A stretch of DNA of 63,970 nucleotides, counting the filler, from Raillietiella orientalis (lineage: Eukaryota): the NCBI GenBank assembly GCA_036172245.1. It is 9 parts of 9 records of this genome, joined end to end, with 100 filler letters (N's around TTAATTAATTAA, not from the genome) between each part and the next. Parts side by side here need not be neighbours in the genome. Positions count along the whole stretch, not along the records: positions 29,580 to 36,772 come from JAYWIR010000306.1; 8 more parts are not named here. One strand, given 5' to 3'. A model generated the notes under the pieces. That model made no database searches and was not told the DNA's origin. It saw only the letters and a program-made list of their open reading frames with translations. Made by a program: the position numbers and the translations under genes. Position 1 is the stretch's first letter, and each line of letters begins with the position of its first letter. Below, one piece after another: positions 1-63,970 of the stretch.

Positions 1-3000
1 TCCCCGAAGCGTCCATTTGCAGCGAGCGGCAAATTCGTGTCATGGATAGCTGCACATACGTACATTTGACTGGGTTCAGAAGAACATTGGGAGGAGTGCG
101 TCCTTTCCTTAGGGTGGGGCACTTTGGACTCTGTTTCGTTTTCATGGTTACCAGTGTCGGAATTAGAAATGGAATGTTTTCCTTCTCTTTGAATCATTAT
201 GTGGACCGAATTTGGACGTTTCAGGGTTTGTAATCAATTCGAAATCAGTAGATGACACCTTTGCACTTTTGCGCCTCTCTCCGAAGCGTCCATTTGCAGC
301 GAGCGGCAAATTCGTGTCATGGAAAGCTGCACACACGTACATTTGACTGGGTTCAGAAGAACATTGAGAAAAGTGCGTCCTTTCCATAGGGTGGGGCACT
401 TTAACTCTGTTTCGTTTTCATGGTTACCAGTGTCGTAATTAGAAAGGGAATGTTTTACTTCTCTTTCAATCAATATGTGTACTGAATTTGGACGTTTAAA
501 GGTTTGTAATCAATTCGAAATTAGCAGATGACACCTTTGCACTTTTGCGCGTCTCCCCGAAGCGTCCATTTGCAGCGAGCGGCAAATTCGTGTCACGGAT
601 AGCTGCACATACGTACATTTGACTGGGTTCAGAAGAACATTGAGAGGAGTGCGTCCTTTCCTTAGGGTGGGGCACTTTGGATTCTGTTTCGTTTTCATGG
701 TTACCAGTGTCGTAATTAGACAGTTAATGTTTTCCTTCTCTTTGATTCATTATGTGGACCGAAGTTGGACGTTTCAGGGTTTGTAATCGATTCGAAATCA
801 GCAGATGACACGTTTGCACTTTTGCGCCTCTCCCCGAAGCGTCCATTTGCAGCGAGCGGCAAATTCGTGTCATGGATAGCTGCACATACGTACATTTGAC
901 TGGGTTCAGAAGAACATTGAGAGGAGTGCGTCCTTTCCTTAGGGTGGGGCACTTTGGACTCTGTTTCGTTTTCATGGTTACCAGTGTCGGAATTAGACAG
1001 TTAATGTTTTCCTTCTCTTTGATTCATTATGTGAACCGAATTTGGAAGTTTCAGGGTTGGTAATCAATTCGAAATCAGCAGATGACACCTTTGCACTTTT
1101 GCGCCTCTCTCCGAAGCGTCCATTTGCAGCGAGCGGCAAATTCGTGTCATGGAAAGCTGCACACACGTACATTTGACTGGGTTCAGAAGAACATTGAGAA
1201 AAGTGCGTCCTTTCCATAGGGTGGGGCACTTAAACTCTGTTCCGTTTTCATGGTTACCAGTGTCGTAATTAGAAAGGGAATGTTTTACTTCTCTTTCAAT
1301 CAATATGTGTACTGAATTTGGACGTTTAAAGGTTTGTAATCAATTCGAAATTAGCAGATGACACCTTTGCACTTTTGCGCGTCTCCCCGAAGCGTCCATT
1401 TGCAGCGAGCGGCAAATTCGTGTCACGGATAGCTGCACATACGTACATTTGACTGGGTTCAGAAGAACATTGAGAGGAGTGCGTCCTTTCCTTAGGGTGG
1501 GGCACTTTGGATTCTGTTTCGTTTTCATGGTTACCAGTGTCGTAATTAGAAAGGGAATGTTTTCCTTCTCTTTGAATCATTATGTGGACCGAATTTGGAA
1601 GTTTCAGGGTTTGTAATCAATTCGAAATAAGCAGATGACACCTTTGCACTTTTGCGCCTCTCCCCGAAGCGTCCATTTGCAGGGAGCGGCAAATTCGTGT
1701 CATGGATAGCTGCACATACGTACATTTGACTGGGTTCAGAAGAACATTGAGAAAAGTGCGTCCTTTCCATAGGGTGGGGCACTTTGGACTCTGTTTCGTT
1801 TTCATGGTTACCAGTGTCGTAATTAGAAAGGGAATGTTTTCCTTCTCTTTGAATCATTATGTGGACCGAATTTGGAAGTTTCAGGGTTTGTAATCAATTC
1901 GAAATCAGCAGATGACACCTTTGCACTTTTGCGCCTCTCTCCGAAGCGTCCATTTGCAGCGAGCGGCAAATTCGTGTCATGGATAGCTGCACATACGTAC
2001 ATTTGACTGGGTTCAGAAGAACATTGAGAGGAGTGCGTCCTTTCCTTAGGGTGGGGCACTTTGGACTCTGTTTCGTTTTCATGGTTACCAGTGTCGGAAT
2101 TAGAAATGGAATGTTTTCCTTCTCTTTGATTCATTATGTGGACCGAATTTGGACGTTTCAGGGTTTGTAATCAATTCGAAATAAGCAGATGACACCTTTG
2201 CACTTTTGCGCCTCTCTCCGAAGCGTCCATTTGCAGCGAGCGGCAAATTCGTGTCATGGAAAGCTGCACACACGTACATTTGACTGGGTTCAGAAGAACA
2301 TTGAGAAAAGTGCGTCCTTTCCATAGGGTGGGGCACTTTAACTCTGTTTCGTTTTCATGGTTACCAGTGTCGTAATTAGAAAGGGAATGTTTTACTTCTC
2401 TTTCAATCAATATGTGTACTGAATTTGGACGTTTAAAGGTTTGTAATCAATTCGAAATTAGCAGATGACACCTTTGCACTTTTGCGCGTCTCCCCGAAGC
2501 GTCCATTTGCAGCGAGCGGCAAATTCGTGTCACGGATAGCTGCACATACGTACATTTGACTGGGTTCAGAGGAACATTGAGAGGAGTGCGTCCTTTCCTT
2601 AGGGTGGGGCACTTTGGATTCTGTTTCGTTTTCATGGTTACCAGTGTCGTAATTAGACAGTTAATGTTTTCCTTCTCTTTGATTCATTATGTGGACCGAA
2701 GTTGGACGTTTCAGGGTTTGTAATCGATTCGAAATCAGCAGATGACACGTTTGCACTTTTGCGCCTCTCCCCGAAGCGTCCATTTGCAGCGAGCGGCAAA
2801 TTCGTGTCATGGATAGCTGCACATACGTTCATTTGACTGGGTTCAGAAGAACATTGAGAGGAGTGCGTCCTTTCCTTAAAGTGGGGCACTTTGGACTCTC
2901 TTTCGTTTTCATGGTTACCAGTGTCGGAATTAGACAGTTAATGTTTTCCTTCTCTTTGATTCATTATGTGAACCGAATTTGGAAGTTTCAGGGTTTGTAA

Positions 3001-6000
3001 TCAATTCGAAATCAGCAGATGACACCTTTGCACTTTTGCGCCTCTCTCCGAAGCGTCCATTTGCAGCGAGCGGCAAATTCGTGTCATGGAAAGCTGCACA
3101 CACGTACATTTGACTGGGTTCAGAAGAACATTGAGAAAAGTGCGTCCTTTCCATAGGGTGGGGCACTTTAACTCTGTTTCGTTTTCATGGTTACCAGTGT
3201 CGTAATTAGAAAGGGAATGTTTTACTTCTCTTTCAATCAATATGTGTACTGAATTTGGACGTTTAAAGGTTTGTAATCAATTCGAAATTAGCAGATGACA
3301 CCTTTGCACTTTTGCGCGTCTCCCCGAAGCGTCCATTTGCAGCGAGCGGCAAATTCGTGTCACGGATAGCTGCACATACGTACATTTGACTGGGTTCAGA
3401 AGAACATTGAGAGGAGTGCGTCCTTTCCTTAGGGTGGGGCACTTTGGATTCTGTTTCGTTTTCATGGTTACCAGTGTCGTAATTAGAAAGGGAATGTTTT
3501 CCTTCTCTTTGAATCATTATGTGGACCGAATTTGGAAGTTTCAGGGTTTGTAATCAATTCGAAATAAGCAGATGACACCTTTGCACTTTTGCGCCTCTCC
3601 CCGGAGCGTCCATTTGCAGGGAGCGGCAAATTCGTGTCATGGATAGCTGCACATACGTACATTTGACTGGGTTCAGAAGAACATTGAGAAAAGTGCGTCC
3701 TTTCCATAGGGTGGGACACTTTGGACTCTGTTTCGTTTTCATGGTTACCAGTGTCGTAATTACAAAGGGAATGTTTTACTTCTACTTGAATCATTATGTG
3801 GACCGAATTTAGACGTTTAAAGGTTTGTAATCAATTCGAAATCAGCAGATGACACCTTTGTACTTTTGCGCCTCTCTCCGAAGCGTCCATTTGCAGCTTG
3901 CGGCAAATTCGTGTCATGGAAAGCTGCTCACACGTTCATTTGACTGGGTTCAGAAGAACATTGACAGGAGTGCGTCCTTTCCATAGGGTGGGGCACTTTG
4001 GACTCTGTTTCGTTTTCATGGTTACCAGTGTCGGAATTAGACAGTTAATGTTTTCCTTCTCTTTGATTCATTATGTGAACCGAATTTGGAAGTTACAGGG
4101 TTTGTAATCAATTCGAAAGCAGCAGATGACACCTTTGCACTTTTGCGCCTCTCTCCGAAGCGTCCATTTGCAGCGACCGGCAAATTCGTGTCATGGAAAG
4201 CTGCACACACGTACATTTGACTGGGTTCAGAAGAACATTGAGAGGAGTGCGTCCTTTCCTTAGGGTGGGGCACTTTGGACTCTGTTTCGTTTCCATGGTT
4301 ACCAGTGTCGGAATTAGAAATGGAAAGTTTTCCTTCTCTGTGATTCATTATGTTGACCGAATTTGGACGTTTCAGGGTTTGTAATCAATTCGAAATAAGC
4401 AGATGACACCTTTGCACTTTTGCGCCTCTCTCCGAAGCGTCCATTTGCAGCGAGCGGCAAATTCGTGTCATGGAAAGCTGCACATACTTACATTTGACTG
4501 GGTTCAGAAGAACATTGAGAGAAGTGCGTCCTTTCCTTAAAGTGGGGCACTTTGGACTCTCTTTCGTTTTCATGGTTACCAGTGTCGGAATTAGAAATGG
4601 AATGTTTTCCTTCTCTTTGAATCATTATGTGGACCGAATTTGGAAGTTTCAGGGTTTGTAATCAATTCGAAGTAAGCAGATGACACCTTTGCACTTTTGC
4701 GCCTCTCCCCGAAGCGTCCATTTGCAGCGAGCGGCAAATTCGTGTCATGGATAGCTGCACATACGTACATTTGACTGGGTTCAGAAGAACATTGAGAGGA
4801 GTGCGTCCTTTCCTTAGGGTGGGGCACTTTGGACTCTGTTTCGTTTTCATGGTTACCAGTGTCGTAATTAGAAAGGGAATGTTTTCCTTCTACTTGAATC
4901 ATTATGTGGACCGAATTTGGACGTTTAAAGGTTTGTAATCAATTCGAAATCAGCAGATGACACCTTTGCACTTTTGCGCCTCTCTCCGAAGCGTCCATTT
5001 GCAGCGAGCGGCAAATTCGTGTCATGGAAAGCTGCACACACGTACATTTGACTGGGTTCAGAAGAACATTGAGAGGAGTGCGTCCTTTCCTTAGGGTGGG
5101 GCACTTTGGACTCTGTTTCGTTTTCATGAATTAGAAAGGGAATGTTTTCCTTCTCTTTGAATCATTATGTGGACCGAATTTGGACGTTTCAGGGTTTGTA
5201 ATCAATTCGAAATCAGCAGATGACACCTTTGCACTTTTGCGCCTCTCTCCGAAGCGTCCATTTGCAGCGAGCGGCAAATTCGTGTCATGGAAAGCTGCAC
5301 ACACGTACATTTGACTGGGTTCAGAAGAACATTGAGAAAAGTGCGTCCTTTCCATAGGGTGGGGCACTTTAACTCTGTTTCGTTTTCATGGTTACCAGTG
5401 TCGTAATTAGAAAGGGAATGTTTTACTTCTCTTTGAATCATTATGTGGACCGAATTTGGACGTTTCAGGGTTTGTAATCAATTCGAAATAAGCAGATGAC
5501 ACCTTTGCACTTTTGCGCCTCTCCCCGAAGCGTCCATTTGCAGCGAGCGGCAAATTCGTGTCATGGATAGCTGCACATACGTACATTTGACTGGGTTCAG
5601 AAGAACATTGAGAGGAGTGCGTCCTTTCCTTAGGGTGGGGCACTTTGGATTCTGTTTCGTTTTCATGGTTACCAGTGTCGTAATTAGAAAGGGAATGTTT
5701 TCCTTCTCTTTGAATCATTATGTGGACCGAATTTGGAAGTTTCAGGGTTTGTAATCAATTCGAAATAAGCAGATGACACCTTTGCACTTTTGCGCCTCTC
5801 CCCGGAGCGTCCATTTGCAGGGAGCGGCAAATTCGTGTCATGGATAGCTGCACATACGTACATTTGACTGGGTTCAGAAGAACATTGAGAAAAGTGCGTC
5901 CTTTCCATAGGGTGGGACACTTTGGACTCTGTTTCGTTTTCATGGTTACCAGTGTCGTAATTACAAAGGGAATGTTTTACTTCTACTTGAATCATTATGT

Positions 6001-7460
6001 GGACCGAATTTAGACGTTTAAAGGTTTGTAATCAATTCGAAATCAGCAGATGACACCTTTGTACTTTTGCGCCTCTCTCCGAAGCGTCCATTTGCAGCTT
6101 GCGGCAAATTCGTGTCATGGAAAGCTGCTCACACGTTCATTTGACTGGGTTCAGAAGAACATTGACAGGAGTGCGTCCTTTCCATAGGGTGGGGCACTTT
6201 GGACTCTGTTTCGTTTTCATGGTTACCAGTGTCGGAATTAGACAGTTAATGTTTTCCTTCTCTTTGATTCATTATGTGAACCGAATTTGGAAGTTACAGG
6301 GTTTGTAATCAATTCGAAAGCAGCAGATGACACCTTTGCACTTTTGCGCCTCTCTCCGAAGCGTCCATTTGCAGCGACCGGCAAATTCGTGTCATGGAAA
6401 GCTGCACACACGTACATTTGACTGGGTTCAGAAGAACATTGAGAGGAGTGCGTCCTTTCCTTAGGGTGGGGCACTTTGGACTCTGTTTCGTTTCCATGGT
6501 TACCAGTGTCGGAATTAGAAATGGAAAGTTTTCCTTCTCTGTGATTCATTATGTTGACCGAATTTGGACGTTTCAGGGTTTGTAATCAATTCGAAATAAG
6601 CAGATGACACCTTTGCACTTTTGCGCCTCTCTCCGAAGCGTCCATTTGCAGCGAGCGGCAAATTCGTGTCATGGAAAGCTGCACATACTTACATTTGACT
6701 GGGTTCAGAAGAACATTGAGAGGAGTGCGTCCTTTCCTTAAAGTGGGGCACTTTGGACTCTCTTTCGTTTTCATGGTTACCAGTGTCGGAATTAGAAATG
6801 GAATGTTTTCCTTCTCTTTGAATCATTATGTGGACCGAATTTGGAAGTTTCAGGGTTTGTAATCAATTCGAAGTAAGCAGATGACACCTTTGCACTTTTG
6901 CGCCTCTCCCCGAAGCGTCCATTTGCAGGGAGCGGCAAATTCGTGTCATGGATAGCTGCACATACGTACATTTGACTGGGTTCAGAAGAACATTGAGAAA
7001 AGTGCGTCCTTTCCATAGGGTGGGACACTTTGGACTCTGTTTCGTTTTCATGGTTACCAGTGTCGTAATTACAAAGGGAATGTTTTACTTCTACTTGAAT
7101 CATTATGTGGACCAATTTTGGACGTTTAAAGGTTTGTAATCAATTCGAAATCAGCAGATGACACCTTTGCACTTTTGCGCCTCTCTCCGAAGCGTCCATT
7201 TGCAGCTTGCGGCAAATTCGTGTCATGGAAAGCTGCTCACACGTACATTTGACTGGGTTCAGAAGAACATTGAGAGGAGTGCGTCCTTTCCATAGGGTGG
7301 GGCACTTTGTACTCTGTTTCGTTTTCATGGTTACCAGTGTCGGAATTAGACAGTTAATGTTTTCCTTCTCTTTGATTCATTATGTGAACCGAATTTGGAC
7401 GTTTCAGGGTTTGTAATCGATTCGAAATCAGCAGATGACACGTTTGCACTTTTGCGCCTC
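1..7460. repeat. Tandem satellite array, 277-bp monomer (subfamily A1), ~27 copies
   Basis: The motif ggttaccagtgtcg..attagaaa and identical short ORFs recur every 276-277 bp across the whole contig. Higher-order periods of 830, 1937 and 2201 bp are visible. Confidence 0.97.
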
Positions 7461-7560
7461 NNNNNNNNNNNNNNNNNNNNNNNNNNNNNNNNNNNNNNNN
7501 NNNNTTAATTAATTAANNNNNNNNNNNNNNNNNNNNNNNNNNNNNNNNNNNNNNNNNNNN
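7461..7560. other. Artificial contig linker (N44-TTAATTAATTAA-N44)
   Basis: Six-frame stop spacer. The same linker occurs at 14843-14942, 22162-22261, 29480-29579, 36773-36872, 44010-44109, 51155-51254 and 58208-58307. Lengths of the complete contigs fall monotonically (7282, 7219, 7218, 7193, 7137, 7045, 6953), consistent with concatenated unplaced contigs. Confidence 0.99.
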
Positions 7561-10500
7561 ATACGATGTATTCGACATTATGGAAATTGATTTGAAATCA
7601 CGAAACACTGCAAATTTGCACTGAAAAAAGGAAGATGGAGGGAAAAAAAGTTCATCTGTGCATTGCAAAAATGGTTGCCATGAAAACCAGACTAAGTCCA
7701 ATCCTCCCCTTTTGAATTTAGTTCGTTTCTCGTATGATTTCTTCTCGTGGAGCAAAGGATGCGGAGGATGTGGGGATGTGATAAAGGTGCATTTGCATCC
7801 AAAAACGAAGGAATCCGTTCGGATGCTCCGAAGGAGCCGAACGATGTATTCGACATTATGGAAATTGATTTGAAATCACGAAACACTGCAAATTTGCACA
7901 GAAAAAAGGAAGATGGAGGGAAAAAAAGTTCATCTGTGCATTGCAAAAATGGTTGCCATGATAACCACACTAGCACCAATCCTCCCCTCTTGAATTTAGT
8001 TCGTTTCTCGTATGATTTCTTCTCGTGGAGCAAAGGATGCGGAGGAAGTGGGGATGTGATAATGGTGCATTTGCATCCTGAGGGGAAGGAAACCGTTCGG
8101 ATGCTCGGAAGGAGCCGAACGATGTATTCGACATTATGGAAATTGATTTGAAATCACGAAACACTGCAAATTTGCACAGAAAAAAGGAAGATGGAGGGAA
8201 AAAAAGTTCATCTGTGCATTGCAAAAATGGTTGATATGATAACCAGACTAAGTCCAATCCTCCCTTTTTGAATTCAGTTTGGTTGTCGTATGATTTCTTC
8301 TCGTGGAGCAAAGGATGCAGAGGAAGTGGGGATGTGATAAAGGTGCATTTGCATCCTGAGGGGAAGGAAACCGTTCGGATGCTCGGAAGGAGCCGAACGA
8401 TGTATTCGACATTATGGAAATTGATTTGAAATCACGAAACACTGCAAATTTGCACTGAAAAAAGGAAGATGAAGGGAAAAAAAGTTCATCTCTGCATTGC
8501 AAAAATGGTTGCCATGAAAAGCAGACTAAGTCCAATCCTCCCCTCTTGAATTTAGTTCGTTTCTCGTATGATTTCTTCTCGTGGAGCAAAGGATGCGGAG
8601 GATGTGGGGATGTGATAAAGGTGCATTTGCATCCAAAAAGGAAGGAATCCGTTCGGATGCTCCGAAGGAGCCGAACGATGTATTCGACATTATGGAAATT
8701 GATTTGAAATCACCAAACACTGCAAATTTGCACTGAAAAAGGGAAGATGGAGGGAAAAAAAGTTCATCTGTGCATTGCAAAATGGTTGCCATAAAAAGCA
8801 GAATAAGTCCAATCCTCCCCTCTTGAATTTAGTTCGGTTGTCGAACGATTTCTTCTCGTGGAGCAAAGGATGCGGAGGAAGTGGGGATGTGATAATGGTG
8901 CATTTGCATCCTAAGGGGAAGGAAACCGTTCGGATGCTCGGAAGGAGCCGAACGATGTATTCGACATTATGGAAATTGATTTGAAATCACGAAACACTGC
9001 AGATTTGCACTGAAAAAAGGAAGATGGAGGGAAAAAAACTTGATCTGTGCATTGCAAAAATGGTTGCCATGAAAACCAGACTAAGTCCAATCCTCCCCTC
9101 TTGAATTTAGTTCGTTTCTCGTATGATTTCTTCTCGTGGAGCAAAGGATGCGGAGGAGGTGGGGATGTGATAAAGGTGCATTTGCATCCTAAGTTGAAGG
9201 AAACCGTTCGGATGCTCGGAAGGAGCCGAACGATGTATTCGACATTATGGAAATTGATTTGAAATCACGAAACACTGCAAATTTGCACAGAAAAAAGGAA
9301 GATGGAGGGAAAAAAAGTTCATCTGTGCATTGCAAAAATGGTTGCCATGAAAACCAGACTAAGTCCAATCCTCCCCTCTTGAATTTAGTTCGTTTCTCGT
9401 ATGATTTCTTCTCGTGGAGCAAAGGATGCGGAGGAAGTGGGGATGTGATAATGGTGCATTTGCATCCTGAGGGGAAGGAAACCGTTAGGATGCTCGGAAG
9501 GAGCCGAACGATGTATTCGACATTATGGAAAATGATTTGAAATCAGCAAACACTGCAAATTTGCACTGAAAAAGAAAGATGGAGGGAAAAAAAGTTCAAC
9601 TGTGCATTGTAAAATGGTTGGCATGAAAACCACACTAGCACCAATCCTCCCCTCTTGAATTTAGTTCGTTTCTCGTACGATTTCTTCTCGTGGAGCAAAG
9701 GATGCGGAGGAGGTGGGGATGTGATAAAGGTGCATTTGCATCCTAAGTTGAAGGAAACCGTTAGGATGCTCGGAAGGAGCCGAATGATGTATTCGACATT
9801 ATGGAAAATGATTTGAAATCAGCAAACACTGCAAATTTGGTAATTGAAAAAGAAAGAAGCGAGGGAAAAAAGTTCAACTGTCCTTTGCAAAAATGATTGC
9901 CATGAGAACCAGACTAACACCTGTCCTGCCATCTTGCAATTAGTTCGGTTCTCGTATGATTTCTTCACGTGGAACAAGAGATTCGGAGGAAGTGGGGATG
10001 TGATATAGGTGCCTTTGCATACATGGGGAAAATAATCCGTTCGGATGCTCAAAAGGAGGTTAAAGATGTAATCGACATTATAGAAATTAATTAGATATCA
10101 GCAGACACTGCACATTTGCACTGAAATAAGTTAGATGGAGGGAAAAAATTTGATCTGTACATTGCAATAATGGTTGCTATGAAAACCAGACCAAGTCCAA
10201 TCCTCCTCTTGAATTTAGTTCGTTTCTCGTATGATTTCTTCTCGTGGAGCAAAGGATGCGGAGGAAGTGGGGATGTGATAATGGTGCATTTGCATCCTAA
10301 GGGGAAGGAAACCGTTCGGATGCTCGGAAGGAGCCGAACGATGTATTCGACATTATGGAAATTGATTTGAAATCACGAAACACTGCAAATTTGCACTGAA
10401 AAAAGGAAGATGGAGGGAAAAAAAGTTCATCTGTGCATTGCAAAAATGGTTGCCATGAAAACCAGACTAAGTCCAATCCTCCCCTCTTGAATTTAGTTCG

Positions 10501-13500
10501 TTTCTCGTATGATTTCTTCTCGTGGAGCAAAGGATGCGGAGGATGTGGGGATGTGATAAAGGTGCATTTGCATCCAAAAAGGAAGGAATCCGTTCGGATG
10601 CTCCGAAGGAGCCGAACGATGTATTCGACATTATGGAAATTGATTTGAAATCACCAAACACTGCAAATTTGCACTGAAAAAGGGAAGATGGAGGGAAAAA
10701 AAGTTCATCTGTGCATTGCAAAATGGTTGCCATGAAAAGCAGACTAAGTCCAATCCTCCCCTCTTGAATTTAGTTTGGTTGTCGTATGATTTCTTCTCGT
10801 GGAGCAAAGGATGCGGAGGAAGTGGGGATGTGATAATGGTGCATTTGCATCCTAAGGGGAAGGAAACCGTTCGGATGCTCGGAAGGAGCCGAACGATGTA
10901 TTCGACATTATGGAAATTGATTTGAAATCACGAAACACTGCAAATTTGCACAGAAAAAAGGAATTTACTGAGGGAAAACTTTGATCTCTCAGATTTGGGT
11001 ATGGTTGCCATGAAAACCAGACCAAGTCCAATCCCCTCTTGAATTTAGTTCGTTTCTCGTATGATTTCTTCTCGTGGAGCAAAGGATGCGGAGGATGTGG
11101 GGATGTGATAAAGGTGCATTTGCATCCAAAAAGGAAGGAATATGTTCGGATGCTCCGAAGGAGCCGAACGATGTATTCGACATTATGGAAATTGATTTGA
11201 AATCACCAAACACTGCAAATTTGCACTGAAAAAGGGAAGATGGAGGGAAAAAAAGTTCATCTGTGCATTGCAAAATGGTTGCCATAAAAAGCAGAATAAG
11301 TCCAATCCTCCCCTCTTGAATTTAGTTCGGTTGTCGAACGATTTCTTCTCGTAGAGCAAAGGATGGGGAGGAAGTGGGGATGTGATAAAGGTGCATATGC
11401 ATTCAAATGTGAAGGAATCCTTTCGGATGCTCAGAAGGAGCCGAAGGATGTATTCGCCATTATGGATATTGATTTGAAATCACCGAACACTGCAAATTTG
11501 CACTGAAAAAAGGAAGATGGAGGGAAAAAAACTTGACCTGTGCATTGCAAAAATGGTTGCCATGAAAACCAGACTAAGTCCAATCCTCCCCTCTGGAATT
11601 TAGTTCGTTTCTCGTATGATTTCTTCTCGTGGAGCAAAGGATGCGGAGGAAGTGGGGATGTGATAATGGTGCATTTGCATCCTGAGGGGAAGGAAACCGT
11701 TAGGATGCTCGGAAGGAGCCGAACGATGTATTCGACATTATGGAAAATGATTTGAAATCAGCAAACACTGCAAATTTGCACTGAAAAAGAAAGATGGAGG
11801 GAAAAAAAGTTCAACTGTGCATTGCAAAAATGGTTGCCATGAAAACCAGACTAAGTCCAATCCTCCCCTCGTGAATTTAGTTCGTTTCTCGTATGATTTC
11901 TTCTCGTGGAGCAAAGGATGCGGAGGATGTGGGGATGTGATAATGGTGCATTTGCATCCAAAAAGGAAGGAATCCGTTCGGATGCTCAGAAGGAGCCGAA
12001 AGATGTATTCGACATTATGGAAATTGATTTGAAAGCAACAAACACTGCAAATTTGCACTGAAAAAAGGAAGATGGAGGGAAAAAAGGTTCACCTGTGCAT
12101 TGCAAAAATGGTTGCCATGAAAACCAGACTAACACCAATCCTCCCCTCTTGAATTCAGTTTGGTTGTCGTATGATTTCTTCTCGTGGAGCAAAGGATGCA
12201 GAGGAAGTGGGGATGTGATAAAGGTGCATTTGCATCCTGAGGGGAAGGAAACCGTTCGGATGCTCGGAAGGAGCCGAACGATGTATTCGACATTATGGAA
12301 ATTGATTTGAAATCACGAAACACTGCAAATTTGCACTGAAAAAAGGAAGATGAAGGGAAAAAAAGTTCATCTCTGCATTGCAAAAATGGTTGCCATGAAA
12401 AGCAGACTAAGTCCAATCCTCCCCTCTTGAATTTAGTTCGTTTCTCGTATGATTTCTTCTCGTGGAGCAAAGGATGCGGAGGAAGTGGGGATGTGATAAA
12501 GGTGCATTTGCATCCTAAGGGGAAGGAAACCGTTCGGATGCTCGGAAGGAGCCGAACGATGTATTCGACATTATGGAAATTGATTTGAAATCACGAAACA
12601 CTGCAAATTTGCACAGAAAAAAGGAAGATGGAGGGAAAAAAAGTTCATCTGTGCATTGCAAAAATGGTTGATATGATAACCAGACTAAGTCCAATCCTCC
12701 CTTTTTGAATTCAGCTTGGTTGTCGTATGATTTCTTCTCGTAGAGCAAAGCGATGTGGAAGTGGGGATGTGATAATGGTGCATTTGCATCCTGAGGGGAA
12801 GGAAACCGTTCGGATGCTCCGAAGGAGCCGAACGATGTATTCGACATTATGGAAATTGATTTGAAATCACGAAACACTGCAGATTTGCACTGAAAAAAGG
12901 AAGATGGAGGGAAAAAAACTTGATCTGTGCATTGCAAAAATGGTTGCCATGAAAAGCAGACTAAGTCCAATCCTCCCCTCTTGAATTTAGTTCGTTTCTC
13001 GTATGATTTCTTCTCGTGGAGCAAAGGATGCGGAGGATGTGGGGATGTGATAAAGGTGCATTTGCATCCAAAAAGGAAGGAATCCGTTCGGATGCTCCGA
13101 AGGAGCCGAACGATGTATTCGACATTATGGAAATTGATTTGAAATCACCAAACACTGCAAATTTGCACTGAAAAAGGGAAGATGGAGGGAAAAAAAGTTC
13201 ATCTGTGCATTGCAAAATGGTTGCCATAAAAAGCAGAATAAGTCCAATCCTCCCCTCTTGAATTTAGTTCGGTTGTCGAACGATTTCTTCTCGTGGAGCA
13301 AAGGATGCGGAGGAAGTGGGGATGTGATAATGGTGCATTTGCATCCTAAGGGGAAGGAAACCGTTCGGATGCTCGGAAGGAGCCGAACGATGTATTCGAC
13401 ATTATGGAAATTGATTTGAAATCACGAAACACTGCAGATTTGCACTGAAAAAAGGAAGATGGAGGGAAAAAAACTTGATCTGTGCATTGCAAAAATGGTT

Positions 13501-14842
13501 GCCATGAAAACCAGACTAAGTCCAATCCTCCCCTCTTGAATTTAGTTCGTTTCTCGTATGATTTCTTCGTGGAGCAAAGGATGCGGAGGAAGTAAGGATG
13601 TGATAATGGTGCATTTGCATCCTAAGTTGAAGGAAACCGTTCGGATGCTCGGAAGGAGCCGAAACGATGTATTCGACATTATGGAAATTGATTTGAAATC
13701 ACCAAACACTGCAAATTTGCACAGAAAAAGGAAGATGAAGGGAAAAAAACTTCATCTGTGCATTGCAAAAATGGTTGCCATGAAAACCACACTAAGTCCA
13801 ATCCTCCCTCGAATTTAGTTCGTTTCTCGTATTTTCTTCTCGTGGAGCAAAGGATGCGGAGGAGGTGATGTGATAACGGTACTTGCATCCTGAGGGGAAG
13901 GAAAACAAAAACCGTTAGGATGCTCCGAAGGAGCCGAACGATGTATTCGACATTATGGAAATTGATTTGAAATCACCAAACACTGCAAATTTGCACTGAA
14001 AAAAGGAAGATGGAGGGAAAAAAAGTTCATCTGTGCATTGCAAAAATGGTTGCCATGAAAAGCAGACTAAGTCCAATCCTCCCCTCTTGAATTTAGTTCG
14101 TTTCTCGTATGATTTCTTCTCGTGGAGCAAAGGATGCGGAGGATGTGGGGATGTGATAATGGTGCATTTGCATCCAAAAAGGAAGGAATCCGTTCGGATG
14201 CTCAGAAGGAGCCGAAAGATGTATTCGACATTATGGAAATTGATTTGAAAGCAACAAACACTGCAAATTTGCACTGAAAAAAGGAAGATGGAGGGAAAAA
14301 AGGTTCACCTGTGCATTGCAAAAATGGTTGCCATGAAAACCAGACTAACACCAATCCTCCCCTCTTGAATTCAGTTTGGTTGTCGTATGATTTCTTCTCG
14401 TGGAGCAAAGGATGCAGAGGAAGTGGGGATGTGATAAAGGTGCATTTGCATCCTGAGGGGAAGGAAACCGTTCGGATGCTCGGAAGGAGCCGAACGATGT
14501 ATTCGACATTATGGAAATTGATTTGAAATCACGAAACACTGCAAATTTGCACTGAAAAAAGGAAGATGGAGGGAAAAAAAGTTCATCTGTGCATTGCAAA
14601 AATGGTTGCCATGAAAACCAGACTAAGTCCAATCCTCCCCTCTTGAATTTAGTTCGTTTCTCGTATGATTTCTTCTCGTGGAGCAAAGGATGCGGAGGAA
14701 GTGGGGATGTGATAATGGTGCATTTGCATCCTGAGGGGAAGGAAACCGTTAGGATGCTCGGAAGGAGCCGAACGATGTATTCGACATTATGGAAAATGAT
14801 TTGAAATCAGCAAACACTGCAAATTTGCACTGAAAAAGAAAG
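7561..14842. repeat. Tandem satellite array, 277-278-bp monomer (subfamily B1), ~26 copies
   Basis: The unit cgatgtattcgacattatggaaattgatttgaaatcac...tggttgccatgaaaaccagactaagtccaatcctcccc recurs every ~278 bp. Confidence 0.97.
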
Positions 14843-14942
14843 NNNNNNNNNNNNNNNNNNNNNNNNNNNNNNNNNNNNNNNNNNNNTTAATTAATTAANN
14901 NNNNNNNNNNNNNNNNNNNNNNNNNNNNNNNNNNNNNNNNNN

Positions 14943-17900
14943 GGATGTAGGAAGTGGAAGTAGATTGCTTCCAACCATTTTGATGTCTCAGGATTGCGAC
15001 CGAATTCATCGGGAACCGGCCATGGTCGTTTTGGTGCAAGTGCGGAGATTTGGACGGAAAACACCACATTGGAAATAGAAAAGATAAAGGAATTTTTTTG
15101 ATGCACTTCGAAGATTCTATTTCTATGCTGGAAGTGGAAGTAGATTGATTCCAACCATTTTGATGTCTCAGGATTGCGACCGAATTCATCGGGAAGCGGC
15201 CATGGTCGTTTAGGAGCAAGTGCGGAGATTTGGACGGAAAACACCACATTGGAAATAGAAAACATAGAGGAATTCCTGTGATGCATTTTGAAGATTCTAT
15301 TTCTATGCTGGAAGTGGAAGTAGATTGCTTCCAACCATTTCGATGTCTCAGGATTGCGACCGAATTCATCGGGAAACGGCCATGGTCGTTTTGGTGCAAG
15401 TGCGGAGATTTGGACGGAAAACACCACATTAAAAATAGAAAAGATAGAGGAATTTCTTTGATGCACTTTGAGGATTCTATCTCTATGCTGGAAGTGGAAG
15501 TACATTAATTCCAACCATTTTCATGTCTCACGATTGCGACCGAATTCATCGGGAACCGGCCATGGTCGTTTTGGTGCAAGTGCGGAGATTTGGACGGAAA
15601 ACACCACACTGGAAATAGAAAACATAGAGGAATTTCTGTGATGCATTTTGAAGATTCAATTTCTATGCTGGAAGACGAAGTAGATTGATTCCAACCATTT
15701 TGATGTCTCAGGATTTCGACCGAATTCATCGGGAAGCGGCCATGGTCGTTTTGGTGCTAGTGTGGAGATTTGGACGGAAAACACCACATTGGAAATAGAA
15801 AAGATAAAGGAATTTGTTTGATCCACTTTGAAGATTCTATTTGGATGTAGGAAGTGGAAGTAGATTGCTTCCAACCATTTTCATGTCTCAGGATTGCGAC
15901 CGAATTAATCGGGAACCGGCCATGGTCATTTTGGTGCGAGTGCGGAGATTTGTACGGAAAACACCACATTGGAAATAGAAAAGATAAGGGAATTTTTTTT
16001 ATCCACTTTGAAGATTCTATTTATATGCAGGAAGTGGAAGTAGATTGCTTCCAACCATTTTGATGTCTCAGGATTGCGACCGAATTCATCGGGAACCGGC
16101 CATGGTCGTTTACGTGCAAGTGCGGAGATTTGGACGGAAAACATCACATTGGAAATAGAAAAGATAGAGGAATTTTTTGCATACACTTTGAAGATTGTAT
16201 TTGGATTCAGGAAGTGGCAGTAGATTGCTTCCAACCATTTTGATGTCTAAGGATTGCGACCGAATTCATCGGGAAGCGGCCATGGTCGTTTTGGTGCAAG
16301 TGCGGAGATTTGGACGGAAAACACCACATTGGAAATAGGAAAGATAGAGGAATTTTTAGGAAGCACTTTGAAGATTCTATTTCTATGCTGGAAGTGGAAG
16401 TAGATTGCTTCCAACCATTTTGATGTCTCAGGATTGCGACCGAATTCATCGGGAACCGGCCATGGTCGTTTAGGTGCAAGTGCGGAGATATGGACGGAAA
16501 ACACCACATTGGAAATAGAAAAGATAGAGGAATTTTTTGCATACACTTTGAAGATTGTATTTGGATGCAGGAAGTGGAAGTAGATTGCTTCCAACCATTT
16601 TGATGTCTAAGGATTGCGACCGAATTCATCGGGAACCGGCCATGGTCGTTTAGTTGCAAGTGCGGAGATTTGGACGGAAAACACCCCATTGGAAACAGAA
16701 AAGATAGAAGAATTTTTTTGATGCATTTTGAAGATTCTATTTCTATGCTGGAAGTGGAAGTAGATTGATTCCAACCATTTTCAGGTCTCAGGATTGCGAC
16801 CGAATTCATCGGGAAGCGGCCATGGTCGTTTACGTGCAAGTGCGGAGATTTGGACGGAAAACACCACATTGGAAATAGAAAAGATAGAGGAATTTTTAGG
16901 AAGCACTTTGAAGATTCTATTTCTATGCTGGAAGAGAAAGTAGATTGATTCCAACCATTTTGATGTCTCAGGATTGCGACCGAATTCATCGGGAAGCGGC
17001 CATGGTCGTTTAGGTGCAAGTGCGGAGATTTAGACGGAAAACACCACATTGAAAATAGAAAAGATAGAGGAATTTTTTTGATGCACTTTGAAGATTCTAT
17101 TTCTATGCTGGAAGTGGAAGTAGATTGATTCCAACCATTTTCAGGTCTCAGGATTGCGACCGAATTCATCGGGAAGCGGCCATGGTCGTTTACGTGCAAG
17201 TGCGGAGATTTGGACGGAAAACACCACATTGGAAATAGAAAAGATAGAGGAATTTTCTTGCTGCATTTTGAAGATTCTATTTCTATGCTGGAAGAGGAAG
17301 TAGATTGATTCCAACCATTTTGATGTCTCAGGATTAAGACCGAATTCATCGGGAAGCGGCCATGGTCGTTTACATGCAAGTTTGGAGATTTGGACGGAAA
17401 ACACCACATTGGAAATAAAAAAGATAAAGGAATTTGTTTGATGCACTTTGAGGATTCTATCTCTATGCTGGAAGTGGAAGTAGATTGCTTCCAACCATTT
17501 CGATGTCTCAGGATTGCGACCGAATTCATCGGGAAACGGCCATGGTCGTTTAGGAGCAAGTGCGGAGATTTGGACGGAAAACACCACATTGGAAATAGAA
17601 AACATAGAGGAATTTCTGTGATGCATTTTGAAGATTCTATTTCTATGCTGGAAGTGGAAGTAGATTGCTTCCAACCATTTTGATGTCTCAGGATTGCGAC
17701 CGAATTCATCGGGAAACGGCCATGGTCGTTTTGGTGCAAGTGCGGAGATTTGGACGGAAAACACCACATTGGAAATAGAAAAGATAGAGGAATTTCTTTG
17801 ATGCACTTGGAGGATTCTATCTCTATGCTGGAAGTGGAAGTACATTGATTCCAACCATTTTCATGTCTCACGATTGCGACCGAATTCATCGGGAACCGGC

Positions 17901-20900
17901 CATGGTCGTTTTGGTGCAAGTGCGGAGATTTGGACGGAAAACACCACACTGGAAATAGAAAACATAGAGGAATTTCTGTGATGCATTTTGAAGTTTCAAT
18001 TTCTATGCTGGAAGACGAAGTAGATTGATTCCAACCATTTTGATGTCTCAGGATTTCGACCGAATTCATCGGGAAGCGGCCATGGTCGTTTTGGTGCTAG
18101 TGTGGAGATTTGGACGGAAAACACCACATTGGGAATAGAAAAGATAAAGGAATTTGTTTGATCCACTTTGAAGATTCTATTTGGATGTAGGAAGTGGAAG
18201 TAGATTGCTTCCAACCATTTTCATGTCTCAGGATTGCGACCGAATTGATCGGGAACCGGCCATGGTCATTTTGGTGCGAGTGCGGAGGTTTGTACGGAAA
18301 ACACCACATTGGAAATAGAAATGATAAGGGAATTTTTTTTATCCACTTTGAAGATTCTATTTATATGCAGGAAGTGGAAGTAGATTGCTTCCAACCATTT
18401 TGATGTCTCAGGATTGCGACCGAATTCATCGGGAACCGGCCATGGTCGTTTACGTGCAAGTGCGGAGATTTGGACGGAAAACATCACATTGGAAATAGAA
18501 AAGATAGAGGAATTTTTTGCATACACTTTGAAGATTGTATTTGGATGCAGGAAGTGGAAGTAGATTGCTTCCAACCATTTTGATGTCTAAGGATTGCGAC
18601 CGAATTCATCGGGAAGCGGCCATGGTCGTTTAGGTGCAAGTGCGGAGATTTGGACGGAAAACACCACATTGGAAATAGAAAAGATAGAGGAATTTTTTGC
18701 ATACACTTTGAAGATTGTATTTGGATGCAGGAAGTGGAAGTAGATTGCTTCCAACCATTTTGATGTCTAAGGATTGCGACCGAATTCATCGGGAACCGGC
18801 CATGGTCGTTTAGGTGCAAGTGCGGAGATTTGGACGGAAAACACCACATTGGAAATAGAAAAGATAGAGGAATTTTTTTGATGCATTTTGAAGATTCTAT
18901 TTCTATGCTGGAAGTGGAAGTAGATTGATTCCAACCATTTTCAGGTCTCAGGATTGCGACCGAATTCATCGGGAAGCGGCCATGGTCGTTTTGGTGCAAG
19001 TGCGGAGATTTGGACGGAAAACACCACATTGGAAATAGAAAAGATAAAGGAATTTTTTTGATGCACTTCAAAGATTCTATTTCTATGCTGGAGAAGGAAG
19101 TAGATTGCTTCCAACCATTTCGATGTCTCAGGATTGCGACCGAATTCATCGGGAAACGGCCATGGTCGTTTTGGTGCAAGTGCGGAGATTTGGACGGAAA
19201 ACACCACATTGGAAATAGAAAAGATAGAGGAATTTTTTTGATGCACTTTGAGGATTCTATCTCTATGCTGGAAGTGGAAGTACATTGATTCCAACCATTT
19301 TCATGTCTCACGATTGCGACCGAATTCATCGGGAACCGGCCATGGTCGTTTTGGTGCAAGTGCGGAGATTTGGACGGAAAACACCACATTGGAAATAGAA
19401 AAGATAGAGGAATTTCTGTGATGCATTTTGAAGATTCAATTTCTATGCTGGAAGACGAAGTAGATTGATTCCAACCATTTTGATGTCTCAGGATTTCGAC
19501 CGAATTCATCGGGAAGCGGCCATGGTCGTTTACGAGCAAGTGCGGAGATTTGGACGGAAAACACCACATTGGAAATAGAAAAGATAGAGGAATTTTTTGG
19601 ATACACTTTGAAGATTCTATTTGGATGCAGGAAGTGGAAGTAGATTGCTTCCAACCATTTTGATGTCTCAGGATTGCGACCGAATTCATCGGGAACCGGC
19701 CATGGTCGTTTTGGTGCAAGTGCGGAGATTTGGACGGAAAACACCACATCGGAAATACAAAAGATAGAGGAATTTTTTTGAACCACTTTGAAGATTCTAT
19801 TTGGATGTAGGAAGTGGAAGTAGATTGCTTCCAACCATTTTGATGTCTCAGGATTGCGACCGAATTCATCGGGAACCGGCCATGGTCGTTTTGGTGCAAG
19901 TGCGGAGATTTGGACGGAAAACACCACATTGGAAATAGAAAAGATAGAAGAATTTCTGTGATGCATTTTGAAGATTCAATTTCTATGCTGGAAGACCAAG
20001 TAGATTGATTCCAACCATTTTGATGTCTCAGGATTTCGACCGAATTCATCGGGAAGCGGCCATGGTCGTTTTGGTGCTAGTGTGGAGATTTGGACGGAAA
20101 ACACCACATTGGAAATAGAAAAGATAAAGGAATTTGTTTGATCCACTTTGAAGATTCTATTTGGATGTAGGAAGTGGAAGTAGATTGCTTCCAACCATTT
20201 TCATGTCTCAGGATTGCGACCGAATTAATCGGGAACCGGCCATGGTCATTTTGGTGCGAGTGCGGAGATTTGTACGGAAAACACCACATTGGAAATAGAA
20301 AAGATAGAGGAATTTTTTGCATACACTTTGAAGATTGTATTTGGATGCAGGAAGTGGCAGTAGATTGCTTCCAACCATTTTGATGTCTCAGGATTCCGAC
20401 CGAATTCATCGGGAAGCGGACATGGTCGTTTACGTGCAAGTGCGGAGATTTGGACGGAAAACACCACATTGGAAATAGAGAAGATAGAGCAATTTTAAGG
20501 AAACACTTTGAAGATTCTATTTGGATGCAGGAAGTGGAAGTAGATTGCTTCCAACCGTTTTGATGTCTCAGGATTGCGACCGAATTCATCGGGAAACGGC
20601 CATGGTCGTTTTGGTGCAAGTGCGGAGATTTGGACGGAAAACACCACATCGGAAATACAAAAGATAGAGGAATTTTTTTGAACCACTTTGAAGATTCTAT
20701 TTGGATGTAGGAACTGGAAGTAGATTGCTTCCAACCATTTTGATGTCTCAGGATTGCGACCGAATTCATCGGGAAGCGGCCATGGTCGTTTTGGTGCTAG
20801 TGCGGAGATTTGGACGGAAAACACCACATTGGAAATAGAAAAGATAGAGGAATTTTTTTGATCCACTTTGAAGATTCTATTCGGATGTAGGAAGTGGAAG

Positions 20901-22161
20901 TAGATTGCTTCCAACCATTTTCATGTCTCAGGATTGCGACCGAATTATTCGGGAACCGGCCATGGTCGTTTTGGTGCAAGTGCGGAGATTTCGACGGAAA
21001 ACACCACACTGGAAATAGAAAAGATAAAGGAATTTTTTTGATGCACTTTAAAGTTTCTATTACTATGCTGGAAGAGGAAGTAGATTGCTTCCAACCATTT
21101 CGATGTCTCAGGATTGCGACCGAATTCATCGGGAAACGGCCATGGTCGTTTAGGAGCAAGTGCGGAGATTTGGACGGAAAACACCACATTGGAAATAGAA
21201 AACATAGAGGAATTCCTGTGATGCATTTTGAAGATTCTATTTCTATGCTGGAAGTGGAAGTAGATTGCTTCCAACCATTTCGATGTCTCAGGATTGCGAC
21301 CGAATTCATCGGGAAACGGCCATGGTCGTTTTGGTGCAAGTGCGGAGATTTGGACGGAAAACACCACATTGGAAATAGAAAAGATAGAGGAATTTTTTTG
21401 ATGCACTTTGAGGATTCTATCTCTATGCTGGAAGTGGAAGTACATTGATTCCAACCATTTTCATGTCTCACGATTGCGACCGAATTCATCGGGAACCGGC
21501 CATGGTCGTTTTGGTGCAAGTGCGGAGATTTGGACGGAAAACACCACATTGGAAATAGAAAACATAGAGGAATTTCTGTGATGCATTTTGAAGATTCAAT
21601 TTCTATGCTGGAAGACGAAGTAGATTGATTCCAACCATTTTGATGTCTCAGGATTTCGACCGAATTCATCGGGAAGCGGCCATGGTCGTTTTGGTGCTAG
21701 TGTGGAGATTTGGACGGAAAACACCACATTGGAAATAGAACAGATAAAGGAATTTGTTTGATCCACTTTGAAGACTCTATTTGGATGTAGGAAGTGGAAG
21801 TAGATTGCTTCCAACCATTTTCATGTCTCAGGATTGCGACCGAATTAATCGGGAACCGGCCATGGTCATTTTGGTGCAAGTGCGGAGATTTGTACGGAAA
21901 ACACCACATTGGAAATAGAAAAGATAAAGGAATTTTTTTGATCCACTTTGAAGATTCTATTTGGATGTAGGAAGTGGAAGTAGATTGCTTCCAACCATTT
22001 TGATGTCTCAGGATTGCGACCGAATTAATCGGGAACCGGCCATGGTCGTTTTGGTGCAAGTGCGGAGATTTGGACGGAAAACACCACATTGGAAATAGAA
22101 AAGATAAAGGAATTTTTTTGATGCACTTCAAAGATTCTATTTCTATGCTGGAGAAGGAAGT
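14943..22161. repeat. Tandem satellite array, 180-bp monomer (family C), ~40 copies
   Basis: The unit cgaattcatcgggaa(c/g/a)cggccatggtcgtt...acaccacattggaaatagaaaagatagagg recurs at exactly 180 bp. It stays in register with the 60-nt lines throughout. Confidence 0.98.
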
Positions 22162-22261
22162 NNNNNNNNNNNNNNNNNNNNNNNNNNNNNNNNNNNNNNN
22201 NNNNNTTAATTAATTAANNNNNNNNNNNNNNNNNNNNNNNNNNNNNNNNNNNNNNNNNNNN

Positions 22262-25200
22262 CGAGGAAGTGGGGATGTGATAAAGGTGCCGTTGCATCCA
22301 CGGGGAAAGGAATCCGTTCGGATGCTCGGAAGGAGCTTAAAGATGTAATCGACATTTTAGAAATTGATTAGATATCAGCAGATACTGCAAGTTTGCACTC
22401 AAAAAAGGAAGATGGAGGGTAAAAACTTCATCTGTCCATTGCAAAAATGGTTGGCATTAAATCCGGACTACCACCAATCCTTCCATCTTGAAATTAGTTC
22501 GGTTCTCCTATGATTTCTTCTCGTGGAGCTAGAGTTGCGGACGAAGTGGGGATGTGATAAAGGTGCCTTTGCATCCACGGGGAAAGGAATCCGTTCGGAT
22601 GCTCGGAAGGAGCCGAACGATGTAATAGACATTATAGAAATTGTCTTGATATCACCAGAGACTGCAAATTTGCACTGAAAAAAGGAAGATCGAAGGGAAG
22701 AAAACTTTTTCGGTCCATTGCAAAAAAGGTTGCCATGAAAACCAGACTAACACCAATCCTGCCATCTTGAAATTAGTTCGGTTCTCCTATGATTTCTTCT
22801 CGTGGAGCTAAAGTTTCGGAGGAAGTGGGGATGTGATAAAGGTGCCTTTGCATCCACGGGGAAAGGAATCCGTTCGGATGCTCGGAAGGAGCTTGAAGAT
22901 GTAATCGACATTATAGAAATTGATTAGATATCAGCAGACACTGCAAATTTGCACTGAAAAAAGGAAGATCGAAGGGAAGAAAACTTTTTCGGTCCATTGC
23001 AAAAAAGGTTGCCATGAAAACCAGACTAACACCAATCCTGCCATCTTGAAATTAGTTCGGTTCTCCTATGATTTCTTCCCTTGGAGCAAGGGATTCCGAG
23101 GAAGCGGGGATGTGATAAAGGTGCCGTTGCATCCACGGGGAAAGGAATCCGTTCAGATGCTCGGAAGGAGCTTAAAGATGTAATCGACATTATAGAAATT
23201 ATTAGATATCAGCAGACACAGCAAATTTGCACTGAAAAAAGGAACATGGAGGGTAAAAAACTTCATCTCTCCATTGCAAAAAAGGTTGCCATGAAAACCA
23301 GACTAACACCAATCCTGCACTCATGAAATTAGTTCGGTTATCCTATGATTTCTTCTTGCGGAGCAAGGGATTCCGAGGAAGTGGGGATGTGATAAAGGTG
23401 CCTTTGTATCCATGGGGAAAGGAATCCGTTGGGATGCTCGGAAGGAGCCGAACGATGTAATAGACATTATAGAAATTGTCTTGAAATCACCAGACACTGC
23501 AAATTTGCACTGAAAAAAGGAAGATGGAGGGAAGAAAACTTTATCTGTCCATTGCAAAAAAGGTTGCCATGAAAACCAGACTAACACCAATCCTGCACTC
23601 TTGAAATTAGTTCGGTTCTCCTATGATTTCTTCTCGTGGAGCAAGGGATTCCGAGGAAGCGGGGATGTGATAAAGGTGCCGTTGCATCCACGGGGAAAGG
23701 AATCCGTTCGGATGCTCGGAAGGAGCTTGAAGATGTAATCGACATTATAGAAATTGATTAGATATCAGCAGACACTGCAAATTTGCACTGAAAAAGGAAG
23801 ATGGAGGGTAAAAAACTTCATCTGTCCATTGCAAAAAAGGTTGCCATGAAAACCAGACTAACACCAATCCTGCCATCTTGAAATTAGTTCGGTTCTCCTA
23901 TGATTTCTTCCCTTGGAGCAAGGGATTCCGAGGAAGTGGGGATGTGATAAAGGTGCCTTTGCAACCATGGGGAAAGGAATCTGTTCGGATGCTCGGAAGG
24001 AGCTTAAAGATGTAATAGACATTAAAAAAATTGATTAGATATCAGCAGACACTGCAAATTTGCACTGAAATCAGGAAGATGGAGGGAAAAAAACTTCATC
24101 TGTCCATTCAAAAATGGTTGCCATGAAAACCGGACTACCACCAATCCTTCCATCTTGAAATTAGTTCGGTTCTCCTTTGATTTCTTCTCGTGGAGCTAAA
24201 GTTTCGGAGGAAGTGGGGATGTGATAAAGGTGCCTTTGCATCCACGGGGAAAGGATTCCGTTCGGATGCTCGAAAGGAGCCGAACGATGTAATAGACATT
24301 ATAGAAATTGTCTTGAAATCACCAGACACTGCAAATTTGCACTGAAAAAACGAAGATGGAGGGAAGAAAACTTCATCTCTCCATTGCACAAATGGTTGCC
24401 ATGAAAACCAGACTAACACCAATCCTGCCATCTTGAAATTAGTTCGGTTCTCCTATGATTTCTTCCCTTGGAGCAAGGGATTCCGAGGAAGTGGGGATGT
24501 GATAAAGGTGCCTTTGCATCCATGGGGAAAGGAATACGTTCGGATGCTCGGAAGGAGCCGAACGATGTAATAGACATTATAGAAATTTTCTTGAAATCAC
24601 CAGACTCTGCAAATTTGCACTGAAAAAAGGAAGATGCAGGGTAAAAAACTACATCTCTTCATTGCAAAAATGGTTGCCATGAAAACCAGACTAACACCAA
24701 TCCTGCCATCTTGAAATTAGTTCGGTTCTAAAATGATTTCTTCCCTTGGAGCAAGGGATTCCGAGGAAGCGGGGATGTGATAAAGGTGCCGTGGCATCCA
24801 TGGGGAAAGGAATCCGTTCGGATGCTCGGAAGGAGCTTAAAGATGTAATCGACATTATAGAAATTGATTAGATATCAGCAGACACTGCAAATTTGCACTG
24901 AAAATAGGAAGATGGAGAGAAAAAAACTTCATCTGTCCTTTGCAAAAATGATTGCCATGAGAACCAGACTAACACCTGTCCTGCCATGTTGCAATTAGTT
25001 CGGTTCTCCTATGATTTCTTCACGTGGAGCAAGAGATTCGGAGGAAGTGGGGATGTGATAAAGGTGCCTTTGCATCCATGGGGAAAGGAATCCGTTCGGA
25101 TGCTCAAAAGGAGGTTAAAGATGTAATCGACATTATAGAAATTAATTAGATATCAGCAGACACTGCAAATTTGCACTGAAAAAAGGAAGATGGAGGGTAA

Positions 25201-28200
25201 AAAACTTCATCTGTCCATTGCAAAAATGGTTGCCATGAAAACCAGACTAACACCAATCCTGCCATCTTGAAATTAGTTCGGTTCTCCTATGATTTCTTCC
25301 CTTGGAGCAAGGGATTCCGAGGAAGTGGGGATGTGATAAAGGTGCCTTTGCATCCATGGGGAAAGGAATCCGTTCGGATGCTCGGAAGGAGCTGAAAGAT
25401 GTAATCGACATTATAGAAATTGTCTAGATATCAGCAGACACTGCAAATTTGCACTGAAAAAAGGAAGATGGAGGGTAAAAAACTTCATCTGTCCATTGCA
25501 AAAATGGTTGCCATGAAAACCAGACTAACACCAATCCTGCCATCTTGAAATTAGTTCGGTTCTCCTATGATTTCTTCCCTTGGAGCAAGGGATTCCGAGG
25601 AAGTGGGGATGTGATAAAGGTGCCGTTGCATCCACGGGGAAAGGAATCCGTTCGGATGCTCGGAAGGAGCTTAAAGATGTAATCGACATTATAGAAATTG
25701 ATTAGATATCAGCAGACACTGCAAATTTGCACTGAAAAAAGGAAGATGGAGGGTAAAAAACTTCATCTGTCCATTGCAAAAATGGTTGCCATGAAAACCA
25801 GACTAACACCAATCCTGCCATCTTGAAATTAGTTCGGTTCTCCTATGATTTCTTCCCGTGGAGCAAGAGATTCGGAGGAAGTGGGGATGTGATAAAGGTG
25901 CCTTTGCATCCATGGGGAAAGGAATCCGTTCGGATGCTCGGAAGGAGCCGAACGATGTAATAGACATTATAGAAATTGTCTTGAAATCACCAGACACTGC
26001 AAATTTGCACTGAAAAAAGGAAGATGGAGGGAAGAAAACTTCATCTGTCTATTGCAAAAATGGTTGCCATGAAAACCAGACTAACACCAATCCTGCCATC
26101 TTGAAATTAGTTCGGTTCTCCTATGATTTCTTCTCGTGGAGCAAGGGATTCCGAGGAAGTGGGGATGTGATAAAGGTGCCGTTGCATCCATGGGGAAAGG
26201 AATCCGTTCGGATGCTCGGAAGGAGCTTAAAGATGTAATCGACATTATAGAAATTGATTAGATATCAGCAGACACTGCAAATTTGCACTGAAAAAAGGAA
26301 GATGGAGGGTAAAAACTTCATCTGTCCATTGCAAAAATGGTTGCCATGAAAACCGGACTAACACCAATCCTGCCATCTTGAAATTAGTTCGGTTCTCCTA
26401 TGATTTCTTCCCTTGGAGCAAGGGATTCCGAGGAAGTGGGGATGTGATAAAGGTGCCGTTGCATTCACGGGGTAGGAATCCGTTCGGATGCTCGGAAGGA
26501 GCTTAAAGGTGTAATAGACATTAAAAAAATTGATTAGATATCAGCAGACACTGCAAATTTGCACTGAAAAAAAAAGATGGAGGGTAAAAAACTTCATCTG
26601 TCCATTGCAGAAAAGGTTGCCATGAAAACCAGACTAACACCAATCCTGCACTCTTGAAATTAGTTCGGTTATCCTATGATTTCTTCTCGCGGAGCAAGGG
26701 ATTCCGAGGAAGTGGGGATGTGATAAAGGTGCCTTTGCATCCCTGGGGAAAGGAATCCGTTGGGATGCTGGGAAGGTGCTTAAAGATGTAATAGACATTA
26801 TAGAAATTGATTACATATCAGCAGACACTGCGAATTTGCACTGAAAATAGGAAGATGGAGGGTAAAAAACTACATCTCTCCATTGCAAAAATGGTTGCCA
26901 TGAAAACCGGACTAACACCAATCCTGCCATCTTGAAATTAGTTCGGTTCTCCTATGATTTCTTCCCTTGGAGCAAGGGATTCCGAGGAAGTGGGGATGTG
27001 ATAAAGGTGTTTTTGCATACATGGGGAAAGGAATCCGTTCGGATGCTCGGAAGGTGCCGAACGATGTAATAGACATTATAGAAATTTTCTTGATATCACC
27101 AGACACTGCAAATTTGCACTGAAATAAGAAAGATGGAGGGAAGAAAACTTCATCTCTCCATTGCAAAAATGGTTGCCATGAAAACCAGACTAACACCAAT
27201 CCTGCCATCTTGAAATTAGTTCGGTTCTCCTATGATTTCTTCCCTTGGAGCAAGGGATTCCTAGGAAGTGGGGATGTGATAAAGGTTCCGTTGCATCCAC
27301 GGGGAAAGGAATCCGTTCGGATGCTCGGAAGGAGCCGAACGATGCAATAGACATTATAGAAATTGTCTTGAAATCACCAGACACTGCAAATTTGCACTGA
27401 AAAAGGAAGATGGAGGGTAAAAAACTTCATCTGTCCATTGCAAAAAAGGTTGCCATGAAAACCAGACTAACACCAATCCTGCCATCTTGAAATAAGTTCG
27501 GTTCTCCTATGATTTCTTCTCGTGGAGCAAGGGATTCCGAGGAAGTGGGGATGTGATAAAGGTGCCGTTGCATCCACGGGGAAAGGAATCCGTTCGGATG
27601 CTCGGAAGGAGCTTAAAGATGTAATAGACATTATAGAAATTGATTAGATATCAGCAGACACTGCAAATTTGCACTGAAAAAGGAAGATGGAGGGTAAAAA
27701 ACTTCATCTGTCCATTGCAAAAAAGGTTGCCATGAAAACCAGACTAACACCAATCCTGCACTCTTGAAATTAGTTCGGTTATCCTATGATTTCTTCTCGC
27801 GGAGCAAGAAATTCGGAGGAAGTGTTGATGTGATAAAGGTGCCTTTGCATCCATGGGGAAAGGAATCCTTTAGGATGCTCGGAAGGTGCTTAAAGATGTA
27901 ATGAACATTATAGAAATTGATTAGATATCAGCAGACACTGCAAATTTGCACTCAAAAAAGGAAGATGGAGGGTAAAAACTTCATCTGTCCATTGCAAAAA
28001 TGGTTGCCATGAAAACCGGACTAACACCAATCCTGCCATCTTGAAATTAGTTCGGTTCTCCTATGATTTCTTCCCTTGGAGCAAGGGATTCCGAGGAAGC
28101 GGGGATGTGATAAAGGTGCCGTTGCATCCACGGGGAAAGGAATCCGTTCGGATGCTCGGAAGGAGCTTGAAGATGTAATCGACATTATAGAAATTGATTA

Positions 28201-29479
28201 GATATCAGCAGACACTGCAAATTTGCACTGAAAAAGGAAGATGGAGGGTAAAAAACTTCATCTGTCCATTGCAAAAAAGGTTGCCATGAAAACCAGACTA
28301 ACACCAATCCTGCCATCTTGAAATTAGTTCGGTTCTCCTATGATTTCTTCCCTTGGAGCAAGGGATTCCGAGGAAGTGGGGATGTGATAAAGGTGCCTTT
28401 GCAACCATGGGGAAAGGAATCTGTTCGGATGCTCGGAAGGAGCTTAAAGATGTAATAGACATTAAAAAAATTGATTAGATATCAGCAGACACTGCAAATT
28501 TGCACTGAAATCAGGAAGATGGAGGGAAAAAAACTTCATCTGTCCATTCAAAAATGGTTGCCATGAAAACCGGACTACCACCAATCCTTCCATCTTGAAA
28601 TTAGTTCGGTTCTCGTTTGATTTCTTCTCGTGGAGCAAAAGTTTCGGAGGAAGTGGGGATGTGATAAAGGTGCCTTTGCATCCACGGGGAAAGGATTCCG
28701 TTCGGATGCTCGAAAGGAGCCGAACGATGTAATAGACATTATAGAAATTGTCTTGAAATCACCAGACACTGCAAATTTGCACTGAAAAAACGAAGATGGA
28801 GGGAAGAAAACTTCATCTCTCCATTGCACAAATGGTTGCCATGAAAACCAGACTAACACCAATCCTGCACTCTTGAAATTAGTTCGGTTCTCCTATGATT
28901 TCTTCCCTTGGAGCAAGGGATTCCGAGGAAGTGGGGATGTGATAAAGGTGCCTTTGCATACATGGGGAAAGGAATCCGTTCGGATGCTCGGAAGGAGCCG
29001 AACGATGTAATAGACATTATAGAAATTTTCTTGAAATCACCAGACACTGCAAATTTGCACTGAAAAAAGGAAGATGCAGGGTAAAAAACTACATCTCTTC
29101 ATTGCAAAAATGGTTGCCATGAAAACCAGACTAACACCAATCCTGCCATCTTGAAATTAGTTCGGTTCTCCTATGATTTCTTCCCTTGGAGCAAGGGATT
29201 CCGAGGAAGTGGGGATGTGATAAAGGTTCCGTTGCATCCACGGGGAAAGGAATCCGTTCGGATGCTCGGAAGGAGCTTAAAGATGTAATCGACATTTTAG
29301 AAATTGATTAGATATCAGCAGACACTGCAAATTTGCACTGAAAAAAGGAAGATGGAGGGTAAAAAACTTCATCTGTCCATTGCAAAAATGGTTGCCATGA
29401 AAACCAGACTAACACCAATCCTGCCATCTTGAAATTAGTTCGGTTCTCCTATGATTTCTTCCCTTGGAGCAAGGGATTC
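22262..29479. repeat. Tandem satellite array, 277-278-bp monomer (subfamily B2), ~26 copies
   Basis: Same backbone as 7561-14842 with diagnostic variants (ctaacaccaatcctgccatcttgaaattag; gatgtaatcgacattatagaaattgattagatatcagcagac). Confidence 0.97.
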
Positions 29480-29579
29480 NNNNNNNNNNNNNNNNNNNNN
29501 NNNNNNNNNNNNNNNNNNNNNNNTTAATTAATTAANNNNNNNNNNNNNNNNNNNNNNNNNNNNNNNNNNNNNNNNNNNN

Positions 29580-31292
29580 ATTCAGTTTCCCTGCTGAAGA
29601 AGTGGGTTTTTCACTGCCGGCATCACTCTCGGTGCCGGTGTGATCAGTGGACTCCTGTTCGTCCACAGAGCGTTCCGCCTTGGCGACCACCTTGCGCGGA
29701 AGGGTCTCCAGCGAGACCGTCGCACAGAATGCCGCCTTCAGGTCGCCCAGCTGGTCCTCCAGCTTTTCCCGCTCTGGTTCTACAACCATGCGGTTTACGT
29801 CGTCTTGGACCTCGCAGATGCGGTTCAGGATTTTTGCCTGTTCCGCCTCCGGTTGGCCCTGGCGAACCTCCTCTGCCAGTTTAACCACCTCCTCGGAAAG
29901 TTGCAGGGCCTCCTGCGTCTCCGGGACTGGTTCTGGCGTCTTCTCCTCCTTCTCCGTTTCCTCCGCCACCTCCATACTCTCGCCTACCGCCGCTTCAACT
30001 ACCGGGGTTTGAGGAATCTGTTGCTCCCTTGCGAGCATCTTCCTTTTCCCCTTCTTCCCCACCTCCACGAAGCCGTCTGCCGAAACCGGAGCGGCCTCTC
30101 TTGTTTTCCTCTGCTTTGCTAGCTGAGGTTTGATTACCTCAGCTAGCACCCTTTCCCTCACCGGAGACTCTCCTCTAATCGTCCGGTAGTTTGCATACTC
30201 CGGACAACTCCATTTCGCATGCCCTGGTTGCTTGCAAAAGGAGCAAAGCTCGGGCATGCTACAGTTCCGGACCTGGTGGCCCTGTTTCCCGCACCTGAAG
30301 CAGCGAGATCTAGGGCAGGCACCCATCCGGTGGCCAAAGTCCTTGCAACCGAGACAGAAGATCGGTTGCTGGCGGTACCTGACGTTCACCTCTTGCGAGG
30401 CTTCGTCAATGTGCACCAAACCGGGGATTTGGGCACCTTCTTTAAGCTTAATTTTGGCGATTACTTCGCCCGAGAAGATGTCTCCAGAGATGTTCTGGAA
30501 GTTTACTTCCAGAACCTCTCCGTATTTCTCCAGGAAATCCCACACCGTTTCTTGTTCGGTGAAGATTCCCACTCCGCTGAGGTGGACGGTGGTGTAAGGC
30601 ATTTCTCCTACGCCTTGTACCATTTTCCCCTGAATATTGATGCCCTTTTCGATTAGGGCCTCCCGCAATTCATCGCAGTCCGTGTACAGTGTAAAACCTG
30701 ACGTGCTGGGAATGATCGCTTGGAGACGATCAAAGTCGACGTTGGTTTTAAAAAGAGCACAGTACACCTCTCTTACATTGTTAAACCGGATCAATCCGGT
30801 TTTAAACATAACTGGTTTCGACGCTGGACTTAGGCGAACCATTGGTTCTTTGCATCGCGTGATGCGTCCAGTCGTCGGCTTCTTGAAAGTTCGGTTTGGC
30901 TGGGCAGAGGCCTGCCCCGCCGTAACCGCCGCATACGAAAACGGCTTTGTAGCCGAACCCGAACAAGATGGCGTCGCCATGTACGCCGCGTGGACGCCCG
31001 GGGCTCCCGCCTGGGACGCCGCCGCCGCCGCTGCGGGCGCAACCCTCGTCGTCGCCGTCGCTGATGTCGCCGTAGGCGGGACCTTCGGCATCGCCGCCGC
31101 CGGCACGACCTTCCCCGCCGCGGGCGCGATCCTCGGCGTCGCCGCCGCGGGCACGACCTCCATCGCCGTCGCCGCGGGCACGACCCTCGGCATCGCCGCC
31201 GCCGGCGCAGCAAAGCCTGCCGCGGGCGCGACCCTCGGCGTCGCCGCTGCCTCCTCGCCACTGCCGCATATTACCTCCATGTGTTCTTCCAT
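29580..31292 (-). CDS. Retrotransposon ORF1 (nucleic-acid-binding protein with 3 CCHC zinc knuckles), downstream copy, 3'-truncated by the contig end
   Basis: Three CX2CX4HX4C motifs (CLGCKDFGHRMGAC, CFRCGKQGHQVRNC, CSFCKQPGHAKWSC) follow an RRM-like segment (VHLSGVG..FLEKYGEVLEV). The N-terminus has Ala/Pro-rich repeats. First ATG is at 31292; the ORF track starts at GTG 31376. Confidence 0.88.
31020..31255 (-). repeat. GC-rich coding minisatellite in the ORF1 N-terminus (AAATPRVAP-like units)
   Basis: Recurrent gccgcgggc(a/g)cgaccctcggc(g/a)tcgccgccgc units, translated as AAATPRVAPAA / AAAMPRVVPAA / AAATPRIAPAA. Confidence 0.8.
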
Positions 31293-31465
31293 GGGGGTCG
31301 ACGGCTGCTCCACTCCTTGGATGTGCCTCCTTGCGGCTGCCGTTGCTGCCGCACTTCTTGTTTGGAGGACTTCCACCTCGGGTCCTTCGGCGCTGCTGCT
31401 GCTGCTGCTGTCGGGTATTTACGTCGGTGGCACAGTCACTTCCACAGTATCTTTCACTAGGCACT

Positions 31466-31596
31466 TGCCCTCTCGGGGCACGCAAAAATTGCCGCGGCAG
31501 TGGTTTTACGCACTGCCTTGGCGGGGTATTGGGTAAAGTTTTCAACTAGCAATAATCGCGGCTCAGTCGCCTTCCTCGCCTACGATTTTCCCCAAG
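31466..31596 (-). ncRNA. U4: U4 spliceosomal snRNA sequence, 5'-truncated by ~9-10 nt
   Basis: The minus strand reads CTTGGGGAAA ATCGTAGGC GAGGA AG GCGA CT GA GCCGCGAT TATTGCTAGTTGAAAACTTTACCCAATACCCCGCC ... GGCAATTTTTG CG TGCCCCGAGAGGGCA. This gives a kink-turn 5' stem-loop, the U6 stem-I segment TGCTAGTT, the conserved central GAAAACTTT.CCCAATACCCCGCC, an Sm site AATTTTTG (31483-31490) and a terminal hairpin. It matches metazoan U4 as I recall it; no database search was run. Confidence 0.9.
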
Positions 31597-31617
31597 TCCC
31601 ACAGGGGGTGGGGTGAA

Positions 31618-31623
31618 TTTATT
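31618..31623 (-). promoter_or_regulatory. Polyadenylation signal AATAAA at the 3' end of the retroelement
   Basis: Lies ~105 nt after the ORF2 stop, at the end of an AT-rich tract. No poly(A) tail follows. Confidence 0.6.
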
Positions 31624-31728
31624 TTCTATAAAAATACAATTTTACATTCACACTCACATTCACTCTATGTCTACTCTTTGTCTTTCACTTTGAAGTCCTG
31701 GGGGGTACACTAGAGTTCTGCTTTTACC

Positions 31729-34700
31729 TCAGGGTGGATTTCCAGCTGGATGGTCCCGGGCGTCGTCCTCGATCCTCTTCAGGATGAATCTGTACGTCCA
31801 GGCTTGGATGCGTCCACAATTCCTGATGCCGATCTCCTTCTTGATGAGTCCTTGCAGGATCTCCATCGGGGTTGCGGCTCTGCTGGCTCTTCTCATCTTC
31901 CACCACCGCACAAGTATGGCGGTGATGAAGAGGGCAATGGTCGTCCTCACCATGGGATTGTAACAGGGAACATTACCATCTCCCTGAAACATCCCGGCGA
32001 GGATCTCCATCACGGAACTGGTCGTCATTCCAATGATCCTTTTCAGGATCAGCCAGTCGTGAAGGAGTGTGGGACACGTCAAGATGTGAAGTCTTGTATC
32101 GTTGTCACCACACGCCGTGCAGTCTCCGTCTTCCCGTCTTCTGGTGAAGTGCTTGAGTCTGGACCCGCTCAGGATACCTCCATGGTAAAACATCAGGAGG
32201 TTGTCCTGGGTGTCCGGCGGAAGGTCACTCCTCCAGAGCGTTGTGCCGATCGCCAACAGGTTGATGCGATCGCTCCCGTAGCGGTCGGCGGCTTCTTGGA
32301 GGGCACTGGTATCCTTTTCTTCGTCTTTGATCATCTTCCGGAGGTTCATTTTGGTCACCCTCGACCATGCGAAGTCGTTGTGGTTAATCCACACCTCGCG
32401 GGTCTGGTGGGTGAACCTCCCTAACATCATCTCTATGTACCGGAGTACACGAGAATGATGTAGGTATCCTCCTCGGCGCCATTCCTGGATCCGTTGCAGG
32501 GTAACTCTGGGCCGCTGGTAGATCCAGCTTCTCGTGTCCGGAGGGACCGGAAGCATCCAGGGGATCACCAGGATGGACTCGTCCTGCCAGAGTTCCCTGC
32601 TTCTTGGCACGATCTTCATCTTGTGCTTTCGCACAAGCCGCTGTTTTCTTCTCCAGGTAGGGTCGATGGTGATCCATTCCCCTGCTCGGCCTAGCAGCGC
32701 AGTCATCAGGCCTTTCGAGTTGTTCAGCAACAACGCGTAGGCCCTGTGCGCCGCATACGGCCAGTCATCCCAGTGAGTGGCTATGTCCAGGATGTGTCGC
32801 GTATCCATGATTTCCATGGAATGTGCAGGCGACTTCATCCCGGAACCGCCTTCTTCCCTGGGACGACACAGAGGTTTGAGACGGACTCTTGGGCGATAAT
32901 GGCCCCACAAAGTTTTCCTCTGCAGCTTTTCTACTTCTCTTGTGGTTTCTTTATTCATTCGTGCGAAGGCCGCCCCGAAGAGTATCTTTGGTAGAAGTAC
33001 TCCGTTCCACAGGTTGGCTCTTCGCTTCATGTTAAAGTCCACTCGAGTGTACTTCGCTGCTTCGTTGGCCGTTTTCCCCAGGATTTCCGTCCACAGCAGT
33101 TTCGACGCAGAGTCGTCGCCGATGTAGACTCCCAGGTACTTGGCCGTGTCCACCGTACGGAATCCACTCCCCGTTAGAATGGAGAGGTTCAGGATTCCGA
33201 CGGGCAAAAGCTGGCTCTTTTGGGCATTGATTTTCAAGCCCAGTCCCTGTTCCATGAGGTCGACCACATCCAGGAACGCTCGTTGATTCCTCTCTCCCTT
33301 GATGAAGAAGAGGAGATCATCTGCGTATGCCAGATGGGTCAGGTGCTGACCATCAATGGAAATCCCTGATAGACGACCGCTTCTCTCGATGTAAGAAGAC
33401 AGCGCCTCCATGTATATGACGAACAGCATTGGACTTAGCGAGTCGCCCTGCCGGACTCCTCGTTCCATCCTAATTGCTGCCGTCTCTTGGCCGTTGATTT
33501 TGATACGGCAGTACTGGTTTTGGAGTACCGCCCTCACGAAGTTGCTGAAGTGTTCCGGAAGCCCAAGCTTCTCCAGAACCTTCAGCAGCATCCCGTGGTC
33601 GATGGAGTCGAAGGCCTTCTCCATGTCGGTGAACACCAGCACCAGGTTCTCGCCGACGTATCGGCTGAGACCGACGGTGGCCTGGGCACACTTAACATTG
33701 TCAGACATGTGTCGTCCTGGGACTGCACACGTCTGGACCGGAGAGATCAGCCTCGACATGACCCTGCCTAAGCGGTTGGACCAGATCTTCGCCAACCACT
33801 TGGCATCTGAGTTTAGGATCGAGATCGGCCTCCATTGAGCGATCTGCGTGAGATCGCCTCCTTTTGGCAGCAATCTCATCCTACTCTCGTAGAAGGATTC
33901 CGGAAGTCGTCCTTCTTCTCGGATGCAGAGTGTCAACTGGTGGAACAAACGCAGGTAGGCGTGCAGGTACCGCTGATAGTGCGAGATGGGTACACTATCA
34001 GGGCCTGCTGCCACATCCTTGCGAAGCTGCCCAAACGCAGTCTTCACTTCCTCTTCGGAGAACTCCTCCTCCAGTCTATTTCTTTGGAGGTCGTCCGTCC
34101 TCTTCTCGAGGTAACCCAGGAAGGCTTGCTGACTCGAGCGGCAGAGATCTTGTCGTCGGAAGTGTCTCGCGTAATGCCTGTGAAAGGCTTCCGCGATATC
34201 CTCCGACGTGTGCCGCTCTTGGCCGTCGTACTGGATGCAGAAGATATCTGTGGCCAGATTCCTCTTTTCCAGCACGCCGACCTCCCCTTTCGTGTTCTGG
34301 AAGACGTACCGACTCTCGTACTGATCGAAGTACTTCGAGAGGGAGCGATCTTGGATGTTCAGCTCCCGGTACGCTTCCTGCCTCATGCGCTTACAGAAGT
34401 ACTGCATATTGCAGAACAGATGGATTCTGTGCTTCAACCGGTCCCAGTCGGCGACCCTGCGGATGGTAGTATCTTGCAGGATCGCCTCGATGACTTCCTG
34501 GTGACCGGGAAGCGTTTCGAACCAGGCGGGCATGCAGATGAGCGCCGCCCTGGTGGCCTTTTCTTTACGAGGATTCTCAGTGCGGAGTGTAAACCGTACC
34601 AATGGGTGATCGGACAACAGGTGTGGGATGTCACGAAAACCCTGGATGCGGTTGTCTATCTCCGCACTGTGGAGGACGTGATCGATCGGCTTGTGGCTAG

Positions 34701-35247
34701 CTGTTCGCCACACAAGTCCGAACTCGTCGGACAGCCGCCGATACGCCGCTCTTCCTCTTGCATCCTGAGAATATTTAATTTCATCCAGGATGTTGAAATC
34801 CCCAGCGACGATAACTATGTCCTTCGGTGCCACTCGTTTGCGGAGTTCTTCTTGCAGCTTCTCCGCGCACCGATGCTTGATCTTGTGCGGTCCGTAGACG
34901 TTCACCAGGAAGAGGTGAACGTTACTGGACCAGGACAGTCGCACGCCGATTACTCTGCCAGGTACCGGACAGAAGGTTTCCAAAATGGTGTGGGCGAGCT
35001 CGTTCTTGATGAGGATCGCCACCCCCATGGTCTTCTTCTGTCCCTCGCTGGCGAACAGTTGTCCGTCGAATCGGCGTTCCATCTCCAGGGCGTTCTGCTG
35101 CCCGAGACGGTGGATTTCCTGTAGGCATACCACATCCTGTCTTGCGATGGTCCGCATGACACTTTTTCTCTTCCCCTGGTCCGTCAGTCCATTCACATTC
35201 CAGGAGGCGATGTTAATCCTCCTGGCACTGGACAGCGACGAGGCCAT
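31729..35247 (-). CDS. Retrotransposon ORF2, 1172 aa: AP endonuclease + reverse transcriptase + C-terminal CCHC finger (L1/Tx1-like), intact
   Basis: APE motifs NIASWNVNGL, CLQE, NVYGP, AGDFN, IDH, SDH. RT motifs WRPISILNSDAK, DMEKAFDSIDH, GVRQGDSLSP, YADD, KYLGV. C-terminal CTACGDNDTRLHILTC. No stops or frameshifts. Confidence 0.96.
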   Translation of the reverse strand: MASSLSSARRINIASWNVNGLTDQGKRKSVMRTIARQDVVCLQEIHRLGQQNALEMERRFDGQLFASEGQKKTMGVAILIKNELAHTILETFCPVPGRVIGVRLSWSSNVHLFLVNVYGPHKIKHRCAEKLQEELRKRVAPKDIVIVAGDFNILDEIKYSQDARGRAAYRRLSDEFGLVWRTASHKPIDHVLHSAEIDNRIQGFRDIPHLLSDHPLVRFTLRTENPRKEKATRAALICMPAWFETLPGHQEVIEAILQDTTIRRVADWDRLKHRIHLFCNMQYFCKRMRQEAYRELNIQDRSLSKYFDQYESRYVFQNTKGEVGVLEKRNLATDIFCIQYDGQERHTSEDIAEAFHRHYARHFRRQDLCRSSQQAFLGYLEKRTDDLQRNRLEEEFSEEEVKTAFGQLRKDVAAGPDSVPISHYQRYLHAYLRLFHQLTLCIREEGRLPESFYESRMRLLPKGGDLTQIAQWRPISILNSDAKWLAKIWSNRLGRVMSRLISPVQTCAVPGRHMSDNVKCAQATVGLSRYVGENLVLVFTDMEKAFDSIDHGMLLKVLEKLGLPEHFSNFVRAVLQNQYCRIKINGQETAAIRMERGVRQGDSLSPMLFVIYMEALSSYIERSGRLSGISIDGQHLTHLAYADDLLFFIKGERNQRAFLDVVDLMEQGLGLKINAQKSQLLPVGILNLSILTGSGFRTVDTAKYLGVYIGDDSASKLLWTEILGKTANEAAKYTRVDFNMKRRANLWNGVLLPKILFGAAFARMNKETTREVEKLQRKTLWGHYRPRVRLKPLCRPREEGGSGMKSPAHSMEIMDTRHILDIATHWDDWPYAAHRAYALLLNNSKGLMTALLGRAGEWITIDPTWRRKQRLVRKHKMKIVPRSRELWQDESILVIPWMLPVPPDTRSWIYQRPRVTLQRIQEWRRGGYLHHSRVLRYIEMMLGRFTHQTREVWINHNDFAWSRVTKMNLRKMIKDEEKDTSALQEAADRYGSDRINLLAIGTTLWRSDLPPDTQDNLLMFYHGGILSGSRLKHFTRRREDGDCTACGDNDTRLHILTCPTLLHDWLILKRIIGMTTSSVMEILAGMFQGDGNVPCYNPMVRTTIALFITAILVRWWKMRRASRAATPMEILQGLIKKEIGIRNCGRIQAWTYRFILKRIEDDARDHPAGNPP

Positions 35248-35263
35248 GAAAGGGGGGGGAGTC

Positions 35264-36772
35264 CTACTTCACCTTTCTTGCCTTCCTTAGCTTCTTCTGC
35301 TGGGGAGACTTATTCAGTTTCCCTGCTGAAGAAGTGGGTTTTTCACTGCCGGCATCACTCTCGGTGCCGGTGTGATCAGTGGACTCCTGTTCGTCCACAG
35401 AGCGTTCCGCCTTGGCGACCACCTTGCGCGGAAGGGTCTCCAGCGAGACCGTCGCACAGAATGCCGCCTTCAGGTCGCCCAGCTGGTCCTCCAGCTTTTC
35501 CCGCTCTGGTTCTACAACCATGCGGTTTACGTCGTCTTGGACCTCGCAGATGCGGTTCAGGATTTTTGCCTGTTCCGCCTCCGGTTGGCCCTGGCGAACC
35601 TCCTCTGCCAGTTTAACCACCTCCTCGGAAAGTTGCAGGGCCTCCTGCGTCTCCGGGACTGGTTCTGGCGTCTTCTCCTCCTTCTCCGTTTCCTCCGCCA
35701 CCTCCATACTCTCGCCTACCGCCGCTTCAACTACCGGGATTTGAGGAATCTGTTGCTCCCTTGCGAGCATCTTCCTTTTCCCCTTCTTCCCCACCTCCAC
35801 GAAGCCGTCTGCCGAAACCGGAGCGGCCTCTCTTGTTTTCCTCTGCTTTGCTAGCTGAGGTTTGATTACCTCAGCTAGCACCCTTTCCCTCACCGGGGAC
35901 TCTCCTCTAATCGTCCGGTAGTTTGCATACTCCGGACAACTCCATTTCGCATGCCCTGGTTGCTTGCAAAAGGAGCAAAGCTCGGGCATGCTGCAGTTTC
36001 GGACCTGATGGCCCAACTTCCCACAGCGGAAGCAACGCGACCTTGGGCAGGCGCCCAAGCGGTGCCCGAAATTTTTGCAGCCGGTGCAAAAGATCGGCTG
36101 CTGCCTATATCTGACGGAAACGTCTTGCGACGATTCGTCGATATGGACATTGCCTGGGATCTGCGCCCCGTCCTTCAATTTAATTTTGGCGATCAACTCG
36201 CCCGAGAAGATGTCTCCGGAGATGTTCTGGGTCTTCATTTCCAGAACTTCTCCGTATTGGGACAGGAAGTCCCATATCGCTTCTCTCTCGGTGAGGATGC
36301 CAATTCCACTTAGGAAGACTGTCGTGTAAGGCATTTCGCCAATGCCTTGCACCATCTTCCCCTGAATGTTGATGCCCTTTTCGATAAGGGCCTCCCGCAG
36401 CTCTTCGCAGTCAGTATACAGGATGAATCCCGCTGAGTTCGGGATTATCGCCTGCAATCGATCAAAGTCGACATTTGTCCTATACAGCGCACAATACACC
36501 TGCCTTATGTTATTAAACCGGACCAGCCCGGTTTTAAAGGTGATGGGTTTGGACGCTGGACTCAACTTCACCATGGGTTCTTTGGTTCGAGTGATGTTCT
36601 CACTCGCAGGCTTCCCGAATTTCCTGTTTGGCAGGGCAGAGGCCTGCCCCGCCGTCACCGCCGCATACGAAAACGGCGGTTTCGCCGCCGCCGCCGAGCA
36701 AGATGGCGTCGCACCTTGCCCTGTGTGCGCCGCGTGGACGCCCGCGGCTCCCGCCTGGGACGCCGCCGCCAC
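35264..36772 (-). CDS. Retrotransposon ORF1, upstream copy (5'-truncated by the contig end)
   Basis: Three zinc knuckles (CTGCKNFGHRLGAC, CFRCGKLGHQVRNC, CSFCKQPGHAKWSC) and a basic C-terminus KKLRKARKVK. The TAG stop is 16 nt before the ORF2 ATG. Confidence 0.9.
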   Translation of the reverse strand: MAAASQAGAAGVHAAHTGQGATPSCSAAAAKPPFSYAAVTAGQASALPNRKFGKPASENITRTKEPMVKLSPASKPITFKTGLVRFNNIRQVYCALYRTNVDFDRLQAIIPNSAGFILYTDCEELREALIEKGINIQGKMVQGIGEMPYTTVFLSGIGILTEREAIWDFLSQYGEVLEMKTQNISGDIFSGELIAKIKLKDGAQIPGNVHIDESSQDVSVRYRQQPIFCTGCKNFGHRLGACPRSRCFRCGKLGHQVRNCSMPELCSFCKQPGHAKWSCPEYANYRTIRGESPVRERVLAEVIKPQLAKQRKTREAAPVSADGFVEVGKKGKRKMLAREQQIPQIPVVEAAVGESMEVAEETEKEEKTPEPVPETQEALQLSEEVVKLAEEVRQGQPEAEQAKILNRICEVQDDVNRMVVEPEREKLEDQLGDLKAAFCATVSLETLPRKVVAKAERSVDEQESTDHTGTESDAGSEKPTSSAGKLNKSPQQKKLRKARKVK

Positions 36773-36872
36773 NNNNNNNNNNNNNNNNNNNNNNNNNNNN
36801 NNNNNNNNNNNNNNNNTTAATTAATTAANNNNNNNNNNNNNNNNNNNNNNNNNNNNNNNNNNNNNNNNNNNN

Positions 36873-39800
36873 ACTGCAAATGTATGCTTAGCGAAAAGCA
36901 GCAAAAGTGCATTAGTAAAATCCCCTGATTTCCAATTTATTCCAAGCCTGTAAGGTTGCAAATTGTTACCACATCTTGAATCAGAGCGAAGTATAAGATT
37001 CCTCTTCTAGGTACGACACTGCTTACCATGAAAACAACACAGAGACCAAAGTGCCACGCCCTAACCAATTTTCGACCTCTTCTTAGTCATCCTCTGAAAT
37101 CAGGAAATTGGAAGGCCGTGAGCCTCTCCATGACATGAATTTGCCACTCACTGCAAATAGATGCTTCGTGAAGAGGAGCAAAACGGCAATGGTGAAATTC
37201 CCTGATTTCGAATTGATTACAAAACTTGAAAAGTTGCAAATTACTACCATATAATGAATCAGAACGAAGTATAAGATTCCACATCCAGGTAGGACTCTGT
37301 TTACCATGAAAACAACACAGAGACCAAAGTGCTACGCCCTAATCTAATTTCGAACTCTTCTTAATCATCCTCTTAAATCAGGAAATTGGAAGCCCTTGAG
37401 GCTCTTCATGACGGCAATTTGCCACTCACTGGAAATAGATGCTTCGCGAAGAGGTGCAAAACTGCAATGGAGAAATCCTTGGGTTTGGAATTGATTACAA
37501 AGCCTGCAAGGTAGCAAATTTTTACCACATCATGGATCAGAGCGAACGAAAATATTCCTCTTCTAGGAACGACAGTGGTTACCATGAAGTCAACACAGAG
37601 ACCAAAGTACCACCCCCTATTCTAATTTCGAACGCTTCTTAATCATCCGCTGTAATCAGGAAATTGGCAGGCCTTGAGGCTTTCCATGACGGAAATTTGC
37701 CACTCACTGCAAATGTATGCTTAGTGAAAAGGCGCAAAAGTGCTATAGTAAAATCCCCTTTTTTCCAATTGGTTACAAACCCTGAAAGTTTGCAAATTTT
37801 TACCACATACTGAATTAAAGCGAAGGGAAAAATTCCTCTTCTAGGTACGACACTGGTTACTATGAAAACAACAGAGACCCCAAAGTGCCACGCCCTAATG
37901 TAATTTCGAACACTTCATAATCATCCTCTGAAATCGGGAAATTGGAAGGCCTTGAGTCTCTTCATGACGGGAATTTGCCACTTATTGCAAATGGATGCTT
38001 AGTGAAGAGGCGCAAAACTGCAATGGAGATATCCCCTGATTTCGAATTGATTACAAAGCCTGAAAGGTTGCAAATTTCTACCAGATCAAGAATCAGAGCG
38101 AAGGTAAAGATTCCTCTTCTAGGAAAGACAGTGGTTACCATGAAAACAACACAGAGACCAAAGTGCCACGCCCTAACCTAGTTTCGACCTCTTCTTAGTC
38201 ATCCTCTTAAATCAGGAAATTGGAAGGCCGTGAGCCTCTCGATGACATGAATTTGCCACTCACTGCAAATAGATGCTTCGTGAAGAGAAGCAAAACTGCA
38301 ATGGTGAAATTCCCTGATTTCGAATTGATTACAAAACTTGAAAAGTTGCAAATTACTACCATATAATGAATCAGAACGAAGTATAAGATTCCACATCCAG
38401 GTAGGACACTGTTTACCATGAAAACAACACAGAGACCAAAGTGCTACGCCCTAATCTAATTTCGAACTCTTCTTAATCATCCTCTTAAATCAGGAAATTG
38501 GAATCCCTTGAGGCTGTTCATGACGGCAATTTGCCACTCACTGGAAATAGATGCTTCGCGAAGAGGTGCAAAACTGCAATGGAGAAATCCCCGGGTTTCG
38601 AATTGATTACAAAGCCTGTAAGGTAGCAAATTTTTACCAGTTCATGGATCAGAGCGAACGAAAATATTCCTTTTCTTGGAACGACAGTGGTTAATATTAA
38701 GACAACACAGATACCAACGTACCACCCCCTATTCTAATTTCGAACACTTCTTAATCATCCGCTGTAATCAGGAAATTGGAAGGCCTTGAGGCTTTCCATG
38801 ACGGAAATTTGCCACTCACTGCAAATGTATGCTTAGTGAAAAGGCGCAAAAGTGCTATAGTAAAATCCCCTGATTTCCAATTGGTTACAAACCCTGAAAG
38901 TTTGCAAATTTTTACCACATACTGAATTAAAGCGAGGGAAAAATTCCTCTTCTAGGTACGACACTGGTTACTATGAAAACAACAGAGAGCCCAAAGTGCC
39001 ACGCCCTAATCTAATTTCGAACACTTCATAATCATCCTCTGAAATCGGGAAATTGGAAGGCCTTGAGTCTCTTCATGACGGGAATTTGCCACTTACTGCA
39101 ATTGGATGCTTACTGAAAAGGCGCAATTGTGCAAAAGTAATTTCCCCTGATTTTTAGTTGATTACAAAGCATGAAAGGATGCAAATTTCTAGCACATCAT
39201 GAATGAGAGCGAAGTATGAGATTCCTCTTCTAGGTACGACACTGCTTACCATGAAAACAACACAGAGACCAAAGTGCCACGCCCTAACCAATTTTCGACC
39301 TCTTCTTAGTCATCCTCTGAAATCAGGAAATTGGAAGGCCGTGAGCCTCTCCATGACATGAATTTGCCACTCACTGCAAATAGATGCTTCGTGAAGAGGA
39401 GCAAAACTGCAATGGTGAAATTCCCTGATTTCGAATTGATTACAAAACTTGAAAAGTTGCAAATTACTTCCATATAATGAATCAGAACGAAGTATAAGAT
39501 TCCACATCCAGATAGGACACTGTTTACCATGAAAACAACACAGAGACCAAAGTGCTACGCCCTAATCTAATTTCGAACTCTTCTTAATCATCCTCTTAAA
39601 TCAGGAAATTGGAATCCCTTGAGGCTCTTCATGACGGCAATTTGCCACTCACTGGAAATAGATGCTTCGCGAAGAGGTGCAAAACTGCAATGGAGAAATC
39701 CTTGGGTTTCGAATTGATTACAAAGCCTGCAAGGTAGCAAATTTTTACCACATCATGGATCAGAGCGAACGAAAATATTCCTCTTCTAGGAACGACAGTG

Positions 39801-42800
39801 GTTACCATGAAGTCAACACAGAGACCAAAGTACCACCCCCTAATCTAATTTCGAACACTTTTTAATCATCCGCTGTAATTAGGAAATTGGAAGGCCTTGA
39901 GGCTTTCCATGACGGAAATTTGCCACTCACTGCAAAAGTATGCTTAGTGAAAAGGCGCAAAATTGCTATAGTAAAATCCCCTGATTTCCAATTGGTTGCA
40001 AACCCTGAAAGTTTGCAAATTTTTACCACATACTGAATTAGAGCGAAGGAAAAAATTCTCTTCTAGGTACGACACTGGTTACTATGAAATCAACAGATAG
40101 ACCAAAGTGCCACGCCCTAATCTAATTTCGAACACTTCATAATCATCCTCTGAACTCGGGAAATTGGAATGCCTTGAGTCTCTTCATGACGGGAATTTGC
40201 CACTTACTGCAAATGTATGCTTAGTGAAAAGGCGCAATGGTGCAACAGTAATATCCACTGATTTCCAATTGATTATAAAGCCGGAAAGGTTGCATATTTT
40301 TACCACATCATGAATCAGAGCGAAGGAAAAGATTACTTTTCTAGGTACGACACTGGTTACCATGAAAACAACACAGAGTACAAAGTGCCACGGCCTATTG
40401 AAATTTCGACCTCTTCTTAATCATGCTCTGAAATAGGGAAATTGGTAGGCCTTGAGCCTCTCCATAACAAGAATTTGCCACACACTGCAAATGTATGCTT
40501 AACGAAAAGCAGCAAAAGTGCAATAGTAAAATCCCCTGATTTCCAATTTATTCCAAGCCTGTAAGGTTGCAAATTCTTACCACATCTTGAATCAGAGCGA
40601 AATATAAGATTCCTCTTCTAGGTACGACACTGCTTACCATGAAAACAACACAGAGACCAAAGTGCCACGCCCTTACCTAATTTCGAACTTCTCTTAGTCA
40701 TCCTGTGATATCAGGAAATTGGAAGGCCGTGAGCCTCTCCATGACATGAATTTGCCACTCACTGCAAATAGATGCTTCGTGAAGAGGAGCAAAACTGCAA
40801 TGGTGAAATTCCCTGATTTCGAATTGATTACAAAACTTGAAAAGTTGCAAATTACTACCATATAATGAATCAGAACGAAGTATAAGATTCCTCTTCTAGG
40901 TAGGACACTGTTTACCATGAAAAGAACACAGAGACCAAAGTGCCACGCCCTTACCTAATTTCGAACTTCTCTTAGTCATCCTGTGATATCAGGAAATTGG
41001 AAGGCCGTGAGCCTCTCCATGACATGAATTTGCCACTCACTGCAAATAGATGCTTCGTGAAGAGGAGCAAAACTGCCGTGGTGAAATTCCCTGATTTCGA
41101 ATTGATTAAAAAACTTGAAAAGTTGCAAATTACTACCATATAATGAATCAGAAAAAGCATAAGATTCCTCTTCTAGGTAGGACACTGTTTACCGTGAAAA
41201 GAACACAGAGACCAAAGTGCCACGCTTTAATCTAATTTCGAACTCTTCTTAATCATCCTCTGAAATCAGGAAATTGGAAGCCCTTGAGGCTCTTCATGAC
41301 GGCAATTTGCCACTCACTGGAAATAGATGCTTCGCGAAGAGGTGCAAAACTGCAATGGAGAAATCCCCGCGTTTCGAATTAATTACAAAGCCTGTAAGGT
41401 AGCAAATTTTTACCACATCATGGATCAGAGCGAACGAAAATATTCCTCTTGTAGGAACGACAGTGGTTACCATTAAGACAACACAGAGACCAAAGTGCCA
41501 CCCCCTAATCTAATTTCGAACACTTCTTAATCATCCGCTGTAATCAGGAAATTGGAATGCCTTGAGGCTTTCCATGACGGAAATTTGCTACTCACTGCAA
41601 ATGTATACTTAGTGAAAAGGCGCAAAAGTGCTATAGTAAAATCCCCTGATTTCCAATTGGTTACAAACCCTGAAAGTTTGCAAGTTTTTACCACATACTG
41701 AATTAGAGCGAACGAAAAAATTCTTCTTCTAGGTACGACAATGGTTACTATGAAAACAACAGATAGACCAAAGTACCACGCCCTAATCTGATTTCGGACA
41801 CTTCATAATCATCCTCTGAACTCGGGAAATCGGAAGGCCTTGAGTCTCCTCTTGACGGGAATTTGCCACTTACTGCAGATGTATGCTAAGTGAAAAGGCG
41901 CAATAGTGCAACAGTAATATCCTCTGATTTCCAATTGATTACAAAGCCGGAAAGGTTGCAAATTTTTACCACATCATGAATCAGAGCGAAGGAAAGGATT
42001 GCTTTTCTAGGTACGACACTGCTTACCATGAAAACGACACAGAGACCAAAGTGCCACGCCCTAACCTATTTTCGACCTCTTCTTAGTCATCCTCTGAAAT
42101 CAGGAAATTTGAAGGCCGTGAGCCTCTCCATGACATGAATTTGCCACTCACTGCAAATGTATGCTTAGCGAAAAGCAGCAAAAGTGCAATAGTAAAATCC
42201 CATGATTTCCAATTTATTCCAAGCCTGTAAGGTTGCAAATTTTTACCACATCTTGAATCAGAGCGAAGTATAAGATTCCTCTTCTAGGTACGACACTGCT
42301 TACCATGAAAACAACACAGAGACGAAAGTGCCACGCCCTAACCAATTTTCGACCTCTTCTTAGTAATCCTCTGAAATCAGGAAATTGGAAGGTTGTGAGC
42401 CTCTCCATGACATGAATTCGCCACTCACTGCAAATAGATGCTTCGTGAAGAGGAGCAAAACTGCAATGGTGAGATTCCCTGATTTCGAATTGATTACAAA
42501 ACTTGAAAAGTTGCAAATTACTACCATATAATGAATCAGAACGAAGTATAAGATTCTTCTTCCAGGAAGGACACTGTTTACCATGAAAACAACATAGAGA
42601 CCAAAGTGCCACGCCCTAATCTAATTTCGAACTCTTCTTAATCATTCTCTGAAATCAAAAATTTGGAAGCCCTTGAGGCTCTTCATGACGGCGATTTGCC
42701 ACTCAATGGAATTAGATGCTTTGAGAAGAGCTGCAAAACTGCAATGGAGAAATCCCCGGGTTTCGAATTGATTACAAAGCCTGTAAGGTAGCAAATTTTT

Positions 42801-44009
42801 ACCAGTTCATGGATCAGAGCGAACGAAAATATTCCTCTTCTTGGAACGACAGTGGTTACCATTAAGACAACACAGATACCAAAGTACCACCCCCTATTCT
42901 AATTTCGAACACTTCTTAATCATCCGCTGTAATCAGGAAATTGGAAGGCCTTGAGGCTTTCCATGACGGAAATTTGCCACTCACTGCAAATGTATGCTTA
43001 GTGAAAAGGCGCAAAAGTGCTATAGTAAAATCCCCTGATTTCCAATTGGTTACAAACCCTGAAAGTTTGCAAATTTTTACCACATACTGAATTAGAGCGA
43101 AGGGAAAAATTCCTCTTCTAGGTACGACACTGGTTACTATGAAAACAACAGAGAGCCCAAAGTGCCACGCCCTAATCTAATTTCGAACACTTCATAATCA
43201 TCCTCTGAAATCGGGAAATTGGAAGGCCTTGAGTCTCTTCATGACGGGAATTTGCCACTTACTGCAATTGGATGCTTACTGAAAAGGCGCAATTGTGCAA
43301 AAGTAATATCCCCTGATTTTTAGTTGATTACAAAGCATGAAAGGATGCAAATTTCTAGCACATCATGAATGAGAGCGAAGTATGAGATTCCTCTTCTAGG
43401 TACGACACTGCTTACCATGAAAACAACACAGAGACCAAAGTGCCACTCCCTAACCAATTTTCGACCTCTTCTTAGTCATCCTCTGAAATCAGGAAATTGG
43501 AAGGCCGTGAGCCTCTCCATGACATGAATTTGCCACTCACTGCAAATAGATGCTTCGTGAAGAGGAGCAAAACTGCAATGGTGAAATTCCCTGATTTCGA
43601 ATTGATTACAAAACTTGAAAAGTTGCAAATTACTACCATATAATGAATCAGAACGAAGTATAAGATTCCTCTTCTAGGTAGGACACTGTTTACCATGAAA
43701 ACAACATAGAGATTAAAGTGCCACGCCCTAATCTAATTTCGAAATCTGCTTAATCATTCTCTGAAATCAAAAAATTGGAAGCCCTTGAGGCTCTTCATGA
43801 TGGCGATTTGCCACTCAATGGAAATAGATGCCTCGCGAAGAGGTGCAAAACTGCAATGGAGAAATCCCCGGGTTTCGAATTGATTACAAAGCCTGCAAGG
43901 TAGCAAATTTTTACCACATCATGGATCAGAGCGAACGAAAATATTCCTCTTCTAGGAACGACAGTGGTTACCATGAAGTCAACACAGAGACCAAAGTAAC
44001 ACGCCCTAA
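36873..44009. repeat. Tandem satellite array, 278-bp monomer (subfamily A3; reverse orientation relative to A1/A2), strongly diverged monomers in 4-/5-mer higher-order repeats
   Basis: The unit cgacactggttaccatgaaaacaacacagagaccaaagtgccacgccctaa is the reverse complement of the 51255-58207 monomer. Identical ORFs recur at 1112, 1388 and 2223 bp. Confidence 0.96.
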
Positions 44010-44109
44010 NNNNNNNNNNNNNNNNNNNNNNNNNNNNNNNNNNNNNNNNNNNNTTAATTAATTAANNNNNNNNNNNNNNNNNNNNNNNNNNNNNNNNNNN
44101 NNNNNNNNN

Positions 44110-47100
44110 GGATGTTGATGCAGGAAACGAACCTGTTGAAGAATAGGTGCTGCCTATTTCTTTAGAGGGTGTCACAATTTAGAATTATTAATTCTGTTTT
44201 TTTTTATCGCTTCTGTTGAAGTGCCGATGTAGTCTTCGCTATGTTTAGCAGTTGTTTTAGGGCTGAGTGCTCATTTCGTTGTACATTTGTAGGGTCTTTG
44301 TGCGATTTTTCAGATTGCAGCACTGTTACTCGGATTACCGAAATTGCAGGTGGGCAGGAAGGTGAGTTATATTATTTTGCTTGCAAGAAATAATGCGCAA
44401 TTGAAATTGCAATGGGGTTGCGGATATTTTTTTGGTAATGGAGATTGCTGATTTTTTGCCTGGAAGTTCTAATTGAATGGGTAATTACGTTGCGTAAAAG
44501 TGCACTGAAGTTTTTGCCTTTGGAAAGAATGAAATGGGCACGATGGTTTGTTGTGGATGTTTCGCCATGTGCATAGTATGGAATTTATTAGCAAGTAGAG
44601 TTGTTTGAAAAGTACATTTTAGCTAGCTCGCTGAATTGTAACTCGTACGGTCTTTCGTGACCATATTTAATGCCGAATCTGTGTCAGGAATCTTCTACTG
44701 AGTTTGCTTTTGCACTGACGATAGAAAGCAAGGTCGAGAATCGGAAGTCTATGAAGCAAGGAGCCAAGGTCCATCGAGTGAACTCTTTTCCTTTCCTAAT
44801 GATAACATTATGGGTTCATCTCCACAGAGATGGAGCTAAGAAAAAATCTGACGTCATGAACAAAATGGCTCATACAGTTTTAAAAGCATTTTTATGGAAA
44901 GCTAAGAATACGATGGATTCCTTGATCGTTTTAAGAAGATGCATATTAGAACTTGAGACTCTGATGGCTCGGTGAGACTGTACATGGCTTCTTTGCATTT
45001 TCTTTTTGTAATTCTGAATCTTTTAAATGTTTGATAATGGACTGATTAGAAGTTTCCTTTATGAGATCCGTTAAGATGTTGATCAGTTTCCTCCAACTTT
45101 GGGACTCGGAAGCGGTGTTTTCCGTTTCTCCTTTGCATATGTGCAGCTGTCCTTTCTGAGGGATAATTTAAAAGTTGCTAGAACGATTCGGACTAATTTT
45201 CCAGTCTATTGCTTGGTGCGGCCTTTTACTGCGCAAGCCGAAGTTCACTTTTTCCGTCAAGTTGCAGCGTCGAGCACTGCGCTCGATCTCGCGCAAGGTG
45301 AATCCGCAATTTGTTTTTCCTGCAAGTGCTTCGGACTTCGGACTTGCCATTGACCAAAAGCCAAAAGGGAAAGAAGGAGTTCCGACTCGTTTCCCGATGC
45401 AATCGAGTACCCAGCTGAAATATCCCAGATACCAAGTACCCAGCTAATTTTGCTTCAGAAGGGGAGGAAAGCTGACCTTTTCCTTAGTAGCATATTTTGC
45501 TACGTGGGATTTTCGATTTTGAATTCCTTCCTCTGCACTTCTGTACGCTTGCGACGGAAACTTACATAGGCACTGAGATCTACTACTTCTTGTACGTTTT
45601 TTTACTATGTAATGAAAAAAACGAATAATGAAAAGAAAACATTTTTTTTTTTTTGGGGGGGGTGGGTGGGGAGGCGATCTATTTATGCTTCACTTCTTGC
45701 CCCCAGTTTTATAGAACAAAGTTAATGACAAATTTCATGCCATTTCAAAGCAATGACGCCAGTGCTTGTTGGCAATCTGTACAGACACCCTTCGAGACTT
45801 TGCATTAAAGTTTTTCCGTTTGCATGTTTGCGTGCTTTTTGCATCGTCAATTCGAACAGCCATGATAAATTCTACCATGGCAGCCAACTTTGGCCTTTGA
45901 AAGAGGTAAATCTCGTTGAATACAGAATAAATGAGAGTGGTCATCTTTGTGTTCAATGCGCTCCCTATTTTATTCTTATTCATTTGAGAAATCACTTTTT
46001 GGGTAAGTATATCTTACTCATATGCATCCTCTCATTGATAGTCATTCTTTTTTTCTTTGCTGGACAGTGCTTTGGGTTTTAATAGCAGAAACATTGCACC
46101 GATAGTAGGTTTCAGATCGAGATCTGGGTTTCAAAGATGCGTTTTCTGCTCATAGCGACTTGTAGTTACGAAGATGGATCCCTTCGGGATACTTTTATGA
46201 TTCATTGATAATCCTACGATAATCCTGCTATTGCTGATTGATTGCTTAATCTATCTCGTATAAATTCAGCCTTGCACTTTATACTCACATCTGCGCTTCA
46301 GAAGTTGGCACTTCTGAAGATAGCTTTGATGAGAATGAAACACCTTTTTGATTCTCATTCCTGAATTCTAGCATTTCAGAACTTTTTAAGAGCACTTCCT
46401 TTTTGAGTGTTGAAATTTAATAAAAAAAAAAAAAGAAGTATTGTGAAGATCAAATATTCCAGCAGCCTTCAAAGGGAGAACGTGAGCACAGTTTCAAGAG
46501 TTTGTTTTTGATCCTGTGAGGGTTGAAAGCGCCAATCGACTCGGCACGCACAAAATTCCAAAAAATGGATGGAAGACGCAAGAAGCAAGTGGACCCTTAC
46601 AGTCAAGAGGCTTTGCTCCTTGAACGGCAAAAAGTGAACACGAAGGCAAAACTCGTGTTTTCACAAGTTTTTTGTTAGTGATTTTCTTTTATTTTTTGCA
46701 AACCTGGAAAAGCCTAGGAGGAAAATTCACGAGATGAAAGAGGGGAGCAATAGAAAAGATGCTGCTTGGCATAAAGAATTCGTTCACTGATGGGAGAAAA
46801 TTTTTTCCTCATTACTTCCATGAACTAAAGTTGAACGTGGTTAACGAACCACAATGAAAAAAATATGTCAACGAAATAAATGATCTGCTTCCGCAATGGA
46901 CCAAAATCTACGTGTGCTCGTGCAAAAACGTTTATTGGATGTAACCGTCGCCGGGCATCTTCAATGGATGTTTCAAAATCTGATACCCTTTTCTCAGAGC
47001 AACTTTCACGGATAAGAGGATGCCGTTCCAATGGATGATCATCAAGTGTCGCATTGAGTCTCTGAACTCGCGGAAAGGGAGCCAAACTATAGATATTGAT

Positions 47101-50100
47101 TTTCCTGTAAGCATCTGCTTATTAATGCCCGAGTGGTGTGCAGATTTTTGAGTATGGCCCATTCCCGAACACCAGGACCTGCATTATGGCACTGATTTAT
47201 GTGAGGATAAATTTCGTCATTCATTTCGAAATTCATCGTCAAAAAAAACGTAATTAAAAAAGTTTTGACCATAAGGTTCGCATGAGAGGCAACTTAAAAG
47301 ATTATAATTACCCAACTTTTTTTTTCTTCTTCTTTTTCCTTTGATGACTTCTCGTTTTGTACCATTTTCTTTGTATTTAAATTATCAAGGATCGGAAAAT
47401 CTTATTTCTTGGAACAGTGGCCAAGTGAGCAACGGTTCATAGCCGTTTTGTCGGCATCGTGGCGCTATGACCGCACGTGAGTTCATCTCAGTTTCATCTT
47501 TTCAGTGCGGAAACCTCGGCCGGTTGGACTGATTTCGGTGAGGCTGCAGTGACGGAGAAGAAACTCCACCCAACAGATATCCCTGTGTGTGCTTTAAAAC
47601 GAGGCTGCGTCTTGTCTAATGTTGTCAGTTCCTGGAGGTGACCGGGAATGATCAAGAATTCGAACTTTCCTCCTTACAGAGAATCATTCACAGCCCTTCA
47701 TCATCTGAAAAGGTTGCTGATGACGTTCCAAAGTAATGCACTGCTACAACATCAAATATGCCTGTTTGTCGACAAATTCATTTCAGGAAAGGTCAGGCCA
47801 TAAACCAACACTTCATTGATTATCAAATTTCCATTTCAATCATCTGAGTTGACATGCAGCTCTGTTCGCAAAATAAAAAAGTGAACTCTTTCTTATTTTG
47901 TAATGTAGAAAATCCAATGAAAAAATAAGAACAGAATGCTAACGTGTTTCTCCTTTTATGCATCATTTCATTTGGAATATTCTTTTGCTGGAACTACCCG
48001 AAATGTAGTTGTTACTACAAGTGCGAAAGCATCAGATGTACAATGGCGTTGCTGTACAGCCAGTTTGTAAACGAGCCACTTTGGTAGATTTGCAGCTTCT
48101 TCATCAAAACAGTTTCCTTTGCATCCGTGCATGATGACGAATAATGGAGCTAAAGAACTTCTCGTCGGTGGTTACCAACCACAGAATCACGTCTGCAAGA
48201 GTTTTTATGGACTGCTTTGTACATCTCCATAGCTTTTATGAAATCATTAAAAGTTAATGAAATTATTTAAAGTCATGACAACTTTTAGGAAGAGAAAATA
48301 CTTCGCACAAAAGATGAAGGCTTAATCGCTTCCGAATCCATCTGTAACCACAAAATAATTGGAACGAGCTTCCTAGGATGATTTTACAGGAATGTGTGAC
48401 ACGAAAGGTTCGTCTGAGTGAGTCCCCAGCATGTGTAAAATTCCTGTTTCACTTGCAGATCAAAATTCCCACTGATTGATGACTGTTTTGCTACAGACAT
48501 GAGTTCATTTCTCCAGGAATGTGGATCACCGACTGCGTACGAATCGGGCCACTGCGGCACTGGTACGGATTCAACATCGGTCGTTTCAAGGAGCCATTTT
48601 CTTGACGGAGAGGTCCAGCTGATCAATACATCACCTGGATTAATGGATAAATTTAAAGAAGCAATGAATTATCTAGAGCTAGTCGAGATGATGGATGATT
48701 CAAATAGCTATTTCTACAGGATGTTACAAAATTGTGATTACTTTTCGACTTCTTAAATGCCCGTCAGAACCATCCATTCAAGAGATCCGATATCAAAACT
48801 TAAGATTTCTCTCATATACTCTTCTTTTTTTTTAAAAAAAAAAAAAAAAATATAATATTCTTGTTTTAAGTATGAGACTGCTGCCTTTTTTATGCAAGCT
48901 GTCCTATTTCGAATGGATATCTCTTCTGAAGAGAGATTCGATGCCCACTTTCTGTTCCTCATGAACCTCATTCCCGATATCCATGGTGCACTCATGTCCT
49001 CTTAGCTGTTATTCATTTCTATTGAACAAGTTCGATGCTGCGATGGAAGGAAAAACAGGAATAGCAGGAGTATATCTCTATAAATAGATTGCATGTTACT
49101 GAGTCCGTTTATTGCATTTAAATCCTACTGGAAAGAAAAGTTTTCAGACAATCAATCATTCTGCTTCAACTGCTGATATCGTGCTACTTTCCCATCATCA
49201 TTTCTCATCATGCTGAATTCTTCTACAGAGAGCACTTTTCCAACTTCCACACATACGAACTTTTCCGTGGGTTTCTGGAAGAGCTTGGAAATCCGATCCT
49301 GATTCCTTGTAGCCGGAAATGCAGTTTCCCCTTCCCAAAGCTTCATCTGCTTGGCTGTCCGCACGCTGGGCATTTAAAGAGAAAAGATAAACAAGCACTA
49401 ATTTTAAATTGAATAATTCAAAACATTAAATTTTATCTCTGATCTAGTAGATAAAGAACACACGAAATACTTGTGTTTGGTGGACCAGAAAAAGATGAAA
49501 ATTGCCGTGCCACTGGATTCCAGGAGCAACACGATTTTTCTTTAGGTGAGAGCACGATGCTTAGAAGCAAGAGTCTTTACTTCCAAGAAGCTGGAGACTT
49601 CAATAAATATTTGGTCAACTGAACGAAAATATGAGCACTCACACATCTGCTTTCTTGAAAGGATAATACCAAACACAGTGAGCATTTTCTACGAGAAATT
49701 GCATATTCCTTCGAATTTCACTCTGTTCGCTTTTGTTTTATTGACCCTACTTTGAGATTCTTTGATCTGCTTATTTTACGTATGACTAAGCGTTTCCATG
49801 CTTTTCGATAAGATCAAATCTTCCTTATTGAGTATGAGCATTCCATGAGAATGGTACTCACATTCAGAAGCTAAAATTATGCTTTCAGAGTGCCCATAAA
49901 TAAAAGAATGGCTGATTGATGCAATTATACGATTGAAAAAGCATCGGTTTCTACTAGGATTACTTGCAACTTGTGATCTTTGTTCCACTATGGATTTATA
50001 AAGTCAGTAATGGTCATTAAGTGCTTTTTGCAAATTGGGACCTCGACAGTCAGGTGTGTTCATTCTACAATTTCTACTTGTATTAAACCAAAGCACCGGG

Positions 50101-51154
50101 AAGCAATTGCGTATTCTTTTCCTCAGCATCGAAACTTTCATTCTGTAGAAAAATTAATTCAAATCCTATGCAGGACTGCGCATACATACTCACTGATTGC
50201 TTCCTGTTCCAGAATTCTAATGGCTCCATTTTTTACGATGCTTCCGCTTGCATGAGCGTAAATTCACGCTGTCAATTCAAAGAAACATTCCGATTACCAG
50301 AAATTCTTTCATGAGTGACCGTCTTGACAATATAATAAATATTTACCTTGTGATCACCGAATATTCATTACAAATGATGATGAGTGGCAATTTTTTTACA
50401 TAAAATCCACACACATGTGTAATTTAGGAGAGACTTGTATACATGCTAAGACAAGATCACAGATAAATAGATACAAGTTAAAACACAAGAATGACTGAGA
50501 TAAAAGAGTGGAAATTCCTCTGCCGTTTTCCAGCCATCTGTTCCGTTGACTATTAAAAGAACTGCACCTTCCATTTGCAAATTGCAAGTAGGTAAACCCT
50601 TATCAGTAGTTAATGACTAGGAGGTTCCCCTTCAATTTGGCAACCCGAATTGATTCTTAGAGCATATGTTGTGCTCGGAAAGAAATTTGTGGCAGCAACA
50701 GATAGCCACTTTCCTAGGATTTGCAAGATTTCCACGATTCTTGCAGAATCCCTTCAATCTCCGACTACGACACGTATTCTAAACTTTCCTTCCCTTTCGT
50801 GCTCAACTCGCCCCAACACCAGTTCAATATACGGGATGAGAGAAGATTCAAAAAACCATACTTTAACAGATGCCACTCCGAAAACAAACCAAAATTTGAG
50901 TTTTTCCATCAAATAAGGAAATAACTCAGCATCGATGTGGACGTCACCCTCACCGCCATTCTCTTCTTCGGTTGCAAAACCAATAAGCACCTCATTAGGA
51001 CATCCGACACCACATATATAAAAAAGAAACCTTTATAAATAAAAAAATCTAACGGCTAACCATACATGGCAGACTACCTACGGGCACAGGCATTTCGAAT
51101 TTGCCTGCTATCTTGTGTACATCGTAGTGATGTGCCAAAATAAAGTTCATTTCC
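44110..51154. other. AT-rich single-copy-looking eukaryotic sequence (intronic/intergenic; no identifiable gene)
   Basis: No tandem periodicity. Only short ORFs with no recognisable motifs, homopolymer runs, and a few pyrimidine-tract+AG splice-acceptor-like sites. Confidence 0.6.
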
Positions 51155-51254
51155 NNNNNNNNNNNNNNNNNNNNNNNNNNNNNNNNNNNNNNNNNNNNTT
51201 AATTAATTAANNNNNNNNNNNNNNNNNNNNNNNNNNNNNNNNNNNNNNNNNNNN

Positions 51255-54200
51255 ACTTTGCATTCTGTGTTGTTTTGATGGTAACCAGTGTCGGAATTAG
51301 AAAGACGATCTTCTCATTCGTTCTGATTCATTATTTGGTCCAAATTTGCAACTATTGAGGTTTTGTAATCAACTCGAAATCAGAAGATTTCACCATTGCA
51401 CTTTTGCGCCTCTTCACGAACCTTCCATTTGCAGTGAGTGCGAAATTCACGTCATGGAGAGCAGCAGAGCCTTCCAATATCCTGGTTTCAGAGGATCGTT
51501 AAGAAGAGTCCGACTTTTCATTAGGGCGTGGCACTTTGCATTCTCTGTTGTTTTCAAAGTAACCAGGGTCGGAATTTAAAGAGCAATCTTCTCCTTCGCT
51601 CTGATTCATTATTTGGTCCAAATTTGCAACTATTGAGGTTTTGTAATCAACTCGAAATCAGAAGATTTCACCAATGCACTTTTGCGCCTCTTCACGAACC
51701 TTTAATTTGCAGTGAGTGGCAAATTGCCTTCATGGAGAGCCGCAAAGCCTCCCAATTTCCTGGTTTCAGAGAATCATTAAGAAGAGTTCGACATTTCATT
51801 AGGGCGTGGCACTTTGGATTCTGTGTTGTTTTCATGGTAACCAGTGTCGGAATTAGAAAGGCAATCTTCTCATTCGCGCTGATTCATTATTTGGTCCAAA
51901 TTTGCAACTATTGAGGTTTTGTAATCAACTCGAAATCAGAAGATTTCACCATTGCACTTTTGCGCCTCTTCACGAACCTTTCATTTGCAGTGAGTGGCAA
52001 AATTCTTTCATGGAGAGCCACAAAGCCTCCCAATTTCTGGTTTCAGAGGATCATTAAGAAGAGTTCGACATTTCTTTAGGGCGTGGCACTTTGCATTCTG
52101 TGTTGTTTTCATGGTAACCAGTGTCGGAATTAGAAAGGCAATCTTCTCATTCGCTCTGAGTCATTATTTGGTCCAAATTTGCAACCATTGAGGTTTTGTA
52201 ATCAACTTGAAATCAGAAGATTTCACCATTGCACTTTTGCGCCTCTTCACGAACCTTTCATTTGCAGTGAGTGGCAAATTCCCTTCATGGAGAGCCGCAA
52301 AGCCTCCCAATTTCCTGGTTTCAGAGGTTCATTAAGAAGAGTTCGACATTTCATTAGGGCGTGGCACTTTGCATTCTGTGTTGTTTTCATGGTAACCATT
52401 GTCGGAATTAGAAAGGCAATCTTCTCATTCGCTCTGATTCATTATTTGGTCCAAATTTGCAACTATTGAGGCTTTGTAATCAACTCGAAATCAGAAGATT
52501 TCACTATTGCACCTTTGCGCCTCTTCACGAACCTTTCATTTGCAGTGAGTGGCAAACTCCCTTCATGGAGAGCCGCAAAGCCTCCCAATTTGCTGGTTTC
52601 AGAGGATCATTGAGAAGAGTTCGACATTTCATTAGGGCGTGGCACTTTGCATTCTGTGTTGTTTTGATGGTATCCAGTGTCGGAATTAGAAAGGCAATCG
52701 TCTCATTCGCTCTGATTGATTATTTGGTCCAAATTTGCAACTATTGAGGTTTTGTAATCAACTCGAAATCAGAAGATTTCACCATTGCCCTTTTGCGCTT
52801 CTTCACGAACCATCCATTTACAGTGAGTGGCAAACTCCCTTCATGGTGAGCCGCAGAGCCTCCCAATTTCCTGGTTTCAGAGGATCATTAAGAAGAGTTC
52901 GACATTTCATTAGGGCGTGGCACTTTTGATTCTGTGTTGTTTTCATAGTAACCAGTGTCGGAATTAGAAAGCCAATCTTCTCATTCGCTCTGATTCATTA
53001 TTTACTTGTAATTTGCAACTATCGAGGTTTTGTAATCAATTCTTAATCAGAAGATTTCACCAATGCACTTTTGCGCCTCTTCACGAACCTTTAATTTGCA
53101 GTGAGTGGCAAATTCCCTTCATAGAGAGCCGCAAAGCCTCCCAATTTCCTTGTTTCAGAGGTTCATTAAGAAGAGTTCGACATTTCATTAGGGCGTGGCA
53201 CTTTGCATTCTGTGTTGTTTTCATGGTAAGCAGTGTCGGAATTAGAAAGGCAATCTTCTCATTCGCTCTGATTCATTATTTGGTCCAAATTTGCAACTAT
53301 TGAGGTTTTGTAATCAACTCGAAATCAGAAGATTTCACCATTGCCCTTGTGCGCTTCTTCACGAACCATCCATTTACAGTGAGTGGCAAACTCCCTTCAT
53401 GGAGAGCCGCAGAGCCTCCCAATTTCCTGGTTTCCGAGGATCATTGAGAAGAGTTCGACATTTCATTAGGGCGTGGCACTTTGCATTCTGTGTTGTTTTG
53501 ATGGTAACCAGTGTCGGAATTAGAAAGGCAATCGTCTCATTCGCTCTGATTGATTATTTGGTCCAAATTTGCAACTATTGAGGTTTTGTAATCAACTCGA
53601 AATCAGAAGATTTCACCATTGCCCTTGTGCGCTTCTTCACGAACCATCCATTTACAGTGAGTGGCAAACTCCCTTCATGGAGAGCCGCAGAGCCTCCCAA
53701 TTTCCTGGTTTCCGAGGATCATTAAGAAGAGTTCGACATTTCATTAGGGCGTGGCACTTTTGATTCTGTGTTGTTTTCATGGTAACCAGTGTCGGAATTA
53801 GAAAGGCAATCTGCTCCTTCGCTCTGATTCATTATTTACTTGTAATTTGCAACTATCGAGGTTTTGTAATCAATTCTTAATGAGAAGATTTCACCATTGC
53901 ACTTTTGCGCCTCTTCACGAACCATCCATTTGCAGTGAGTGGCAAATTCCCTTCATGGAGAGCCGCAAAGCCTCCCAATTTCCTAGTTACAGAGAATCAT
54001 TAAGAAGAGTTCGGCATTTCATTAGGGCGTGGCACTTTGCATTCTGTGTTGTTTTGATGGTAACCAGTGTCGGAATTAGAAAGACGATCTTCTCATTCGT
54101 TCTGATTCATTATTTGGTCCAAATTTGCAACTATTGAGGTTTTGTAATCAACTCGAAATCAGAAGATTTCACCATTGCACTTTTGCGCCTCTTCACGAAC

Positions 54201-57200
54201 CTTCCATTTGCAGTGAGTGCGAAATTCACGTCATGGAGAGCAGCAGAGCCTTCCAATATCCTGGTTTCAGAGGATCGTTAAGAAGAGTCCGACTTTTCAT
54301 TAGGGCGTGGCACTTTGCATTCTCTGTTGTTTTCAAAGTAACCAATGTCGGAATTTAAAGAGCAATCTTCTCCTTCGCTCTGATTCATTATTTGGTCCAA
54401 ATTTGCAACTATTGAGGTTTTGTAATCAACTCGAAATCAGAAGATTTCACCAATGCACTTTTGCGCCTCTTCACGAACCTTTAATTTGCAGTGAGTGGCA
54501 AATTGCCTTCATGGAGAGCCGCAAAGCCTCCCAATTTCCTGGTTTCAGAGAATCATTAAGAAGAGTTCGACATTTCATTAGGGCGTGGCACTTTGGATTC
54601 TGTGTTGTTTTCATGGTAACCAGTGTCGGAATTAGAAAGGCAATCTTCTCATTCGCGCTGATTCATTATTTGGTCCAAATTCGCAACTATTGAGGTTTTG
54701 TAATCAACTCGAAATCAGAAGATTTCACCATTGCACTTTTGCGCCTCTTCACGAACCTTTCATTTGCAGTGAGTGGCAAAATTCTTTCATGGAGAGCCAC
54801 AAAGCCTCCCAATTTCTGGTTTCAGAGGATCACTAAGAAGAGTTCGACATTTCTTTAGGGCGTGGCACTTTGCATTCTGTGTTGTTTTCATGGTAACCAG
54901 TGTCGGAATTAGAAAGGCAATCTTCTCATTCGCTCTGAGTCATTATTTGGTCCAAATTTGCAACCATTGAGGTTTTGTAATCAACTTGAAATCAGAAGAT
55001 TTCACCATTGCACTTTTGCGCCTCTTCACGAACCTTTCATTTGCAGTGAGTGGCAAATTCCCTTCATGGAGAGCCGCAAAGCCTCCCAATTTCCTGGTTT
55101 CAGAGGTTCATTAAGAAGAGTTCGACATTTCATTAGGGCGTGGCACTTTGCATTCTGTGTTGTTTTCATGGTAACCATTGTCGGAATTAGAAAGGCAATC
55201 TTCTCATTCGCTCTGATTCATTATTTGGTCCAAATTTGCAACTATTGAGGCTTTGTAATCAACTCGAAATCAGAAGATTTCACTATTGCACCTTTGCGCC
55301 TCTTCACGAACCTTTCATTTGCAGTGAGTGGCAAACTCCCTTCATGGAGAGCCGCAAAGCCTCCCAATTTGCTGGTTTCAGAGGATCATTGAGAAGAGTT
55401 CGACATTTCATTAGGGCGTGGCACTTTGCATTCTGTGTTGTTTTGATGGTATCCAGTGTCGGAATTAGAAAGGCAATCGTCTCATTCGCTCTGATTGATT
55501 ATTTGGTCCAAATTTGCAACTATTGAGGTTTTGTAATCAACTCGAAATCAGAAGATTTCACCATTGCCCTTTTGCGCTTCTTCACGAACCATCCATTTAC
55601 AGTGAGTGGCAAACTCCCTTCATGGTGAGCCGCAGAGCCTCCCAATTTCCTGGTTTCAGAGGATCATTAAGAAGAGTTCGACATTTCATTAGGGCGTGGC
55701 ACTTTTGATTCTGTGTTGTTTTCATAGTAACCAGTGTCGGAATTAGAAAGCCAATCTTCTCATTCGCTCTGATTCATTATTTACTTGTAATTTGCAACTA
55801 TCGAGGTTTTGTAATCAATTCTTAATCAGAAGATTTCACCAATGCACTTTTGCGCCTCTTCACGAACCTTTAATTTGCAGTGAGTGGCAAATTCCCTTCA
55901 TAGAGAGCCGCAAAGCCTCCCAATTTCCTTGTTTCAGAGGTTCATTAAGAAGAGTTCGACATTTCATTAGGGCGTGGCACTTTGCATTCTGTGTTGTTTT
56001 CATGGTAAGCAGTGTCGGAATTAGAAAGGCAATCTTCTCATTCGCTCTGATTCATTATTTGGTCCAAATTTGCAACTATTGAGGCTTTGTAATCAACTCG
56101 AAATCAGAAGATTTCACTATTGCACTTTTGCGCCTCTTCACGAACCTTTCATTTCCAGTGAGTGGCAAACTCCCTTCATGGAGAGCCGCAAAGCCTCCCA
56201 ATTTCCTGGTTTCAGAGGATCATTGAGAAGAGTTCGACATTTCATTAGGGCGTGGCACTTTGCATTCTGTGTTGTTTTGATGGTAACCAGTGTCGGAATT
56301 AGAAAGGCAATCGTCTCATTCGCTCTGATTGATTATTTGGTCCAAATTTGCAACTATTGAGGTTTTGTAATCAACTCGAAATCAGAAGATTTCACCATTG
56401 CCCTTGTGCGCTTCTTCATGAACCATCCATTTACAGTGAGTGGCAAACTCCCTTCATGGAGAGCCGCAGAGCCTCCCAATTTCCTGGTTTCCGAGGATCA
56501 TTGAGAAGAGTTCGACATTTCATTAGGGCGTGGCACTTTGCATTCTGTGTTGTTTTGATGGTAACCAGTGTCGGAATTAGAAAGGCAATCGTCTCATTCG
56601 CTCTGATTGATTATTTGGTCCAAATTTGCAACTATTGAGGTTTTGTAATCAACTCGAAATCAGAAGATTTCACCATTGCCTTTGTGCGCTTCTTCACGAA
56701 CCATCCATTTACAGTGAGTGGCAAACTCCCTTCATGGAGAGCCGCAGAGCCTCCCAATTTCCTGGTTTCCGAGGATCATTAAGAAGAGTTCGACATTTCA
56801 TTAGGACGTGGCACTTTTGATTCTGTGTTGTTTTCATGGTAACCAGTGTCGGAATTAGAAAGGCAATCTTCTCATTCGCTCTGAGTCATTATTTGGTCCA
56901 AATTTGCAACCATTGAGGTTTTGTAATCAACTCGAAATCAGAAGATTTCACCATTGCACTTTTGCGCCTCTTCACGAACCTTTCATTTGCAGTGAGTGGC
57001 AAATTCCCTTCATGGAGAGCCGCAAAGCCTCCCAATTTCCTGGTTTCAGAGGTTCATTAAGAAGAGTTCGACATTTCATTAGGGCGTGGCACTTTGCATT
57101 CTGTGTTGTTTTCATGGTAACCATTGTCGGAATTAGAAAGGCAATCTTCTCATTCGCTCTGATTCATTATTTGGTCCAAATTTGCAACTATTGAGGCTTT

Positions 57201-58207
57201 GTAATCAACTCGAAATCAGAAGATTTCACTATTGCACCTTTGCGCCTCTTCACGAACCTTTCATTTGCAGTGAGTGGCAAACTCCCTTCATGGAGAGCCG
57301 CAAAGCCTCCCAATTTGCTGGTTTCAGAGGATCATTGAGAAGAGTTCGACATTTCATTAGGGCGTGGCACTTTGCATTCTGTGTTGTTTTGATGGTATCC
57401 AGTGTCGGAATTAGAAAGGCAATCGTCTCATTCGCTCTGATTGATTATTTGGTCCAAATTTGCAACTATTGAGGTTTTGTAATCAACTCGAAATCAGAAG
57501 ATTTCACCATTGCCCTTTTGCGCTTCTTCACGAACCATCCATTTACAGTGAGTGGCAAACTCCCTTCATGGTGAGCCGCAGAGCCTCCCAATTTCCTGGT
57601 TTCAGAGGATCATTAAGAAGAGTTCGACATTTCATTAGGGCGTGGCACTTTTGATTCTGTGTTGTTTTCATAGTAACCAGTGTCGGAATTAGAAAGCCAA
57701 TCTTCTCATTCGCTCTGATTCATTATTTACTTGTAATTTGCAACTATCGAGGTTTTGTAATCAATTCTTAATCAGAAGATTTCACCATTGCACTTTTGCG
57801 CCTCTTCACGAACCTTTAATTTGCAGTGAGTGGCAAATTCCCTTCATAGAGAGCCGCAAAGCCTCCCAATTTCCTTGTTTCAGAGGTTCATTAAGAAGAG
57901 TTCGACATTTCATTAGGGCGTGGCACTTTGCATTCTGTGTTGTTTTCATGGTAAGCAGTGTCGGACTTAGAAAGGCAATCTTCTCATTCGCTCTGATTCA
58001 TTATTTGGTCCAAATTTGCAACTATTGAGGCTTTGTAATCAACTCGAAATCAGAAGATTTCACTATTGCACTTTTGCGCCTCTTCACGAACCTTTCATTT
58101 CCAGTGAGTGGCAAACTCCCTTCATGGAGAGCCGCAAAGCCTCCCAATTTCCTGGTTTCAGAGGATCATTGAGAAGAGTTCGACATTTCATTAGGGCGTG
58201 GCACTTT
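51255..58207. repeat. Tandem satellite array, 278-bp monomer (subfamily A2), ~25 copies
   Basis: The unit ttagggcgtggcactttgcattctgtgttgttttcatggtaaccagtgtcggaattagaaaggc recurs every 278 bp and is colinear with the 1-7460 monomer. Higher-order periods are 2779 and 1946 bp. Confidence 0.97.
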
Positions 58208-58307
58208 NNNNNNNNNNNNNNNNNNNNNNNNNNNNNNNNNNNNNNNNNNNNTTAATTAATTAANNNNNNNNNNNNNNNNNNNNNNNNNNNNNNNNNNNNN
58301 NNNNNNN

Positions 58308-60301
58308 GCTCATGGTGGCAGTTGCGACAACGCGTTGCACAGGACGGTCAAGGGAGCCTCGCGCCCCCCTCTGACCAAGAAGATCGGGCAGAGGGTGGGA
58401 TGGACTCAAGGGGAGCCTTTGCCGTCGCGGTCGATTTGCACAAAGCATTCGACTGCGTCGACCAGGATCTCCTTCTGGAGCTCCTGGAATACATGGGTTT
58501 CCCTGCCGTGCTCCAATCTTACCTCCGCTCCTGCTGGCGCAACGCGTCAATCAATATCGGTTTCAGCGGCCGGCACGTGTACGGCGTGCCCGTACGCCGC
58601 GGCATACGGCAGGGTGACAGCCTGAGCCCCTTGCTCTTCAGCATCTGCTTCGAGTTGGTGCTTAGGGCATACAGGGTAACTCTGGCAGCCCTGCCGAGCT
58701 CGTGTGCCGGCACGCCTGCCGTGTCGGCCTATGCAGACGATCTTCTGCTGCTGCTTCCCGGGTCCACCCCGGCGAGTGCACTCGAGGACTTCTTCGAGTT
58801 GCTGCGCCGCGGGACGGGCCTGGAGGTGAACAGGGCGAAGTCGTCCATGGTTTTCGTCGTTTCGGCGTGGGCTGGACGGTCGGACTAGATCCGCTTGGGG
58901 ATCCCCACGGGCAGGTGCTTCAAGTACCTCGGCGTACCGTTGGGGGACTTCTGCGCAGCAGAAGCCTGGTCCGACCGTCTCCAAAAGGCAGCGTTGGCGA
59001 TCGGTCCGTTCCAAGAAGGCAAGTTCTACTTGCAGGAACGGGCCGCGGTGTGGAACGCGTTTGCGGCTCCCCTCCTTCGCCCCCTACTTTTTGTTTGCCC
59101 CGCTCCTTATTTTATTCGGAAACGAGCAGCGGGCCTCCTGAGGACAGTCCTTTGGGGCAAAGGGAGGTCCCATGTGAGGCTCAAAGACTTGTGCGCTCCA
59201 CGTAATTACGGTGGACTTGGCGTACTTACGCTGGAGCGCATGGAACTACAACTTCGATTCAGGACTCTCGCCCTTGCGGCAGAATTGTGGGACACGCCTT
59301 GGTGCGTTCCAGCACGCCTCCTGGCCCAACGAGCCTGCGGAATCGGCGGACTTTTGTCATTTCTGTCTGCGCGCGTCTGCAGAAGACCATACTGTGGCTC
59401 TATGCTGCGACGCATCTTTGTTGCGGTTCGGGAGAACGCCTGTATCTCCTGCCTCCCAGGGAACTACTCCGCCTGGTTGCACGAGTCAGTCTCCACCTGG
59501 GTAAAGATCCACGTTCCGGCGGGCACAAGGAACACTTGTATGAAAAGGCACGCCCGCTGGACGCTGCAGGAGATCGTGCAGTCCCACGACAAGCTTCTGT
59601 GGGCCTTGATAACCCCCCTCGCCCCAGTGCTGCCCTTCCTTGTGAATGCCAGGGACAGTAGCGAGCAGGGGAAATGGACCGTGTCCTGCACTATAGGCGG
59701 CAGGACACAATCGATAAAGGCGTGGACATCTCGGCAGCTAGCTGACGCTGCGACGCCGAGTGTCCCGCCTAACGGAATTCGACGCTGGGGCGAGCTACTC
59801 GGACTATCTCCGGAGGAGATGAAGTGGCCCCCAGCGTCCTGGAACAGTGCACGCCTCCCCCTGAAATGGCAGGATGTGGCGTTTCTTGTGGTACTCTGGG
59901 GATTACCATTTAAAGCACGCCTGCACCACACCACATGGGGGGATGTGGATTCCAATTGTGACCGGTGTGGGGAAAAACAAACATTTTCCCACCTTTTCCT
60001 TGAGTGTAGCGCCCTCCGCCCTTTGTGGGATCGTCTCGCGGCGATCCTGGACTTGCGCGGATGCGGCCCAAAGGACGTTTTCAGGCGCCTCTTCTGTAGT
60101 GACGCCTTGTCCCCGCCCGCTAGTGTAGCAGTCCTCTGCTGCATCAGAGGAATAGTGACGGCCTGGAACGCCACCAGAAGAAGGCGTCAGCCAACCGGCA
60201 ACGCCTTACACTGCACTCGCCTTTTCCCGCGCAGTGTCTGCAAGTGGCGCCACTTGGGTGCTGAAAGGACTCAGCTTGTGCGGATCCTGATTAGGATCTA
60301 G
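58308..60301 (+). pseudogene. ORF2 RT-CCHC segment interrupted by an in-frame TAG at 58886-58888
   Basis: ORFs 58322-58888 and 58895-60301 are in the same frame. The TAG falls where the paralogous minus-strand copy has Trp (QDWVRLGIPT). Confidence 0.85.
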
Positions 60302-60532
60302 AGGACCTCTCCACGCGCACCGTGATCGCTTCCCCGCCCTCCCACCCATACAACATTTGTTCCTCCCCACATTTGAACTTTTTGTTTCTTTTTGTTTTTC
60401 TTTATTTCCCATCCCCGCGCATCGGAAGGACCTCTCCGGCACGGAGCCGGTAACCAGCAAGCTGTTTTGGAGTGGTGAACCTTCGGCTTCGCCACGCGAC
60501 ATTTTTCTGTAATTTTATTACTATGAAATAAA
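58308..60532 (+). mobile_element. L1/Tx1-type non-LTR retrotransposon, 3' half (RT, CCHC, 3'UTR); second family
   Basis: RT motifs DLHKAFDCVD, GIRQGDSLSP, YADD, KYLGV and CDRCGEKQTFSHLFLEC. T-rich 3'UTR ends at AATAAA (60527-60532). Confidence 0.92.
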
Positions 60533-61018
60533 TGCCCCGGCACATCCGGGTGTGAACAACCCGCCGCCGCGCGAACGCCGACGCCGCGACAAAGTCGCGA
60601 GACAAGCGTGAGCAGCGACGACCGGGACTTCAACAAGGCGGCGGAATAGTTGGCAGCCATGCTCCAGCAGCCTCCCAAGGCCCAGAAGAAGGCCTTGAGG
60701 CGTCCGGCTGAGGCGAATGGACCGGAGACTTCCGAGTCCGAAGCCGAAGCCGGCAACGCTCCGGCTGTCGCTCTCCCGAAGCGCAAAGCGGGCCGCAAGG
60801 TAGGCAACTCGCGGCGCTCCGCACCTTCACCGGCGGATTTGGAAATGCGGTCGGACCACGACGACGGGGAGGCGATGTCCGCGAGGTCTCGCGACTCCTC
60901 GCCGGAGACGTCCCTGGCCAAGCAGGATCCTCCAACCACCACAACAACCACCAACGGACCGCCTCCTTGCGAGCAACAGCCCGTCGCAATGGATACACAA
61001 CTCCCGCCTGCTGAATAG
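60533..61018 (+). pseudogene. Probable C-terminal remnant of ORF1 of a 5'-truncated retroelement
   Basis: Low-complexity charged/Pro-rich frame immediately upstream of an APE domain, with an internal TAG at 60647-60649. Its position is equivalent to the ORF1 tail in the 29580-36772 element. Confidence 0.55.
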
Positions 61019-61035
61019 CAGGCGGAGGGCGGTAA

Positions 61036-62040
61036 GCAAGCACAATAAACACACCAACGCGTGGACTCTCCTCCTGCCGGCGACTGCGCGTAATCTGTTG
61101 GAACGTCAACGGGATGCGCGACGACGGCAAGAGGAGAGAAGTGGCCGCCAGCCTGCGGGACTTCGACCTGGCGCTTCTGCAGGAGACGCACGTTCTCCAC
61201 GCAGGGGAGGCTCAGGAAATCGAACGGATCGCAAGCGGGCGGCTCATATACAAGAACGGGAGAGACCGCACCCGCGGTGTGGCTTTCATGCTGAAGCCAG
61301 CCGTCGTTAACGCGCTGCGCGACGTGCACTTCGACGGGGAAGCTCAAATCGGGCAGCTTGTTGCCAAGTGGTCCGACGCGATCGACCTCGTCGTGACCAA
61401 CGTGTACGCGCCCGGCACGACCCACAGGCGCGGGGAACGCACTGCGTTTTTTGAAGGCCTGCGACGAGATTGGCTCGCCCAAGCAGACATGCGAAAGGCG
61501 CACTTCATTTCCGGGGACTTTAACGTCCGCCTGCTGGCAGGTGCGCCCGACATTCTTGCACAGCTGGTCTACGAGATGTGCGCTGCCATGCACTCGCGCA
61601 ACTTGTTGGCCGGTGACGCCGGGACGGACACGAGGATCGACCACATGTTCCTCGACAACCACCTGTGTTCGCGGGTGGGAAATCGAGGGGCAGTGCCATC
61701 CGAACTTTCCGACCATCCCCAGCTCGCGCTAGAAATACACCAGCGCGGTAGAGGTCCACCCTCCAAAGCGTGGCGTTTGCCAGGGGACTGGTTGCGCCTT
61801 GCAGGAGCAGCGCAACATCTTCGCTCGTTCCTGCAAGGCTTCCATCTGCAGTCGCTCGCGGACTGGGACGATTTGGAGAGCTCAGTCCGCGAGTTCTGCG
61901 ACGAGTTTCCCGTGAACCGTCTCCCTCCAGGTTTCGGCGATGCCACCCGGATACGCCGGGACGTTTATCAAAAACATTTCAACGGTCAATACAGAACGTG
62001 GTACAAGGCCCCACTGACGGCCACGGAATGCCGGAACTGA
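61036..62040 (+). pseudogene. ORF2 N-terminal AP-endonuclease domain, truncated before the RT
   Basis: Motifs LRVICWNVNG (upstream of the ATG at 61114), LLQET, NVYAP, SGDFN, TRIDH, LSDH and DWDDL. Similarity to the intact ORF2 ends near 62005. Confidence 0.88.
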
Positions 62041-62044
62041 AGGG

Positions 62045-63970
62045 ACACCGGGACGCAGACCGGTGTGGCTCTCCTCGGCAGTGGAGGGGGATCGGGGAAA
62101 AAACAAAAATAAAATAAAATAGAAGAACAAACCACAAAAAAAAAGTTTGGAGGGCCGGGAAGGGATCACAGAAAACTGCTGGGAGCGCCCATCCTTTGCA
62201 GGATGCCTTCTAGTTCCATTTTCAGCTTTCCTAGATGGGGCCATCGGGTAGCTCTCTGCAGGAAGCGCAAAGCATACTCGATGACGTCCCTCACGATGCA
62301 GTCTTCATCTTCGGCATCACTCCACGCCGCCACGATACCACGAATGCAGCAAAGTGCTGCCAGGGCTGCGGCTGGACTGAGAGCGTCCCGCACGAAGACA
62401 AGACTGAAGATACATTCAACATTGCCGCCATCCGGTATCCGGAGGGCCGTTTTCAGACGATCCCAAAGAATCTGGACGGCAGGGCATTCAACTAAGAGGT
62501 GGGGGAGCGACTCCCGCTCCCCACACCTGGCACACGCAGGATTTACTCTTCCCCGCGTCCAGTGGAAGCGGCGCGCGTTGCAGAGTAGACCCCAATGCAG
62601 CCACAGAAGCGCCGATTCTTGCCACTTCAGGGGGAGAATCCTGGATTCAAGTACAACCGGGGGCCACCTCAGGTTATCCAATCGAATGCCGAGCATCTCG
62701 CCCCATCTTCTTAATCCACGCGGCTGGAGACTAGGGGTCGTTGCATCTGTCAACTCTCCCATGGTCCAGCCGCTCATCATCTTCTCTCTGCCTGCGATAC
62801 TGCAGCAGACTTGCCACCTTGGCTTCTGGCTTCCGTGAAGCGCCCTTTGGAGGAAGGGCATCGCCGTAACAAGGGGTGTGCCTTCCGCCCACGTGCAACT
62901 CGGTGGAAATTCAAGAATTTCACGGAGAGTGCGACGGGCGTATAAGCCGACTCGCAGACAGTTCATCCGGTCTTCGCACCTTTGGTTCTGCTTAGCCCAG
63001 GTGCCAGCAGTCTCTTCCAGCCAAACGGAGGAGTTGGCAGGGCCACAAACCATCCAGTAGTTCTCCTTTGCCAGGGTTGCCATGCGGCCGAGCATTAGAC
63101 CGCATCTTCGAATCTTCCGGCCAGGGCACAGAAGAAACGATGCGAGTCCTTCGCAGCGAGACACACGCCTGGCCAGGAGGCGGGCCGGAATGCACCAAGC
63201 GGTGCTCCACATCTTCGCTGCGATGGCGAGGGTCCGCCATCGCAGCTGGATTTCCACGCGCTCCAGCGTCAGGATGCTGAGACCGCCGTCCCGACGCGGA
63301 GCGCACAAGTCCTTCAAAGGGAATCGGCGCCTCCCCTTGCCCCAAAGAGCTATGCGGAGGAGGTCCTTAGTCCGCTTTTTCGATTCCACGGGGGCGGGCA
63401 AACAAAAAGCAAGGAGCGGAGGATGGGGGCCGCGAAGGCCTTCCAAACCGCGGCCCGTTGCGGCAAGTGAAACTTGCCTTCCAGGAACGGGCCGATCGCC
63501 GTCTCGACTTTTTGGAGGCAGCTGGACCACGCTTCCTCAGGGGAGAAGTCCCCCAACGGCACACCGAGGTACTTGATGCACCTCACCGTAGGGATACCCA
63601 GACGGACCCAGTCCTGCTGCCCTGCCCACGTCGCTGCAACTGGCAACACTGACGACTTCGCCCTGTTAACCTGTAATCCGGCCCCACGGCTAAACAGGTC
63701 GAAGAAACCTCCGACCGCCTTAGCCGGGGTGGACATAGGTAAGAGGAGCAGAAGATCGTCGGCATACGCCGCTACGGCTGGCGTGCCGGGGCACGAGCTC
63801 GGCAAGGGGGCCAAAGTCACCCTGTACGCTTTCAGCACCAACTCAGCGTAGGTGCTAAAAAGCAGGGGGCTGAGGCTGTCGCCCTGCCTTATGCCCCGCC
63901 GTACCGGCACGCCATACACCTTTTGTCCACTGAAAGTAATTGAGATTATCGCGTTCCGCCAGCAAGAGCT
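62045..63970 (-). mobile_element. L1/Tx1-type non-LTR retrotransposon 3' part (RT-CCHC-3'UTR), inverted; frameshift near 63395
   Basis: GIRQGDSLSP, YADD and KYLGV lie in ORF 63350-63919, which continues in ORF 62166-63530 (CARCGERESLPHLLVEC). The 3'UTR tgtgatcccttcccggccctcc is homologous to cgtgatcgcttccccgccctcc at 60321. Confidence 0.92.

Follow-up and report, generated by a model that had tools for sequence, protein, structure and literature searches.

The window examined here is a stretch of 63,970 nucleotides from Raillietiella orientalis, composed of nine unrelated contigs of about 7 kb that are spliced by artificial spacers. One single contig (29580-36772, 7.2 kb) harbors both a previously undescribed LINE, with three CCHC knuckles in ORF1, an ORF2 composed of an APE-type endonuclease, a reverse transcriptase and a Cys/His motif, and a 3' end without poly(A), and a copy of the U4 snRNA. 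All ORFs and the U4 copy of this contig lie on the minus strand (Table 1). In the direction of transcription the order is copy A of the element, U4, copy B, and the two element copies are diverged from each other. The contig holds one ORF2 and two partial ORF1s, which amounts to 1.25 units, and matches itself with a period of 5.73 kb. Both of its ends fall inside repeats that are common to copies A and B. The tandem arrays proposed in an earlier note on this DNA therefore correspond to one contig of the joined stretch. Six of the nine contigs of the window are satellites over their whole length. The neighboring contigs consist of satellite arrays of 7 kb whose units differ by 8-17%, which suggests that a long-read assembly lies behind them; the 7.2 kb contig would then come close to single-molecule evidence.

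Table 1. Features of the element contig and its boundaries (positions in the window)
Feature	Position	Strand	Remarks
Artificial spacer N44-TTAATTAATTAA-N44	29480..29579	.	contig boundary
ORF1, copy B, ATG 31292 to contig edge	29580..31292	-	aligns with copy A ORF1
5' leader, downstream copy B	31293..31446	-	(CAG)n run at ~31415..31391
20 nt past the U4 3' hairpin, ..AGTGAAAGATAC	31447..31466	-	
U4 snRNA copy, without first ~9-12 nt	31467..31596	-	Rfam; consensus-like sequence begins 31596
3'UTR of copy A	31597..31728	-	AATAAA; terminal hairpin; without poly(A)
ORF2, copy A, 1172 aa, uninterrupted	31729..35247	-	
ORF1, upstream copy A	35264..36772	-	Pfam zf-CCHC; aligns with copy B ORF1
Matching artificial spacer, opposite side of element contig	36773-36872		contig boundary

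The ORF1 frame of copy A is open up to the contig edge at 36772, and its ATG-started part (36574..35264) encodes 436 aa. The 5' end and the leader are missing, so that copy A cannot be taken for the intact element that had been described before. Copy B keeps its leader and the start of ORF1, including the CCHC knuckles (30356..30204). Judged against copy A, its ORF1 stops about 14 codons short of its end, and the 3' end lies off the contig. The two ORF1 copies differ by 2 mismatches in about 680 nt, beside a stretch that is only about 75-80% identical, and this mosaic identity shows frequent recombination.

ORF2 contains an APE-type endonuclease at residues 14-214 (Pfam Exo_endo_phos, 8e-18) and a reverse transcriptase at residues 462-708 (RVT_1, 2e-33) with YADD at 641-644. 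A CX2CX7HX3C motif is located near the C-terminus (residues 1043-1058); Pfam zf-RVT gave no score on ORF2 at E 0.01 or better. The best match among solved structures is human L1 ORF2p (E 8.4e-56, versus 1e-26 for R2). ORF2 is an APE-type member of the L1 superfamily. It is at most 35% identical to anything among 1.84 billion representatives. In a quick reverse transcriptase tree (61 rows without Repbase references, midpoint root, deep forks open) ORF2 pairs with the unnamed metagenome protein P0049 (33% identity), falls into the half with plant and algal L1-like rows and stands apart from L007, a Keno-like relative. This quick tree lends no support to the earlier assignment to the Tx1 type. 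When 40 metagenome relatives were scanned with Rfam, one of them, L007, was found to have U2 nt 1-41 immediately ahead of it and oriented alike, hence snRNA-gene homing occurs among the relatives of ORF2. U4-like sequence was present in none of 80 distant metagenome relatives, and a search of metagenome contigs with a 24-nt U4 pattern gave no match.

The U4 copy and its joints to the element

Rfam, run at the gathering threshold on the whole window, returned a single match. This is U4 (RF00015) on the minus strand (31606..31467), oriented like the ORFs, with 75.6 bits compared to a cut-off of 46, E 5.5e-15 and model positions 1-138 of 138. Even a permissive scan gave no further match on the element contig. 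Three U4 landmarks can be recognized, namely the 5' stem-loop (31586..31555, base-paired as aligned by cmscan), an Sm site AAUUUUUG at 31490..31483 and, at 31479..31467, the 3' hairpin. The start of the molecule is different. Model position 1 is placed at 31606, only 5 of the first 10 model positions agree, one base is inserted, and close agreement begins at CUUGGGG (31596), the first 9-12 letters being off consensus. The consensus U4 5' end is of the AUCUUUGCG type and includes UUGCGC, which forms stem II together with U6, an RNA that is nearly invariant. This core is missing from the cmscan alignment and, judged against the general U6 sequence, the stem II-forming 5' end (about nt 1-16) is absent; the copy is therefore not a working gene. 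The 5' motif AKCTTTGCGC, with one mismatch tolerated, does not occur in 31293-31466, and its 8 matches across the window compare with 8.6 expected by chance. The U4 copy is the only one in the window, neither an empty intact U4 gene nor a fragment of U4 nt 1-9 was found anywhere, and the element contig contains no U4 promoter.

Upstream of U4, the 3'UTR of copy A carries the TATA-like TATTTTTATAG (31636..31626), the AATAAA (31623..31618, 21 nt ahead of CUUGGGG) and a terminal hairpin, CCCAC-CCCCU-GUGGG (31612..31598). The element end ..CCCCCTGTGGGA abuts U4 directly, with neither a poly(A) nor an A-rich tail. Downstream, the leader of copy B starts 20 nt past the U4 piece, and these 20 nt may be genomic U4 3' flank. 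The ORF1 ATG of copy B is located 174 nt beyond the U4 3' end, with no A-run in between, and the U4 5' fragment that would be expected upstream of a full-length, target-specific LINE is not seen in 31293-31466. The earlier note had described a near-complete U4 in the same orientation behind the AATAAA, starting at about nt 10 and followed by an ORF1 ATG after some 175 nt, with neither a U4 5' end nor poly(A) in between. The above-threshold RF00015 match and the measured distances bear this description out.

A second joint was identified in a public DNA run, here called X1, which looks independent and possibly derives from the same sample or species as the window. A 455-nt contig of X1 (word depth 25.9) spans the ORF2 end through U4 without a branch at the joint (31597) and stops at 31462. 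Its ORF2 end has 17 differences in 172 nt (about 10% diverged), and the following 108 letters, which link ORF2 to the shared block, cannot be aligned to the 104-nt 3'UTR stretch of the window. The shared block begins exactly at 31636. It contains the final 40 nt of copy A (31636..31597) and U4, and from 31636 to 31462 only 4 differences in 175 nt are found. The element-U4 joint is thus seen in two diverged copies, and this recurrence argues against a pure one-off. The same species must be present in X1, since further contigs match ORF2 exactly (2 records, 0 differences). Because X1 may share sample or species with the window, the two insertions need not be independent. Another X1 contig contains the leader of copy B (31132-31446, depth 7.55) and fits the window from 31446; 6 letters are omitted at 31392, and hence the leader varies in length. 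Beyond 31446 this contig goes on for 45 letters that are unlike the U4 3' end and flank. Among the X1 pieces listed, none bridges U4 and the leader (31446-31462).

Discussion

The analysis shows that the U4 is genuine, how the locus is laid out, that ORF2 is intact, and that one and the same joint occurs in two diverged copies. Our leading explanation, which we hold tentatively and at slightly less than even confidence, is a new U4-gene-specific LINE of the L1 superfamily whose mode of action resembles that of Keno and Utopia at U2 genes. About 9-12 nt into the U4 gene, counted from its 5' end, the endonuclease of the element would nick the bottom strand, and reverse transcription would be primed at the nick from the conserved, hairpin-ended 3' terminus and not from a poly(A) tail. 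A terminus of this kind, with a small hairpin and no poly(A), is also found in LINEs which start reverse transcription at a defined 3' end. The outcome would be U4 nt ~10 to the end directly 3' of every copy, and the U4 piece would be of host origin. Copy B might be a neighboring insertion in a U4 cluster, presumably giving the tandem arrangement, and its 5' junction would have lost the U4 5' fragment and the spacer, as has been reported for Utopia in the U2 arrays of Phytophthora. Against U4 specificity stands that the joint is seen in two copies only, that no empty intact U4 gene was found and that the metagenome relatives lack U4-like sequence, and against simple targeting that the predicted U4 5' fragment is missing ahead of copy B. 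Mosaic divergence is normal in this family, so a conserved host target does not follow from the low divergence of the U4 block. Abundant identical, uninterrupted U4 genes should also branch the assembly graph at the joint, yet the X1 contig runs unbroken.

Insertion of LINEs into small RNA genes has precedents. SLACS, CZAR and CRE occupy a site about 11 nt past the start of the spliced-leader RNA genes of trypanosomatids. The element described here would likewise sit close to the start of a small RNA gene transcribed by Pol II, and the promoter of that gene could drive it. However, SLACS, CZAR and CRE belong to an early-branching clade and use a restriction-like endonuclease, while ORF2 is APE-type and L1-like. 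U2 snRNA gene-specific non-LTR retrotransposons were reportedly described by Kojima and Fujiwara in 2004. Keno is an APE-type element of the Tx1 clade, and Utopia has a restriction-like endonuclease. Both resemble our element in that the 3' end of a non-LTR retrotransposon, lacking poly(A), meets a precise internal position of an snRNA gene that is oriented alike, and also in the occurrence in tandem or arrays and in an upstream 5' target fragment that can be missing. They differ in their target, nt 38/39 of U2 instead of about nt 10 of U4, and specificity rests here on two copies. According to Kojima and Jurka (PMC4640811), Keno and Utopia use one insertion site in U2 genes, tandem insertion of Utopia is occasional, and in Phytophthora U2 arrays the expected 5' U2 fragment is missing upstream of Utopia elements. 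The spliceosomal RNA gene targets listed there in 2015 are U2 (Keno, Utopia) and U1 and U6 (Dada DNA transposons). Our full-text search of the published literature found no U4-targeting transposon. Mutsu, a 5S rRNA gene-specific LINE of the Tx1 clade, is also an APE-type element and resides in tandemly repeated small-RNA genes, its subfamilies corresponding to variants of the target (PMC5340908). However, its target and lineage are different, and a target array is not visible in our contig. LINEs with a fixed target site lend themselves to inserting genes at safe harbours, and they illustrate how multicopy RNA genes can sustain mobile elements. With a U4-specific endonuclease, from a lineage that has no close relatives, both the targets and the specificities available for study would be extended.

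It is unlikely, but worth consideration, that the mobile unit itself includes the U4 piece, either as a 5' head or as a read-through 3' tail (3' transduction). In the 5'-head version the unit would comprise U4 nt 10 to the end, the 20 nt, leader, ORF1 and ORF2. By annealing, the carried U4 would direct the element to U4 genes, and head-to-tail arrays would accumulate. The A-U4-B layout, with just 20 nt from U4 to the leader of copy B, fits a unit boundary, the 5.73 kb self-match fits a repeating unit, and the unbranched X1 contig is expected if this version of U4 sits mainly beside the element. In addition, R2-type elements are known to use co-transcribed target sequence at the 3' end of their RNA. 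However, the 45 letters ahead of the leader in X1 speak against an obligatory U4 head, and the U4-headed unit of the earlier note is without direct support. The end of the U4-bearing X1 contig at 31462 suggests several different continuations. A protein-level search revealed no U4-leader joint elsewhere, in a collection that apparently lacks this organism. It seems similarly doubtful, and a shade more so, that the element RNA uses the U4 body, from nt ~10 to its end together with a short flank, as a working part, either head or tail, which anneals to nicked U4 genes. If true, each insertion would restore or duplicate the U4 target and lengthen a head-to-tail array, and the LINE would both parasitise and regenerate an essential snRNA gene. 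It may then borrow the U4 promoter, Sm site or 3' processing signals. Should the element indeed carry the U4 piece, the LINE would be renewing its target in a novel manner.

Still less probable is a one-off joint that was multiplied as DNA without any target specificity. It could have arisen by insertion beside a U4 pseudogene or as a template-switch or ligation chimera of U4 snRNA and LINE RNA, followed by amplification through tandem or segmental duplication and reshuffling by gene conversion. The whole-length satellites suggest a leftover contig set that is rich in tandem arrays, and the repeat period and the mosaic identity with its frequent recombination would fit as well. LINE-1 is known to make sense-oriented chimeras with U1-U6 snRNAs, U6/L1 among them, in which the snRNA lies directly 5' of the LINE; according to bioRxiv 10.1101/2025.02.02.635956, the snRNA is mostly full-length, the LINE 5'-truncated and the chimera a dead end. 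Here, however, it is U4 that is 5'-truncated, and about 20 nt after its hairpin follows a LINE with leader and ORF1 start, not a 5'-truncated one. Moreover, the 3' end of another copy directly abuts this U4, and this joint recurs. Uniform decay after duplication would likewise not predict that the X1 ORF2 end and 3'UTR are far more diverged than the U4 block.

We consider it improbable that U4 and copy B were brought together by a chimeric assembly, which would leave the joint of the element 3' end to U4 as the only real one. On either side of 31446-31462 the listed X1 contigs stop or diverge, and the element contig ends inside repeats common to both copies, as such an artifact would have it. 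However, the assembly appears to be long-read, with near single-molecule weight for this contig, and a bridging X1 contig may exist beyond the pieces listed.

Least probable of all is a complete U4 gene with an unusual 5' end, the element ending at 31637 upstream of the TATA-like sequence after insertion into the U4 promoter region and not the coding part: the exact start of the conserved block at 31636, the Rfam alignment from model position 1 (5/10 matches) and the absence of an X1 branch at 31597 would agree with it, but 31606..31597 lacks the UUGCGC core for the U6 pairing, and nothing about AATAAA, an AT-rich stretch and a terminal hairpin is unusual in a LINE 3'UTR.

A U4 snRNA sequence behind the 3' end of a LINE

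The fifth contig of the window (29580-36772, 7193 bp, 56% G+C) carries a LINE copy with ORF1 and ORF2 (copy A), a piece of U4 snRNA behind its 3' end, and then the 5' leader and ORF1 of a second copy (copy B). All element and U4 features lie on the minus strand. The assignment to U4, made in the earlier note from the sequence alone, is borne out by Rfam, where RF00015 matches 31606..31467 (-) with 75.6 bits against a cut-off of 46 (E 5.5e-15). At the gathering threshold this is the sole RNA gene in the whole window, and a permissive scan of the fifth contig yielded nothing beyond U4. The 5' stem-loop, the central single-stranded region, the Sm site and the 3' hairpin align well to the model. 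At model positions 1-10, five of the ten letters agree and one base is inserted, and consensus-like sequence starts at CUUGGGG (31596). Since the stem II letters that pair with U6 are absent, this copy presumably cannot be a working gene, as judged from general knowledge of U4/U6 pairing. The RNA fold of 31640..31440, taken whole, is unremarkable (z -1.8), and short direct repeats near the joints (e.g. AGTGAAAGA, present twice) occur about as often as chance predicts in 531 nt.

Coordinates of the element features, spacers and satellite contigs in the window
Feature	Position	Strand	Description
ORF2, copy A	35247..31729	-	1172 codons, uninterrupted; APE-type endonuclease domain, reverse transcriptase with YADD, C-terminal CX2CX7HX3C motif
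3'UTR, copy A	AATAAA 31623..31618; small terminal hairpin 31612..31598	-	no poly(A)
ORF1, copy B	ATG 31292, 174 nt past the U4 hairpin, open to contig edge	-	three CCHC knuckles
ORF1, copy A	upstream of ORF2, open to opposite contig edge	-	
Artificial spacers	7461-7560, 14843-14942, 22162-22261, 29480-29579, 36773-36872, 44010-44109, 51155-51254, 58208-58307		N44-TTAATTAATTAA-N44
Satellite contigs	1-7460, 7561-14842, 14943-22161, 22262-29479, 36873-44009, 51255-58207		period 277 or 278 bp in five, 180 bp in one

The order of U4, ORF2, 3'UTR and a following ORF1 is as the earlier note had described it; the tandem array in which that note placed them comes down to a single contig that spans 1.25 units (it matches itself with a period of 5.73 kb), and the 5' end of the upstream copy A lies outside the data. 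The two ORF1 sequences are about 75-80% identical over the first ~770 aligned nt and show 2 differences over the last ~680 nt (29580-30290 versus 35310-35990). A and B are therefore distinct copies and not an assembly loop. The mosaic, as read from the alignment, suggests that subfamilies have recombined or undergone gene conversion.

The leader of copy B holds a (CAG)n run (31391-31415) of varying length, with 6 letters omitted in one contig of the public DNA run X1. A loose end of X1 at 31391 was set aside, because it coincides with this run and may belong to some unrelated CAG repeat. The plus strand has an antisense open frame of 298 codons (30640-31536), rich in Ala and Gly, which starts within ORF1 of copy B, crosses the leader and reaches into U4. 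It lacks any homologue, and the high G+C probably accounts for it.

The joint recurs in a diverged copy

X1 contains half of the words sampled from 31250-31800, every other run at most 8%. The region 30300-35260 was compared with X1, for which the longest pieces were listed, and with three RNA runs (X4, X6 and X13). The RNA runs match 31520-31564 only, the U4 core that is near-identical across many organisms, and their sequences run on into U4 versions of other organisms or into adapters; they are therefore uninformative on the element and its expression. X1 contains exact ORF2 pieces (records 5 and 6, identical over 300 and 295 nt) as well as many diverged pieces. Of particular interest is record 2 (455 nt, word depth 25.9), which covers the end of ORF2 (31912..31741) with 17 differences, continues with 108 letters that cannot be aligned to the 104-nt 3'UTR of the window, and then fits 31636..31462 with only 4 differences, stopping five bases beyond the U4 hairpin. 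It thus represents a clearly different copy, in which the last 40 bases of the element lead into U4 at the identical site, and the joint between element 3' end and U4 proposed in the earlier note is recurrent.

Site-specific insertion and competing explanations

Our leading reading, which we hold tentatively, is that this LINE inserts site-specifically into U4 genes. The endonuclease would nick the bottom strand of U4 some 9-12 nt into the gene, and reverse transcription would begin at the defined, hairpin-ended 3' terminus of the element, so that U4 from nt ~10 onward would trail each copy. Copy B, which comes 20 nt after the U4 piece, would have inserted next to it, with loss of the spacer, the promoter and U4 nt 1-9 at its 5' junction. 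The U2-specific Utopia elements offer a direct published precedent: Utopia-1_NVit is "occasionally inserted in tandem in U2 genes", and Utopia copies in the U2 arrays of Phytophthora lack the expected 5' U2 fragment on their upstream side, for which the authors propose either recombination or a top-strand cut at a point upstream of the bottom-strand nick (PMC4640811). U2 downstream of Utopia insertions begins at nt 39, and Keno has the same site (PMC4640811).

Several observations speak against U4 targeting. The joint is present in two copies only, X1 may be the source sample, and no empty U4 gene was seen among the sequences compared. Moreover, mosaic divergence is the rule in this LINE family, and the well-kept U4 block is therefore no proof of a conserved host target. 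The contig of record 2 is also unbranched at the joint, which would fit a U4 piece carried by the element itself, either as the 5' head suggested in the earlier note or as a transduced 3' tail. The tight spacing between U4 and the leader fits this as well, but X1 record 1 (354 nt, depth 7.55) speaks against an obligatory head: it follows the leader and ORF1 start of copy B (31446..31132) and, past 31446, continues with 45 letters unlike the U4 end and its flank. We regard a carried U4 piece as unlikely.

Less likely still is a single event, a template-switch chimera or a chance insertion, that was multiplied as DNA. The contigs of the window are rich in tandem arrays, as multiplication would have it, but the uneven divergence disfavours simple duplication, and the known snRNA/L1 chimeras are full-length snRNAs joined to 5'-truncated LINEs and do not propagate (bioRxiv 10.1101/2025.02.02.635956). 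The link from U4 to the copy-B leader found no corroboration among the longest X1 pieces, the ones listed, although a bridging contig may be present among the others; a protein-level search with the antisense frame 31231-31533 returned no other copies of it. That this link is an assembly error seems improbable to us. Finally, an element that ends at 31637, with a complete but odd U4 and a TATA-like box downstream, would match the start of the conserved block but conflicts with the usual U6 pairing, and we give it very little credence.

Site-specific LINEs in snRNA genes are already known as a kind, and the evidence for U4 specificity is thin. According to the 2015 Utopia paper, the transposons reported for snRNA genes by then were only Keno and Utopia in U2, Dada-U1 and Dada-U6 (PMC4640811), and the 2022 Dada paper makes no mention of U4 snRNA. 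Full-text literature searches, to which Repbase reports and subscription journals were closed, turned up no transposon reported to target U4 genes; a described family could have been missed.

Classification and relatives of the element

The element belongs to the L1 superfamily of LINEs, in a lineage that has no close relatives, and may or may not be of the Tx1 type named in the earlier note. The best solved structure for ORF2 is human LINE-1 ORF2p (E 8.4e-56, reverse transcriptase and flanking domains); the L1 endonuclease structure matches too, and R2 proteins rank behind (1e-26). A word-based search of 5.8 billion proteins gave 46 relatives at E <=1e-3, the strongest of which (E <1e-30) have 23-27% identity. 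The exhaustive HMMER search of 1.84 billion representatives gave 77,328 at the same threshold, with identities of at most 36% among the best 150; the few named top relatives come from a charophyte alga, a turtle and a plant. The ESM Atlas returned generic L1-like clusters only, with taxa unrecorded. For ORF1, a search of similarly long proteins gave no homologue at E <=0.001. In a quick maximum-likelihood tree with 61 reverse transcriptase rows, ORF2 pairs with the metagenome protein P0049 (33% identity, support 100) and is placed, weakly and through open forks, close to L1-like rows from plants and algae.

In metagenome contigs, a profile search confirmed 567 of 595 candidate stretches as relatives, and the best 80 (23-33% identity) were kept. 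An exact 24-nt U4 pattern had 0 matches in the metagenome contigs. Within the 80 kept relatives nhmmer found no U4-like stretch at E <=10, and blastn gave just two 12-nt matches (E 3.1). Rfam on 40 of the 80 detected one small RNA, a U2 fragment in the metagenome locus L007 (15-132), which matches U2 model positions 1-41 exactly with no real match beyond. The fragment has the orientation of the element and immediately precedes it, so that L007 looks like a Keno-type 5' junction of a U2-specific LINE. L007 is a distant relative (25% identity) and stands apart from ORF2 of the window in the quick tree, a weak placement.

Composition of the window

Eight identical artificial spacers split the window into nine contigs of falling size (7460, 7282, 7219, 7218, 7193, 7137, 7045, 6953 and 5663 bp), the last of which stops at the window end; any feature that spans a spacer is therefore meaningless. 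Six of the nine are satellite arrays over their whole length, with 83-92% matches and 25-40 copies per contig, and their long ORFs are repeat artefacts. At the nucleotide level the fifth contig resembles none of the others in the window. Most neighbours have 39-44% G+C, and the ninth contig (58308-63970) has 60% and is LINE-rich too. No small RNA gene lies beside its L1-like pieces, which belong to at least two other elements, occur on both strands and are 23-34% identical to ORF2 of copy A.
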